Source: an uncultured delta proteobacterium (GTDB taxonomy: Bacteria; Desulfobacterota; Binatia; Binatales; Binataceae). From it: a DNA stretch of 64,000 nucleotides. The position numbers were made by a program, and so were the translations under genes. The notes under the pieces are model-generated. The model ran no database searches, had not been told where the DNA came from, and saw nothing but the letters and a program-made list of their open reading frames with translations. Shown here in pieces: positions 1 to 64,000 of this stretch. The stretch spans positions 538,136-602,135 of the forward strand of contig CAVXXK010000003.1 of assembly GCA_963765675.1 (NCBI GenBank), in the 5' to 3' direction. The stretch's first letter is position 1. Each line of letters begins with the position of its first letter.

Positions 1-353
1 AGCACGGCTTCATGATTGTGATCGGCTCGGTCGCCGGAGATCGCGGCCGCGCGAAAAATTATGTGTACGGCGCGGCCAAGGGCGGGCTGCATACTTTTAC
101 CCAGGGACTGCGCGGACGGCTCACGCGCGCGGGCGTCCACGTGATGACGGTCAAGCTCGGCACGGTCGACACGCGGATGACGTGGGGTCGCGAGGGAACT
201 CTCCTCACCGTCTCTCCCGAGAAAGCCGCGAACGCGATTTACGCCGCGTACCAGCGCAAGGCTGAGGTCGTGTACGTACCGTGGTTCTGGCGCCCGATCA
301 TGGGAATCGTGAAGTTAATCCCGGAGCGGTTTTTCAAGCGCACCAGCTTCTAG
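1..353 (+). CDS. SDR-family oxidoreductase, C-terminal part (5' end outside window; DprE2-like)
   Basis: GSVAGDRGR..NYVYGAAK carries the SDR Ser and YxxxK catalytic motif; the C-terminal VYVPWFWRPIM is typical of DprE2-like SDRs. Confidence 0.8.
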   Translation, partial: HGFMIVIGSVAGDRGRAKNYVYGAAKGGLHTFTQGLRGRLTRAGVHVMTVKLGTVDTRMTWGREGTLLTVSPEKAANAIYAAYQRKAEVVYVPWFWRPIMGIVKLIPERFFKRTSF

Positions 354-356
354 CGA

Positions 357-1127
357 TCACTCTTCCAAGTAGTAATCGATCGTCGAAACCAGACGCACCT
401 TCTTGTCGATCGAGCGCGCTTCGTCGAAGCCGCTCTGCGAGCCGGAAGCGTCACGCGGAAGAATCTCGAACACGCCCTGATTGGCGCGCCGGATCGGGCC
501 GAGCTTGCTGTTCGAATCGTTGGCGAACTGCTGCGCGACGGCGCGCGCGCTCTTGGTCGCCTCCGCCAGCATCGCGGGCCGGATCGAATCGAGGTTGGTA
601 AAATAGTAGGCAGGATTGGCGATGCCGTTGTCGGGTTCGAGGTTGAGCACGATTCCCTGGCTGATGAGATCACCGGTGAGTTGACCGGTCTGCGCAACGC
701 GATCGACATTGCCCGAGCGGATCTGAATGCCGCCCTTGACCAGATAGCGCCCGTTGCTGCGATTTTGCGTGGCGCCGAACTGCTCGGTGTCGGTGACCTT
801 TGCGGGGACTATTTCGATCTCGGCGTCCGTGAAGCCATGCTGATGCGCAAACGCAGTGACGAGCTTCGCGTCACGAACGATTTCAGTATTTGCCTTGATC
901 ACGTCGTCGCTGGTGGCGGTGTATGAGATGTTCCACACCGCCACGTCGGCTTTGACCGGCCGCTCGACCAATCCGCGGACCGTCACATAGCGGTCGCGTC
1001 CGCGCGCAGACAGAAACCCCTGCTCGATAAAATAGCCGCCCAGCGCAAGCCCGATCGCAACCAGCGCGCCCAGGATCGCAGCGCTCGAAGCAGGCATCCC
1101 GCGAGATTCCATGATTCGCGTCTCCAT
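357..1127 (-). CDS. SIMPL (DUF541) domain protein
   Basis: N-terminal TM anchor, then RYVTVRGLVERPVKAD..W, A..FA.DS..KLG.IRRANQG.FEI and KKVRLVSTIDYYL. Confidence 0.85.
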   Translation of the reverse strand: METRIMESRGMPASSAAILGALVAIGLALGGYFIEQGFLSARGRDRYVTVRGLVERPVKADVAVWNISYTATSDDVIKANTEIVRDAKLVTAFAHQHGFTDAEIEIVPAKVTDTEQFGATQNRSNGRYLVKGGIQIRSGNVDRVAQTGQLTGDLISQGIVLNLEPDNGIANPAYYFTNLDSIRPAMLAEATKSARAVAQQFANDSNSKLGPIRRANQGVFEILPRDASGSQSGFDEARSIDKKVRLVSTIDYYLEE

Positions 1128-1168
1128 CGTTATAGGCCGTCGCCCTAGAGGCTACGCGCAAACCGCAG

Positions 1169-1204
1169 AAAAGAAAGAGGCCCGATTTAGCGGGCCTCTT
1201 TTTT
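1169..1204. terminator. Intrinsic terminator downstream of korB, possibly bidirectional
   Basis: AAAGAGGCCCG-atttag-CGGGCCTCTTTTTT: GC stem flanked by A and T runs. Confidence 0.75.
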
Positions 1205-1228
1205 CGATCATGTAAGTAATCTCGCGAG

Positions 1229-2230
1229 CTAGTTGACGGTCCAGGTGTCGCCGCGATTCAGGAGCTCGGTCAGATTGCCTGGGCCCTGCTTGGCCTTGGC
1301 GTCTTCGAGCTGCTTGTTGATCGCGCCGTCGTAGGTCGGACGCGAAACCGCGTAGAAGACTCCGACCGGCGTCGGCATCGGCGCCTCGAAATTTCCGAGC
1401 ATGAAGGCGAGCGAGAGATTGGTTTCGTCGTGGACCACGATGTCTTTTTCGCTGATGCCATTTTCGCCCAGCGTCACGACCTCGGGCCGCATCCCGTTCA
1501 TCTTGATGCCCTTGTTGCGTTCCTTGCCGAAGAGCAGCGGCTTGCCATTCTCGAGGATCAACTGATGCTCGGCTTTGATCGCCTTGTCGCTGACCTCGTT
1601 GAAAGCGCCGTCGTTGAAGATATTGCAGTTCTGCAGAATCTCGATGAACGACGCGCCGCGATGCGCATGCGCGCGCTTGAGCATCTCGCCCAGATGCTTC
1701 TGCTCGACGTCGATCGCGCGCGCGACGAAAGTCGCATGTGCGCCGAGCGCGACCGTGATCGGGTTGAAGGGAAAATCCACCGAACCCGCGGGAGTTGACT
1801 TGGTCACCTTGCCCACTTCGGACGTCGGCGAGTACTGGCCCTTGGTCAATCCGTAGATACGGTTGTTGAAGAGCAGAATCTTGAGGTCGATATTGCGGCG
1901 CAGCGCGTGGATCAGATGGTTGCCACCGATCGAGAGGCCGTCGCCGTCGCCGGTGACGACCCACACGTCGAGGTCCGGCCGCGTAACCTTGAGACCGGTC
2001 GCGATCGCTGGCGCGCGTCCGTGAATCGTGTGAAAGCCGTAGGTGTTCATGTAGTACGGAAAGCGGCTCGAGCATCCGATGCCCGAGATGAAGACCGTGT
2101 TGTGCGGCGCGATGCCGAACTCGGGCATCGTCTTTTGAACCTGCGCCAGGATCGCGTAGTCACCGCATCCAGGACACCATCTTACTTCCTGGTCGGATTC
2201 GAAATCCTTGCGGGTAAATGCGGTAGCCAT
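1229..2230 (-). CDS. korB: 2-oxoacid:ferredoxin oxidoreductase beta subunit
   Basis: WCPGCGD, SGIGCSSR, TPP-binding GDGD...NN motif, YGLTKGQYSPTS. Confidence 0.93.
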   Translation of the reverse strand: MATAFTRKDFESDQEVRWCPGCGDYAILAQVQKTMPEFGIAPHNTVFISGIGCSSRFPYYMNTYGFHTIHGRAPAIATGLKVTRPDLDVWVVTGDGDGLSIGGNHLIHALRRNIDLKILLFNNRIYGLTKGQYSPTSEVGKVTKSTPAGSVDFPFNPITVALGAHATFVARAIDVEQKHLGEMLKRAHAHRGASFIEILQNCNIFNDGAFNEVSDKAIKAEHQLILENGKPLLFGKERNKGIKMNGMRPEVVTLGENGISEKDIVVHDETNLSLAFMLGNFEAPMPTPVGVFYAVSRPTYDGAINKQLEDAKAKQGPGNLTELLNRGDTWTVN

Positions 2231-2236
2231 TGGTCC

Positions 2237-4139
2237 TCAGCCCTCCAATACGCGGTTGATGCGGGTGACGATTTCGCTGACCTTGAACGGACGGCCCTGG
2301 ATCTTGTTGAAGCCGACCGCGTCGATCAGGTAATCGGCGCGAACCATCTTCAGCAAATGGCCCATGTTCATTTCGGCGATCATCACGGTCTTGAATTGGC
2401 GCAGCTTGGCAGCCAGATCGCGCGGCAGCGGATTCAGGTAGCGCAGATGGATGTGCGAGACCTTCTTGCCCTTCTCTCGCACCTGCTTGACGGCCTCGCG
2501 AATCGGACCGAAGGTGGAACCCCATCCGAGCACGACCAGGTCGCCGCCGTTCGCGTCGCCGAAGATTTCAGTCGGCGGAATGTCCTGCGTGATCCCCGCG
2601 ACCTTGCGCGCGCGCGTGCGGATCATCAGCTCGTGATTTGCGGGCGAGTAACTGATGTTGCCGGTCAGGTTCTCGCCGGTGATTCCGCCGAGCCGATGCT
2701 CGAGTCCCGGAGTGCCGGGAATCGCCCACGGACGCGCGAGCGTCTGGTCGTCGCGCGAGTACGGCAGAAATCCGACCGGGTCGGTTTCGAACTCAACTTT
2801 GATCGGCGCCAAGATCCTCAACCTTCGGCAGCAACCACGGCTCGGCGCCGTTGGCGAGCTGTCCGTCGGTGAGCAGGATCACAGGCGTCATGTACTTGAC
2901 CGCGATTCGAACCGCCTCGTACGCGCAATCGAAACAATCGGCGGGAGTCGACGCGGCGATGATCGGAATCGGCGACTCGCCGTGACGTCCGTACATCGCC
3001 TGCAGCAAGTCGGCCTGCTCCGGCTTGGTCGGCATCCCGGTCGAAGGACCCGCGCGCTGGATGTCGGTAATCACGAGCGGCAGCTCGACCTTCACCGCCA
3101 GACCGACGGCCTCTGCCTTGAGATTCATGCCGGGGCCCGAGGTCGTGGTGATCGCGATCGCGCCGCCGAATGAGGCTCCGATCGCGGAGCACACGCCGGC
3201 AATCTCGTCCTCGGCCTGGAACGTATAGACCGGGAAATTCTTGAAGGTCGCGAGTTCATGCAGAACGTCGCTGGCCGGCGTAATTGGGTATGATCCGAGG
3301 AACAGCGGACGATTCGATTTCACCGCCGCCGCGACAAATCCCAGCGCGGTCGCTGTGTTGCCCGTGATATTGCGGTAGAGGCCCGGAGCGATCTGCGCGG
3401 CGGGAACCTCGTACGACGAGGTGAACATCTCCGTGGTCTCGCCGTAATTGAAGCCGGCCTTGAAGACGCGGATGTTCGCCTCGATGATCTCGGGATTCTT
3501 CTTGAACTTGCTCTCGATATACTCGATCGTGCTCTGGGTCGGGCGCTGATACAGCCACGAGAGCATCCCCAGCACGAACATATTGCGGCTGCGGAACACG
3601 GCACGGTTGTTGAGTCCGAGCCCATGCACAGCGAGCGTGGTGAGCTTGGTCACGTCAACCTGGATGACCTGGTACTTGTCGAGCGAATGGTCTGTGAGAG
3701 GATTATCGGTGTAGCCGGCGCGCTTCAGGTTCGCGGCGCTGAACGCCTCGCGATCGACGATTAGCAGGCCGTTGGGCGGCAGGTCTTCGAGGTTGGCCTT
3801 GAGCGCGGCCGGATTCATCGCGACCAGCACGTCGGGCTCGTCGCCGGCGGTAAAGATCTGATTGCTGGAAAAGTTGAGCTGAAATCCGCTGACTCCGGCG
3901 AGCGTACCCGCAGGGGCGCGGATCTCGGCCGGGAAATCCGGCAGCGTCGCGATATCGTTGCCGGCAAACGCCGACTCGGTCGTGAACTGCATCCCGGTCA
4001 ACTGCATCCCGTCGCCGGAATCTCCGACGAAGCGGATGACGACGCGGTCTTTGCGCTGAAGAGGCTTCTTGGCGTCACCGGAACGGCGCTGACTCGGGGA
4101 GTCCGTAATCTGTCCGGCGGCCTCAGGTGGTACAGCCAT
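2237..4139 (-). CDS. korA: 2-oxoacid:ferredoxin oxidoreductase alpha subunit, interrupted by one extra base near 2810-2812
   Basis: ORF 2793-4139 has GDSGDGMQL, PAEIRAP, YPITPAS and QAEDE; ORF 2237-2821 has the C-terminal domain (GWGST, EMNMG). Removing 1 nt joins ...PKVEDL to APIKVEF... Confidence 0.88.
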
Positions 4140-4232
4140 CTCGGTCCAATCTCCTTACGCTGACAATCGTGGTGATGAAGACATTGTTGGGTTACATGCG
4201 GAACAAAAGCTCAATCGTATGCGCGGAACTAA

Positions 4233-4261
4233 AGTATATCTAATGTTAGGATTTCGTGAAA
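4233..4261 (-). promoter_or_regulatory. Candidate sigma70-type promoter for korAB
   Basis: Minus strand TTTCAC-N17-TATACT in an AT-rich patch about 95 nt upstream of korA; CTAA-N2-TTAG dyad in the spacer. Confidence 0.5.
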
Positions 4262-4272
4262 GAGGGGGTTGC

Positions 4273-4551
4273 TTATCTGATTTCAAACCCGGCGAGCTCT
4301 CCGCTCCACTCCATCCACTCCTGCTCCACTGAACTCACACTCGCGAACCGCGGCCCCTGATGCGCCCACGCCGCAAGCTTGTCCAATCCATCCTTATCCC
4401 CTTCGGCGACAATTTCAACGCCTCCGCCCGCCAGGTTTCGCGCCCATCCCGCAAGCCCGTGCCGCTGGGCCTCGGCGACGGCAGCCCAGCGGAAGCCGAC
4501 GCCCTGCACCCGTCCGGTAACAATCAGCCGCATCCGCGCCCGTGCCGCCAT
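4273..4551 (-). CDS. acyP: Acylphosphatase
   Basis: GRVQGVGFR and GWARN..G.VE motifs, 92 aa. Confidence 0.93.
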   Translation of the reverse strand: MAARARMRLIVTGRVQGVGFRWAAVAEAQRHGLAGWARNLAGGGVEIVAEGDKDGLDKLAAWAHQGPRFASVSSVEQEWMEWSGELAGFEIR

Positions 4552-4562
4552 CGCGAAATCCC

Positions 4563-6602
<2,040 letters not shown>

Positions 6603-6971
6603 TTAGTTCTCGTTCGGTTGGTAAACCCGAACCCTTCCGATCTCAACTATCCAGAGCTTGCCGTCCAGTCGTTCTTTGCCCAGCGCGGATCGAAGCGTGC
6701 TTATCAGATCGTGAAGGGCGCGAGCCGACGGATGCCGCGGCAGACGAAGAACCGCTATTCCGTGATAGCGCGACGGGCGATAGGTCAGTGGATTCGCAAA
6801 GCCCAAGTCGAGCGTCACTATTGCTCTGCGCTCACGACGGCATCGCTCGATCAGATCGCTGTCCGAGGCGCCGCTCATGGTCTGTTCGCTAACCGTCGAG
6901 ACGTCATGTCCTGCCGCTCGCAACGGAATCGCCAGGCGCGGAGCCAAATTCTCGTCGAGCTTGAGTTTCAA
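6603..6971 (-). CDS. DUF5615 PIN-like protein (VapC45-type toxin)
   Basis: MKLKLDENL..., GASDSDL, IVTLDLGF; TTG start overlaps the upstream stop. Confidence 0.85.
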   Translation of the reverse strand: MKLKLDENLAPRLAIPLRAAGHDVSTVSEQTMSGASDSDLIERCRRERRAIVTLDLGFANPLTYRPSRYHGIAVLRLPRHPSARALHDLISTLRSALGKERLDGKLWIVEIGRVRVYQPNEN

Positions 6972-7219
6972 TGCCGGGGATGGGTAGGAATTTCGACGAA
7001 CCGTTCTCGAGACATTTCCGCTCCATATGCGATGCAGGCATCGATATCGGCGTTATCCAGCCCCGGATACTCATTTCGGATCCCTTCTTTGGACTCACCA
7101 CTGGCGAGAAGGTCCAGAATAAGCGAGACCCAGATCCGATGACCTCTGATGCACGGTTTTCCAAAACACACTTTCGGGTCGATGGATATTCGTTTCAAAA
7201 GGCTTTTACGGCTCGCCAC
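6968..7219 (-). CDS. DUF433 protein (VapB45-type antitoxin)
   Basis: ISIDPKVCFGKPCIRGHRIWV..IL..LASG...EYPGL...DI.AC; GTG start at 7219 after GAGGTGG. Confidence 0.9.
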   Translation of the reverse strand: MASRKSLLKRISIDPKVCFGKPCIRGHRIWVSLILDLLASGESKEGIRNEYPGLDNADIDACIAYGAEMSRERFVEIPTHPRH

Positions 7220-7259
7220 TGGCCACCTCGCCAATCGTGGTTACTCGGTGTCTCCAATC

Positions 7260-7955
7260 CTAGCGCCGGGAATAGCCCATCGCGTCGAGGAAGTCGTCGA
7301 GGGTCGTGAATCGCATATACATATTGTGACGCTTCTGGTCGGCGATCGTAGTACTTGATTCCGAGGAATAGGCATGGCCGGGAAATACTACGGTCGCGTC
7401 ATCGAGCGACTTCAATGTAGTATTCAGGCTATGGTACATCGCCTCGGGGTCTGAGCCCGGCAGATCGACGCGCCCGCACGAATTCACGAATAAAGTATCG
7501 CCAGAAATCAGATTTCCCTCGGCCAGAAAGCATTGCGAGCCGGGAGTATGGCCGGGAGTATGGAGAAACTTCACCTCGATCTCGCCGACCTTGAACGTAT
7601 CGCCGGCTTCGACCTTTACTATATCGCTGTCGGAAAGGCCCGCGACCTTTTTTGCGCCTTCCGCTTCGTGCTTGTTGAGATATACTTTCGCCTTTACCCG
7701 CTCCAGCATCTCTGCCACGCCTTCGATACTCTGCCCCATCATCTTTCCACCCAGATGATCCGGATGGTAGTGAGTAATCAGAATTTTATCCAGTTCGTAC
7801 CCTTCGCGCTCGACGAAATTGCAGATTTTGGCGACGTCCCAGGCGGGATCCACTACTGCCGCTTTCTTGGCGACTTTGTCACCCACTATATAAACGAAAT
7901 TCGCCATCGGACCGATTTGCGCCTGGCGAAGATAGAGTCGATTTTCCGCTTCCAT
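7260..7955 (-). CDS. MBL-fold metallo-hydrolase (glyoxalase II/ETHE1-like)
   Basis: THYHPDH, HTPGHTPGS, SGDTLF..SCGRVDLPG, FPGH; true start MEAENRLY. Confidence 0.9.
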   Translation of the reverse strand: MEAENRLYLRQAQIGPMANFVYIVGDKVAKKAAVVDPAWDVAKICNFVEREGYELDKILITHYHPDHLGGKMMGQSIEGVAEMLERVKAKVYLNKHEAEGAKKVAGLSDSDIVKVEAGDTFKVGEIEVKFLHTPGHTPGSQCFLAEGNLISGDTLFVNSCGRVDLPGSDPEAMYHSLNTTLKSLDDATVVFPGHAYSSESSTTIADQKRHNMYMRFTTLDDFLDAMGYSRR

Positions 7956-7972
7956 GACCGATCTCCGGGGAT

Positions 7973-8647
7973 TCAGGATTTCGCGGCACCGCTGCGCGCG
8001 GCGTGTCGTTTCATCGCGGCTCTGCGCCGCGCGGCCTTGATTTCGGGATCGTCCAGCCGCAGGCCACGATCCCACAGGAACTCGGACTCGCCGAGCTTGT
8101 GCGCGACCCATCGCGATTGCACGAAAAGATGATCGCTCAGCCGATTCACGTAGATGATTAACTGCTCGTTGATCGGTTCCTCGCGCTGGAGGGTCCACAG
8201 CACCCGCTCCGCACGACGGCATACAGTACGTGCCTGATGCAGAAATGCGTTCAACACGCCGCCGCCCGGGAGCGTGAAGGATTTGAGCGGCTCGAGCACT
8301 TTCTCCATCCGATCCATCTCGTTTTCGAGGAGATCGATTTCGAGCGCGCTCATCCGATACATCCCCTCGTACTCGCCGTCGTGCGGAGTAGCCAGTTCGC
8401 TGCCGACGTCGAACAACTCGTTCTGAATCCGGCGCAACATTTCGGCGTACCAGACGCCATCCGCACCGAGCCGGGACACGTATCCGGGCAGATAGGTCCG
8501 CACGATTCCGATGATCGAGTTGAGCTCGTCGATCGTGCCGTAGGCGTTGATGCGTCCGTGCTCTTTCGGCACGCGGCGGCCGCCGACGAGAGCGGTCGTG
8601 CCCTTGTCGCCGGTGCGGGTGTAGATTCGGTTGAGCCGAATAGCCAT
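7973..8647 (-). CDS. ATP:cob(I)alamin adenosyltransferase, PduO/MMAB type
   Basis: IYTRTGDKGTT, AYGTIDELNS, F.LPGG, ARTVCRRAER, YVNRLSD. Confidence 0.92.
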   Translation of the reverse strand: MAIRLNRIYTRTGDKGTTALVGGRRVPKEHGRINAYGTIDELNSIIGIVRTYLPGYVSRLGADGVWYAEMLRRIQNELFDVGSELATPHDGEYEGMYRMSALEIDLLENEMDRMEKVLEPLKSFTLPGGGVLNAFLHQARTVCRRAERVLWTLQREEPINEQLIIYVNRLSDHLFVQSRWVAHKLGESEFLWDRGLRLDDPEIKAARRRAAMKRHAARSGAAKS

Positions 8648-9087
8648 TAGATATTCGCCTTTTTGCGGATTGCTTCGTACGACGCGTCGCCAAGATCGGT
8701 CGAGACCGGCAGTCCGCTGTCGCGCCATCCCGGAACGACCACCGTGCCGGATTGATCGCGCTGTCCGCCGAAGCCGCCGGTGACATTGGTCAGATCGGCA
8801 TAGCCGGCATCCTCGAGCATCTCGCACGCGCGCATCGAGCGTCCGCCGGCCTGGCAGCCGACGACGAGGGTTTTATTTTTCGGCAGAATTTTTTCCGCGA
8901 TTTCGAGAAAATCGGGATTTAACTGCATCTGGCCGGGACCTTTGATGAACACGACCGGAATATTGATCGCGCCCGCGGGATGACCCTGCGCAAACTCGCC
9001 CTCGGTGCGCACGTCGAGGTAGATCGCTTCGGGATTGCGCTTGAGCGTCTCATTCGCGTCGCGCGGCGGTTGCTCTTTTATCGGCAT
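8647..9087 (-). CDS. Single-domain rhodanese-like protein
   Basis: LDVRTEGEF..GHPAGAINIP and active-site loop CQAGGRS. Confidence 0.9.
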   Translation of the reverse strand: MPIKEQPPRDANETLKRNPEAIYLDVRTEGEFAQGHPAGAINIPVVFIKGPGQMQLNPDFLEIAEKILPKNKTLVVGCQAGGRSMRACEMLEDAGYADLTNVTGGFGGQRDQSGTVVVPGWRDSGLPVSTDLGDASYEAIRKKANI

Positions 9088-9156
9088 GGGAATTCACCTT
9101 TGAATCTTCAATCGCAATTCTAGCAGATAACGATGCGGCTCGCTCGGCGCGGTTGA

Positions 9157-9669
9157 TCAGGCTTGCGGCTTTCCGACCCGTTCATGATGCACCATCGCAC
9201 TGCGCGGTTTCAGCGGACGCGCCTCGGGCGGGCGCGTCGCGTCGGGGTAGCCGAATGGCAGAATCGTGAAGATGCCCCATCCCGCGGGCAGATCGATGAG
9301 CGGGCCGATCTTCGCGGCGTCGAAATTGCCGACCCAGCAGGTCCCCAGCCCGAGCGCCCATCCGGCGTTGGCCATGTTCTGCACGGCCTGCGCGCAATCG
9401 ACGTCGGCCCATCGCGTGTTGCCGAGATCCTTCAGCACGACAACCGCGCTCGGAGCGTCGGCGACAAATTTGCCGGTGCTGCAGAGCGCGCCGATCTCTT
9501 TGAGGCGGGTGCGATCGCGAATCACCACGAATTGCCACGGCTGCAGGTTGCGCGCGCTCATCGCATGGCGTCCGGCCTCGACGATTTTGTTTAGCTTGTC
9601 GTCATCGACCGCTTTGGGCGCGAATGCCCGTTGCACCTTGCGCGAATTGATCGCCTCTATCGCGTCCAT
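9157..9669 (-). CDS. Nitroreductase-family protein
   Basis: SRKVQRAF, AMSARNLQPWQFVV, A.ALGLGTCWVG, FGYP; start MDAIEAI after GGAGG. Confidence 0.9.
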   Translation of the reverse strand: MDAIEAINSRKVQRAFAPKAVDDDKLNKIVEAGRHAMSARNLQPWQFVVIRDRTRLKEIGALCSTGKFVADAPSAVVVLKDLGNTRWADVDCAQAVQNMANAGWALGLGTCWVGNFDAAKIGPLIDLPAGWGIFTILPFGYPDATRPPEARPLKPRSAMVHHERVGKPQA

Positions 9670-9989
9670 CGTGGACCTCCCGTGCTGCAACCGGGCGGCG
9701 AGCCCCTTACAGCCGTAAGATTGAATTTTTAACGGCGCTTGCAAGTCTTGTAGTATCAACTCGCGCCAAATTCTAGTTGACGATCGGGGACCAGAGGACG
9801 GAATCGGCGCCGGCGCGGGGACGCTTCGACTGCATGCAGCGAAGCCGCTGCGCAGTTGAGCGCCGGGATTCGCAGAAAATCGATGCCCGCGCAATAAAGA
9901 ATCCGGCGGCATCAGGATTGCTGGACAACGGCCGTCCGCCGAATGGAACGCGGGCTATCGACGCGGATGATTCGCGTGGGGAGTAATTT

Positions 9990-12815
9990 TTGAAAATAAT
10001 CCGAATCGAGCGCTTGTTGCCCCGCATCGTCGATGCGCCGCGCGTGCATCATCGAAGTGCATTCAGTTCCGTTCCGAAAATAATTCTCGCGCTGGCGTGC
10101 GCGATGCTCGCGGCGATTTCCACTCCCGCCGCCGCGATCGCGGCGCAGGCGTCCGCATTCAAGATCTATTTCAGCGGGACCGAAAACCTTGTGCTCGATC
10201 GCCTGAGGCTCGACCCGTCGACACATCGCGTGAGCGATCTGGCCGATGCGCAAGCCGCGGTCTTCGACGACGCCCTGCCCGCTCCCGGTCCTGCGCTCGA
10301 CGCGCTCAAGGCGAGAGTGGCGGCCGGCATGGGTGTGGTCATCGTCACAGGGCCGAATACCGATCCTGCCGCGTTGGGGGCTCTGACCGGAGGAGCGATC
10401 ACGCAGACGGGGACGGTGGATGTGCCCACCGGACCGACGCACGCGCAAGAGATCGAGAAACTCGCCGCGATAATCGTTTACACAGGCCCGGCGTCGAATC
10501 CGCTTGCAACCAACGTGAGCTGGAAGTCCGCGGTGCGGGTGCACGAGCGCTCGCTCCTCGCCACGACGCCGGCCGCGACCGTCCTGGTTGCGACCAGCGG
10601 CAAGGATCCGGTGCGCGCGCATACTCCGATCCTGATCGAGATGAAGTCGGGTGCCGGGACGATCTACGTGCTCAACGTATGGCTCCGGCAGGGCGACCAG
10701 CGCGCGCGGATCGCGAGCTATCGCAAGCTGCTCGGCGGGATCGCGGGTGCGCAGAATTACGATTTCCAGCGCTGGGCCTACTTCAACTGGCTCCTCTACG
10801 ACATGTCGCGATCGTCGGCGGGCGTCGCCGCGGCGCCGTACGGGTCATGGATCGGATCGCCGGTGCCGGACACGCAGCAGATCATCTGGCTCGGCGTGAT
10901 CTTCTCGACGATGTTCGCCGCATTCGTGATCTGCTACATCATCGTGCGCCGCTACAGCCTGAGGCATCCCGAGCAGCTCGACCATTTTTATCTGCCGGCA
11001 AAGCAATCCTCGGCACCGCAGCCAGCCTCGCTCGGCGCTGCGGCGGCGGTGCCGATCGCAGCCGAGACTGCGCCGAACCGCGGCGACCCGCGATGGGAGA
11101 AAGTCGGGTTCCATCGCCCGCTCTCCGGCTTCTTCTTCAACTATCTGCTCGCGCTGATTGTCATGATCCCGTTCAACTTCATCGTGACGTTTTACATCGA
11201 GCGCAACTTCGTCAATCCATTCCTCGAGGCGCGCGGCGCGTGGGCCGCCGTCACCCAATTCATGCTGTTCTTCTTTACGCTGCTCGATCTCGGGACCGGG
11301 CAGGCGATGGTGAAATATTTCGCCGAATACCGGGTGAAAGAACCCGGCCGCGCGATCAGCTACGCGCAATTCTTCATCTGGTTTCATGCGATGGCGGGGA
11401 TGTTCCAAATCACGGCGCTCGGACTTATCGCCGCGATCTGGATGCCGCACACCGCGATGGCGTTTCTGACGTGGTTCGTGATCCTGCACACGCTCATCCA
11501 GTTCCCGGGCTTCATCGCGATTTTCTCGAACCTGTTCCGCGCGCTGCAACGCTTCGACTACGCGCAGTTGCTGATCGTCCTAACCTACGTGCTCAATCCG
11601 TTCGTGCAGCTCACCTGCGGCGTCTACGGGCGGCACTGGGGACTGGTGCATCCGGTGTTCGGCGAAGGGATGGGCGTGGTGTTCGGCTTCGCGATCGGCG
11701 GCGTGATCGCGAACCTCTTGATGGGCGCGTTCTGCGCGGTGTTCTACGACAAGATGGGTTTTCGGCTGATCACGATCTTCCTTGCGCACTTCGATCGCGA
11801 CACGGTCCGCAAATCGCTCATCTACGGAATCAAGCTGACCGGCGGGCAGGTGCTGGCCGCGACCTCGTGGGCGCTGGTCCCGGTCATCATGGGAATCCTG
11901 ATTCCGAATTTCCTCGAGCTCAACGAAATCTGGATCCTGACTTACTCGCTGACCTTCGCCTACCTCGAGACCGGCGCCTACATCTTCACCACGCTGATGC
12001 CGTCGATCTCGGAGAGCTATTCGCAGGCGATGATGTTTCTGACGCGGCGCTACCTCGACCAGGGTTTGCGGTGGGGAATAATCGTCACCTCGATGCTGGG
12101 CGGAGCATTTGTCGCGTTCTCGGACATTTTCGTGAACGGACTGCTGCCGCCGCAGTTCGTGCGCGCGGCGGGCGTCATGATGCTGATGCATGTGTGGCGC
12201 GTGTTCGACTTCACGACCCGGATGCCGGATCAGGTGTTCCAGGGAGTCGGACGCACGGGACTGTTCACGATGACCGCGCTGGTGGAAAACGTCGGGCGCG
12301 TCATCCTGTCGTGGTATCTGATCAAATGGTACGGATTCGACGGCGTGTTCTACGCGTTCATCCTGTCGTCGATCATGAAGTCGGCGCTGGCGTGGCCGCT
12401 GATGGGCTACCTGATCGCGTGGCCGTCGATCAGCGTCTGGCAGACGCTAGTCAATCCGATCCTGGCGGCGTTTGGGAACTATGTAGTACTGCACGAATTC
12501 GCGATCGCGGTTTTTCGCGGACCCGGACACGCCGGAAGCGCATGGCTGGTCGTGCTGCTGTGCCTGTTCGGATCGCTGCCGGTCTATATGTTCATCACCG
12601 GGCTGCTTGGATGGGACACTCCCGCGCTGCTGGAATTTCGCGACGCGGCCGAGCTGGTGCCGCCGCCGTTCGGAGCGATCGCGCGGATGGCGCATCGAAT
12701 CGTGCAGTTCGGCTCGATGCTGAGTCCGTTGCAGGATCGATTCCCGGGCCAGTTGGTGGAGGAGGCGGCGGCGCAGGCCAGAGAGTTAACCGCGCTAAAG
12801 GCCGAGATGCATTAG
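9990..12815 (+). CDS. Large membrane protein: signal peptide, extracytoplasmic domain, and C-terminal MOP-superfamily (Wzx/MurJ-like) flippase domain
   Basis: TTG start 7 nt after GGGGAG; hydrophobic leader; about 250-aa soluble domain; one TM; Pro/Ala linker; then about 13-14 hydrophobic segments with flippase-like LDLGTGQAMVKYFAEY and TLMPSISESY. Confidence 0.7.
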   Translation: MKIIRIERLLPRIVDAPRVHHRSAFSSVPKIILALACAMLAAISTPAAAIAAQASAFKIYFSGTENLVLDRLRLDPSTHRVSDLADAQAAVFDDALPAPGPALDALKARVAAGMGVVIVTGPNTDPAALGALTGGAITQTGTVDVPTGPTHAQEIEKLAAIIVYTGPASNPLATNVSWKSAVRVHERSLLATTPAATVLVATSGKDPVRAHTPILIEMKSGAGTIYVLNVWLRQGDQRARIASYRKLLGGIAGAQNYDFQRWAYFNWLLYDMSRSSAGVAAAPYGSWIGSPVPDTQQIIWLGVIFSTMFAAFVICYIIVRRYSLRHPEQLDHFYLPAKQSSAPQPASLGAAAAVPIAAETAPNRGDPRWEKVGFHRPLSGFFFNYLLALIVMIPFNFIVTFYIERNFVNPFLEARGAWAAVTQFMLFFFTLLDLGTGQAMVKYFAEYRVKEPGRAISYAQFFIWFHAMAGMFQITALGLIAAIWMPHTAMAFLTWFVILHTLIQFPGFIAIFSNLFRALQRFDYAQLLIVLTYVLNPFVQLTCGVYGRHWGLVHPVFGEGMGVVFGFAIGGVIANLLMGAFCAVFYDKMGFRLITIFLAHFDRDTVRKSLIYGIKLTGGQVLAATSWALVPVIMGILIPNFLELNEIWILTYSLTFAYLETGAYIFTTLMPSISESYSQAMMFLTRRYLDQGLRWGIIVTSMLGGAFVAFSDIFVNGLLPPQFVRAAGVMMLMHVWRVFDFTTRMPDQVFQGVGRTGLFTMTALVENVGRVILSWYLIKWYGFDGVFYAFILSSIMKSALAWPLMGYLIAWPSISVWQTLVNPILAAFGNYVVLHEFAIAVFRGPGHAGSAWLVVLLCLFGSLPVYMFITGLLGWDTPALLEFRDAAELVPPPFGAIARMAHRIVQFGSMLSPLQDRFPGQLVEEAAAQARELTALKAEMH

Positions 12816-12879
12816 GGCGGGATCGGCGCGAGATCCTGCAAGGCCACTGAGAGAGTATTCAAGCACCAGCCGCGATCGA

Positions 12880-13047
12880 GCAAGGCCGCCCTCACCCGCT
12901 GGAGGCTTCGCGCAGCGAAGCCTCTAGCGACCTCTCCCGAAGGGAGAGGCGCAATCGTCGTCTGCCCCTCTCCCTCCGGGAGAGGGCAAGCGGCGCGGCG
13001 ATTGCTTTTTTCAGCAATCGCCGTGACGCGCGGGTGAGGGCGGCCTT
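12880..13047. repeat. Inverted pair of REP-like palindromic elements (family A) between convergent genes
   Basis: AAGGCCGCCCTCACCCGC...CTCTCCC.AAGGGAGAGG followed by an inverted copy CCCTCTCCCTCCGGGAGAGGG...GCGGGTGAGGGCGGCCTT. Confidence 0.85.
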
Positions 13048-13074
13048 CCTCGATCGCGGCTGCGACCTGATGGA

Positions 13075-13356
13075 CTATCCCCGCCGATAAACCGCGTAGT
13101 CGCGTTGGAGCTTTGCCACGCGATCCTGCATCGAGGGCGAGCGCTGCATCTCGAGAAAAAACTCCACCAGCTCCTGGTGCGCTACCTGCCCGCCGGGACT
13201 CAGGAGCTCCACCAGTTCTTCGATCAGGCTTGGGAACTTCTCGCTCGGAATATAATAGTTGGCCCAGCCGAAGTTGCAGTGGCGATGCAAAATCTTCGCG
13301 ATGGTCTTTTCGAGTTCTTCGCGCCTGCCCGCGCTGTTTTCCCGTTCGTCGCTCAA
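13075..13356 (-). CDS. Hypothetical protein, 93 aa
   Basis: TTG start after GGGGGAG; globular helical composition; 30 nt downstream of the YiiX-like gene. Confidence 0.65.
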   Translation of the reverse strand: MSDERENSAGRREELEKTIAKILHRHCNFGWANYYIPSEKFPSLIEELVELLSPGGQVAHQELVEFFLEMQRSPSMQDRVAKLQRDYAVYRRG

Positions 13357-13386
13357 GGTTGCTCCCCCGCTTGCGGAAATTGCGTA

Positions 13387-14292
13387 TCAGGCGCCCTTCT
13401 TGATCTGGACCGGCGTCAATTCCTCGGCCCACAGGATCTTGTGGTAGTCGAAACGCATGTTCTCGATGATATTGAACTTGACGATCTCGAAATAGGGCGA
13501 CAAGTCGAAATCCCGCGGCGTTACCAGCCACGGCGGAACCGAATGAAACACCCCCGCCGGCAGCGGCGCGGTCCGCCGGCGCCGGATTACCGGCCACAGC
13601 CTGCCCTGCCGGGGAGCCGCCGCGGGGGTTCCGTCGGGCAACTGCTCGTAGCGCGGCACGATCGGGAACCGCACCCGCGCGAAGCATGACGCGATCAGGC
13701 TCGAGCAGATAACGCGGGTCGGCTCGCCGCTGCCGAAGTGCAGCGCCTGGCGGCGAAAGCGCGCCGGGATCAGGCTGACCGGCAGGAAATAGCGCGCGAG
13801 GTCGACCGCGTTCTTGATGTCGTACTGGTCGCCGACGTTGGCGATCGCCTCGTCCATCACCGCGCTGAGATCCTGCGCCGACAAATTGTAGGGACGGCAT
13901 ATGCGGATGTTGAAATCGCGGTAGCGGCTGAGCGGCGACAACACCACGCCCGACTCGACCAGCGCCTCGACCAGCAGGAATTCGGCGTCGTCGCCGTAGA
14001 GCTTCACATACTCGGCGCGCGCCTGCGGATTGCGCCGCAGCGGTTCATCGCCGACGTAGAGTGCCGAATGCGACCACGAGCTCTGGGTCAGGTACTTGAT
14101 GCACTGGCTGATACGCTCGTTGCCCTCGACCAGGATGACGTCGCCCTTGCGGATATGGCGGCGCAAGCTCGCGAGATCGTTGGGCGCGTGGAGATCGTAG
14201 CTTTTGAGCGGCTTGGTAAGAATCGCGACGGCGGCGTCGGCAATCTTTTGCCGCAGCCACGTGATCGGATTGTATGTTTCCGTCCAGGCCAT
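13387..14292 (-). CDS. Permuted papain-like amidase (YiiX/YebB-like NlpC/P60, C92 family)
   Basis: GDVILVEG, WSHSALYVG (His) preceding VICSSLIA (Cys), VTPRDFD: permuted catalytic order. Confidence 0.85.
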   Translation of the reverse strand: MAWTETYNPITWLRQKIADAAVAILTKPLKSYDLHAPNDLASLRRHIRKGDVILVEGNERISQCIKYLTQSSWSHSALYVGDEPLRRNPQARAEYVKLYGDDAEFLLVEALVESGVVLSPLSRYRDFNIRICRPYNLSAQDLSAVMDEAIANVGDQYDIKNAVDLARYFLPVSLIPARFRRQALHFGSGEPTRVICSSLIASCFARVRFPIVPRYEQLPDGTPAAAPRQGRLWPVIRRRRTAPLPAGVFHSVPPWLVTPRDFDLSPYFEIVKFNIIENMRFDYHKILWAEELTPVQIKKGA

Positions 14293-14403
14293 GAAGTGGG
14301 CTTGAGCGGCCGCTTTCCCGATGCGGCGCACAGCCGTCATCTCTAATTGAATATACGAGCGAACAGGACCCTGAGACAAGGCGGAACGATCTCGGGCGCT
14401 GCA

Positions 14404-14447
14404 CCCCCTCCTTTAATCCTCCCCCGTGTCGGACAACGGGGGAGGAA
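14404..14447. repeat. Short REP-like hairpin related to family A
   Basis: CCCCCTCC.TTAATCCTCCCCCG-tgtcggacaa-CGGGGGAGGA. Confidence 0.6.
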
Positions 14448-14459
14448 TCAGCGATATAG

Positions 14460-15485
14460 CTACAAGCGGGGTTGGCCGACTATTGCGTAGAACGGGACGG
14501 TGATCGACGGTTGGTCGGGGTCGTCGGTTTTGATCGTTATCTGGCCGCGGAGCTGGCCCTCCGGGGCGCCGCGGTTTAGCGTCACCGTGATTTTGTATTC
14601 CTTGCCTGGAGTTACCGGCGCATAGGTTACGCCGACGGTCGGTTCCGAGCTTTTGACGTCCAGGATCTTGACGTCGCGCGGGCCGATGTTCTTGAGCGCG
14701 ATCAGGCGGACTACGTCCTGACCCTTCGGCGCGATTCCGAATGAGACCTGCGCGGGATCGGCGGTCAGGTCGCCGCTGATCGTTCCGAATACGTCGATCT
14801 GAATCGGCACGCGGTTGGTCACGACCTTAATCGTGTCGTCGAAGCTGCCGGCCGGCATCGTCTTTTCCAGCGTCACATGAAGAATCGCGCCGGGCTTCTT
14901 GTCGGTGCGCGGCGCTTGCACCACCTTTATCGACGAATTGGAATTGGTGACCGGTCCGACCTCGAAGCCCTTGCGCGCGGTCAGGTCGTCGATCGTCACG
15001 TCCTGGGTGACCTCGGTTCCCTTGCGCACAGTCCCAAACGAAACTTGCGAGGGTGTGGCGGAGACCTGCTGCTTGACGATTCCCTGCATCGTCATCACCG
15101 CCTGCGGGACATCGGGATCATTGGTGAAGGCGGTGATGGTACGAATCTGATGGCCTTTCTGAAAGTGGGTGTCGAAGCCGACGTCGATGTTGGTCTCTTC
15201 GCCGGGAGCGAGATGGTTTTTGTCCGGCGTCGCGGCGGTGCATCCGCACGAGGTTTTGACTCCGCGAATCAGGAGCTCGCCCTTGCCCGCGTTCTTGATC
15301 CTGAACGTATGCTTGACCATCGTGCCTTCGAGCGCCGAGCCGAAATCGAACAGCGGATTTTCGACCTCGGCTTTGGGCTGAGGTCCCGGAGGCGCGGCGT
15401 TGGCGCCGGGGATATCGGGCGACTGGGCGCGTGCGGTGCCTATCGAGATAAAGCAGATCAGCAGGGCAAGAAAAAATCGGCGCAT
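14460..15485 (-). CDS. Secreted DUF1573 (Ig-like repeat) protein
   Basis: Signal peptide MRRFFLALLICF..A-Q; FDFG...HTF.IKN.G...L.I..VKTSCGCT; three Ig-like repeats. Confidence 0.85.
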   Translation of the reverse strand: MRRFFLALLICFISIGTARAQSPDIPGANAAPPGPQPKAEVENPLFDFGSALEGTMVKHTFRIKNAGKGELLIRGVKTSCGCTAATPDKNHLAPGEETNIDVGFDTHFQKGHQIRTITAFTNDPDVPQAVMTMQGIVKQQVSATPSQVSFGTVRKGTEVTQDVTIDDLTARKGFEVGPVTNSNSSIKVVQAPRTDKKPGAILHVTLEKTMPAGSFDDTIKVVTNRVPIQIDVFGTISGDLTADPAQVSFGIAPKGQDVVRLIALKNIGPRDVKILDVKSSEPTVGVTYAPVTPGKEYKITVTLNRGAPEGQLRGQITIKTDDPDQPSITVPFYAIVGQPRL

Positions 15486-15514
15486 GGTTCGCTCCGGAAG
15501 CTGCGCGGCGGAGA

Positions 15515-16906
15515 TCAAGAGGCCTTCTCGGCGGCGACGGCGCGAGCGTCGGCGTCGTGGGCGGCGGCCGGCATATAGCGGGTGAGAAAATCGGTCGCGA
15601 AATCGCCGCGGATAAAATCGGGGTCGTGCAGAATCTTCAAATGCAGCGGGATGTTGGTCTTGATTCCGTCGATCACGTACTCGCGCAACGCCGCCTTCGC
15701 CCGCGCAATCGCGAGCGCGCGCGTGTCCGCATGGACGATCAGCTTGGCCACCAGCGGATCGTACTGCACCGGCACTCGGTAGCCGTCATATAGCGCGGTT
15801 TCGACGCGCACGCCGAGTCCGCCGGGCGGATGATGATTCGAGACCACGCCCGGCGACGGGATATGGCGTTCCGGGTCCTCGGCGTAAATCCGAAACTCCA
15901 TCGCGGCACCCTTGAAGACGACGCTGCGCTGCTTGATTCCCAGCGCCTCGCCCATCGCCATCCGGATACTTTCCTTCACCAGGTCGGTCGAGGTCACCAT
16001 CTCGGTGACGCCGTGCTCGACCTGGATACGCGTGTTCATCTCGATGAAATAAAACTGGCCGTCCGGCGCGAGCAGAAATTCGACCGTGCCGACATTCGAG
16101 TAGCCCACGACCTCGGCGGCGCGGACGGCGGCCTTGCCCATCTTTTCGCGCATCCGCGCGGTCAGGACCGGGCACGGCGATTCCTCGATCACCTTCTGAT
16201 GACGCCGCTGGATCGAGCAGTCGCGTTCGCCGAGATGGATCACGTTGCGATGGCTGTCGGCGAGAATCTGAAATTCGACGTGGCGCGCGCGTTCGAGATA
16301 TTTTTCGAGGTACATCGTGCGCGAGCTGAAGGCGGCTTCGCTTTCGCCGCGCGCGATCGGGAACAGGCGCTCGAGCTCGCCGCGATCGCGCGCGATACGC
16401 ATGCCCTTGCCTCCGCCTCCGGCCGCGGCCTTGATCAGGACCGGAAAGCCGAGCCGGGCGCCGTCGGCGAGCGCGTCTTTGACTTCGGTGACGCCTTTGC
16501 CGTCGCTGCCGGGCAGGACGGGAACGCCGGCGCGCTTCATGATCCGGCGCGCGCGAGGCTTGTCGCCCATCAGGCGGATATGGCGCGCGCGCGGTCCGAC
16601 GAATTGCAGGCCCGAGCGCTGGCAGGCCTCGGCGAAATCTCCGTTCTCGGACAGGAAGCCGTAGCCCGGATGGAGCGCATCGGCGCCGTAGGTCAGCGCG
16701 GCGCTCAGAATCGACGGGATATTGAGATAGCTGTCTTCAGCGGCGGGCGGACCGATACAGACCGACTCATCCGCCATCCGGACGTGCAGCGCGTCCTTGT
16801 CGGCAGTCGAAAAGACCGCGACCGTCGGAATTCCAAGCTCGCGGCAGGCGCGAATAATCCGGATTGCGATCGTGCCGCGATTTGCGACCAGCAGCTTCTT
16901 GAACAT
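15515..16906 (-). CDS. accC: Acetyl-CoA carboxylase biotin carboxylase subunit
   Basis: [45 protein letters not shown]. Confidence 0.95.
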
Positions 16907-16914
16907 CGCGATGC

Positions 16915-17412
16915 TCAGCCCGCCTCGATAACCATCAGCGGCTGTCCATACTCGATCGCCTGCCCATTGTCGGCGATGATCTTGACCACGCGGCCGCCGG
17001 CAGGCGCTTCGACCTCATTCATCATCTTCATTGCTTCAATAATACAGACGGTCTGGCCTTTGCGCACCGAGTCGCCTTCGTTGACGAAGGGGTCGGAGTC
17101 GGGCGACGGTGAGCGATAGAAGGTTCCGACCATCGGGCTTTCGACCAGCACCTGATTCGGCGCGAGTTCGATCGGCACGGCGATCGGTCCTCCGCTGCGC
17201 GGAGCGGCCGGAGCTGGTCGGGCAGATGCTGACGGTGCCGCGGCAGGAGCGCGCGCGGGCGCAGCGGGCGGAGGCATCGCGGGCGCGACGGCGTCGCCAG
17301 GAGCAGCCGCACGGACCAGGCGAACCTTGCCCTTCTTGTCTTCGATTTCGAGCTCGACCAGCCCGTAATCATTCATCAGTATTATCAGAGCCTTGATCTC
17401 GCGAACTTCCAT
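16915..17412 (-). CDS. accB: Biotin carboxyl carrier protein
   Basis: [13 protein letters not shown] biotinylation motif, Pro/Ala linker (alternative start 17442). Confidence 0.95.
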
Positions 17413-17438
17413 CCCCACTCCCGAATTGGCACCAGGTT

Positions 17439-17939
17439 TCATCGAGTTTGCGGCGCGGCCGGCGCCAGCTCGCGCGCGGCGCGCAATGCCAGGTAATAGC
17501 CGGATGCGCCAAAGCCCATAATTCTCGCCACGGCGATATCGGCGATCATCGAGCGATGACGAAAGCGCTCGCGCCGGTAAACGTTGGACAGATGCACTTC
17601 CACGGTCGGCAGCGCCACGGCGCTGAGCGCGTCGCGAATAGCGACGCTGGTGTGCGTGTAGGCGCCAGGATTGATCAATATCACGTCGGCATGGCCGCGC
17701 GCTTGCTGGATCCGATCGACGAGTGCGCCTTCCGAGTTCGATTGATAGCTGGTCACCGCGATTCCAAGCTCGGTTCCGAGGCGCTTGAGCTCGCGGTCGA
17801 TATCTTTGAGCGTGGCCGATCCATAAATCTCAGGCTCGCGCGTGCCGAGCAGATTCAGATTGGGGCCGTGGATAACCAGCGCCTTGAGCGGCCGCGGCGC
17901 GGCATCACGCGCGGGAGCCTCTTTTCGGTTCGTCGCCAT
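17439..17939 (-). CDS. aroQ: Type II 3-dehydroquinate dehydratase
   Basis: [32 protein letters not shown]; classic aroQ-accB-accC order. Confidence 0.95.
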
Positions 17940-18019
17940 CGCTATGAAACGGGTTCCTCGCGGCATTGAAGCCTACCGCGCCGATGACTGCAAGACGGGT
18001 TTGCGCGAGTGAGGCTCCA

Positions 18020-18883
18020 CTATTCGTGGTCCTTATCCGGATCGTTGCGGTTTTTGATCGCCTGCTGGTAGATCTCGCGGCGGCTCTGGCCGGTCAGCTT
18101 TGCGATTATCGCGCTCGCCTGTTTGAGGCTCACGCCCTCGGCTTGCAGCATCTCGATTGTGACCGCGGAGCCATCGCTCTCAATGCTCTCGTCCGCTCCT
18201 GCGACGACGATCGTGATCTCGCCGAGGGCGGGAGTCTCGCCGAAGCGCCGCGCGAGGTCGCCGAGGTTGCCGCGAATCGTCTCTTCGTAGGTCTTCGTGA
18301 TCTCGCGAACGACGGCGGCCTCGCGATGCTCGCCGAGCGCCGCCGTCATCGCGGCGAGAGTCTCGCCAAGACGGCGGCCAGCCTCGTAGAACACGAGGGT
18401 GCGAGGTTCGCGGGCGAGCGACTCGAGATGCTTCCGGCGCGCGGCACCGCGCGAGGGCAAGAAGCCTTCGAACGCGAATCGGTTGGTCGCGACTCCCGCG
18501 ATCGATAGTGCCGCGATTGCGGCCGACGGACCCGGCACCGCGCGCACCGCGACTCCGGCGTCGAGCGCTGCGCGTACTAATCGGTAACCGGGATCGGAGA
18601 TCGCGGGAGTGCCGGCGTCGGTCACGAGTGCGATCTTTTCGCCGTCACGCAGGTGCGCCACGATCTCGGGCGTGCGCTGCGCCTCGTTGTGCTCGAAGTA
18701 CGAGAGCATCGGGCGCCGAATCTGATGCGCGGCGAGCATCGCCCCGGTGCGGCGGGTATCCTCGCACGCGACGCGATCGGCCTCGGCGAGAACGCGCAGC
18801 GCGCGCGGCGAAAGATCCTCGGGATTTCCGATCGGGGTCGCGACGACGAACAAGACTCCGGAAGTGGGCGCATTCCGATTCAT
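18020..18883 (-). CDS. rsmI: 16S rRNA (cytidine1402-2'-O)-methyltransferase
   Basis: VATPIGNPED, ACEDTR, DAGTPAISDPG, PGPSA, FEGFLP, REITK. Confidence 0.95.
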   Translation of the reverse strand: MNRNAPTSGVLFVVATPIGNPEDLSPRALRVLAEADRVACEDTRRTGAMLAAHQIRRPMLSYFEHNEAQRTPEIVAHLRDGEKIALVTDAGTPAISDPGYRLVRAALDAGVAVRAVPGPSAAIAALSIAGVATNRFAFEGFLPSRGAARRKHLESLAREPRTLVFYEAGRRLGETLAAMTAALGEHREAAVVREITKTYEETIRGNLGDLARRFGETPALGEITIVVAGADESIESDGSAVTIEMLQAEGVSLKQASAIIAKLTGQSRREIYQQAIKNRNDPDKDHE

Positions 18884-19089
18884 CAAGTTTGCGTATTACC
18901 TGCGTTTCCAGCGGACCTGGCTGCGCCCCGGAGTGAAATACAGCAGGCGGCATGGATGCCTTCGACACCAGGATGAGCGGGACCTCGTTGGACGACCGGC
19001 TCGATCGATCCGGTGGGAGTGAAATGCACAGGACTCTTCGCGAGGTTGATCGGATTTTTGATTGGCCGGGCCGTTGTCGTGGCTTTCAT
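18883..19089 (-). CDS. Possible small protein (68 aa) coupled to rsmI
   Basis: AGGAG 8 nt before ATG (MKATTTARPIKNPIN...); its stop overlaps the rsmI ATG (TGATG); no recognisable family. Confidence 0.4.
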   Translation of the reverse strand: MKATTTARPIKNPINLAKSPVHFTPTGSIEPVVQRGPAHPGVEGIHAACCISLRGAARSAGNAGNTQT

Positions 19090-19180
19090 ACCGATTGCTC
19101 CTGGGTGGGGCAGATCAACGGATTGTGCGCCGGCGTATCGCGACATTACAATTGTTCGCGACACTATATCGAGGATCACG

Positions 19181-20044
19181 ATGGCCGCCGCCAAAGCTAC
19201 TTTGCTCATCGCATGCATCGACCGCCCGGGAATTATCGCCAGCGTGGCCGGGCATCTGTTCGCGCTCGATTGCAACATCATCACGTCGGATCAATACAGC
19301 GACGACGAGGACGGCCACTTCTTTTGGCGGATTCATTTCGAGAGCCTGAAACGTCCGATCGCGGACCTCGCGCACGATCTGAAAGCGTCGCTTCCGAAGT
19401 TGTTGCCATGGGAGCAACTGCGATGGCATCTGCACGACGCAGCGCGGCAGGACCGCATGGTGATCATGGTGTCGCGGCTCGGGCACTGCATGATCGATCT
19501 GCTGAGCCGGCATCACGCGGGCGAGCTCGACGCGGAGATCGTCGGGGTGATCAGTAACCATCCCGACCTCGAGCCGCTGGCGCGTCCATTCAACGTGCCG
19601 TTCGAGGTTATTCCGGTCGCGAAGGGCGCGAAGGCCGCGGCCGAGACTGCGCTGCTGGCGCGGCTTGCGGAGCTGCGCGCCGACACGGTGGTGCTCGCGC
19701 GATACATGCAGGTGCTGTCGGGCGATTTTCTGCGCGGATGGCAAAAGCCGATCGTCAATATCCATCACAGCTTCCTGCCGGCGTTCGCGGGCTCGCGTCC
19801 GTATCAGCAGGCGCGCGAGCGAGGAGTGAAGCTGATCGGCGCGACAGCGCATTACGTAACCGAAGAGCTCGACGCCGGGCCGATCATCGCGCAGGCGACG
19901 ACCGCGATCACGCATCGCGACACGGTCGCCGACCTGACGCGCAAAGGGAAGGACCTGGAGGTGATGGTGCTGGCCAAGGCGGTGCGGGCGCATCTTCGCA
20001 AGCAGGTTCTGACGCATCGCAACAGAACGATCGTGTTTGAGTAA
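19181..20044 (+). CDS. purU: Formyltetrahydrofolate deformylase
   Basis: ACT-domain C.DRPGIIA, VLARYMQVLS, NIHHSFLP, GATAHYVT.ELDAGPII. Confidence 0.95.
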   Translation: MAAAKATLLIACIDRPGIIASVAGHLFALDCNIITSDQYSDDEDGHFFWRIHFESLKRPIADLAHDLKASLPKLLPWEQLRWHLHDAARQDRMVIMVSRLGHCMIDLLSRHHAGELDAEIVGVISNHPDLEPLARPFNVPFEVIPVAKGAKAAAETALLARLAELRADTVVLARYMQVLSGDFLRGWQKPIVNIHHSFLPAFAGSRPYQQARERGVKLIGATAHYVTEELDAGPIIAQATTAITHRDTVADLTRKGKDLEVMVLAKAVRAHLRKQVLTHRNRTIVFE

Positions 20045-20396
20045 TTTGCTAATCGAAACGCCGTTATAATGGTGGGTTCGTTTGGGCGATTTTCGGTTGA
20101 AGGAAAATTGGAATAGCTGGTAGACGCTGAATAATTTTGTCAGCTCGATTAGTTCGTTCGGGGTTCGCGCGAAATGCGAATCCAGTCATCTCTCGGCCGG
20201 AAACAAACGGGTTGGTTCGCGTTTTCCGAATCACAAGATTCAGATTTTGGTGACGCGGTTCCACATGGACATTATTGCATGAAATGGGAATCCGCATAAA
20301 GGCTGAACAGTTCAGCCATGAACAAATCTGGCAAAAAATCTAACGATCGTTAGGGTCGAGTTGCGCCCTCGCCCGCGTCTGGTCCCTCGCCCACAA

Positions 20397-20482
20397 GAGG
20401 GTGTCGATAAATGGCGAGTTCTTTTCCGTCATCCTTCGCCTGCGGCTCAGGATGACACCAACGGAGCGTCTGCGAGAAAATC
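20397..20482. repeat. MITE/REP-like element end (family B) with internal GTCATCCT...AGGATGAC palindrome
   Basis: 20397-20435 matches 45660-45698 at 35/39 nt; both are followed by GCGAGAAAATC. Confidence 0.65.
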
Positions 20483-20589
20483 ATCAGCCGCCAGAATGGA
20501 TGAAGGTTGGGTGATGAACGGCGTGCGTCGCCGTACCTACGCGCGCAGCGGTCTCTCAAAAACTAAAGTGTCACTTTAATTCCACCAGG

Positions 20590-21264
20590 TCACTTCAATT
20601 CAACCAGCACCTGCCGGATGCGGCCCGCGCCGGAGTTGTGGAATTTGCGCCCTGCCCCGCGCGGATACCACGCGACGCTCCCCGCCGGCATGGCGGTGCG
20701 CTGCGCGCTGTCGCGCCCGGCGTCGGCGCGCTCGACGACTTCGAGCTCGCCGCCCTCGGCGACGTAGGCGACCGCGTCGTGCGAGTAGCGGCGCATCGCG
20801 CTCTCCGCGCCGGGAGCGAGCGTGATTTCGCTGACGCGGACGCGGTCGTTGTCGAGAATCGTGATCGTTCCCGGTTCCGGCTCGCGCCCCGCAACCGCTT
20901 CGCATCCGACGAAGCCCAGGCGCTCGGCGCCGCGCTTTGCGGGCCGCTTGAGCTCGAACAGCGCTTCATGAAAGCGCGTGGTGCCGACGTTGTGCGCGCT
21001 CTCGATACCGCCGGCCGGCACGAAGTAGGTCGCACGCGCGTGCAGCGGAAGGCCGCGCGGCTTCCCGCCCGGAGGATTCTCGCCGCGGCGCAGCGCGCCG
21101 ACCGACGCGCTCGACAGGATGAACAGCACGTAGTCGAGCGTATGGTGATGCAGCCCGCAGACCTCGCCCGGCTGCAGATCCATCTCCCACACGCGCACGT
21201 CGTCGTTCTCAAAAAGCGTGCGAGTCGCGACCGGTCCCAGTTGCTCGGCTTGTGCTGCGCCCAT
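20590..21264 (-). CDS. Tandem cupin-domain protein
   Basis: Two repeats: LFENDDVRVWEMDLQPGE..GLHHH and ILDNDRVRVSEITLAPGA; each ends H-N-x-G...ELK. Confidence 0.75.
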   Translation of the reverse strand: MGAAQAEQLGPVATRTLFENDDVRVWEMDLQPGEVCGLHHHTLDYVLFILSSASVGALRRGENPPGGKPRGLPLHARATYFVPAGGIESAHNVGTTRFHEALFELKRPAKRGAERLGFVGCEAVAGREPEPGTITILDNDRVRVSEITLAPGAESAMRRYSHDAVAYVAEGGELEVVERADAGRDSAQRTAMPAGSVAWYPRGAGRKFHNSGAGRIRQVLVELK

Positions 21265-21266
21265 CT

Positions 21267-21482
21267 CTATTGCTCCTCTTCATAGCATCCGCGGCCCGGG
21301 CCGCAGGAGTCTGTATCGGCAGGCTCGCCGTCGGGTCCGTACGGACGCTGAGTGTTCAGGCAGGTATAGCACGCGGTGGTGCTGTCGGGATCAAACATCC
21401 GCGCGCCCTCGGGAGTGCGATAGTACGCAGTCTTGGTGCGGAGCAGTCCGCAGAATTGGTGCGTCGCTATTGCGGTAGCCAT
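21267..21482 (-). CDS. Small Cys-rich hypothetical protein (71 aa, 5 Cys)
   Basis: GGAGG RBS within the end of the upstream gene; gaps of 5 and 2 nt to neighbours; C..LRTK..Y...CYTC..TQ...GPDG...C.PGRGCY. Confidence 0.75.
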   Translation of the reverse strand: MATAIATHQFCGLLRTKTAYYRTPEGARMFDPDSTTACYTCLNTQRPYGPDGEPADTDSCGPGRGCYEEEQ

Positions 21483-21487
21483 CGTGC

Positions 21488-22474
21488 TTACACCTCCGCG
21501 ACTCCGCCTGCGGCCAGGATTGCGCGGCGCACAATCACCTTCGCGATCGTGACCTTGTAGGCGTTATCCGACATCGGCTGTGCCGTCGCAAGGGCAGCGT
21601 CGGCGGCGGCGCGCGCGCGTGCGGCGTCCAGCGGAGCGCCGATGATCGCTTTCTCGGCATCCGGCGCGCGCCACGGAATCGGAGCGACGGCGCCCATCAC
21701 GATCCGCGCGTCGCGAACCGATTTGCCGTTTGGAACTATCACGACCGCGACGCTCGCCAGCGGCCAGTCGAAGCTCTGCTTCTCGCGCACTTCAAGGTAG
21801 GTGCTGCGAGTGCCGGACGCAGGCGCGGGCACGATAACCTCGGTGATTATCTCGCCGGCGCGCAAATCATTTTCGCGCTTCGGATCGACTTCGGGCAGCG
21901 TGAAGAATTTCTCGAGCGCGACTGTGCGCTCGCCCGCAGGCCCTGCTATTCGCGCGCTCGCACCGAACGCGACCAGCGCGGGCGCGAGGTTCGAGGGATG
22001 CACGATATACGACGGGCCGCCGCCGAGGATCGCGTGATAGCGATTGAGCCCGCCGATCGAGTAGCACTTGTCGCCGCCTTTTTTGAGGCAGACCGTCAGC
22101 GGATTGCGGAAATACCAGCATCGCGGACGCTGCAACAGATTTCCGCCGACGGTGCCGAGGTTGCGAATCTGCGGCGTGGCCGCTTCGCCGGCAGCGTCGG
22201 AGATCGCGGTGAAACGTTTTTGAATTTCGGGATTGGTCGCGACCTCGTGCAGTTTCACCAGCGCTCCCAGGCGCATCGAACCGTCAGGCTGAAACTTAAT
22301 TCCTTCAAGCTCCGGCAAACCCTTCAGATTGACCAGCGTGGTGGGACTGGCGATGTCCTGCTTCATCAGATCGACGACGTCGACTCCGCCGGCTATCGCT
22401 CCGTGATTCGGCGCGGCGAGCATCGCGCTCGCGTGCGCAAGATCGGCAGGTGTGACGATCGTGAACTTGTTCAT
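21488..22474 (-). CDS. Xanthine dehydrogenase-family FAD-binding subunit (PaoB/YagS-like)
   Basis: IAGGVD..DLMK, ATPQIRNLGTVGGNLLQRPRCWYFR...C.KKGG.KC Cys insertion, GAVAPIPWRA, DNAYKV. Confidence 0.9.
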   Translation of the reverse strand: MNKFTIVTPADLAHASAMLAAPNHGAIAGGVDVVDLMKQDIASPTTLVNLKGLPELEGIKFQPDGSMRLGALVKLHEVATNPEIQKRFTAISDAAGEAATPQIRNLGTVGGNLLQRPRCWYFRNPLTVCLKKGGDKCYSIGGLNRYHAILGGGPSYIVHPSNLAPALVAFGASARIAGPAGERTVALEKFFTLPEVDPKRENDLRAGEIITEVIVPAPASGTRSTYLEVREKQSFDWPLASVAVVIVPNGKSVRDARIVMGAVAPIPWRAPDAEKAIIGAPLDAARARAAADAALATAQPMSDNAYKVTIAKVIVRRAILAAGGVAEV

Positions 22475-24690
22475 CACGCATGCCCTACCGCGGCGAGAAT
22501 TTTGTCGGGCGTCAGCGGCAACTCGCGCATCGGAGCGCCCACCGCGTCGCTGACCGCGCACGCGACGGCAGCGGCGCTCGCGACGTGCGCAACCTCGCCG
22601 ATTCCGAGCACGCCGGTGTTGGTACCGCCATTCATCACGTCGAGGAACATCACGTCGATTCGCGGAACGTCGAGCGAGCCGACCATTTTGTAATCGTCCA
22701 TGGTCGGATTCATCATCAGGCCGAGATTCGGGTCCATCCGGCGGTCTTCAAACAGCGCAAATCCGATTCCCATCAGCACGCCGCCATTGATCTGGCTGCG
22801 CGAGGTCATTGGATCGATAATTGTGCCCGCATCATGCACCGCGACCACGCGCTTGACGCGCACCACACCGGTCTCGGTATCGACTTCGACCTCGGCGAAT
22901 TGGCATCCGGCCTGATCGGGCCGATAAGAGGCGTAGTTCGGAATCCGGTCGCCGCCGGCGGAAATTGAATCGCCGGGAATACGGCGGCACAGATCTTTGA
23001 ACGCGACTTTTCTTGACGGATCGAAGCGCACGCGAATTGTGCCGTCGCGCGCTTCGAGGTCCGATGGTTCCGCCCCGAGCATCGGCGCCGCCATCTTGAA
23101 CAGCTTGTCCTTCAGATGCGCCGCGGCCTGGCGGATCGCGGGCGTGTTCGAGGGCGAGCTCATGCTGCCGCCCGACGGCAGCGAGAACGGATAGCGCGTG
23201 TCGCCGATCTCGGTGGAAATCTGTGCGATCGGGAGGCCGAGCTCCTCGGCCGCAACGACGGCGAGCGCGGTCCGGGTGCCGGTGCCGATATCCTGCGTGC
23301 CGCAGCGAATCTCGACGCGGCCATCGCGATGCGCGATCGCTAGCGCTTCCGGCCCCGAGGCTCCGAGCGCGTGCCATGCGGCGCACGCGACGCCGGTTCC
23401 GCGGCGGAGGGGGCCGCCGGATTTTTTCGCGGCGCCGTCTTTTCGCGCTGCGCTGTCTGGGGTCCATCCAAAGGCGCGCGCGCCGAGTTCGAGCTCGATC
23501 GCGCGGACAGGATTGATATTGTTCGCGCGGCGGAACTCCAGCCGATCGATCCCGGCCTTGCGCGCCATTTCGTCCATCGCCATTTCCAGCGCGAACGTGC
23601 CCTGCGGCCATCCGGGCGCTCGCATCGGCGACGACGGGCCGGTGTTCATATAGACGTTGGTTTCGGAAGTGCGAACGTTAGCACATGGATAGACCAGCTT
23701 GAATGGACCTGAGCTACCCGATCCGCCGCCGATTCCGCCGCTGCCGCGCTGTACGAGATCGATAGCGACCAGCTTGCCTTTCGCATCGGTGCCCATGCGG
23801 ACTTTCTGCTCGGAGCAGGGACGATTTCCCGTCGCCAGATGCTCGTCGCCGCGGGGCAGCATCAGCTTGACCGGCGCTCCCGATTCTTTGGCGAGGCGTG
23901 CGGCAATCACAATGTCCGGGGTCGCGCCGAATTTCGATCCGAAGCCGCCGCCGAGATACTCGCTGATCACGCGGACCTTGTCGGGCGCAAGATTGAACAG
24001 GACCGCAAGGTCGTCGCGCACTGAGAACACGCCCTGCGTCGAGCACCATACCGTGAGCGCGCCACCGTCGAATTGGGCGACCGCGCCGTGCGTTTCGAGC
24101 GAGACGTGCGTCTGCACCGGAGTCGTGTAGGTTGCCTCGATTCGATTCGCAGCCTGCGAGAGTCCATGCTCGACGTCGCCCTCGCTCGAGGTTTTTGCGG
24201 CACCCACGTTCGAGCCGCTGAATACGCTCGGCGCGCCGGCGGCGGCCGCGGCGTCCATCTCGACGACGAACGGCAGCGGGTCGTAGTCCACCTTGATCAG
24301 GCGAATCGCGTCGGCAGCGATATCGGAACTGGTGGCGGCGACGGCGGCGACCTCTTGTCCGGCAAAGCGAAGCTCACCCTCAGTGACCTGAAGCGCGGCG
24401 CGCACTCCGGCAAGGCGCTTCGCGGCAGAAAGATCGACGCTCTTCACGTGCGCTCGAGGATAGGGGCTTCGCAGAATCGCGCCGTAGAGCATCCCAGGGA
24501 GGGCGATATCGTAGGTGTAATGCGCGGTGCCGGTGGCTTTGGCGGGGCCATCAACCCGAGGAGTTTCTACGCCGACGATTGTGAATTTGTCGCCGAGCTG
24601 CCACGGGGTCGGCTCGTCGTCGGGAATCACGACGGTGACCTCGCGCGGCGCCTGAGGGATTCCGAGATTCACCGTCACGCGCCGCGACAT
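22474..24690 (-). CDS. Xanthine dehydrogenase-family molybdopterin-binding subunit (PaoC/YagR-like)
   Basis: RVDG..KATG.A.Y, GGGFGSK, MRAPG, QDIGTGT, EVEVD.ETG, SQINGG, GIGE. Confidence 0.92.
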   Translation of the reverse strand: MSRRVTVNLGIPQAPREVTVVIPDDEPTPWQLGDKFTIVGVETPRVDGPAKATGTAHYTYDIALPGMLYGAILRSPYPRAHVKSVDLSAAKRLAGVRAALQVTEGELRFAGQEVAAVAATSSDIAADAIRLIKVDYDPLPFVVEMDAAAAAGAPSVFSGSNVGAAKTSSEGDVEHGLSQAANRIEATYTTPVQTHVSLETHGAVAQFDGGALTVWCSTQGVFSVRDDLAVLFNLAPDKVRVISEYLGGGFGSKFGATPDIVIAARLAKESGAPVKLMLPRGDEHLATGNRPCSEQKVRMGTDAKGKLVAIDLVQRGSGGIGGGSGSSGPFKLVYPCANVRTSETNVYMNTGPSSPMRAPGWPQGTFALEMAMDEMARKAGIDRLEFRRANNINPVRAIELELGARAFGWTPDSAARKDGAAKKSGGPLRRGTGVACAAWHALGASGPEALAIAHRDGRVEIRCGTQDIGTGTRTALAVVAAEELGLPIAQISTEIGDTRYPFSLPSGGSMSSPSNTPAIRQAAAHLKDKLFKMAAPMLGAEPSDLEARDGTIRVRFDPSRKVAFKDLCRRIPGDSISAGGDRIPNYASYRPDQAGCQFAEVEVDTETGVVRVKRVVAVHDAGTIIDPMTSRSQINGGVLMGIGFALFEDRRMDPNLGLMMNPTMDDYKMVGSLDVPRIDVMFLDVMNGGTNTGVLGIGEVAHVASAAAVACAVSDAVGAPMRELPLTPDKILAAVGHA

Positions 24691-25361
24691 CACGCACTCC
24701 CCTTCGCGCCGCCGTTGGTGCGCGCGACGTGGAGCGCGGCCGCGAACACATGAGGATAAGTTCCGCAGCGGCAGATATTTCCCGCGACCGATTGACGGAT
24801 CGTGTCCAGTTCGGCGGCGGGATTTTGCTTGAGCGCCGCCGCGATCGACATCACCATCCCCGGCGTGCAGAATCCGCACTGCATCGCGTCGGCGTGCACG
24901 AACGCGTCCTGCACCGGATGCATCCGGTCAGGATTTCCGAGTCCTTCGATCGTCGTGACCTCGTGGCCGCGCGCGTCGACCGCCAGCATCATGCAGGACG
25001 TGACCGGCTGCCCGTCGAGATGAACAGTGCAGGCGCCACACGATCCGCGATCGCAGACCAGCTTGGTGCCGGTCATCCCCAGATGCTCGCGCAGGGCGCG
25101 GACCAGGGTCACGCGCGGCTCGACCGCGAGGTGGTGAGTGGCGCCATTTATTTTGAGCTCGATATCGACCGGTCCGGGACCGAGTTGTTCCGCGGCGCCT
25201 TCGGGAAGTGCTGGCGCGGACGCCTGGGCGTGCGTGAGATGACCGAGCGTGGCGACGGCAGCAACAGCGCCGGCGCTGGTAAGCGCGGCGCCCTTCAGGA
25301 AGGATCGGCGACTCAATGGCAGCTTGCGCGGATCTTTGTCTTTTCCGGATTTCGATTTCAT
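24690..25361 (-). CDS. Tat-exported (2Fe-2S) subunit (PaoA/YagT-like)
   Basis: SRRSFLK twin-arginine leader; GTKLVCDRGSCGACTV, QCGFCTPG, NICRCG. Confidence 0.92.
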   Translation of the reverse strand: MKSKSGKDKDPRKLPLSRRSFLKGAALTSAGAVAAVATLGHLTHAQASAPALPEGAAEQLGPGPVDIELKINGATHHLAVEPRVTLVRALREHLGMTGTKLVCDRGSCGACTVHLDGQPVTSCMMLAVDARGHEVTTIEGLGNPDRMHPVQDAFVHADAMQCGFCTPGMVMSIAAALKQNPAAELDTIRQSVAGNICRCGTYPHVFAAALHVARTNGGAKGSA

Positions 25362-25867
25362 TGAGGAGCCTCGCGCGGCGCGGGAGCGGCAATCGAGACC
25401 GCCATCGCGACGATCGCGAATATCGCGAGTCCGGCTATGAGCCCGAAGAAAAGTACCTTAAGAAAGTAAACGCCCGCGATCAGAAGCTTGTCAACGATCG
25501 AACTCATCGCATAGGTGTCAAACGAATTCGCTCCCGTCCATCCGAGCTGGCCGAGTGCCGCGCCGAGCCGCGCGAGCGGGATCAGCACGATCACGCCGGC
25601 GATCACGGAAATCGCCGCAGTGCGGCCGCGCAGCGCGGCGTCGTCGAGCAGTCGCGCGCCAATTCGAATCGCGATGAGCATTCCCAGCGCGGCCGCCGCA
25701 AAGATCATCAGCGCAAATTCGTGCTCGTTCCACCATCGTCCGAGCGGAGGATCCATGTATCGGACAACCAGGTGGGCGCCGCTGCCGTAGCTCAACGTCG
25801 AGATGATTCCGGCCACCAATGCGATGATGGTGAGCCATCGCAGCCATCTTTGGTAGGCCGGCTTCAT
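25358..25867 (-). CDS. Hypothetical integral membrane protein (about 4 TM)
   Basis: Four hydrophobic stretches; ATGA overlaps with both neighbours. Confidence 0.7.
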   Translation of the reverse strand: MKPAYQRWLRWLTIIALVAGIISTLSYGSGAHLVVRYMDPPLGRWWNEHEFALMIFAAAALGMLIAIRIGARLLDDAALRGRTAAISVIAGVIVLIPLARLGAALGQLGWTGANSFDTYAMSSIVDKLLIAGVYFLKVLFFGLIAGLAIFAIVAMAVSIAAPAPREAPQ

Positions 25868-26340
25868 CCGATCGCGATCGGTCCCGCGACGCGGGTCAGT
25901 CCCAGCGACAGGTAGACGATAAGGAGCACGATCATCCCCTGCGTGAGACCCACGCGGCGGAAGCGCGCCAGCAGAGGAGGCAGATCGGGCGCGGGGCCGT
26001 TTTCCGAGACGCGCCAGATTCGCGCACCGAGATTTGCGTACTGATAAATCGCAAGACCGATCACGATCACGACCAGGACCAGCTTGATCGCAAGCAGGAC
26101 GCTTATCGCGCCGATATACAGCACGTTGAGCATCCCGGTTGCGACCAGGATCACAAGCGCGCTCAGTACGATCACGCCCAGGCGCCGAACGACACGCCGC
26201 ACTACTTTGACTCGCGCGGCGGGCTCGAGCTCTCCGGCCAGGATCGGAGTGAGCGCAAAGGTGCTGAAGAGAGAACCGCCGAGCGCGACGATCACCGCGG
26301 TCACGTGGATGAATAAGATCAGTAGGCGCATGCTCAGCAT
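25864..26340 (-). CDS. CopD/DUF4149-like 4-TM membrane protein
   Basis: LFIHV.A...ALGGSLF in the first helix, LVATG, LAIKLVLV; family call tentative. Confidence 0.6.
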   Translation of the reverse strand: MLSMRLLILFIHVTAVIVALGGSLFSTFALTPILAGELEPAARVKVVRRVVRRLGVIVLSALVILVATGMLNVLYIGAISVLLAIKLVLVVIVIGLAIYQYANLGARIWRVSENGPAPDLPPLLARFRRVGLTQGMIVLLIVYLSLGLTRVAGPIAIG

Positions 26341-26352
26341 CGCGGACTTCGC

Positions 26353-27450
26353 TCAGAGATTGCGGCGGTAGGTGACAAAATTTCCCGAGATATGCGCGCC
26401 CAGGCTCTCCGCCGTTCGGCGCGAGGCCCAGTTGTCGTCGAGCACGAGAGTGTAGCCGGCGTAGCGCATCCGCTGCTCCGCCATCTTGAGGTACGAGCGC
26501 GACGCCATCGCAGTTGCGATTCCGCGGCCGCGCGCGCTTTCCTTCACGCCGATATTGATCAGCGCGCCGCGCGTGCCGCCGCCGCGATGCGGCTCCAGGC
26601 GGACGCCGCGCCTGACCTGCGCGAGCATCGGACTCAAATCCGGCACCGAGAACACCGCGCCGACCGCTTCATCGTCAATCTCGGCCAGCATCGAAAGGTC
26701 GGCCGCCGGGCTTTCCCACAGCGACATCAGCATCGGGCGCACTTCCGTCTTGGTGACGGGATTCCATCCCCAATGACGCGCGAAAGCGGCATTAGTCACT
26801 TCGGTCCAGGCGTCGATCGCGGCAAGAAATCCGAACTCGCGCCAGCTCTTGATCGTGACGCCTGCCGCGGCGGCTGCCGCAACCGATCGGCGATAGCGCT
26901 CGAGCAGCTCGGGACTCAACTCGGCTGTGTAATCGGTCTGCCCTTTCTCCGTTTCGAAGCCCGCGCGTTTGAAGCATCGATGGTAATACGGCGGATTGCC
27001 GCGGAGCAGAAAGGAAGGCAGCCGCCCGTATCCGTCGACGGCGTATGGATAATCAAGGAACGCGGCGAAGCCGCTGCGCGCCGCTTTCATCCCGCGTGCG
27101 CCGAGAGACTCCGCCGCGGCTTCGAGCATCGCAACGGCGGCATCCTCTTCGCCCTCGTAGGCTTCAAAATGGATTAGCTGTCCGAGCTGCTCGCCCCAGT
27201 GTTCGATATAGCGGCGATTAACGACCGCACTGACCCGCGCGACCATCCGCCCGCGCCGGCGCGCGCAAAATGCTTCCAGATCGAGGTAGGCCGCGAAATG
27301 CGTGCGGCGCGTGATCATGTCGATCTCGCTCTGAATATCGGGCGGCCACCATGCTTCGCGCGCCGCGTAAACATGATACGGCAGGCGCGCAAATTCCTCG
27401 CATCCATCGCGCGTGGCAACGCGCTCGATCGTTATCCCCGTGCCGTTCAT
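26353..27450 (-). CDS. Double-GNAT acyltransferase, YghO/bacterial ceramide-synthase(bCerS)-like
   Basis: LPY.VY....WWPP, VARVSAVVN, HFEA, VDGY...PSF....NPPYY.....AGF, AF..HWG..P, IGVK...RGRGIA, VLDDN. Confidence 0.7.
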   Translation of the reverse strand: MNGTGITIERVATRDGCEEFARLPYHVYAAREAWWPPDIQSEIDMITRRTHFAAYLDLEAFCARRRGRMVARVSAVVNRRYIEHWGEQLGQLIHFEAYEGEEDAAVAMLEAAAESLGARGMKAARSGFAAFLDYPYAVDGYGRLPSFLLRGNPPYYHRCFKRAGFETEKGQTDYTAELSPELLERYRRSVAAAAAAGVTIKSWREFGFLAAIDAWTEVTNAAFARHWGWNPVTKTEVRPMLMSLWESPAADLSMLAEIDDEAVGAVFSVPDLSPMLAQVRRGVRLEPHRGGGTRGALINIGVKESARGRGIATAMASRSYLKMAEQRMRYAGYTLVLDDNWASRRTAESLGAHISGNFVTYRRNL

Positions 27451-28322
27451 GAATCTCGCGCGGTGCGTCGGCGCCCCCGCGCGTCAAGCTTAGCACCGGT
27501 GCGCGCAGAATGAGCATCGGCGACAATCCCGTCGCGCAGCCATCGCGCGAGCATCGCATTGATCGCGGCAACCGGATCATGCTCCGGTGTCTTGCCGGCG
27601 AAGGCCGCGCAGATTGCGCCGAATGTCGCGCCGCGCCGAAGCTTCGCGATCGCACGCGCTTCGCAAGCGTCCAGCTCGCGAAAAAGGACTTTCGCCTCGC
27701 GCCGCCAAACCAGGATCGTGCTCAGACCTCGCGCGGGCGCCTTGAGCTTTCTTCCGGCCACGAACGTGCGCAGTGCGAGCGCGACTTGCCACTGCGTTTC
27801 GAGCACCTGCAATGCCGCGATCGCACGCATCCGTACGCTCGTCCACGCTTCGGGCGTGATCGCGCGCATCGTTTCGGCGTCGAGAGGCACAGTATCGCGA
27901 GCGCAGAAGACCTCGACGATCGCGCGCTCGAGCGCGGCAAGATCCGCGATATAAGGATACTCGCGGCGAATCGGATGCATACGCAGACAATCTGCGAGAT
28001 ATTTCCCCACCCAGAACACCGACGCCTCAGTTGGCGGATACTCAGTCAGATATCCAGTCACGAGATTGTGAAAATTGTCTTCTCCGAGCGCCGCGGCGAC
28101 CGCCGGGAAATCCTCTTTGAGGACCTCCAACAGGCGAAAGAAGTACATATTGGCGTAGATATCCAGTCGCTCGACGGCCGTCATGCGCGGATCGCCGCCG
28201 ATCACCGCGTCGAGTCCGCCGCGCGCAACGCCGCGCTCGTGCTCGAGACCTTCCGCTACGCCGCCGGGCACCGCGATAAGCCGATAGAGGAGAGCTTGAG
28301 TGTTCTTAAGCTGGAGCGGCAT
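27447..28322 (-). CDS. DUF2063 MNIO partner protein (BufC/HvfC-like)
   Basis: ERLDIYANMYFFRL.E.L.EDFP.V...LG..NF, Y....PP, DLA.LE; directly follows DUF692. Confidence 0.88.
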   Translation of the reverse strand: MPLQLKNTQALLYRLIAVPGGVAEGLEHERGVARGGLDAVIGGDPRMTAVERLDIYANMYFFRLLEVLKEDFPAVAAALGEDNFHNLVTGYLTEYPPTEASVFWVGKYLADCLRMHPIRREYPYIADLAALERAIVEVFCARDTVPLDAETMRAITPEAWTSVRMRAIAALQVLETQWQVALALRTFVAGRKLKAPARGLSTILVWRREAKVLFRELDACEARAIAKLRRGATFGAICAAFAGKTPEHDPVAAINAMLARWLRDGIVADAHSARTGAKLDARGRRRTARDS

Positions 28323-29169
28323 GAATCGTCGCGGATTTGGTATGCGCGGATTCGTAGATACGACGCGCACGCTCAGCGGCGGCGGCCAGCACCGGGAACG
28401 CCGGGATGTTATCGTCCCATTCGATCAAGGTTGATACCGCGCCGAAGCGGCGAACCGCGCGCTCGTATAGCATCCACACCTCATCGCGGATCGGATAGTC
28501 ATGCGTGTCGAGCAGGTAGTCGCCGTGGTCACTGTGGCCGGCGAGATGAAATTGCACGACCCGCTCGGACGGTATCGAGTCAATATACACTTCAGCGCGG
28601 AAGCGATGGTTGAATGCATTTACAAATATATTGTTGATATCGAGCAGAATTCCGCAGTCGGCTTCCTCGGCGACCGCGCGGATGAATTCCCACTCGGTCA
28701 TCGTCGAGTCGCGAAACGTAAGATAGCGCGACACGTTCTCGATCAGTATGTAGCGACCCAGGATGTCCTGCACTCGGCGGATTCGCGCGGCTACGTGGCG
28801 CACCGTTTCCTCGTTATGCGGAAGCGGCAGCAGGTCGTGCAGGCGATGCCCGCCCACGCCGCTCCAGCATAGATGGTCCGATATCCATGCGGGCGGGGTG
28901 CGGCGGGCGAGGGCGCGCAGGCCGCGAAGATATGGGAGATCAAGCGGGTCGGTCGAGCCGATCGACATCGACACTCCGTGCATCACGACCGGGTAGTGCG
29001 CGCACACGGCGTCGAGGACCTCGAGCGGACGGCCGCCGGCAACCATGAAGTTTTCCGAAATGACTTCGAACCAGTCGATCGCGGGATGTCGCTTCAGAAT
29101 ATGCACATAATGCGGCCGGCGCAGACCAACCCCGAAGCCCAGAAACGGAAAATCCTCGCGCTGAAACAT
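28306..29169 (-). CDS. DUF692 multinuclear non-heme iron oxidative enzyme (MNIO; BufB/HvfB-like)
   Basis: GVGLRRPHY, WFEVISENF, HGVSMSIG, SDHLCW, DLLPLP, ENVS.Y, LLDINN, HLAGH, DTH, EWD. Confidence 0.95.
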   Translation of the reverse strand: MFQREDFPFLGFGVGLRRPHYVHILKRHPAIDWFEVISENFMVAGGRPLEVLDAVCAHYPVVMHGVSMSIGSTDPLDLPYLRGLRALARRTPPAWISDHLCWSGVGGHRLHDLLPLPHNEETVRHVAARIRRVQDILGRYILIENVSRYLTFRDSTMTEWEFIRAVAEEADCGILLDINNIFVNAFNHRFRAEVYIDSIPSERVVQFHLAGHSDHGDYLLDTHDYPIRDEVWMLYERAVRRFGAVSTLIEWDDNIPAFPVLAAAAERARRIYESAHTKSATIHAAPA

Positions 29170-29203
29170 AAAGCCAAGCCGGCTACACGACGTCGAGCGA
29201 GTT

Positions 29204-29476
29204 CTAGTCCGCCTTGGCGGCGTGGCCACCCTGCTTCACGCACTGCTGCGCGCTCGAAGTCATCACGTAGCCTTTGCCCTTACAGGAGTTCTGACCAGCG
29301 CATCCGCTCGAGGCGGTTTTGCACGCGCTCTGGCCCTTGCACGCATTGCCGCCTACGCATTTCACTTGCGCCGGCGCCGTTCCCGATCCAGCGCTGTCGG
29401 CCGCCATCGCGCTGCCGGTGAACATCAAGGCGACGGCGGTCGCGAGCATCGCACCGCCCAATGCTGATTTTCTCAT
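29204..29476 (-). CDS. Secreted Cys-rich RiPP precursor, bufferin BufA2-type
   Basis: AAGGAG RBS; Sec signal ending AMA; core KCVGGNACKGQSACKTASSGCAGQNSCKGKG...C (6 Cys); 34 nt upstream of DUF692. Confidence 0.9.
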   Translation of the reverse strand: MRKSALGGAMLATAVALMFTGSAMAADSAGSGTAPAQVKCVGGNACKGQSACKTASSGCAGQNSCKGKGYVMTSSAQQCVKQGGHAAKAD

Positions 29477-29583
29477 GAGTGATTCTCCTTAATCGCGATC
29501 GCGCGATGCCATCTTACCTACGGTCTCCAGTTCACGCCAAGGTATCGCAAACAAGGTGCCTGGTGATCTATCGTCGCGACTCG

Positions 29584-30396
29584 ATGAGTACGCAAGCATA
29601 TCGCTCGCCGTGGCCCGGAACTGCGGGAAGCCGCACCGCGCTGTTCTCGATCGGCGCCGGAATCGCGCTGATGTTCCTGGTAGGGCCGCTGGTCAAGCTC
29701 GTGGTGACGAGCAATCCGCGCGGTCTGCTCAATTCCTTTGCCGACCCCGAGGTCATGAGCGCGATCGGACTCAGCGTGCTCGCGGCAACGTGGGCGACCG
29801 CGCTCGGAGCGCTCATCGGACTTCCGCTCGGCTTCCTGCTCGCGCGGCATAGCTTTGCGGGCAAGCCGCTGGTCGAGGGGCTGATCGATCTGCCGGTGGT
29901 GATTCCGCATCCGATCGCCGGAATCGCGCTACTGTTCGTATTCGGACGCGGCTTTTTTGTCGGGCACACGTTTTCGATGATGGGAATCCATTTCGCCGGC
30001 GCAATTCCGGGAATCGTGATCGCGATGCTGTTCGTCTCGGCGCCGTTTCTGATCAACGCCGCGCGCGACGGCTTTGCCGCCGTCGATCCGCGGCTCGAAG
30101 GCGTTGCGCGCACGCTCGGGCGCGGTCCGTGGGCGGTCTTTTTTGGCGTCACGATTCCGCTGGCGCGGCCGTCGATCGTCTCGGGCGCGGTCATGATGTG
30201 GGCGCGGGCGCTCAGCGAGTTCGGCGCGGTGGTGGTGCTGGCGTACTATCCGATGACGGCGCCGGTGCTGATCTACGATCGCTTCGAGGGCTTCGGCCTC
30301 GACGCCGCGCAGCCGGTCGCCGCAGTGGTGGTGATCGTGGCGCTCGCGATCTTCGCTGCTCTAAGATGGCTGAACGTGCGCGCGCAGACGTCGTGA
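29584..30396 (+). CDS. Molybdate/tungstate ABC transporter permease (ModB/WtpB-like)
   Basis: LARHSFAGK..VE.LIDLPVVIPH.IAGIALL, EAA loop LEGVARTLG, WARALSEFGAV. Confidence 0.85.
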   Translation: MSTQAYRSPWPGTAGSRTALFSIGAGIALMFLVGPLVKLVVTSNPRGLLNSFADPEVMSAIGLSVLAATWATALGALIGLPLGFLLARHSFAGKPLVEGLIDLPVVIPHPIAGIALLFVFGRGFFVGHTFSMMGIHFAGAIPGIVIAMLFVSAPFLINAARDGFAAVDPRLEGVARTLGRGPWAVFFGVTIPLARPSIVSGAVMMWARALSEFGAVVVLAYYPMTAPVLIYDRFEGFGLDAAQPVAAVVVIVALAIFAALRWLNVRAQTS

Positions 30397-30417
30397 CGGT
30401 GTTGGTCCGCCGGGAAT

Positions 30418-31893
30418 CTAGCGGCGGGCGGCGGCGAGCATCTCGCCGCGGTCGGCGGCGTCGAACAGATGCAACTGATGCGGAGAGCCTCCGGCCGGTA
30501 TCTCGACCGGATATTTCCCGGTGAAGCAGGCGTCGCAGTAGCCCTCGCGATTTCCGTTGCCGACGAACGAGTACAGTCCTTCCCAGCTCAGGTAGCCGAG
30601 CGAGTCGGCGCCGATCCATCGCCGGATCTCCTCGACCGAGTGCGACGACGCGAGCAGCTCTTCGCGGGTCGGCGTGTCGATTCCGTAGAAGCACGAGTTG
30701 GTCGTGGGCGGCGCCGCGATTCGCATGTGGACTTCGCGCGCGCCCGCCTGCCGCAGCATCGGGATCACCTTGCGCAGCGTGGTTCCGCGCACCAGCGAAT
30801 CCTCGATCAGCACGATTCGCCTGCCGCGCAGCAGCTCTGCGACCGGGTTGAATTTGATCTTGACGCCGAAGTGCCGGATCGACTGGCGCGGCTCGATAAA
30901 CGTCCGGCCGACGTAATGGCTTCGGACCAGCGCCATCTCGAACGGGATCTTCGATTCTTCAGCATAGCCGAGTGCGGCCGCGGTGCCCGAGTCGGGCACC
31001 GGCACGACCAGGTCGGCCTCGGCGGGACACTCGCGCGCGAGCGCCCTGCCCTGCTGCTTGCGCACCGAATAGACATTGCGGCCGTAGAGCAGGCTGTCGG
31101 GCCGCGCAAAGTAAACATACTCGAAGATGCATCGCTTGGGTCCGGCGGGAGCGAACGGGCGCATCGAGCGCAGGCCGTTTTCGTCGACGATCACCATCTC
31201 GCCCGGCTCGATCTCGCGCACGTACTCGGCGCGGACCAGGTCGAGCGCGCAGGTCTCCGAGCTGACGATGGTCGCGCCGTTGAGCGTGCCCAGCACCAGC
31301 GGCCGAAAGCCGTGAGGATCGCGCACCGCGATCAGGCTTTTCTCCGTCAGCAACACCAGGGAGTACGCACCGCGCACCTGCGCCAGCGCCTCGATCAATT
31401 TTTCGGGCAGCGTGGCCGCGCGCGAGGCCGCGATCAGATGAATCACGATTTCGCTGTCCGACGACGAATAGAAAATCGTGCCGCCCGCTTCGAGCTGCTC
31501 GCGCAGCTCCTCGAAGTTGACGATATTGCCGTTGTGCGCGACCGCGAGGCCGCCTTTGGAGTATTCGACCACGATCGGCTGGCAGTTCTTGAGCGAGCTC
31601 GATCCCGTCGTCGAATAGCGGTTGTGGCCGATTGCGCTGGTGCCTTCGAGCTCAGCGATAATGCCGGAATTGAACACGTCCGCGACCAGGCCCATCCCGC
31701 GATGCGAGATTAACGCCTTGCCGTTGGAGGAAACGATTCCGGCCGACTCCTGCCCGCGATGCTGCAGCGCATACAGCCCCAAGTACGCCAGGTTGGCGGC
31801 CTCAGGATGGCCGTACACGCCGAAGACGCCGCACTCGTCGTGGAAGGCGTCGAGTTTCGATTCCTCGACTATCACCGCGCCGTCGTCAGTCAT
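30418..31893 (-). CDS. purF: Amidophosphoribosyltransferase
   Basis: ECGVFG propeptide site, [40 protein letters not shown]. Confidence 0.96.
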
Positions 31894-34123
31894 GGCTGGC
31901 TAGCCTCCGGGGAATTGCGGCTTCGTAAAGCTCGTACAACTCGTTTATGTTCTCGTTCACGGCTGGCGGGAGTGCGAGCCGCGGTTCAGCAAGCACGCGT
32001 CCGGCTTGATACACCGGCAATCGGCGGCCCGAGAATATCCGCGTCACCGCCGCGACTTGTTGCGGTGCGGCGGAGATCACTACGGTCGAAGGTCCTTCTC
32101 CAAACAATTCCACCGTATCGGCCAAGCCGTGCGCCGACAGATCAAGCTCAGCGCCCAGCCTCGCCTCGGGATTGAAACAGGCTTCCGCGATCGCCACCGC
32201 GAGCCCGCCTTCGGCTGCGTCGTGACATGATCTTATCAACCCGTGGTCAGCGCATTCAACCAGCCCTTCGAGCAGGGCATTTTCGCGCGCCAGATCGATC
32301 GGACTGAGCGCCTCGTCGCTGTCGCCGTACATCGCGGCGTACTCCGACGCGGCGAGCGACGGCCGCACCGTGCGGACGATCAGAATCGCATCGCCGGCGC
32401 GCTTGAAATGCGAGGTGACGTGATGCGCGACGTCGGTGAGCAAGCCGACTACCGCGATCGTCGGAGTCGGCGGAATCGCGCGGCCTTCGGTCTCGTTGTA
32501 GAAACTCACGTTGCCGCTCACGACGGGCGCTCCGATCGCGCGCGCCGCGTCGCCGAGGCCGCGCACGCCCTCGGCGAATTGCCACATGATCTCGGGCCGC
32601 TCGGGATTTCCGTAGTTGAGGCAATTCGTGATTCCGACCGGTCGCGCGCCGACGCATGCGACATTGCGCGCCGCCTCGATCACGGTCGCGACCGCGCCGG
32701 CGTAGGGATCGAGCGCGCACGCGCGAGGATTTGAATCGACCGTGAGCGCGATCGCGCGCCGCGATCCTTTGATCCGCAACACCGCCGCGTCACCGCCCGG
32801 CCCGCGCACCGTATTGCTCTGCACGATCGAATCGTACTGGCGATAGACCCATCTTTTCGACCCGATGTTCGGATTCGAGAGCATCGCTCGCAGCGCCGCC
32901 GCGGGCGTGGGATCGTCGCGGCGGTTACGCGCGGGATTCTTTTGCGGAGATTTCGGCGGATGCGCGGGGCGATCGTAAACCGGAGCGTCGTCGGCGAGCG
33001 CGCCGGCCGGAATATCGGCGACGACTTGTCCGCGCCATCGCGCACGCCATCGACGGTCGGCGGTGATTTCGCCAATTACGACCGCGTGCAGATCCCATTT
33101 CTCGAACACCGCCTGCAACTCGGCTTCGCGTCCGCGCTCGGCGACGATCAACATCCGCTCCTGCGATTCCGAGAGCAGAATTTCATACGGGGTCAGGCTC
33201 TGCTCGCGCAGCGGAACCTTGTCGAGATCGAGATCGATCCCGAGTCCGCCGCGCGCCGCCATCTCGGAGGACGACGAGGTCAGTCCCGCCGCGCCCATGT
33301 CCTGAATCGCTACGATCGCGCCGGTCTTGCCGGCTTCGAGACAGGCCTCGATCAGCAGCTTTTCGGTGAACGGATCGCCGACCTGCACCGTAGGCCGCTT
33401 GGATTCGCTCTCGGCGTCGAACTCGGCCGAGGCGAGCAGCGACGCGCCGTGAATTCCGTCGCGGCCGGTCGCCGAGCCGACGTACAGGACCGGATTGCCG
33501 ACGCCGCGCGCCTTCGCGCTCCATAACCCTCCGGCGCGCGCGAGTCCGAGCGAGAAAGCGTTGACCAGGATATTGCCGTTGTACGCCGCGTCGAACATCA
33601 CCTCGCCCGCGACGGTCGGCACTCCGACGCAGTTGCCGTAGCCGCCGATTCCGCCGACCACGCCGCCGAGCAGGTAGCCGGTCCGCGGATGATCGAACGA
33701 TCCGAATTTCAGCGAGTTCATCGAGGCTACAGGCCGCGCGCCCATCGTGAAAATGTCGCGCAGGATTCCGCCGACGCCGGTCGCCGCGCCCTGATACGGC
33801 TCGACGTACGAAGGATGGTTATGGCTTTCGATTTTGAACACGGCGACCCATCCGTCGCCGAGGTCGATCGCGCCAGCATTCTCGCCCGGTCCGCCCTGCA
33901 CAACGAGCTCGCTCTTCTGCGGGAGCGTGCGCAGATATTTTCGCGACGATTTGTACGAACAGTGCTCCGACCACATGACCGAGAAGACACCCAACTCGGT
34001 AAAGGTCGCGACACGTCCGAGGATTTGTTTGACGCGCTCGAACTCCTCGGGAGAAAGGCCGTGCGCGCGAGCCTGCTCGAGATCGACTCGAGGCTCGCCG
34101 GGCAATGCGACAGGCGTCGTCAT
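31886..34123 (-). CDS. purL: Phosphoribosylformylglycinamidine synthase subunit PurL
   Basis: [49 protein letters not shown]. Confidence 0.97.
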
Positions 34124-34806
34124 GCGTGCTCTGCGATCGATTGAAAAATCTTGCGGCCGTCGGTGCCACCGAGCATCGCTTCGACCGCGTGCTCGGGATG
34201 CGGCATCAGGCCGAAGACATTGAAGCGCTCGTTGGCGACGCCGGCGATCGCGCGCATCGAGCCGTTGGGATTCGCGGCGTCGCTCTCGATGCCATCGGCG
34301 CCGCAGTAGCGCAGAATTATCTGCCCGCGCTCTTCCATCTGGCGCAGTTCATCTTCCGGCGCGACGTAGAGTCCCTCGCCGTGCTTGATCGGCAGATTGA
34401 GCACGTCGCCCTGGCGAGTCGCGCGAGTAAACGGAGTCTTCGCGTTTTCAACCCGCACATGGACCTGCTGGCAGATAAAGGAAAGTGAGCGGTTGCGCGT
34501 TAGCGCGCCGGGCAGCAGATGCGCTTCGCACAGAATCTGGAAGCCGTTGCACGTGCCGATCACCAGCCCGCCGTCGGCGGCAAATTTCTCGACGCTCTTC
34601 ATGATCGGAGAAAAGCGCGCGATCGCGCCGGTGCGCAGATAGTCGCCGTAGCTGAAGCCTCCCGGCAGCAGGACGCACTCGGCGCCGCCGAGCGACGTGT
34701 CCTTGTGCCACAGGATCGCGGCCTCCTGCCCCATCACTTCCACGAGAGCATAGAGGGCGTCACTGTCGTCGAGCGAACCGGGGAACCTGACGACGCCCCA
34801 CTTCAT
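34120..34806 (-). CDS. purQ: FGAM synthase glutaminase subunit
   Basis: [34 protein letters not shown]. Confidence 0.96.
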
Positions 34807-35048
34807 TCGCCTTCGACCTCGAAGGTGAAATCCTCGATATTCGGATTCGCGAGCAGCCGCTCGCACATCCGGCGGGTTTCCTCGCGCGCGGCGGCGGCGT
34901 TTTTTGCCGCGACGTCGAGCACGATATATTTCCCGACCTTGACGCCGGAGACCTCGGGGAAGCCGAGCGTCTTGAGCGACTGCTCGACGACGCGCCCTTG
35001 CGGATCAAGGATTCCCTTGCGCGGCGTGATGAAGACCTTTACCTGCAC
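34803..35048 (-). CDS. purS: FGAM synthase subunit PurS
   Basis: LDPQG, VGK, LLANPNIEDF. Confidence 0.95.
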   Translation of the reverse strand: MQVKVFITPRKGILDPQGRVVEQSLKTLGFPEVSGVKVGKYIVLDVAAKNAAAAREETRRMCERLLANPNIEDFTFEVEGE

Positions 35049-35067
35049 GCGATTCCTCGGTTATGCC

Positions 35068-35116
35068 GCCCTAACCCGACCTAACCCCTGCCCCCTTCCC
35101 GCACGGGAAAGGGGGA
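35068..35116. repeat. REP-like hairpin related to family A
   Basis: CCTAACCC.ACCTAACCCC.GCCCCCTTCCC-gcac-GGGAAAGGGGG. Confidence 0.6.
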
Positions 35117-35218
35117 CTATGGCCGACTGCCTCAGACCGTTCGATCATCCTTCTACCCCGCGGAGCATCTCGCATAGATCATGAGGACGCCAATCGGGAG
35201 ATTGGCGTTCCCGGCCGG

Positions 35219-35935
35219 TCATGCTTCCACTCGGCGGAGCATTTCGTGGTAGGCCTCTTCGACGCCGCCCAGGTCACGGCGGAAGCGATCCTTGTCGAGC
35301 TTCTGGCGCGTCGCCTTGTCCCAGAAGCGGCAGGTGTCGGGACAGATTTCGTCGCCGAGCAGGATCTGTCCATGATGCCGCCCGAATTCGAGCTTGAAAT
35401 CGACCAGCAGCACGCCGCGCTCGTCGAGGAAGCTCGTCAGGAGCTCATTGATGCGCAACGCCTGTTTTTTGATTTCCGTGAGCTCGGCCTCCGTCGCCCA
35501 TCCGAACGCGATCGCGTGCTCGGGATAGATCAGCGGATCATCGAGCGGGTCGGACTTGTAATAATACTCGACGAACGGATGCTTCAGCGTCTCGCCCTCC
35601 TGGCGGCCGAGTCGCTTGGCGAGTGAACCGGCAACGATATTGCGCACGACGGTTTCGACCGGCACGATATCGAGCCGCTTGCACAGCATCTGGCGATCGT
35701 CGAGGCGGCGGACGAAATGCGTCTTGACGCCCTGCTTCTCGAGCATCGTGAAGAACAACTCGGACATCCGGTTGTTCATCACGCCCTTGTCTTCGATCGT
35801 GCCGCGCTTCTTGGCGTTGAAGGCGGTCGCGTCGTCTTTGAAATACTGGATGATGAGGTCGGGGTTCGAAGTCGCGTAAAGCTTCTTCGCCTTGCCCTCG
35901 TAAAACTGCTCGCCGCGCTGCGGAGTGGATTCCAA
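35219..35935 (-). CDS. purC: SAICAR synthase
   Basis: YEGKAK, KDDATAFN, VRNIVAGS, YKSD.LDDP, DFKLEFG, DEICPDTCRFWD, LDKDRFR; TTG start after AGGAG. Confidence 0.95.
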   Translation of the reverse strand: MESTPQRGEQFYEGKAKKLYATSNPDLIIQYFKDDATAFNAKKRGTIEDKGVMNNRMSELFFTMLEKQGVKTHFVRRLDDRQMLCKRLDIVPVETVVRNIVAGSLAKRLGRQEGETLKHPFVEYYYKSDPLDDPLIYPEHAIAFGWATEAELTEIKKQALRINELLTSFLDERGVLLVDFKLEFGRHHGQILLGDEICPDTCRFWDKATRQKLDKDRFRRDLGGVEEAYHEMLRRVEA

Positions 35936-36066
35936 ATTCCTGTCTCCTAATGTGTATTTGTCTTTCAACTATCTGACCACGCCGGCTTGAACAACAAAAG
36001 CTTCGCGCGATCTATCCACAAACCAAACTTGTATTCACAGCGCCGCGCCGATTGCGACGCTGGGGG

Positions 36067-37494
36067 TCATCGCGCTCGCGTCTTGGGCGAGTCACCACCG
36101 CCGGGGGCGAAGCGCTCGACCAGCTCCTCGGCCAGGCCGACGTAGCTGCGCGGCGACAGGGCGCGCAGCGCGGCGCGCGCGGATTCATCGAGCGGGAGCG
36201 TCGCGATAAATTCCTCGATCAGCTTGCGGCTGACGGGACGCCCGCGCGTCAGTTCCTTGAGCATCTCGTAGGGCCGCGGCATCCCGCGCGCCCGCATGAG
36301 AGTTTGAATCGCCTCGGCCACGACTTCCCATGCCTGCTCCGCGTCGAGGTCCTCAGCGATTCGGCGCTCGTTGACCTCGACTCTCGCAAGCCCGCGCTCG
36401 AGGGCGGCGAGCGCCACGACGACATGACCGAATGCGGTGCCGATCGCGCGCAGCGCGGTCGAGTCGGTCAGATCGCGCTGCCATCGCGAGATCGGCAGCT
36501 TGGTCCCCAGATGCTCGAACAGGGCGCTCGCGATTCCCAGGTTACCCTCGCAGTTCTCGAAATCGATCGGGTTGATCTTGTGCGGCATGGTCGAGCTGCC
36601 GGTTTCGCCCTTGACCGCCTTCTGCGCGAAGTAGCCGATCGAGATGTAGCTCCACATGTCGCGGCAGAATCCGAGCAGGATCGTGTCGAGCCGGACCATG
36701 ATCGCGAACATCTCGGCGATAAAGTCGTGGCTCTCGATCTGCGTCGTCAGCGGATTCCAGGTGAGCCCCTGCGCTTCGACGAAGCGGCGCGAATGATCGA
36801 TCCAGTCGAGCGCGGGCGCGGCGAACCGGTGCGCGTTGAAGTTGCCCACCGCGCCGTTGATCTTGCCGAGATACTCCTGGCGGCGAAGCTGCGCGAGTTG
36901 GCGCTCGAGCCGAGCCGCGAAAATCGCGATCTCCTTGCCGACCGTGGTTGGCGAGGCCTCTTGCCCGTGCGTCCGCGCCAGCATCGCCAGCGCCTTGTAG
37001 CGATGCGCGATCGACGCAATCGCCGCGAGAGTTTTTTCGATTCGTGGAGTCAGCTCATGCTCGGAAAATTCCTTCAGGATGAGCGCGTAGGCGAGGTTGT
37101 TGATGTCCTCGCTGGTGCAGGCGAAGTGCACGATCTCGACTGGCAGCTTCGCATCGAGCGCTGCGACTTTTTCCTTGACGAAATACTCGACCGCTTTGAC
37201 GTCGTGATTGGTCTCGGCCTCGAGCGCTTTGACGCGTGCGGCATCGGCGAGCGAGAAGTCCGCGTAGATCGCGCGCAGCTTCGCAACTGATGCGGCCGGA
37301 ATCGACGCGAGCGCCATGAATGCAGGGCTCGCGGCGAGCGACAGGTACCATTCGATTTCGACCCGGACGCGATAGCGGATAAGCGCAAATTCGCTGAAGT
37401 AATTCTGCAGCGCCGCAGTGCGCGCGCGATAGCGTCCGTCGATCGGCGTGACCGCCATCAAGGCTTCTTCCGCAGCCTGCTTGGCGATGCTCAT
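36067..37494 (-). CDS. purB: Adenylosuccinate lyase
   Basis: PIDGRY, TNHDVKAVEY, TSEDIN, RTHGQ, GSSTMPHKINPIDFEN, SRWQRDLTDS. Confidence 0.96.
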   Translation of the reverse strand: MSIAKQAAEEALMAVTPIDGRYRARTAALQNYFSEFALIRYRVRVEIEWYLSLAASPAFMALASIPAASVAKLRAIYADFSLADAARVKALEAETNHDVKAVEYFVKEKVAALDAKLPVEIVHFACTSEDINNLAYALILKEFSEHELTPRIEKTLAAIASIAHRYKALAMLARTHGQEASPTTVGKEIAIFAARLERQLAQLRRQEYLGKINGAVGNFNAHRFAAPALDWIDHSRRFVEAQGLTWNPLTTQIESHDFIAEMFAIMVRLDTILLGFCRDMWSYISIGYFAQKAVKGETGSSTMPHKINPIDFENCEGNLGIASALFEHLGTKLPISRWQRDLTDSTALRAIGTAFGHVVVALAALERGLARVEVNERRIAEDLDAEQAWEVVAEAIQTLMRARGMPRPYEMLKELTRGRPVSRKLIEEFIATLPLDESARAALRALSPRSYVGLAEELVERFAPGGGDSPKTRAR

Positions 37495-37863
37495 GGCTTC
37501 GCAAGGCCTCGAAAAGAGCTTTTTCGGTCGGTCAAATCTTTGCCTAATGAATAGGCAAATGGCTCGTAACCTATCGAAATAGTTCCTAAATATGAGCCAG
37601 ATAATTCAGAACTAATTGGGTTCGTTTGGTAAATTTCGCAATCTGCGAAACAAACTTCCCAATTATCGCTTCGATGGCGGAGCCGCGAGATGATGCGCGC
37701 GATTTTTGGATACGTTACAGACCGAGTTGGAAGCAGTTGCTTCACTCAAACACTTTAGCGCAGATCCGGCCGCCGAGTAAGGGCGTGAGACGGGAATCAA
37801 GTCTCACGGCTTGGCGCGGAGCACCGATGCGGTGGTACCGCAGGCCTCCCGGGTCTTCGTAAT

Positions 37864-39189
37864 TCAGGGACCGATCGTGACGCCCAGCGGTCCGGTGAAT
37901 CCGTTGACGGTAGTGTTGGCCGTCGAAGTGGTGAAATTCGGCTGTCCGATCACGACGCTGGCGTTCATCCCGTTGGTGAACTTCGGCCCTCCAACGATCG
38001 GATTATAGATGAGCACACGGTTGTTGTTGGGGTCGGCGACGTAGAGATTCCCGGCGCTATCGAACCGCACATCCGAGGCGCTCGCGAGTCCGTTCTGAGT
38101 GGTTGCGGAATTCGAGCTGGTGAAGTTCTGCTGCCCGATGACGACGCTTGCGTTCATGCCGTTTGAGAATGGCGGCACGAACTCGAGTGCCCGGTTATTC
38201 GCTGAATCCGCCACCCACAGGTCACCATCAGGATCGAAGGCCACGCCGAACGGCGCCGCGAGCGTGCTCTGCGTCGTGCCGCCTCCGCCCGAAACAAAGT
38301 TGGTCTGGCCGATGACCAGGCTCGCACTCTCTCCGGTGGATAGCGGTGTGGTGAATTCGAGCACCCGATTGTTAGAGTAGTCGGCAACCCAAAGATTGCC
38401 GGACGGATCAAAAGTGAAGAACTGCGGCAGATTGAAGTTGCTGGCCGTGGTGGCACCGCCGGTGGAAGTAAAATCAGTCTGACCGATCACCAGGCTCGCG
38501 TTCATCCCGTCGCTGAATGGCGGTGCGAATCCAAGGATGCGATTGTTGTCGAAGTCGCTCGCCCACAAATTGCAGGCCGCGTCGAACGCCACTCCGACCA
38601 CGTTGTTCATATTGCTCTGCGATGCGGGTATGCCGCTGGAACCGCCATTAGTGGTGAAATTCGCCTGACCGACTACGGTAGTGGCGTTCATCCCGTTGCT
38701 GAATGGCGGCACAAAATCGATCACGCGGCCAAAATAGAAATCTCCCGACCATAGATTGCCGAACTGATCGTATGCGGTGGCTTCGGGATTTCCCATCCCG
38801 TTCTGCGTCACGTTCTGGCCCGAGCTGGTGAAGTTGGGCTGGCCAAAGACCACGCTCGCGCTCATCCCTGTGGTGAATGGCGGCAGGAACTCGAGAACTC
38901 GTTGATTGCCGCTGTCGCTCACGAGCAACGATCCGGTGGTTGGAGGGACGCCGACCACGCAAGTCGGCGTGGCAGTCGGCGTCGGCGTTGCGGTTGCGGT
39001 CGCCGTGGCGGTCGGGGTCGGAACGCCGGTCGGGGTTACGGTTGCTGTAGGAATTATACTCGGCGTGGCGGTCGGAGTGACCGGAGGTTTCTTGCTCTTG
39101 CAGCTTGGGCAGGGATCGCACGCTTGCGAGTACACCGCCGAAAACACGATCAGGCCAAGCAGCGCGAGCTTCCTCGCGTAGATTCGCAT
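37864..39189 (-). CDS. NHL-repeat beta-propeller protein, probable lipoprotein with Pro/Thr stalk
   Basis: Signal peptide ending SQA-C; (TP/TA)n linker; six PPFSNGMNASVVIGQxNFT-type repeats with P.GVAFD..GNLWVAD..NNRVL. Confidence 0.85.
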   Translation of the reverse strand: MRIYARKLALLGLIVFSAVYSQACDPCPSCKSKKPPVTPTATPSIIPTATVTPTGVPTPTATATATATPTPTATPTCVVGVPPTTGSLLVSDSGNQRVLEFLPPFTTGMSASVVFGQPNFTSSGQNVTQNGMGNPEATAYDQFGNLWSGDFYFGRVIDFVPPFSNGMNATTVVGQANFTTNGGSSGIPASQSNMNNVVGVAFDAACNLWASDFDNNRILGFAPPFSDGMNASLVIGQTDFTSTGGATTASNFNLPQFFTFDPSGNLWVADYSNNRVLEFTTPLSTGESASLVIGQTNFVSGGGGTTQSTLAAPFGVAFDPDGDLWVADSANNRALEFVPPFSNGMNASVVIGQQNFTSSNSATTQNGLASASDVRFDSAGNLYVADPNNNRVLIYNPIVGGPKFTNGMNASVVIGQPNFTTSTANTTVNGFTGPLGVTIGP

Positions 39190-39333
39190 GGCGGCGAAAT
39201 CGCCCGCCGATATTGACCCGATAATCGGCAAGGGGCGGATTTTAACGATTTAAAACGCACAGTAGCAATCAGATCGGACCGCCCCGCCAATACGTATTTG
39301 TACGTAGTCAGGATTAGCGCGATTGCCGGAGAA

Positions 39334-39786
39334 CTACCGGCCCGTATGGCCGAAGCCGCCGGGGCCCCGCGCGGTGTCGCCTAGATCATCGACCTCGACG
39401 ATCTCCGCGCGGATCACCGGCGCGATGATGAGTTGCGCGATCCGGTCGCCGGGATGAATCTCGATCGGACGCTCGCCCAGGTTGACGATCAGCACCTTCA
39501 CCTCGCCGCGAAAGTCGGCATCGATCGTGCCGGGCGTGTTAATGAGCGTCAGACCATCCGACAGTGCGCGGCCGCTGCGCGGACGCACCTGACCCTCGTA
39601 GCCGGGAGGAATTTCGAGCGCGATTCCGGTCGGGATCGGGCGGCGCTCGCGCGGCGCGATTAGAATTGTCGCGAAGAGATCGGCGACGAGATCCATCCCG
39701 GCGGCATGCGCGCTCTGATAGGCGGGAGTCGCAGCCGAGGGGCGCAACCGCTTCACCTTGATCGTCACGTTTGCCGGCGAGTCCAT
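39334..39786 (-). CDS. dut: dUTP diphosphatase
   Basis: AGMDL, IPTG, QVRPRSG, NTPGTIDADFRGE, RIAQL, RG.GGFGHTG. Confidence 0.96.
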   Translation of the reverse strand: MDSPANVTIKVKRLRPSAATPAYQSAHAAGMDLVADLFATILIAPRERRPIPTGIALEIPPGYEGQVRPRSGRALSDGLTLINTPGTIDADFRGEVKVLIVNLGERPIEIHPGDRIAQLIIAPVIRAEIVEVDDLGDTARGPGGFGHTGR

Positions 39787-40010
39787 CGGCAGAAGTTAAG
39801 CACAGATCAGCGGCGAGATGCATCGCCGCCGTACGCTCACGCGCGCGATTGATAAAAAACCATCTCGTTACGGAGCGATGCACGATGCCACCGCCAAATG
39901 ATCATTCTCCTGCTCCTGCCGAGTGGGCGATCATCCGAATCGCGAAGGAACGCGGAGGTGTGCGTCCCCTCGAATGGCAGAGAGCGACGCGCGCCAAAAA
40001 AGAACTCTCA

Positions 40011-40094
40011 GCAAGGCCGCCCTCACCCGCGCGTCACGGCGATTGCTGAAAAAAGCAATCGCCGCGCCGCTTGCCCTCTCCCGGTGGGAGAGGG
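40011..40094. repeat. REP-like element, family A
   Basis: Near-exact reverse complement of 12965-13047. Confidence 0.9.
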
Positions 40095-40145
40095 TATCTG
40101 CAAACTCCGTCCGTACACCGACCTGCGCTGCCGGCGAACAGAGCA

Positions 40146-40237
40146 GGCGGCCACTAAGACACGAAGACACTAAGGAAGAAGGATTTTTCTCTTTCAGAAA
40201 AAATTCTTCTTCGTGTCTTCGTGTCTTAGTGGCCGCC
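40146..40237. repeat. Long palindromic element (family C, GACACGAAGACAC arms)
   Basis: GGCGGCCACTAAGACACGAAGACAC ... GTGTCTTCGTGTCTTAGTGGCCGCC perfect 25-bp arms around an AT-rich centre. Confidence 0.85.
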
Positions 40238-40248
40238 CGCCTTCTGAC

Positions 40249-41511
40249 TTACGCTAGGGCGGAAAATACGGATTGGTCGAGTTTTTTGCCTTTCAGGTCG
40301 CCTAGCAGGATCATCGCCATTTTTTCGGGTTGGAACCAGGCGGCGGCGAGCTCGACGATCTGGTCGTTGGTGACGGCGTCGATTCCGGCGGCTAGTTCTG
40401 CGACCGGGATTTCGCGGCGGAAATATATTTCGTTGCGCGCGAGGCGATTCATCCTGCTCTCGGTGCCTTCGAGGCCGAGCAGCATGTTGCCCTTGAGCTG
40501 GCTCTTGCAGCGCGCGAGCTCGGCGGGCACGAGCCCGTCACGCGCGACCTTGCGAACCTCGCGCATCGTGACTTCCAGAACCTCGTCGACCCACTCAGGA
40601 TTGGTGCCGGCGTAGATTCCGAAGTAACCACAATCGGCAAACGACGACATGAACGAGTAGATGCTGTAAACCCGGCCGCGCTTCTCGCGCACTTCCTGGA
40701 ACAGGCGTGACGACATCCCACCGCCCAAAGCGGTGTTGAGCAGGTAGCTCGCGTAGCGCAGCTCGGCGCCCTGGCTGAGGCCGGGACCGCCGATACAGAT
40801 GTGAGCCTGTTCGAGTTTCTTTTCGTGATAGAGCACGAACCGGCGATCGACGGGCGGCGCGATCTTTTCGGTCATCCCGTCGCCCTTGATCACGCTGAAC
40901 AGGCGCTCGCAATCGCGCACCAGTCGATCGTGATCGACCTGGCCGGCGGCGGCGATAAACACGCGATGCGCGCGGTAGCGCTCGGCCATGAACGAGCGCA
41001 AAAGCCCCCGATCGATTTTGTTGACGGACGCGACCGAGCCGAAAATCGGGAGCGACAGCGGATGCCCTTCCCAGAATTTCAGCGTGAACAGGTCGTGGAT
41101 GAAATCGTCGGGAGTGTCTTCGGCCTGCGAGATTTCCTGCAGCACGACCTGCCGCTCGCGATCGATTTCCTCGGAGTCGAAAATCGATTCGAGGAAAATA
41201 TCCGCGAGCAGATCGATCGTCATCGGCAGGTCTTCGCCCAGCACCTTGGCGTAGTAGCAGGTGTATTCCTTGCCGGTGAACGCGTTGAGCACGCCGCCGA
41301 CGTTGTCCATCTCTTCGGCGATTTGCGCGGCGGTGCGTTTTTTCGTGCCCTTGAACAGCAGATGCTCGATAAAGTGCGAGACCCCGCTTTCGGCCGGAGT
41401 CTCGTAGCGCGAACCATTCTCAACCCAGATGCCGATAGTTGACGACACCATCTGCGGCATCGCCTCGGACAGAACCCGAACGCCGTTGGACAGAACGCTG
41501 CGTGATACCAT
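40249..41511 (-). CDS. M16 (pitrilysin-family) zinc peptidase
   Basis: HFIEH (HxxEH), NAFT.KEYT.YY, LGGGMSSRLFQEVREKRG; usual position between pnp and dut. Confidence 0.93.
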   Translation of the reverse strand: MVSRSVLSNGVRVLSEAMPQMVSSTIGIWVENGSRYETPAESGVSHFIEHLLFKGTKKRTAAQIAEEMDNVGGVLNAFTGKEYTCYYAKVLGEDLPMTIDLLADIFLESIFDSEEIDRERQVVLQEISQAEDTPDDFIHDLFTLKFWEGHPLSLPIFGSVASVNKIDRGLLRSFMAERYRAHRVFIAAAGQVDHDRLVRDCERLFSVIKGDGMTEKIAPPVDRRFVLYHEKKLEQAHICIGGPGLSQGAELRYASYLLNTALGGGMSSRLFQEVREKRGRVYSIYSFMSSFADCGYFGIYAGTNPEWVDEVLEVTMREVRKVARDGLVPAELARCKSQLKGNMLLGLEGTESRMNRLARNEIYFRREIPVAELAAGIDAVTNDQIVELAAAWFQPEKMAMILLGDLKGKKLDQSVFSALA

Positions 41512-41523
41512 CGCGGCCGGCGC

Positions 41524-43611
41524 CTACTTCTTGGCGTCCTGCTCGGCTTCGCGCATCGAGAGCCGAATCTTGCCGCTGCGATCGACGTCGAGGACCTTGA
41601 CCTTGATCTCGTCGCCCTCGTGCAGCACGTCCTCGACGCGGCGGATTCGCTCGTTCGAGATTTGCGAGATATGCAGCAAGCCGTCGGTGCCGGGCATGAT
41701 TTCGACGAACGCGCCGAACTCGACGATCTTGCGCACCACGCCGTCATAGATCTTGCCGATTTCGGGCTCGGCGCAGATCGCCTGGATCGCACTGATCGCT
41801 TTTTCCATCGCGGCGCCGTCGCTCGAGGCGATAAGCACGGTGCCGTCGTCCTCGATATCGATCTTGCAGCCGGTTTCCTCGACCAGGCCGCGAATCACCT
41901 TGCCGCCCGGACCGATCACTTCGCGAATCTTGTCGGGCTTGATCTTGATCGTGACGATCCGCGGTGCGTAGGCGGAAAGATCCTTGCGCGGCTCCGCGAT
42001 CGCCTTCTGCATCACGCCGAGGATGAACACCCGCGCGTCGCGGGCCTGGTAGAGCGCCTGGCGCAGAACGTCACGCGTGATTCCGCCGGCCTTGTTGTCC
42101 ATCTGGATCGCGGTGACGCCGGTTGCGGTGCCCGCGACCTTGAAGTCCATGTCGCCGAAGTGATCCTCGTCGCCCAGGATGTCGGTCAGGACGGCGACCT
42201 TGTCGCCCTCCTTCACCAGGCCCATCGCGATTCCCGCGACTGGCGCCTTGATCGGCACGCCCGCGTCCATGAGCGCAAGGCTTCCGCCGCACACCGTGGC
42301 CATCGAGGAGCTGCCGTTGGATTCGAGCACCTCCGACACGACGCGAATCGTGTAGGGGAAATCGCTCTCATCGGGGAGAATCGGCGACAGCGCCCGCTCC
42401 GCCAGCGCGCCGTGTCCGATATCGCGTCTGGAAGGCGCGCGCAGGAACTTGACCTCGCCGGTCGAGAACGGAGGGAAATTGTAGTGGAGCAAAAATTTCT
42501 TGAAGCGCTCGCCCAGCAGCGCGTCGATCTTCTGCTCGTCGGACGAGGTCCCGAGCGTGACCGTCGCGAGCACCTGGGTCTCGCCGCGGCTGAAAATCGC
42601 GGAGCCGTGGGTGCGCGGGAGCGCCTTGACTTGCGCGCTCAGCGGCCGGATATCGGTCGGCTTGCGATCGTCGATTCGCTTGTGATGGTCGAGAATCTCG
42701 GAGCGCACATGCTGGCGCACGATCTTGTCGCACGCCTCTTCGAGCTCGCCCGCGCGATTTGGAAACTGTTCGGCCAGAGCGGCCACCGCGCCGTCGATTA
42801 TTCCGTACACCGCGGTGTTGCGTTCCTTTTTGCCGGCGGTCGCGAACGCTTTTCCAATTCCGTCGCCGACGTGGTTTTGCACCGCATCGAACAGCGCCGC
42901 GTCCATCGTCTTGACCTTGAACTCGCGCTTGGGCTTGCCGGCGACCTCGCGGAGCTGTTCCTGGATCTCGAACAGCGGACGCATCGCCTCGTGCGCCGTG
43001 AACAGCGCCTCGACGATTGCGTCTTCCTCGACGATCTGCGCGCCGCCTTCGAGCATCACGATCGAATCGGGCTTGCCCGCGACCATCAGCGAGAAATCGC
43101 TTTCTTCGAGCTCGCCGATCTTCGGGCTGACGGTAATCTTGCCGCCGATCCGCCCCATCCGCACCGCGGCAACGGGTCCGTCGTGCGGGATATCGGAGAC
43201 CTGGAGCGCGGCCGAGGCGGCGATCAGCGCGAGCGCATCGGTATCGTTATCGTAATCGGCACTGAGCACGGTCACGATAATCTGGGTTTCCTTGTCGTAG
43301 CCCTTGGGAAACAGCGGGCGCATCGCGCGGTCGATCAGGCGCGAGGTGAGGACTTCTTTTTCCGAGGCGCGGCCTTCGCGCTTGAAGAATCCGCCGGGAA
43401 TCTTACCGGCGGCGAAGGTCTTTTCGACGTAATCAACGGTGAGCGGCAGGAAATCGATCTTGTCGCGGCTCTTGTACTCCGAGGTCGCGGTCGCGAGCAC
43501 CACGGTATCGCCATATTGGGCGAGCACGGAGCCGTGCGCCTGTTTGGCGAGACGGCCGGTTTCGAGCGACAACTGCCGCCCGGCAAATTCAATCTCTAGT
43601 TTGTGGGACAT
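41524..43611 (-). CDS. pnp: Polyribonucleotide nucleotidyltransferase
   Basis: ETGRLAKQA, FLPLTVDY, RLIDR, SNGSSSMA, GDMDFKVAG, KH and S1 domains; start MSHKLEI. Confidence 0.97.
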   Translation of the reverse strand: MSHKLEIEFAGRQLSLETGRLAKQAHGSVLAQYGDTVVLATATSEYKSRDKIDFLPLTVDYVEKTFAAGKIPGGFFKREGRASEKEVLTSRLIDRAMRPLFPKGYDKETQIIVTVLSADYDNDTDALALIAASAALQVSDIPHDGPVAAVRMGRIGGKITVSPKIGELEESDFSLMVAGKPDSIVMLEGGAQIVEEDAIVEALFTAHEAMRPLFEIQEQLREVAGKPKREFKVKTMDAALFDAVQNHVGDGIGKAFATAGKKERNTAVYGIIDGAVAALAEQFPNRAGELEEACDKIVRQHVRSEILDHHKRIDDRKPTDIRPLSAQVKALPRTHGSAIFSRGETQVLATVTLGTSSDEQKIDALLGERFKKFLLHYNFPPFSTGEVKFLRAPSRRDIGHGALAERALSPILPDESDFPYTIRVVSEVLESNGSSSMATVCGGSLALMDAGVPIKAPVAGIAMGLVKEGDKVAVLTDILGDEDHFGDMDFKVAGTATGVTAIQMDNKAGGITRDVLRQALYQARDARVFILGVMQKAIAEPRKDLSAYAPRIVTIKIKPDKIREVIGPGGKVIRGLVEETGCKIDIEDDGTVLIASSDGAAMEKAISAIQAICAEPEIGKIYDGVVRKIVEFGAFVEIMPGTDGLLHISQISNERIRRVEDVLHEGDEIKVKVLDVDRSGKIRLSMREAEQDAKK

Positions 43612-43767
43612 GTAATGACACCTGAGGGAGGCACGGGGCCGCGGACGACTGCGGGCGATATTCCCGCCGGGCACCATCGATGGTACGCACACCGACTGGC
43701 CGGGCGGCTGGTCGGGGCCCGCGTCTGCCCGGAGAAAAATGCGGGCGGCGCGGCCAAATGATGCGGC

Positions 43768-44037
43768 CTATCTCCGGATGCCGAGTTTCTCGATCAGCCC
43801 TTTGTATCGGGCGAAGTCGCGCGAATGGAGGTAATCCAGCAATCGGCGGCGCTGGCCGACGATCCGAAGCAGACCCCGGCGCGAATGATGATCCTTCGTG
43901 TGCGTGCCGAGATGCGCGGTCAGCTGCTCGATCCGTGCGGACAGGAGTGCGACCTGCACTTCGGGAGAACCGCTGTCGGTGGTGGACCGGGCGTTGGCCT
44001 GGATAATTTCCTTTTTCTTGGCGACCTGGAGGGGCAT
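43768..44037 (-). CDS. rpsO: 30S ribosomal protein S15
   Basis: [30 protein letters not shown]; 89 aa. Confidence 0.97.
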
Positions 44038-44080
44038 TCGGAGTTCTTTCTTTCCCTTTTGTTCCTTTGTTAATCCGAGG

Positions 44081-44109
44081 AAACTAACAAAGCCGCGCCC
44101 ATGAGTAAA
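44081..44109 (-). promoter_or_regulatory. Candidate promoter for rpsO-pnp
   Basis: Minus strand TTTACT-N17-TAGTTT with TG extended -10; overlapped by a CTTTGTTA...TAACAAAG dyad. Confidence 0.4.
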
Positions 44110-44220
44110 GGCGAGACCATTGCCAGGCTGGGCTGTCGTCGCCGCGCGAGTGGCTGCCGCGTGCGAGGAGTCCCGAGCAAAGGGCCGCTGCACGAGGCGT
44201 GGATGCGGAGCATGGCCGCC

Positions 44221-44328
44221 TCGGGATTTCTCCCTTCGGTCGAAATGACGGATGTGGGCTTGAAGCATGGGTATCGTAGTCTCAGCCGGGCCCCCAATCG
44301 TCATTTCGACCACCGGGAGAAATCCCGA
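44221..44328. repeat. Inverted pair of REP-like elements (family D, GTCATTTCGA..GAGAAATC)
   Basis: 44221-44250 and 44299-44328 are reverse complements at 27/30 nt. Confidence 0.8.
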
Positions 44329-44418
44329 TGCGCTCATGCACTCGTCCGCAGATGGCGCGAAGACCACGGCCGAGCACGGGATTCGTCGTGCGGCAGCTGC
44401 GCGCGTGACAAGAGCCGA

Positions 44419-45309
44419 TCACGAGTTGAAGATTCGCTCGATTACCGCTGTTACGCGCGAGGTCGCTCGGGCGATTGCGATGAGCGCGCCGGGTTCGGAA
44501 ATCACCTTGAAATAGCCGGACGCTACCGGCGCCATCATGTCGAGCACGCTCGAATCACCGTTGCGCAGGCGGCGTTCGGCGGCGGAATCGACCGTGGCCT
44601 CCGGCATCGCGCCGACGGCGTCGCGAAGAGAGAGGGTCTTGAGCGCGGCGGTATCACCTGCCTCGAGCGCGGCGACGACGATGTCGAGGCCAACTGCATC
44701 GGCGATCTGAAAATGGCTCGTGCGGGTGCGGCGCAATTCGTCCAGATACGCCGCCGTGCCGAGCGCCACGCCGATATCGCGGGCGAGTGAGCGGATGTAG
44801 GTGCCGGGCGAGCATACGACGACGAAGTTGATCCGGTCGCATCCGGAGGCTTCGAGCGCGAGCGATTTTATCTCGACCCCGCGGGGTGGCGGCGGCGCGA
44901 TATCGATATTCTTGCGCGCGAGCTTGTACATCGGCACGCCTTCGCGCTTGATCGCGGAGAAGATCGGCGGCGTCTGCGTGATCGTGCCGATGAACTCCGC
45001 CGCTACTTCGCCGATTCGCGCGGGCGTGAGCGCGGGGACTGGCGCAGTGCGGATAACCTGGCCATCGCGATCGAGGGTATCTGTCTCAACGCCGAGCTTG
45101 ATCGTGCCGACATATTCCTTGTCGCCGCCTTCAAGGAACGGGGCGAGCTTGGTCGCTTCGCCGATCATGATCGGCAGAAGGCCGGTCGCGAACGGATCGA
45201 GCGTGCCGAGATGGCCCACGCGCGCGGGCTTGACGAATCGCTTGATTCGGCGGACGGCCTCGGCCGAGGTGATTCCGGCGGGCTTGTCGAGAAGAATTAC
45301 CGCGTCCAT
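44419..45309 (-). CDS. truB: tRNA pseudouridine(55) synthase
   Basis: DKP.G.TS, GHLGTLDPFATG, PPIFSAIK, GTYIRSLARD, LRRT. Confidence 0.96.
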   Translation of the reverse strand: MDAVILLDKPAGITSAEAVRRIKRFVKPARVGHLGTLDPFATGLLPIMIGEATKLAPFLEGGDKEYVGTIKLGVETDTLDRDGQVIRTAPVPALTPARIGEVAAEFIGTITQTPPIFSAIKREGVPMYKLARKNIDIAPPPPRGVEIKSLALEASGCDRINFVVVCSPGTYIRSLARDIGVALGTAAYLDELRRTRTSHFQIADAVGLDIVVAALEAGDTAALKTLSLRDAVGAMPEATVDSAAERRLRNGDSSVLDMMAPVASGYFKVISEPGALIAIARATSRVTAVIERIFNS

Positions 45310-45659
45310 CGGGAAGTCTCGGGGAAGTCTCGAGGATAGCGGACGATTCGCAGCCGCGTAAGAGCGAGCGCATCGCCAAGAGAGTGGAGAGCCGGCCACG
45401 CACGCATCGCGACCGGCTCCCCTGCTGGGGTTGGGGTGGGGGAAACCCGGCAAAAAAGAGGATCCGGCATTCCTTCCGTGATCCGCCGGCGCATTCGAGA
45501 ACTCGGGCATCTCCCGAAACAATTTCGCGACCGGAGAGGTGCTCGAGCTAAACGATCGTTCAGGACAAACCGACCGTTTAGTAGGCTACGATTCAATGGA
45601 TTAGAACTTTTCCGTCGAGAACACAAGGGTCGCGCGTTGCCTGATCCGTCGCCCTTTGG

Positions 45660-45745
45660 GAGGCTGTCGATAAATGCCGAATTCTTGTCCGTCATCCTGG
45701 GGGCATTGGCGAGAAAATCGACATCCCCCTTTTGGGGAGAGGGAT
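45660..45745. repeat. Family B element end plus family A-like hairpin
   Basis: GAGGCTGTCGATAAATGCCGAATTCTTGTCCGTCATCCT (matches 20397-20435), then TCCCCCTTTTGGGGAGAGGGA. Confidence 0.65.
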
Positions 45746-45765
45746 CAGAATCGTCATACGCGTGG

Positions 45766-46116
45766 CTACTGGCGGGAGCGGGATTCTCTCAATAGGACTT
45801 CGATCCGCGCGGCGCGTTCGAGGCCGGGGTCGAATTCGAAATCTAGCTCGGGCGTGTAGCGGAGGCCGAGGACGCGGCCCATCTCGCGGCGGATAAATCC
45901 ACTCGCGCTCTTGAAGCCGGCGATCGCGGCGGGCGCGCGCGCCGAGCCTTCCAGATGCGAGAAGTACACCCGGCCGTGGCGCAGGTCGTCGGCCATCGTG
46001 ACCTGCGTGAGCGTGACGCCGCGCAGGCGCGGGTCGCGCAGATCGCGCATCAGCAGGGCGGACAGCTCGCGCAGGATCATCTCCGCCACCCGTTCGGGCC
46101 GTCGTGCTTCGCTCAC
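45766..46116 (-). CDS. rbfA: Ribosome-binding factor A
   Basis: R.ERVAE, DPRL, DLRH..VY, ASGFIR, LRYTPEL.F..D; GTG start. Confidence 0.95.
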   Translation of the reverse strand: MSEARRPERVAEMILRELSALLMRDLRDPRLRGVTLTQVTMADDLRHGRVYFSHLEGSARAPAAIAGFKSASGFIRREMGRVLGLRYTPELDFEFDPGLERAARIEVLLRESRSRQ

Positions 46117-46138
46117 TTGAGTCTCTCCAGACGAATTC

Positions 46139-46426
46139 CTAGCAATTGATAATTTCGAGCCGCTCTTCGCCGAGCGGCGCAAGTCCGAGCGAGTCGATAA
46201 AGTTCACCACCTCGCGCAGAGCGTGATCGACGAACGGACGGTCGCTGCCGACCTGGCAGATGCCGAGTTCGGCGCGTTGCCACAAATCGTGGCCGTCGGA
46301 TTCCGCGATCGAGACGTTGAACTTGTTCTGCACGCGAGCCTTGATCGCGCGCAGCACCTGCCGTTTGCCCTTGAGTGAATGATTCTCAGGCAGAAAGAGC
46401 GTGAGGCGCAAAACTCCGACCACCAT
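46139..46426 (-). CDS. DUF503 (YlxP-like) protein
   Basis: SLKGKRQV, KFNVSIAE, DLWQRA.LG; position between infB and rbfA. Confidence 0.92.
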   Translation of the reverse strand: MVVGVLRLTLFLPENHSLKGKRQVLRAIKARVQNKFNVSIAESDGHDLWQRAELGICQVGSDRPFVDHALREVVNFIDSLGLAPLGEERLEIINC

Positions 46427-46496
46427 AAGTGTCGCCCCCTCCCCGCATCACGCGCGGCCCGTTAGCTCGCGCCCGCGCAAGACGAACGATCCGGCC

Positions 46497-49388
<2,892 letters not shown>

Positions 49389-49398
49389 CTTGGCTATT

Positions 49399-49692
49399 CT
49401 ATTCGAGCGATGCTTCTCTATCCAGTCGCGTGCGAATCGATTGTGCGATCCGCATCCGTTGATCCCGATCGATCCCGCTGCGCAGCGATTTGAACTGCCT
49501 GACCTTCGACTTGACGAAGCGCTCGAGGCATTCGGGACTCCGATGCAAATAACCGCCGCGTCCCGCTATGTTTCCGTCCTCGTCCAGCACCGCCTGACCG
49601 TCGCGAATCGCAATCCGCAGCATCGCGGATTGCGCCTCGTGCCGCATGCATCCGAGGCAGGTGCGGACGGGGCTATGACTTCCCTTCGGCAT
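49399..49692 (-). CDS. YlxR (DUF448) RNA-binding protein
   Basis: [17 protein letters not shown]...C; position between nusA and infB. Confidence 0.9.
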
Positions 49693-51058
49693 CGGCCGGC
49701 GCCGGCGCTTCATCCTTTTCAGCGCCGTGAGTCGCCGCTTCGACGGCAGCTTCAGCGGCGGCCGCGGCGCGGACGCGATCGGCTTCAGCCTCGGCCTCGG
49801 CGCGCGCCTCTTCTACCTTGCGTTTCTCGGCGACATGGTTTCGCGCGGCGGCGATAATCTGCTGCGCGCGCTCGGGGCTGATACCCTCGACCTCGAAATT
49901 ATTTTCATCGGCTTCGGAAAGCTGCTCGGCCGACCTATAGCCCCACTGGAACAGCAACTCGGCGTTGATATCGCCGATTCCCGGAATCGCGTTCAGCGAC
50001 GCGCGCGCAGACCGCGCCTCTTCTTCGGCCTCGGCCTCGCTGCGCACGTCGAGCTTCCACTGGGTCAGGCGATGCGCCAGCCGGACGTTCTGGCCGCGCT
50101 TGCCGATCGCGAGCGAGAGCTGGTCGTCGGGGACGATCACCTCCATCGCGTGTTCGTCCTCGTCGATCACCACCTTGGAGACTTTTGCCGGTGCGAGCGC
50201 GCGGCAAACCAGCTCGGCCTGATCGTCGGTCCACGGCACGATATCGATCTTCTCGCCGCGCAGCTCCTGCACGACCGATTGCACGCGCGTGCCTTTCATT
50301 CCTACGCAGGCGCCGACCGGGTCGACGTCGGAGTCCTTGGAGTAGACGGCGACCTTGGCGCGACCGCCGGGCTCGCGTGCGCACTGGCGAATCTCGACGA
50401 TACCTTCGTAGATTTCCGGCACTTCCTGCGCGAACAGACCGATCAGGAAATCGTTCGAGGTGCGCGACAGGATTATCGCGAGGCCCTTTTCGGAGAGGTC
50501 GACGTCGAGGATCAGCGCGCGAATCCGATCGCCCTGGCGATAGCGCTCGTGCGGGATCTGCTCTTTCTCGGGCAGGATCGCCTCGGTGCGTCCCAGGTTG
50601 ACAATCATGTTCTTGCGCTCGAAGCGCTGCACGATTCCGGAGACGATCTCGCCCTTGCGATCCTTGAACTCGTTGAAGATCTGTTTGCGCTCGGCGTCGC
50701 GGATATGCTGGATGAGGTTTTGCTTGGCCGCCTGCGCCGCGATCCGGCCCATCGTCGCGGTGTCGAGCTTGATCAGAATTTCGTCGCCGACTTCGGCTTC
50801 GGGATCATATTTCGCGCGCGCTTCGACGATCGTGGCCTCAGCGGAAGGATTGGCGACGGTCTCGACCACGGTCTTGATCTCGAACAGCTCGATCTCGCCG
50901 AGCTCGGTGTTGAAGCGCGACTCGATATTGCGCTCGGCGCCGAAAGTGCGCCGCGCCGCAGAATGCATCATCTCCTCGACCGCGTTGATCACGATCGTCT
51001 TATCGATTCCCTTTTCCTTCGAGACTTGCTCGATAACCCGGTTCAGATCGACCTGCAT
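49673..51058 (-). CDS. nusA: Transcription termination/antitermination factor NusA
   Basis: GRIAAQAAKQ, AREPG.RAKVAV, DPVGACVG..G.RVQ, SLAIGKRGQNVRLA; start MQVDLN. Confidence 0.97.
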   Translation of the reverse strand: MQVDLNRVIEQVSKEKGIDKTIVINAVEEMMHSAARRTFGAERNIESRFNTELGEIELFEIKTVVETVANPSAEATIVEARAKYDPEAEVGDEILIKLDTATMGRIAAQAAKQNLIQHIRDAERKQIFNEFKDRKGEIVSGIVQRFERKNMIVNLGRTEAILPEKEQIPHERYRQGDRIRALILDVDLSEKGLAIILSRTSNDFLIGLFAQEVPEIYEGIVEIRQCAREPGGRAKVAVYSKDSDVDPVGACVGMKGTRVQSVVQELRGEKIDIVPWTDDQAELVCRALAPAKVSKVVIDEDEHAMEVIVPDDQLSLAIGKRGQNVRLAHRLTQWKLDVRSEAEAEEEARSARASLNAIPGIGDINAELLFQWGYRSAEQLSEADENNFEVEGISPERAQQIIAAARNHVAEKRKVEEARAEAEAEADRVRAAAAAEAAVEAATHGAEKDEAPAPADAEGKS

Positions 51059-51139
51059 ACCGCCTCCCCGGGGCGCACGGCATTCCGCGCGCCACAGCAC
51101 CAGCCGAATCGCATGGTTCGATTCGCGCGGCGCATTTCG

Positions 51140-51640
51140 TCAGGCTTTTTTCTTGCGTTCGTCAAAATCGTACTCGAAATTCGCCTTCGCCATCTCGCCG
51201 AAGCCAATCACGACCCGGCGATGGCTGATTTCGTCGTCCAACTCGATTCCGGACTCGCTCACTTCGGCCAGCCTGCCGGTAAACGACTTCTGTCCGTCGC
51301 GCGCCTGATGCGTCCGGATATTGACGCGTCCTCCGCGCACCGCCTCGAAGTGCTCGAGCTTGCGAAGCGGCCGGTTAAGCCCCGGCGACGCGACCTCCAG
51401 CGTGTAGCGCTCCGCCACCGGATCGTACACGTCGAGCAAATCGCTCAGGACCGGACTCAGCTTCTCCAAGTCGTCCAGTCCGATGCCGCCACCCGGCTTA
51501 TCCACCAAGAGCCGCACCAGCGAGCTTCGCGTGCCGTGCCGATACTCGACCGCGACCAGCTCATAGCCCTGCCGCTCGATATGCGGCTCCAGCAGCTCCG
51601 CGATCTTCGCGGCAACCGGATGTGGCGTCAGCACGAGCAT
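51140..51640 (-). CDS. rimP: Ribosome maturation factor RimP
   Basis: GYELVAVE, VDKPGG.I.LDD, LDV.DP....YTLEVASPGLNRPL. Confidence 0.95.
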   Translation of the reverse strand: MLVLTPHPVAAKIAELLEPHIERQGYELVAVEYRHGTRSSLVRLLVDKPGGGIGLDDLEKLSPVLSDLLDVYDPVAERYTLEVASPGLNRPLRKLEHFEAVRGGRVNIRTHQARDGQKSFTGRLAEVSESGIELDDEISHRRVVIGFGEMAKANFEYDFDERKKKA

Positions 51641-51706
51641 CGCGGATGCCTCCCTGGGGCGGATATGGACCCGCTCGAATTTACCGGAACCGTCGCCGAC
51701 ACCAAC

Positions 51707-51730
51707 AAAAAAGTGGGCACAGGCCCACTC
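51707..51730 (-). promoter_or_regulatory. rimP-leader attenuator hairpin
   Basis: Minus strand GAGTGGGC-ctgt-GCCCACTTTTTT about 70 nt upstream of rimP; matches the conserved GAGTGGG..CCCACT rimP-leader motif. Confidence 0.75.
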
Positions 51731-51818
51731 ACGACGCATAGGATACCTCGCCCGCGCCCGCGCGGCAAGAAGCGGACGGGCGCGTTGGTCCTAATCCCTT
51801 CGGGGCGAGCGGTAAGAT

Positions 51819-51903
51819 CCCCTCTCCCTCCGGGAGAGCGCAAGCGGCGCGGCGATTGCTCTTTTTGGCAATCGCCGTGACGCGCGGGTGAGGGCGGCCT
51901 TGC
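51819..51903. repeat. REP-like element, family A
   Basis: Near-identical to 12965-13047, including GGCGATTGC-N8-GCAATCGCC. Confidence 0.9.
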
Positions 51904-52080
51904 TGGCGCGGTCTTTTCAGGTCCGTAACGGGACCGATGCGAGAAGATGGTTATGTACGCGACGCGCCTGATTCCGTGCAAAATGGTGCTTTGGATTTTT
52001 TTGTGTCGGGCATTTTCGGTGGGTTCGTGGGCCGACCGGACGTCGGCCGACGAACCCGGCGCAAAAGAGCGATTGAGGAT

Positions 52081-52163
52081 GGCCGCCCTCACCCGCGCGT
52101 CACGATGCTTGCGAAACAAGCGCAAGCCTCGCGCCACGCCGCCCTCTCCCGGTGGGAGAGGGG
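52081..52163. repeat. REP-like element, family A (inverted, variant centre)
   Basis: GGCCGCCCTCACCCGCGCGTCACG...GCCCTCTCCCGGTGGGAGAGGG. Confidence 0.85.
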
Positions 52164-52190
52164 ATTTCAGATTCATAGCGAAGCGGAAGA

Positions 52191-54173
52191 TCAGTCGTCG
52201 TCGTCGCGGAGTTTGGCGAGGACTGAGAGATCTTCGAGCGTGCTCGTGTCGCCGAGAGTCTTGTCGCCCGCTGCGATTTGGCGCAGGAGACGGCGCATGA
52301 TCTTGCCACTGCGGGTTTTCGGCAGCGCCTCGGTGAAGCGAATATCGTCGGGACGCGCGAGCGCGCCAATCTCCTTGACGACGTGCATGCGCAGCTCTTC
52401 CTTTAGCTTGTCGTCGCCGTGGCGGCCGCCTTCGAGCGTCACGAACGCGACAACAGCCTGCCCCTTCATGTCGTCGGGACGTCCGACGCATGCCGCTTCG
52501 GCGACGGTTGCGTGCGAGACCAGCGCGCTTTCGACTTCCATGGTTCCGAGGCGATGCCCCGAGACGTTGATCACGTCGTCGACGCGTCCCATGATCCAGA
52601 AGTATCCATCCGCGTCGCGGCGCGCGCCGTCGCCGGTGAAATAGCATCCGTCGATCTGGCTGAAGTACTGACTTTTGTACCGTTCTGGATCGCGGAAGAT
52701 CGTGCGCAGCATGCCGGGCCACGGCCGCTTGACCACCAGCAGTCCGCCCTGATTCGCGCCGACCGGTTTGCCCTCGGGGGTGACGACCTCCGCCGCGATT
52801 CCCGGCAGCGGACGCGTGGCGGAGCCGGGCTTCGTCGCGATCGCGCCGGGAACGGGACTGATCATGATTCCGCCGGTCTCGGTCTGCCACCACGTATCGA
52901 CGATCGGGCATCGCTCGCCGCCTATCACCTTGCGATACCACATCCAGGCTTCAGGATTGATCGGCTCACCGACCGAGCCGAGCAGCCGCAGGCTCGAAAG
53001 GTCGTGCTTCTTCACCCACGAATCGCCCCACTTGATAAAGGTGCGAATCGCGGTGGGCGCGGTGTAGAGGATACTGACGCGGTATTTTTCGATTATCTGC
53101 CAGAAGCGGTCGTTCTCCGGATGGTTCGGCGCGCCTTCGTACATCATCACGGTCGCGCCCGCGGCCAGCGGTCCGTAGACGGTGTAACTGTGGCCGGTAA
53201 CCCATCCGATATCGGCGGTGCACCAGTAGATATCGTTGGGTTTGAGATCGAAGACCCACTTCATCGTCATCAGGACGTGAGTCAGATAGCCGCCGGTCAC
53301 ATGGACGACGCCTTTCGGTTTGCCGGTCGTGCCGGAAGTATAGAGCGTGTAGAGCGGATGCTCCGAGTCGAGCACGGCGGCCGGGCAGTTGGGGCTCTGC
53401 CGGGAAACAATTTCGTCCCACCAGAGGTCGCGTCCCCGTTTCATCGCGATATTGATTGCGGCGCGCTTGAGCACGATCACCTTTTCGATCGAGGGACACT
53501 TTTTGAGCGCTTCATCGACGTTGCGCTTGAGCTCGACATGCGCGCCGCGGCGCCATCCGGCGTCGGCGGTGATGCACACCTTCGCCTCGGCGTCGTTGAT
53601 TCGATCGGCGAGCGCCTCGGCCGAGAATCCTCCGAAGACCACCGAATGGATCGCGCCGATTCGCGCGCACGCGAGCATCGCGATCGCCGCCTCGGGCACC
53701 AGCGGCATGTAGATCGCGACGCGGTCACCGTCCTTGACGCCCAGCTCCTTGAGCGCGTTGGCGGCGCGCGCGACCTCGTCGGCGAGCATCTGATAGGTCA
53801 GCACGCGCGAGTCGCCGGGCTCGCCCTCGAAGATGATCGCGGCCTTGTTGCGGTTCGCGCCGCTCAGATGGCGGTCGAGGCAATTGTAGGCGGCGTTGAT
53901 TTTTCCGCCGAGGAACCATTTCGCGTTTGGAAACTTCCACTCCAGGACTTTGTTGAAAGGCGTGAACCAATCGAGATTCTTCGCGCATTCGCCCCAGAAC
54001 GCTTCCGGATCGGCGGCGGCGCGGGCGCATAGCGCGTCGTATTCAGTGAGATTCTTGATCTGCGCGTGCGCGGCGAACTCGGCAGCCGGCTCGAACTTGC
54101 GCGATTCGTTAAGGGTGGACTCGATCTCGGTTTTCGGATCGGCCTTCGGATCGCCTTTAGGAGCAGACGCCAC
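52191..54173 (-). CDS. acs: Acetate--CoA ligase
   Basis: [57 protein letters not shown]; GTG start after GGGAGG. Confidence 0.96.
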
Positions 54174-54175
54174 GG

Positions 54176-55630
54176 CTAAACCCTCCCGCGCGCCTCGCGC
54201 GTTTTCAGACTCAAATATAATGTGGCCGCGTCGCCGACTTCGTGGCGATTCGAATGGATTTCGCGCAGCCGCTCGAGCAGCTCGGTCTCGATACTGGGCG
54301 CGACCTCCGCGGCCAGCTCGACCGCGCGCGCGGCCCATCGCAGCACGACGCGTCCTTCGGGTCCGCCAAAATCGTCGAAGAACCACGCGCAACTGGTGAG
54401 CGTCGCCTCACCCGCGCGAACCATCTCGAACAGCCGCATCAGCCGCTCGCGCGTCACTTCACCCGCAATTTTGAAGCGGGTGAAAAATTCCTCGTGCACG
54501 GCAGGATTCGAATCGATCATCAGGCGGATCGAAGCAGTGAGCGCGCCTTGCGGATCCTTCACCAGGCCCGGGGCGAAGCGATCGTAAACCGCGTGGACGT
54601 GATTGATGACGAAATCCATCGCGTCCCGGAGCGGCGCACGCCACTCCTGCGAGGTTTTCTGATTCATGCGGCATCCGCAGTCCGAGCGCCACCTTTCGAC
54701 GCCGTGCGCGCAGCTCCACGCACTCGGCGCGTCGATCGTGAAGCTTCCGCGCGCGCCGTGTTCGGCCAGATAGCGCTCGCAGTTGACGACGACCACGTCG
54801 TCGCGCCGCGAGAGCATCAGGAAGGCGCGTGCGAGCTCGGCGGCTCCGGTCTTCTTATGATGCCCGAAGGTCTCACCGTCGGTCGCAAGCATCAGCGCCG
54901 CTCCCTCGGGCAGCGCGAGCGCAGTGGCTGCGATCCATTCGGACAGACGTGCGCCGTCATCGAGTCCTTCACCAAACGAGATCGTCCCCGACATCTCGCG
55001 GTCGAAGCGAAAGATCGCGACCTTGCGCGCGCCGCTTTGCCATTGGAACGGCCCGGCCGCGCGGGTGTCGGCTTCCTGGCCGGCATATTTCCCCTGCTGC
55101 GGCGCAAGGATGACGAACTTCAAGCCCGCGTCGGCAATCGCTTCGAGCGTTTCTTCATCGACCGCGCACTCCGGCAGCCACATCCCGACGGGGCGGCGTC
55201 CGAAGCGATAGACGAAATCCTCGACGCCCCAAGCGATCTGCAAGTTGCGGCTGCGCGACGTGAGCAGGGGCAGAATCGAATGGTTGTAAGACTGCGAGAT
55301 CGCGTTGCCGTGTCCTTCGTTGCGCTCGCGAGAGAGCATGTCGCCCCGGAGCATCGCGCGGTACGCTGCCTTGCCATGAGTTTGCAGCCATAGCGCGAGC
55401 GTCGGTCCGACGTCGAAGTCCATCGACTCGTAATTGTTGCGGACGTGGACAACCGTGCCCTCCATCGTATGCGCGTGGGCATTGGCGGTGTACGACTCGG
55501 AGAGAATCCGCTCGTTCCAGTTCGGAAACGGCGCGGCTCCGGGCTCGGGACTGATAAGTCCGGTCCACGGACTTTCGCGCGGCGGCTGATAAAAATGGCC
55601 GTGAATTATGACGTAACGAGGTTCACCCAT
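54176..55630 (-). CDS. Glycoside hydrolase family 57-like (DUF3536-family N-terminal) protein
   Basis: [55 protein letters not shown]...CGC. Confidence 0.85.
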
Positions 55631-55734
55631 CGAAGTAGATTATACTCGAAATTTAGCGCACGCGGACCAGCACAAAAAGGCCGCTGGCCATCGGCAATCA
55701 ACAGAGTTATTTCGGAGACGCCAGTGCGATCTGC

Positions 55735-56157
55735 TCAGGATGCCGCCGCGCGGAACGATCCGCGAATAGCTGGCTCGCCCTTTTGATTGAGCACGACCAG
55801 ATCGCCCTCGATCAGCTTCTCGCCGTTCTTTTCGCTCTTGCCCGTGACCTTGCCGGTGCAGGTCACCACGTCGCCGGGCCATACCCGGGTCGCGAAACGA
55901 ACTTTGAAATTGCGCACGCTGCCGATACCCGCCCAATCCGTCAGCGCCTTCGAGAGCAGCCCCGCGGTGAACATCCCCTGCGCGAACACGGTCGGGATTC
56001 CGGCGGCCTCGACGAAGGTCTGATCGTAATGCAGCGGCACGAAATCGCCCGACGCGCCCGCATAGCGGACAAAATCGGGCCGGGTCACGCCGTTGACCAC
56101 GTATGCCGGAATTTCGTCGCCGACCTTGATACTGTCGAATTTCAATTTAGCTGCCAT
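55735..56157 (-). CDS. MaoC-family dehydratase
   Basis: RYAGASGDF.PLH.D..F....G.P..FAQGM, VRF...VWPGD. Confidence 0.9.
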   Translation of the reverse strand: MAAKLKFDSIKVGDEIPAYVVNGVTRPDFVRYAGASGDFVPLHYDQTFVEAAGIPTVFAQGMFTAGLLSKALTDWAGIGSVRNFKVRFATRVWPGDVVTCTGKVTGKSEKNGEKLIEGDLVVLNQKGEPAIRGSFRAAAS

Positions 56158-56192
56158 AATTTTTTCTCCGATTTTAAGACGCCGAGGCGCCG

Positions 56193-56651
56193 TCAGGCCT
56201 TTACCGCCTGTCCGGTTTCGATCAGCGTCGAGCGCGCGATCGCGACTTTCTCTCCGCGCTGATTGGTGTACTCGGTCTCGCTGACCAGCAGGGTCATCTT
56301 GCCGCCGCGGCCGCCTTCTTTCTCGAGGACATCGGCGATCTTGCTCACGCCGGTCAGCACGTCGCCGACGAAGATCGGCTTGAGGAGTTCGAACTCCTGC
56401 TCGCCATGCAGAATCCGGCGCAGATCGAAGCCACCGAAGCCGGGGTTCGAACTATCGTCGGTCCAGAACGCGCTGGTCTGCAGAAAGGTGACCGGCACCG
56501 GGATACCGCCGAGCTGTTTCTTGGCGACCTCGGGGTCGAAATATTCGGCGCTGGGATCTTTGATAGCGCGCGCGAACTCGCGCACCTTGCTCCATTCGAT
56601 GGGCATTTTGAACGGCTTGCCAGTGCGCCCAACGATACTCTTGTCGGCCAT
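56193..56651 (-). CDS. MaoC-like N-terminal (FAS1 dehydratase) partner protein
   Basis: KVREFARAI.D....Y.D, P.P.TF, LHGEQEFE...PI..GD. Confidence 0.9.
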   Translation of the reverse strand: MADKSIVGRTGKPFKMPIEWSKVREFARAIKDPSAEYFDPEVAKKQLGGIPVPVTFLQTSAFWTDDSSNPGFGGFDLRRILHGEQEFELLKPIFVGDVLTGVSKIADVLEKEGGRGGKMTLLVSETEYTNQRGEKVAIARSTLIETGQAVKA

Positions 56652-56742
56652 TTAGTTTTTCCTCTCGATAACGGAATTCAGCTACGCTTTTGCCGTACCA
56701 CGACCCGCGCCGACGGGACAAGCCCCGATGCGAAGCCCTGCC

Positions 56743-56776
56743 AAAAAAAGAGCTGGAGCAATTGCCACTCCGGCTC
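56743..56776 (-). terminator. Intrinsic terminator at the downstream end of the R-M islet
   Basis: Minus strand GAGCCGGAG-tggcaattg-CTCCAGCTC-TTTTTTT. Confidence 0.7.
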
Positions 56777-56829
56777 CTGAATCAAATGCGCCTCGCAGCT
56801 TCCCGCGTATGCCCGGACCAACGCGGTGC

Positions 56830-57030
56830 TCATAGCAGATGGCCTATGGCTAGGTGACGAATTCTTCTATAGCCAACTGAATTCGGATCATTGAGCGCAG
56901 AATAAACGGCGTAAGCGGTCTCCTTGCTGCCGCCGACTGAGAATATGCCTTTAGGGGTGAACTTGCCGGCGATACCTTCCCAGGCTTCCGCGCTGCCAGT
57001 CCACCGGCATCAACCGCAGAATCAAGGATT
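56830..57030 (-). pseudogene. Orphan C-terminal gene fragment (tentatively DndB/DGQHR-like)
   Basis: Startless, frameshifted reading VDWQRG/EAWEGIAGKFTPKGIFSVGGSKETAYAVYSALNDPNSVGYRRIRHLAIGHLL*; family call from memory only. Confidence 0.4.
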
Positions 57031-57034
57031 GCAT

Positions 57035-57708
57035 TTAAGACTGGGGCGCAGCTCTGTCAGGAACGATCAGCACCGAGTCGTAGCCGAGTACGTGAGTTTG
57101 CCCGAGCGGACGAGTCGGGAGCGAACGGAACTTTTCGATCGCTGTACGGGCGTCGGCACGCTTGTTTTCGCTGATCGCGTAGTCAAACTCTTCCCAAAGC
57201 TTCTGATCGCCAGAACTAAGCTTCGAAACAATCTCAGAATTGAACCTTGCTCGTTGCTTCTTATACTTTTTCGTCACGTTGTCGGCGATATTCAGAACGC
57301 GAGGCGCAACACCGATCATTACGGTCGCGACGAGCACGGCTTCAGACTTCGCACGGTGCAAGACTTGAAGAACATCATTGAGATCGTCGTAGCGGCTGGT
57401 GGTGTTCCGATGCGCGGTCCAAACTGACTTGTTCTCGACGCAGATTCGGAGCTTGTGTAGATTGGGTTTCCCTTTCGCGTTCGGCTCACCAATGAGTAGA
57501 TCGACCTTGCGCCCTCGCGCGCCTGGCGTGCGCGCGTTGATCCACTCCTTAACCCGCCCTGAGGCGACATCCGCTCGAATCGCCTCGCAATTCTCTCGAA
57601 GGTCTTTAGCGATTCGCCGACTTACTATGTCGGAATGCAGTGGGCGGCGGTGAGAGTGATAGCGCTCTGTCTTATTTGATCGACAGCGTCGTCGAAGGCC
57701 GTCGTCAT
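57035..57708 (-). pseudogene. Putative type II restriction endonuclease (PD-(D/E)xK), frameshifted near the 5' end
   Basis: ATG at 57708 overlaps the MTase stop (ATGA), reads MTTAFDDAVDQI, and is 1 nt out of frame with KTERYHSH...KVDLLIG...CVENKS. Confidence 0.65.
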
Positions 57709-59159
57709 CTAGCAAACTCAAACGCGCGATTCAGAGGTGAGGCTGCACCTCGCCGGCCAAGATGTCCAGTTTGCGCGGCGTTGGCCTCGACAGAACCGGC
57801 CGTCGCTCGCAGCGCGAGATCACGCGGCACGGGAAGCCGCTTCAATATGCTGCTCTGAAGCCGCAAAAAACCAGTTGCCGCACGCTGACAGTTTCGGGAT
57901 AGCCACTCACGAGCAATCTCCGAATTGAGATAATCACATAAGTTGCCTACCGCCTCGGGATTTCGCGGCACAATATAATATACGGAATGCCGGGGAACGA
58001 TCTCGCCGTCACGATCAGCCCAGAATTCTGGACGCGCAGTAATATCCTTGCACAAAATCTTGGGACGCCGAATCTCGGACAGCGGCGGCGTCTCGTGGAA
58101 TGCGTACCAGGGTTTTCTCGTCACGCAGCTGCGTGCCATAAGCGTGCGGCGAATATCAGGATGCTCCAAATATCGACCCAGCGAGCCCAAATCACTTTGC
58201 GCAAGCAAGACTCCTCGGCGTGAATACGGGATCAACATCACGCGAGACGTCTTTAGGGTCGGATTGTTCGCTCCCAGTTCCCTGCCCGCAATAGTCGGGT
58301 AACCAAACTTATTTAGCTGCGGAGCAATTTCGCTGATTCGCTTCACGAACACTTGGTCGGCGCCGGTTGCGACGCCTGCACTTATTCGTGTGCAGAGATC
58401 ACCGAGCGCGACTCCGCCTTCGTCTCTTGACCCTCCGCCGATGACCGATATCCATGAGACACCTCCCGTCGGCAGAGAGGTTCGCTTTGCGGAGCCCGTT
58501 CGTGAAATCACCACCGTATGTCGTGCGTAGGGCCGCTTGGTTAATGTCGTGACTGTCGGATAGGTCACGAGCGGTCCGAACGTCGCCTCATCGAGAAGGT
58601 TTATCTCTTCAACATCCCATTGCCTTATGATTTTTCGAAGAGGCCTTGCCGTCTCGACGTATAGGTACTTTTCCGGAGTGATGAATACCAATCGCCCGCC
58701 CGCGCTCATGCGCCGCAATGCCTGTTCAAAGAACAAAAGATAGAGATCGAACCTGCCCTGCGCCGCGATATATCGGGATCTGTATCGGGCTTTCTCGTCC
58801 TCGGAGAGCTCCAAAATCGAGACGTACGGTGGGTTTCCGATCACAAAATCGAATTGCTCGTCCGAACCCCCGTCAAGAAAATCGCCGTAACGAATCTCAA
58901 CCTCGCGCCGACCAGCAAACTGGCGCCCCGCCGCGATCGTATGTTGCGGATTCGAATCAATTCCTACGATATGCGGGATTGGGTTGCGATTACGTTCGCA
59001 CCATCGAAGCAGGCCTTCTATGAAGGCTCCCGTTCCGCACCCCGGATCCAAAACCGTGGACTCACGCGAGGGATACCGGTCGCGAAACAGACGGCTGACC
59101 ATTAGATCAACCGTTTCGCTTGGCGTCGGAACAAATCCCTTCAAGAGCTTCCCCCGCAC
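57705..59159 (-). CDS. N6-adenine DNA methyltransferase, gamma class (TaqI/Eco57I-type with C-terminal TRD)
   Basis: LDPGCGTGAF (motif I) precedes GNPPY (motif IV); DLY.LF.E, FITP, GVATGAD.VF, YLNS. Confidence 0.9.
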   Translation of the reverse strand: MRGKLLKGFVPTPSETVDLMVSRLFRDRYPSRESTVLDPGCGTGAFIEGLLRWCERNRNPIPHIVGIDSNPQHTIAAGRQFAGRREVEIRYGDFLDGGSDEQFDFVIGNPPYVSILELSEDEKARYRSRYIAAQGRFDLYLLFFEQALRRMSAGGRLVFITPEKYLYVETARPLRKIIRQWDVEEINLLDEATFGPLVTYPTVTTLTKRPYARHTVVISRTGSAKRTSLPTGGVSWISVIGGGSRDEGGVALGDLCTRISAGVATGADQVFVKRISEIAPQLNKFGYPTIAGRELGANNPTLKTSRVMLIPYSRRGVLLAQSDLGSLGRYLEHPDIRRTLMARSCVTRKPWYAFHETPPLSEIRRPKILCKDITARPEFWADRDGEIVPRHSVYYIVPRNPEAVGNLCDYLNSEIAREWLSRNCQRAATGFLRLQSSILKRLPVPRDLALRATAGSVEANAAQTGHLGRRGAASPLNRAFEFAR

Positions 59160-59226
59160 TCCGGATTATATCGCACGGCGTGAGTCGTTTAGCGAGAGGT
59201 CAGTAATTGCGCGGACCAGCCCGGAC

Positions 59227-59298
59227 GGGCGGCTCGCGAGCCGACCCTACGAAAATCGTGCGTCCGGTCGATTCGTAGGGGCGCGTCGGGACGCGCCC
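59227..59298. repeat. Inverted doublet of GTAG-type REPs
   Basis: GGGCGGCTCGCGAGCCGACCCTACG ... CGTAGGGGCGCGTCGGGACGCGCCC: each GTAG tetramer abuts a GC palindrome. Confidence 0.75.
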
Positions 59299-59330
59299 AT
59301 CTACGCGCCGCCGGTAGATATCCGCTAGGG

Positions 59331-60407
59331 TTACAGATATTTGCGCAGCGCGGGAGTTGCCAAGGCGTCGGTTACGCGGCGGAGCGCGTCGGATTTTTCG
59401 CGATGCGCGATCAGGATTGCGTCGCCGGTGTCTACCGCGATCAGATCGTTCACGCCGAAAATTACCATCAGGCGCGAATCAGAATGCGCGAGAATGCGCT
59501 CGGAATCGAGCGCGAGCACATTGCCGCGGGTTACGCTGGCGCTTTCGCCGCCCACCGCCTGACGCAGCCCTTCCCACGAGCCGACGTCGTGCCATCCGAA
59601 ACGCGCGCGCACGCCCATCACGTTGCGGCTGCGCTCGACCACCTCGCGATCAAACGCGTCGAACTTTAGCTTCTTGTAGGCGCGCGCGAACTTTGCGCGC
59701 GGCATCGCGGCGAGCGCCTTCGCTGCCTTCGCGAGTGCGGGGCTATGCGCACGGAGCTCGGAATCGAGCGTGCGCGAGTCCATCACGAACATCCCGGCGT
59801 TCCACAGATACTTGCCCGAGCGAACCATCTTTCGCGCGCGCGCCAGCGGAGGTTTTTCGATAAATTGATCGACCTTGAACCCTGCGCCGATCGTCGCGCC
59901 GATTTTCTGGTAGCCAAATCCGGACTCGGGACGAGTCGGCACAATTCCAATCACGACGATCGAGTGCATTGACGATGCGAGCTCCCCCGCCGCGGCGAGC
60001 GTCGCGCGGAATCCGGCGGCGGGCTCGATAATGTGATCGGCAGGCATCACGGCGACGGTCCCCGCACCGGCGCGGCGCTCAATCGCCGCCATCCCGTAGG
60101 CGATCGCAACCGCGGTGCCTCGCGCCGCCGGCTCGACGATCAGATTTCGCGCCGGGACGAGTCCCTTGAGCGCACGGCGAAACGCGCCAGCGTGGGCCGC
60201 TGCGACGAGCACGAAAATCCGCTCGCGCGCGACCAGCGGATGAAGCCGCGCGATCGTCGCTTCGAGCAGCGAGAGTTTGCCGTCGGCGGAAAAGAGCGGC
60301 TTCGGCTGATGCTCGCGGCTGGCGGGCCACAGCCGGGTGCCGCGGCCGCCCGCGATGATGAGCGCCGAGAGCGCAGCGCGCGGAGCCATCACTCGCCGCG
60401 AAGCCAT
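59331..60407 (-). CDS. manC: Mannose-1-phosphate guanylyltransferase
   Basis: IAGGRGTRLWPASR...PK, EPAARGTA, PADH, P..PESGFGY, FIEKP, WNAGMF, WHDVGSW. Confidence 0.9.
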   Translation of the reverse strand: MASRRVMAPRAALSALIIAGGRGTRLWPASREHQPKPLFSADGKLSLLEATIARLHPLVARERIFVLVAAAHAGAFRRALKGLVPARNLIVEPAARGTAVAIAYGMAAIERRAGAGTVAVMPADHIIEPAAGFRATLAAAGELASSMHSIVVIGIVPTRPESGFGYQKIGATIGAGFKVDQFIEKPPLARARKMVRSGKYLWNAGMFVMDSRTLDSELRAHSPALAKAAKALAAMPRAKFARAYKKLKFDAFDREVVERSRNVMGVRARFGWHDVGSWEGLRQAVGGESASVTRGNVLALDSERILAHSDSRLMVIFGVNDLIAVDTGDAILIAHREKSDALRRVTDALATPALRKYL

Positions 60408-60485
60408 CACTCGGAAGAGTTGCAGCCAGCGTTCTTCGCAGAGTGCGGAAGCCGTTGTAGTAGCATGGAAGTTTTCCGCACTTTG

Positions 60486-61841
60486 CTAAATCGCGCCCAG
60501 TTCCTTGAGCTTGTTTTCGAACAGCGCGCGAATTTCGTTCATCCGCGTCGCGTTGTCGGCCTCAAACCGCATCACCAGCGCGGGCTGCGTATTCGAGGCG
60601 CGCACGAGGCCCCATCCGTCGGGAAAATTCACGCGCACGCCGTCGATATCGATCGTGTCGTACTTGCCGCGAAAGTATTCGGCAGCGCGGCGCACGACCT
60701 CGAACTTGCGGTCGTCGGGACAGTCGAGGCGAATCTCGGGAGTGAAGGTGCTCCTGGGAAGGTTGGCGAGGATCGCGCCCAGGCCGCGGCGTTCATTGCT
60801 CACGATTTCCAGCAGCCGGAACGAGGCGTAGATCGCGTCGTCGAAGCCGAAATAGCGGTCGGCGAAAAACATGTGCCCGCTCATCTCGCCCGCGAGCGCC
60901 GCGTGCTCAGCCTTGAGCTTGCTCTTGATCAGCGAATGGCCGGTCTTCCACATGATCGGACGGCCGCCGTTGCGCGCGATATCGTCGTACATGCGCTTGG
61001 AGCATTTCACGTCGCCGATTATCGCCGCGCCCGGATTGGTTTTCAGAATCGCGCGCGAGAACGCGACCATCAGCTCGTCGCCCCAGACGATACGGCCGTT
61101 CTCATCGATCGCGCCGACGCGGTCGGCGTCGCCGTCGTAGGCGATTCCGATTTCCGAGCCTTGCTCCTTCACCGCGGCCTTCAGAAAACGCATGTTCTCT
61201 TCGACGGTCGGATCGGGATGATGATTCGGAAAGCGTCCGTCCATCTCGATGAACAATTCCTTGACCTCGAGGCCGAGCCGTTTCATCAGCGGCGCCGCGA
61301 TCACCCCGCCGCATCCGTTGCCGCCGTCAACCGCGACCTTCATGCCCTTGCGGAGTTTGAACTGGCCGAGAATGAAATCGTTGTACTCGGGGATAATTGG
61401 TTTTTCGGAGAGCTTGCCGGGCGCGGCGTTCTTCACGTAGTCGCGCGACTCGATAATTTTGCGGACGTTTTGAATTTCCTCGCCAAAAATCGTCGTCGGC
61501 CCGACCCCGAGCTTGAACCCGTTGTATTCCGCCGCATTGTGGCTGCCGGTGATCATCGCGCCGCCGTCCATCTTCCAGTGCAGCACCGAAAAATAGAGCA
61601 GCGGAGTCGGCACGACGCCGATATCGACCACGTTGATCCCGGCCGGCAGCAGGCCTTCGAGCAGGCGATCGTGCAGCGAGGGCGACGACAGGCGGCAATC
61701 GCGCCCAAGCGTGATAGTGCGCTTGCCGGCGCGGGAAAGGACCGTCGCGTACGCGCGGCCGAGGTCGCGAACGAATTGATCGTCGAAGTCGGTTTCGACG
61801 ATTCCGCGAATATCATATTCGCGAAAGACTTGCGGGTTCAT
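60486..61841 (-). CDS. Phosphomannomutase/phosphoglucomutase (AlgC-like)
   Basis: FREYDIRG, ITGSHN, DGDADR, GEMSGH, RASNTQP. Confidence 0.95.
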   Translation of the reverse strand: MNPQVFREYDIRGIVETDFDDQFVRDLGRAYATVLSRAGKRTITLGRDCRLSSPSLHDRLLEGLLPAGINVVDIGVVPTPLLYFSVLHWKMDGGAMITGSHNAAEYNGFKLGVGPTTIFGEEIQNVRKIIESRDYVKNAAPGKLSEKPIIPEYNDFILGQFKLRKGMKVAVDGGNGCGGVIAAPLMKRLGLEVKELFIEMDGRFPNHHPDPTVEENMRFLKAAVKEQGSEIGIAYDGDADRVGAIDENGRIVWGDELMVAFSRAILKTNPGAAIIGDVKCSKRMYDDIARNGGRPIMWKTGHSLIKSKLKAEHAALAGEMSGHMFFADRYFGFDDAIYASFRLLEIVSNERRGLGAILANLPRSTFTPEIRLDCPDDRKFEVVRRAAEYFRGKYDTIDIDGVRVNFPDGWGLVRASNTQPALVMRFEADNATRMNEIRALFENKLKELGAI

Positions 61842-61984
61842 CTGTTATTCAGCGGCGACGATTCGCCCCCCTTTTGCCGCTCGGGAGGGTTCCCGCACGC
61901 GGCCGCGATTTATGATAGTCAGTCTGTGCAACTCCGCCGCATATCGCAAGCATCTTTGCGCGGCGGTCCGCAGTGAACACGCGC

Positions 61985-62731
61985 ATGGGCGAATCGAATC
62001 CAGACAAGGTCGCGATCGTTACTGGCGCCGGCCGCGGAATCGGCCGCGCGATCGCGCTAGCTCTTGCGCGCGAGGGCTACGCCCTATGCCTGGTCGCGCG
62101 CACGCGCGAAGAGCTGGCGGAAACCCGCAGCCTGACCAAGCTCACACCCGAGCGTTCGCTTATCGTGCTGCTTGATCTCGCGCAGTCAGAGGCGCCGTCC
62201 GCGCTGGTCTCGACCGCGATGGAACACTATGGGCGTATCGACGTAATCGTCAACAATGCTGGATGGGCGCCGGCGCGGACCGCGCTCGCGAAGATGAGCG
62301 ACGACGATGTCGATCGAATCCTCGCGGTTAATCTGCGCGCGCCGATCGAGATTGCGCGGATGGCGGTCGAGCCGATGACCCACCAGGGCGGCGGTACCAT
62401 CATCAACATCGCGTCGGCCGCCGCGAAAAGAACTCCCGCCGGAGAGGCGGTTTACGCCGGCGCAAAGGCCGGGCTGGTCGCATTCACGCACGCAGCGTTC
62501 GCCGAGCTGCGCAACCGCTCAATCAAGATCTCGGTAATCGTGCCGGGCCTGGTCGATACCGCGCTGATTCCGGCCAACAAACGGCTCGACCGCACCGTGA
62601 TGCTCACGCCCGACGATATCGCCGACGCGGTAGTCCAGATCGTCCGGATGCCCGCGCGCGTGTGCCCCGTCGAAATCGCGATCGAGCCGCAGATCGATCC
62701 GATGGGCAGCGCGCCGATGCGCACAAAATAG
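61985..62731 (+). CDS. SDR-family oxidoreductase
   Basis: TGAGRGIG, NNAG, YAGAK. Confidence 0.92.
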   Translation: MGESNPDKVAIVTGAGRGIGRAIALALAREGYALCLVARTREELAETRSLTKLTPERSLIVLLDLAQSEAPSALVSTAMEHYGRIDVIVNNAGWAPARTALAKMSDDDVDRILAVNLRAPIEIARMAVEPMTHQGGGTIINIASAAAKRTPAGEAVYAGAKAGLVAFTHAAFAELRNRSIKISVIVPGLVDTALIPANKRLDRTVMLTPDDIADAVVQIVRMPARVCPVEIAIEPQIDPMGSAPMRTK

Positions 62732-62734
62732 TTG

Positions 62735-63010
62735 ATGCCGAAATCGTTCACCGCAAAATTCGCGATCGCGCTGGTAATCGGGCTCCTCGCCGCCGTGATT
62801 ATCGCGCCATTCGCGGCGCTCGCGGTCGCCCGCGCGGGATTCAGGATTCCGTTCCCGCGCATCTTCGATCGAGTCGTGATGCTCGCGCTGCTCGGCGTAA
62901 TCCTGTACGCGGCGCGAGCGTTAGGCCTGGTTGCACTGCTGCGCGAGGGCTTCAAGAGTCCGCGCGCCGGAGCATCGCGCGCGCTGTTTGGATTTGCGCC
63001 TCGAACTTAG
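62735..63010 (+). pseudogene. N-terminal part of a membrane protein (possibly CPBP/Abi family), cut at about 62999
   Basis: Two TM helices with host-like codons 3 nt after the SDR; the last codons and stop come from the antisense of the opposing gene. Confidence 0.5.
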
Positions 63011-63373
63011 TCCGTATGTCCGCATCTTCGTCCTTCGCGAAATAAATGGCGCCGGCAGCGTGAAGCTTGATGCCCTCCGCGGCATAGTCCGCAAAAGCAG
63101 CCTCCTCTTGCGGAGGATCCATATGTACATCATCCCGATGTCCTTCGCATTCAAGGTGAACACATTGAGTCGCCTTATAAAGCCGATCAGTTGCGAACGA
63201 CTGAAGTTGCGGAAGGTGTAGCTGGCGAGGCCCAAGCGAATCGGAGTTGCCGCGTCAGATGATGTCCGTTCGTGAGCCAGCGCTAAAACGTCGCTTGGAG
63301 CAATGCACGCTCCGGCGACCAGTGCACTGGAGAAAACGAAATCGCGACGAGAAAAAGCGCTTTCCTTAGACAT
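63000..63373 (-). pseudogene. Tat-leader sugar-phosphate isomerase/epimerase (TIM barrel), frameshifted and truncated
   Basis: SRRDFV leader, IRLGLASYTFRNF, LNAKD; after a shift near 63125-63140 it reads MDPPQEEAAFADYAAEGIKLHAAGAIYFAKDEDADIRTKFE, then runs into unrelated sequence. Confidence 0.7.
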
Positions 63374-64000
63374 GCGGTGCCCAGCCCTTCTCGTACTCGC
63401 GTCCCCACATCTTCATCGCTTCCGGGTCGCCCTGAATCCGTCCGTTCTTCGTGTCGATATCCGATTCCCGGTCGACCTCCCACGCGACGTTGGAAAGCTG
63501 CAGCAGCGTAACAGCGACGTTGCCGACGGAAACCGGAGAATTGAGCTTCTCGCCTTTGCGGATTCCCGCGATGAAGTTCGCGAAGTGAGCGTCTGTCATG
63601 GAATCGCGGCCGAGTAGATCGGAAGATTCGGTCGTGCCCCCGGTCTTGAATTCGCTCGTCTTGTTGCCTTTGAGGTCGTATATCTCGTAGCCATCGCGAT
63701 CGACCAGAACCGTGCCAATGGTTCCCATAATGGTCGAACCACGACCGCGGCCGAAATACTTCATTCCCTGGCAGCTCTTGCCCTCCCAGGAAATCATTGT
63801 GTCTTCATACTCGAACTGGTAACGAGCGTGTCAGAGAATTGCCAGTCGTCTTTAAACTGGTATCTGCCTCCTGACGAAGTAATCCGCTTCGGGTAGTCGA
63901 CGCCAAGCGCCCAGCGGCAGACATCGACCTCGTGCGTGCCATTGTTGAGCGTTTCACCGGCGCCGTAGATTCTAACCAGTGCCAGTTATAAGGATGCACA
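63366..64000 (-). pseudogene. Gfo/Idh/MocA oxidoreductase, C-terminal part with two 1-nt deletions (5' end outside window)
   Basis: Reconstructs as VHPYNWHW/RIYGAGETLNNGTHEVDVCRWALG...DDWQFSDTLVT/FEYEDTMISWEG...HFANFI..IR...REYEKGW; shifts near 63974 and 63816. Confidence 0.75.

Follow-up and report, generated by a model that had tools for sequence, protein, structure and literature searches.

The window analysed here is a stretch of 64,000 nt (contig CAVXXK010000003.1, positions 538,136-602,135; assembly GCA_963765675.1) from an uncultured soil bacterium of the family Binataceae. Between positions 20590 and 29476 it carries 11 co-oriented open reading frames, all on the minus strand, in the order bufA2, bufB, bufC, a GNAT acyltransferase, two membrane proteins (TMa and TMb), the 2Fe-2S, molybdopterin (Mo) and FAD subunits of a molybdoenzyme, a 71-aa protein (Cys71) and a two-cupin protein (bicupin). 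Computed from the sequence, the first five junctions, from bufA onward, are a 34-nt gap, a 17-nt overlap, ATGA, a 12-nt gap and ATGA, and the last five, from TMb/2Fe-2S onward, are ATGA, TGATG, TGATG, a 5-nt gap and a 2-nt gap. An earlier sequence-only reading of this DNA had given the same anatomy, families and ten junctions, all of which were reproduced on recomputation and in profile searches. It had also noted no obvious internal terminator. The hairpin count is at chance level between positions 19000 and 31000 (12 terminator-like hairpins, compared with 9.4 +/- 3.1 in shuffled sequences). None of the junctions in the window is wide enough to accommodate a terminator or an intergenic promoter of the classical kind.

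The segment from 20590 to 34200 is collinear with the genomes of four other species (L002-L005) at 87-92% DNA identity. This collinearity breaks off at 20510-20592, next to a non-coding stretch of about 545 nt with lower G+C that lies 3' of the bicupin gene (20045..20589). In relatives, the array is continued by genes for DUF1329, a cyclase and rpsF; the window has none of the three. The flanks of the array consist of housekeeping genes.

To describe the array in relatives, we examined the best 80 of 315 loci with GNAT relatives in species genomes, all from Binataceae-type metagenome-assembled genomes. Seventeen were dropped for short flanks, which left 63 evaluable on both sides; a block scored as absent is one missing from the locus, up to 10 kb from GNAT.

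The bufferin unit

The first gene (29204..29476, minus strand) encodes a 90-aa precursor of the BufA2 type (NCBIfam NF050166, 73.8 bits against a cutoff of 60), in which a Sec signal peptide precedes a core containing six Cys. The Cys columns are conserved across 52 sequences, and AGGAG stands 7 nt 5' of the ATG. It is followed by bufB (28306..29169, minus strand), a 287-aa MNIO (DUF692) maturase (PF05114, E 4.8e-109; NF050167, MNIO_BufB, 372.9 bits, cutoff 310), and by bufC (27447..28322, minus strand), a 291-aa DUF2063 partner protein (PF09836, 58.5 bits against a cutoff of 27.2). The NGO1945_C match of bufC is weak, and its score against HvfC (NF050145, 50.7 bits) is under the cutoff of 142. 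In L006-L008 the bufC match stops 78-119 nt 5' of GNAT, and the C-terminal tail of the window bufC spans DNA that is intergenic there.

In the portion of PMC11626156 consulted, the buf2 cluster of C. vibrioides is described as bufA2B2C2, without DoxX, under an ECF sigma factor and induced by copper, and bufferins are described as protecting against copper. The window unit is likewise a Buf2-type bufABC without DoxX. Homology suggests that BufB, together with the DUF2063 protein, would convert central Cys of the exported precursor into thiooxazole-type groups, and that the modified, Sec-exported bufferin would chelate copper in the periplasm.

The GNAT acyltransferase

The fourth gene (26353..27450, minus strand) encodes a cytoplasmic, tandem-repeat GNAT acyltransferase of 365 aa, of which only the C-terminal half matches PF00583 (residues 242-351; 30.1 bits, cutoff 20.7). 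Its AF2 model (pLDDT 82.8) has as top Foldseek match the tandem GNAT MAB_4324 (7q3a; E 2.5e-14, TM 0.62), and other matches include 3tt2, 2wpw, 5kf1 and MshD (1ozp). GNAT is kept at 14 of the 63 evaluable loci although buf is absent, and at 9 of the 63 it is present with neither buf nor the molybdoenzyme (pao) block. At the latter, purF lies about 100 nt 5' of GNAT, and DUF1329, the cyclase and rpsF lie 3' of it. GNAT is a constant resident of the chromosomal site between purF and DUF1329/rpsF.

The molybdoenzyme block

TMa (25864..26340, minus strand; 158 aa) is a membrane protein of CopD/DUF4149 type with an invariant His12; DUF4149 was matched by 25 of 25 members and CopD by 23 of 25, the window copy staying under both cutoffs. 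TMb (25358..25867, minus strand; 169 aa) overlaps it, and none of 20 TMb members matched a Pfam family. Each protein has about four hydrophobic segments, and the two are predicted to form a membrane heterodimer: the best control scored 0.01 and the complex 0.72, a mark that 116 of 157 solved complexes and 2 of 215 mismatched pairs attained. Using custom alignments, the prediction runs had a contact agreement of at least 91% and a partner pLDDT of at least 77.

The next three genes encode the enzyme subunits. The 2Fe-2S subunit (24690..25361, minus strand; Fer2_2, E 4.6e-29) carries the twin-arginine signal SRRSFLK (TIGR01409, 22 bits against a cutoff of 16.7) and matches 5y6q_A (3e-49) and 5g5g_A (1.2e-44, alignment from residue 7) in the PDB. 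The 738-aa Mo subunit (22474..24690, minus strand; MoCoBD_1/2, Ald_Xan_dh_C) has PaoC as its closest solved structure (5g5h_C, E 8.5e-94, residues 27-733), and the 328-aa FAD subunit (21488..22474, minus strand; FAD_binding_5, E 4.8e-38; CO_deh_flav_C) matches 5y6q_B (1.2e-63) and PaoB (5g5g_B, 9.8e-46); both lack a signal peptide. The three thus resemble PaoA, PaoC and PaoB, although the NCBIfam cutoffs for PaoA (NF008514, 180.8 bits against 322) and PaoC (NF041671, 414.5 bits against 1180) are not reached. The block would yield a Tat-exported Mo/FAD/Fe-S oxidoreductase of the PaoABC type and, since the Fe-S subunit alone has a signal, the Mo and FAD subunits would be co-exported with it.

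Cys71 (21267..21482, minus strand) is an orphan, predicted cytoplasmic protein without a signal peptide, in which C11, C38, C41, C60 and C66 are invariant. It has no match in Pfam or NCBIfam, its AF2 model has no confident fold (pLDDT 42.4) and its Atlas matches are all <0.9; among its 224 homologues, all named ones belong to Binataceae or Binatales. The last gene (20590..21264, minus strand) encodes a cytoplasmic two-cupin protein of 224 aa with weak family matches, to Auxin_BP (residues 14-102, 27.9 bits against a cutoff of 21) and to Cupin_2 (residues 147-216, 26.4 bits, under the cutoff of 27.2).

TMa, TMb and the Fe-S subunit are present at all 42 pao-positive loci, and Cys71 at all 35 of those with at least 7.5 kb downstream. 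The two-cupin gene is found at 15 of the 35 pao-positive loci with enough flank. The block is therefore a fixed six-gene unit (TMa, TMb, Fe-S, Mo, FAD, Cys71) with an optional bicupin.

Promoters and the divergent neighbors

A lone ABC permease gene of WtpB/ModB type (29584..30396, plus strand; BPD_transp_1; 293 bits against WtpB NF040839, under the cutoff of 340) diverges from bufA. The distance of about 107 nt reported earlier was measured as 107 nt, and the gene is indeed alone, with neither modA nor modC found in the window. It occurs at 13 of the 80 loci, and all 11 evaluable ones are pao-positive; none was found at the buf-only (n=15) or 'neither' (n=9) loci.

A sigma-70-like promoter candidate for bufA (29511..29540, minus strand; TTGGCG, 18-nt spacer, TAAGAT) ends 35 nt 5' of the bufA ATG. 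The window, L002-L005, L007 and L008 have both hexamers conserved, and L006 has near variants of them, in contrast to a variable spacer and variable flanks. The ECF-type motif GTTTASAC stands about 66 nt 5' of bufA at no fewer than 16 loci; in the window it is absent from this position, and in relatives it was not seen 5' of GNAT or TMa. A divergent ECF sigma/anti-sigma pair is present in 43 of the 63 evaluable relatives: 27 of 34 both-block, 13 of 15 buf-only, 2 of 5 pao-only (L021 and L050) and 1 of 9 'neither' loci. The sequence-only reading had remarked that neither ECF genes nor DoxX flank the buf core. This holds for the entire 64-kb window, where no DoxX or ECF sigma gene was found, but as regards ECF it is a peculiarity of the window clade. 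From these patterns we infer an ancestor in which bufA was headed by an ECF-type promoter and by a divergent gene pair for an ECF sigma and a zf-HC2 anti-sigma factor, both probably lost in the window clade in favor of a sigma-70-like promoter.

Within the 3' tail of bufC, 37 nt 5' of the GNAT start codon, lies an extended -10-like motif, TGCTAAGCT (27487..27495, minus strand), which occurs once in the 64-kb window (shuffle mean 0.11). Between the window and L001-L005 the flanks vary but CCGGTGCTAAGCTTG does not. A TGCTAAGCT-type or TATAAG-type motif is found within 120 nt of GNAT at 56 of the 80 loci (43 of 55 with buf, 13 of 25 without), compared with a background rate for each of about 0.004 in 120 nt, the patterns having been defined post hoc on these same sequences. 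We regard TGCTAAGCT as a candidate promoter, internal to the array, from which GNAT and the genes 3' of it could be transcribed. An independent promoter inside the DUF2063 or GNAT gene had been named earlier as a sign of chance juxtaposition; what we find is such a candidate at the sequence level.

Linkage and modularity

Both blocks surround GNAT in the same gene order at 34 of the 63 evaluable loci, which come from every deep clade of the GNAT tree; of the others, 15 have buf alone, 5 have pao alone and 9 have neither. Because the window is collinear with L002-L005 and the same order recurs at these 34 loci, the array is more than a chance juxtaposition. The expectation that the two blocks would be unlinked in relatives if their proximity were accidental is not plainly borne out: they are together at 34 loci, and at 20 one is present without the other. 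The proposed coupling of bufferin to a molybdoenzyme is borne out as common co-location but not as obligate coupling. We conclude that buf, GNAT and pao are three separable, often adjacent units and no single dedicated machine. The 11-gene architecture, which the sequence-only reading did not know from characterised systems, also had no description in the literature searched; it represents known systems in a new genomic arrangement.

The account that we favor, and hold to be reasonably probable, is that of a vertically inherited Binataceae array of three units, head to tail on one strand, in which any functional tie would be facultative. An integrated system, in which the bufferin protects the exported molybdoenzyme or manages its metal and TMa/TMb and the permease belong to the same circuit under one stress signal, seems unlikely to us. 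It would fit the widespread co-location (odds ratio 4.1, Fisher p 0.03, uncorrected for kinship), the ECF pair heading both-block, buf-only and two pao-only loci and only one 'neither' locus, the CopD/DUF4149-like character of TMa, the stop-start overlaps between genes of the window, and, in the consulted portions of the sources, bufferin protection against copper (PMC11626156) and Cu+ inhibition of xanthine-oxidoreductase-family enzymes in vivo (PMC10434068). However, one block occurs without the other at 20 loci, and gains or losses are independent on the GNAT tree (at least 9 state changes for buf, at least 11 for pao). No co-variation was detected on that tree, with 4 independent pairs on supported branches and 8 on all branches, an underpowered comparison. 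At some loci the blocks are also split, by genes on the opposite strand or by a transposase: GNAT and TMa have a DUF892 gene (minus strand there) between them in L028 and an adenylate-cyclase gene in L015, and in L042 an IS110 transposase parts bufC from GNAT. Inserts of about 1 kb precede TMa at 8 loci (DUF892 match in 7), which have a common promoter-like motif of their own directly 5' of TMa. The ECF-type motif precedes bufA only; TMa and TMb track pao, never buf alone. Shared descent or selection for linkage could each explain the co-location.

It is rather improbable that the units are unrelated, packed by genome streamlining at an insertion-tolerant site and kept by descent only. All four presence/absence combinations exist, transposases, a cyclase gene and DUF892 have also been inserted at the site, remnants of decaying buf genes persist in L067 and L068, and the flanks are housekeeping genes; yet unit order and strand are constant over GNAT identities of 65-98%, the occurrence of the ECF pair follows that of either block, and the gaps in the window clade were squeezed into overlaps instead of drifting apart. 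The possible peptide acylation raised earlier, in which the tandem GNAT would acylate the precursor before export to give an N-acylated or lipidated bufferin, is very unlikely: GNAT does lie directly 3' of bufC (ATGA overlap in the window) or, at 8 loci without bufC, of bufB, and its fold is common to N-myristoyltransferases and other acyl/aminoacyl transferases among its Foldseek matches, but it stays at the same site in the 14 loci without buf, has its own promoter-like motif whether buf is present or absent, and is separated from bufC by insertions of 1.2-3.3 kb at 9 loci, and the consulted portion of PMC12452194 reports additional conserved genes in described bufferin clusters only in 'extremely low proportions'.

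Under the three-unit account, loss of the ECF pair in the window clade would have been accompanied by collapse of the intergenic gaps, so that bufC now extends across a former gap, GNAT promoter motif included. Promoter replacement and collapsed gaps make read-through of all 11 genes from the bufA promoter plausible, and GNAT and the pao block are probably also transcribed from their own starts. The blocks may be functionally coupled, and any such tie would be facultative co-expression of periplasmic stress functions with no biosynthetic dependence. The ECF pair at two pao-only loci and the restriction of the permease to loci with pao may reflect regulation or a metal supply that the blocks have in common.

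Gene content and layout of the array

The array comprises 11 open reading frames between 20590 and 29476, all on the minus strand, and family scans agree with each label proposed in the sequence-only reading. The buf block (bufA, bufB and bufC, encoding a bufferin precursor, an MNIO/DUF692 enzyme and a DUF2063 partner) is followed by a GNAT acetyltransferase gene and by the pao block, which consists of two membrane proteins (TMa and TMb), three molybdoenzyme subunits (Fe-S, Mo and FAD), a 71-aa orphan protein (Cys71) and a two-cupin protein (bicupin). With the start codons implied by that reading, all 10 junctions were recomputed from the sequence and came out as it had listed them, namely a 34-nt gap, a 17-nt overlap, ATGA, a 12-nt gap, ATGA, ATGA, TGATG, TGATG, a 5-nt gap and a 2-nt gap. 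No obvious internal terminator had been seen, and the count of terminator-like hairpins bears this out (12, against 9.4 ± 3.1 in shuffled sequence). Several features of one operon are present, i.e. a single strand, short or overlapping junctions and terminator-like hairpins at chance level; against one transcription unit stands a conserved promoter-like motif within bufC, a candidate internal promoter for GNAT.

The 11 genes and the 42 other window ORFs scanned include neither DoxX nor an ECF sigma factor, both of which had been reported missing beside the core, and no modA, modC or XdhC gene. An Rfam scan of positions 19000–31000 (E up to 1) returned two matches, both far under their gathering scores, which rules out a riboswitch or other known RNA in this interval. 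A signal of horizontal transfer in base composition was likewise rejected, with G+C even along the array (0.60–0.67).

Conservation and modularity among relatives

A protein search with the GNAT product (E up to 0.001, 7999 candidates scored) returned 537 relatives; among the 120 matches listed, identity is 64–96% and the named ones are Candidatus Binataceae. GNAT, as the junction gene, also served as the seed of a genome scan, in which both neighbouring blocks are visible within 10 kb per side. A GNAT relative is encoded on 315 stretches, and the best 80 of these 315 loci were analysed (given L numbers below; GNAT identity 65–98%). Synteny was assessed by tblastn with 15 window proteins, counting a match at E up to 1e-5 with at least 40% query coverage. 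This left 63 of the 80 loci evaluable on both sides, the other 17 being excluded for flanks that were too short.

As an arrangement the array is conserved throughout the family, and as a genomic variant of known systems it is new. Both bufB and the Mo subunit are present, in the same order as in the window, at 34 of the 63 loci, while 15 have the buf genes alone, five the molybdoenzyme block alone and nine neither block. Window positions 20590–34200 are collinear with L002–L005, members of the window's own clade, at 87–92% DNA identity; the array is thus conserved rather than accidental. The sequence-only reading had proposed a bufferin core coupled to an acyltransferase and a periplasmic molybdoenzyme; the arrangement has held up across the family, and the interpretation is partly supported, with all four combinations found and one block present without the other at 20 of the 63 loci.

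Read from Pfam and tblastn matches, the Binataceae backbone runs purL, purF; [modB-like]; [anti-sigma, sigma, opposite strand]; [bufA, bufB, bufC]; GNAT; [TMa, TMb, Fe-S, Mo, FAD, Cys71, (bicupin)]; DUF1329, cyclase (opposite strand), rpsF, where bracketed items vary among loci. Inserts of ~1 kb separate GNAT from TMa at eight loci; the one in L028 consists of a minus-strand DUF892 gene, which has a match in seven of the eight, and L015 carries a 3.7-kb insert with a minus-strand adenylate-cyclase/AAA gene. At nine loci bufC and GNAT are split by inserts of 1.2–3.3 kb, that of L042 being an IS110 transposase. Decayed buf clusters are seen at L067:9656–9928, where bufA alone is retained before GNAT, and at L068:8962–9638, where bufA stands with a 109-residue bufB fragment (44% identity). 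The GNAT 3′ end is duplicated ahead of TMa at L009:2466–2666, and the bicupin 3′ end recurs ~3 kb downstream at L004:19963–20323; these border duplications suggest insertion events at those junctions.

On a maximum-likelihood GNAT tree (quick search, 81 rows), the minimum number of state changes is at least nine for buf and at least 11 for pao. Independent pairs (four on supported branches, eight on all) show no co-variation of the two blocks in what is an underpowered test. The 2 × 2 table of buf and pao gives an odds ratio of 4.1 (p 0.03), a value uncorrected for kinship that shared descent can yield.

On the comparison of loci, we consider it probable that the array consists of three separable units, co-expressed at most, and we favour this over a dedicated system or a bufferin tailored by GNAT. 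A single dedicated functional system is unlikely given the loci with one block alone. Inhibition of xanthine-oxidoreductase-family enzymes by Cu+ in vivo (PMC10434068) lends the idea of protective coupling a rationale rather than direct support. A limited literature search turned up no account of bufferin genes linked with a GNAT or with an enzyme of the xanthine-dehydrogenase family, although supplementary tables may list rare accessory genes. In the 2025 MNIO survey (PMC12452194), a term search had no match for acetyltransferase, GNAT, xanthine, cupin or Binat. A habitual buf–GNAT–pao neighbourhood across a bacterial family is new in this respect. The comparative data also caution against equating close gene packing in a single genome with a single functional system.

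The bufferin genes

Bufferins rank among the largest RiPP families. The window precursor falls in BufA2 (NF050166, 73.8 bits against a cutoff of 60) and has a signal-like N-terminus ending AMA↓A and six core Cys, whose columns are conserved in 52 sequences. The bufB product belongs to the BufB equivalog (NF050167, 372.9 bits against 310; PF05114, E 4.8e-109), and bufC is a DUF2063 protein (PF09836, 58.5 bits against 27.2) that misses the HvfC equivalog (50.7 bits against 142). By homology, Cys of the precursor would be converted to thiooxazole groups, and the product would bind copper and protect under copper stress.

According to the available part of the 2025 survey (PMC12452194), a bufferin cluster has a compact core made up of the precursor, MNIO and DUF2063 genes, at times with DoxX, and further conserved genes occur in ‘extremely low proportions’. 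In Caulobacter vibrioides, the excerpts of PMC11626156 drawn on here present buf2 as bufA2-bufB2-bufC2 without DoxX, a member of the SigF copper regulon with a copper-protective peptide product. The window genes are like that cluster in their Sec-signal six-Cys precursor, MNIO enzyme, DUF2063 partner and lack of DoxX, so the absence of DoxX from the array is normal for Buf2. In the window's relatives, an ECF sigma system also heads the cluster, although with a zf-HC2-type anti-sigma gene right beside the cluster, whereas the same excerpts name NrsF near buf1. Further differences from buf2 as described there are that GNAT and the molybdoenzyme block continue gap-free on the same strand and that the sigma pair is lost from the window's clade.

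One clade is without bufC (L058, L061, L062, L065, L069, L073, L077 and L078; e.g. L061:8738–9982). Here bufA and bufB are followed by 76–454 non-coding bases and then GNAT, and tblastn found neither a DUF2063 gene nor a bufC remnant at these eight loci; the partner may sit elsewhere in the genome. Among 864 genomes with Buf_6-12Cys precursors, the survey, in the part used, counts just one whose MNIO lacks a DUF2063-type partner.

The molybdoenzyme and its companion proteins

Genes seven to nine code for an enzyme of the xanthine-dehydrogenase family, namely for its 2Fe-2S (Tat), molybdopterin and FAD subunits. The Tat signal is confined to the Fe-S subunit (TIGR01409, 22 bits against 16.7) and the Mo and FAD subunits have no signal-like hydrophobic N-terminus, a distribution that fits hitchhiker export of the latter two. 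Escherichia coli PaoABC(D) (PDB 5g5g/5g5h), as portrayed in parts of PMC4273604 and PMC3909100, is likewise a 2Fe-2S/FAD/Mo heterotrimer whose only Tat signal is that of the Fe-S subunit. Among solved structures the Mo subunit is closest to PaoC (E 8.5e-94, full length), and the alignment of PaoA to the Fe-S subunit starts at residue 7, Tat region included; the nearest solved relatives of the FAD subunit are 5y6q_B and PaoB. The NCBIfam equivalogs are missed by far (PaoC NF041671, 414.5 against 1180; PaoA NF008514, 180.8 against 322), so the window enzyme is PaoABC-like and not an orthologue. It also differs from PaoABC in its gene order (Fe-S, Mo, FAD), in the addition of two membrane proteins, a five-Cys orphan and a bicupin, and in having no PaoD/XdhC-type chaperone gene among the 11 genes and 42 other ORFs of the window; a gene for such a chaperone may lie outside the window. 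The three-subunit aldehyde oxidase 5y6q is the best solved match of the Fe-S (3.1e-49) and FAD (1.2e-63) subunits, but its 162-residue small-subunit chain matches only from query residue 66, past the Tat region. The 5y6q enzyme is not known to have membrane partners, and no agreed natural electron acceptor is known for PaoABC.

The pao block moves as one unit. TMa, TMb and the Fe-S subunit are present in 42 of 42 pao-positive loci and, where the flank is long enough, Cys71 is found in 35 of 35 and bicupin in 15 of 35; neither TMa nor TMb occurs at loci judged pao-negative. TMa members match DUF4149 (25 of 25) and CopD (23 of 25) at E up to 0.01 and have an invariant His12 within the first hydrophobic segment. 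The window TMa is under both Pfam gathering scores (CopD, 23.3 against 32.1 bits; DUF4149, 20.3 against 24.6 bits), and it departs from CopD/DUF4149 proteins in its length of only ~158 aa, its unrelated predicted partner TMb and the lack of a CopC-like gene. TMb matches no known family.

Complex prediction gave TMa–TMb a score of 0.72, against 0.01 for the best control, with at least 91% contact agreement between runs and a partner pLDDT of at least 77. The score mark was attained by 116 of 157 solved complexes and two of 215 mismatched pairs, counts that apply only roughly here because our own alignments were used. The prediction supports the putative binding of TMa to TMb. A search for fused TMa forms yielded only four longer proteins; one of these, P0241, is a single predicted protein of 1128 aa with a TMa-like N-terminus and Fer2 and MoCoBD domains, which may be a true fusion of pao-block genes or a gene-calling artefact.

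Cys71 belongs to no family and has five invariant Cys; of its 224 homologues, the named ones are all Binataceae or Binatales. Its AF2 model is not confident (pLDDT 42.4), and its Atlas matches are all <0.9 and unnamed. Bicupin has two weak cupin matches. The limited literature search found no paper linking CopD/DUF4149 with molybdenum hydroxylases. The predicted TMa–TMb pair and the five-Cys orphan are new companions of a PaoABC-type enzyme and raise the question of the role that they play for it.

Regulation

Divergent ECF sigma and zf-HC2 anti-sigma genes stand before bufA in most relatives (43 of the 63 evaluable loci), for example at L017:6227–7734, L032:6254–7724, L060:4326–5856, L061:6524–8023 and L021:8341–10008. 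The pair is present at 27 of 34 loci with both blocks and 13 of 15 buf-only loci, and at two of five pao-only and one of nine ‘neither’ loci. The seven two-block loci without it are exactly L002–L008, which form the window's clade. The consulted part of the 2025 survey (PMC12452194) places sigma/anti-sigma genes in Buf1 and not in Buf2 clusters, so an ECF/zf-HC2 pair on a Buf2 cluster is new with respect to it.

All promoters assigned in the array are candidates at the level of motifs. Loci with the ECF pair have in common a motif of the type GGAACC-N17-CGTTTAGAC ~66 nt ahead of bufA, and GTTTASAC lies ahead of bufA in at least 16 loci. Neither GTTTASAC nor the ECF-type motif was found before GNAT or TMa, and an ECF-type promoter driving either gene was rejected on that basis; both are also missing before bufA in the window. 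The window's clade has TTGGCG-N18-TAAGAT there instead (window 29511–29540), which looks like a sigma-70 promoter. Loci with the DUF892 insert have a common TTGCCC-N16-GATACA motif immediately before TMa. Many relatives share a hairpin-like stretch, GCCGAAGCTGTAGTAGTTTCGGC, in the bufA 5′ leader downstream of the ECF-type motif (e.g. L019:7795–7862 and L033:7841–7907); it is absent from the window's clade.

A more elaborate version of the dedicated system would make the array one envelope-stress island, originally under a single ECF sigma, in which a Buf2 bufferin and a tandem GNAT accompany a membrane-tethered PaoABC-type enzyme, anchored or served by a TMa–TMb heterodimer and the five-Cys orphan. 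The bufferin would shield the copper-sensitive Mo/Fe-S enzyme from copper or pass metal to the CopD-like TMa. We regard this as unlikely; if true, it would be the first RiPP metallophore dedicated to a partner enzyme. The locus raises the question of whether the buffering of copper is co-regulated with a periplasmic Mo enzyme that is sensitive to it.

GNAT

The GNAT gene encodes an Acetyltransf_1 domain in its C-terminal half (PF00583, 30.1 bits against 20.7), and its AF2 model (pLDDT 82.8) has two GNAT-like halves in one chain. The top Foldseek matches are tandem GNATs, namely MAB_4324 (7q3a), 3tt2, 2wpw of the clavulanic-acid pathway, the glucosamine N-acetyltransferase 5kf1 and the mycothiol synthase MshD (1ozp), with E of 2.5e-14 to 4e-10 and TM of 0.53–0.62. 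Identity to them is only 9–16%, and no substrate can be carried over from them. The GNAT family recovered here extends across Binataceae.

A TATAAG-type or TGCTAAGCT-type motif lies within 120 nt of the GNAT start at 56 of the 80 loci (43 of 55 with buf, 13 of 25 without), against a background of ~0.004 per 120 nt per pattern for patterns set after inspection of the data. The 64-kb window has a single TGCTAAGCT, at 27487–27495, within the bufC reading frame and 37 nt upstream of the GNAT start. The bufC frame extends across the promoter-like motif in the window and in L001–L005; in L006–L008, bufC stops 78–119 nt short of GNAT, leaving the motif in intergenic DNA. On this comparison, the ATGA overlap of bufC and GNAT, taken earlier as a sign of fusion, is best explained by growth of the bufC tail over the candidate GNAT promoter region. 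A bufferin tailored by GNAT is highly improbable. At the ‘neither’ loci, the gene stands ~100 nt after purF and ahead of DUF1329.

Borders of the array

The lone modB-like gene described upstream is a WtpB/ModB-like permease (window 29584–30396, plus strand) that does diverge 107 nt upstream, and no modA or modC accompanies it in the window. It is found at 13 loci (L002–L008, L010, L021, L050, L051, L055 and L067) and only beside pao: all 11 evaluable loci are pao-positive, and it is absent at the 15 buf-only and nine ‘neither’ loci. No binding-protein or ATPase gene lies near the permease.

Downstream, the bicupin gene is followed by ~545 non-coding bases and then by unrelated housekeeping genes. 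DUF1329, the cyclase and rpsF, with which relatives continue, are all missing from the 64-kb window, which has lost the downstream backbone. The non-coding stretch itself (window 20045–20589) begins after the bicupin stop, has a lower G+C and marks the end of synteny. Further along, a 941-aa ORF (window 9990–12815, plus strand) whose third-position G+C is coding-like has no Pfam match at E up to 1e-5.
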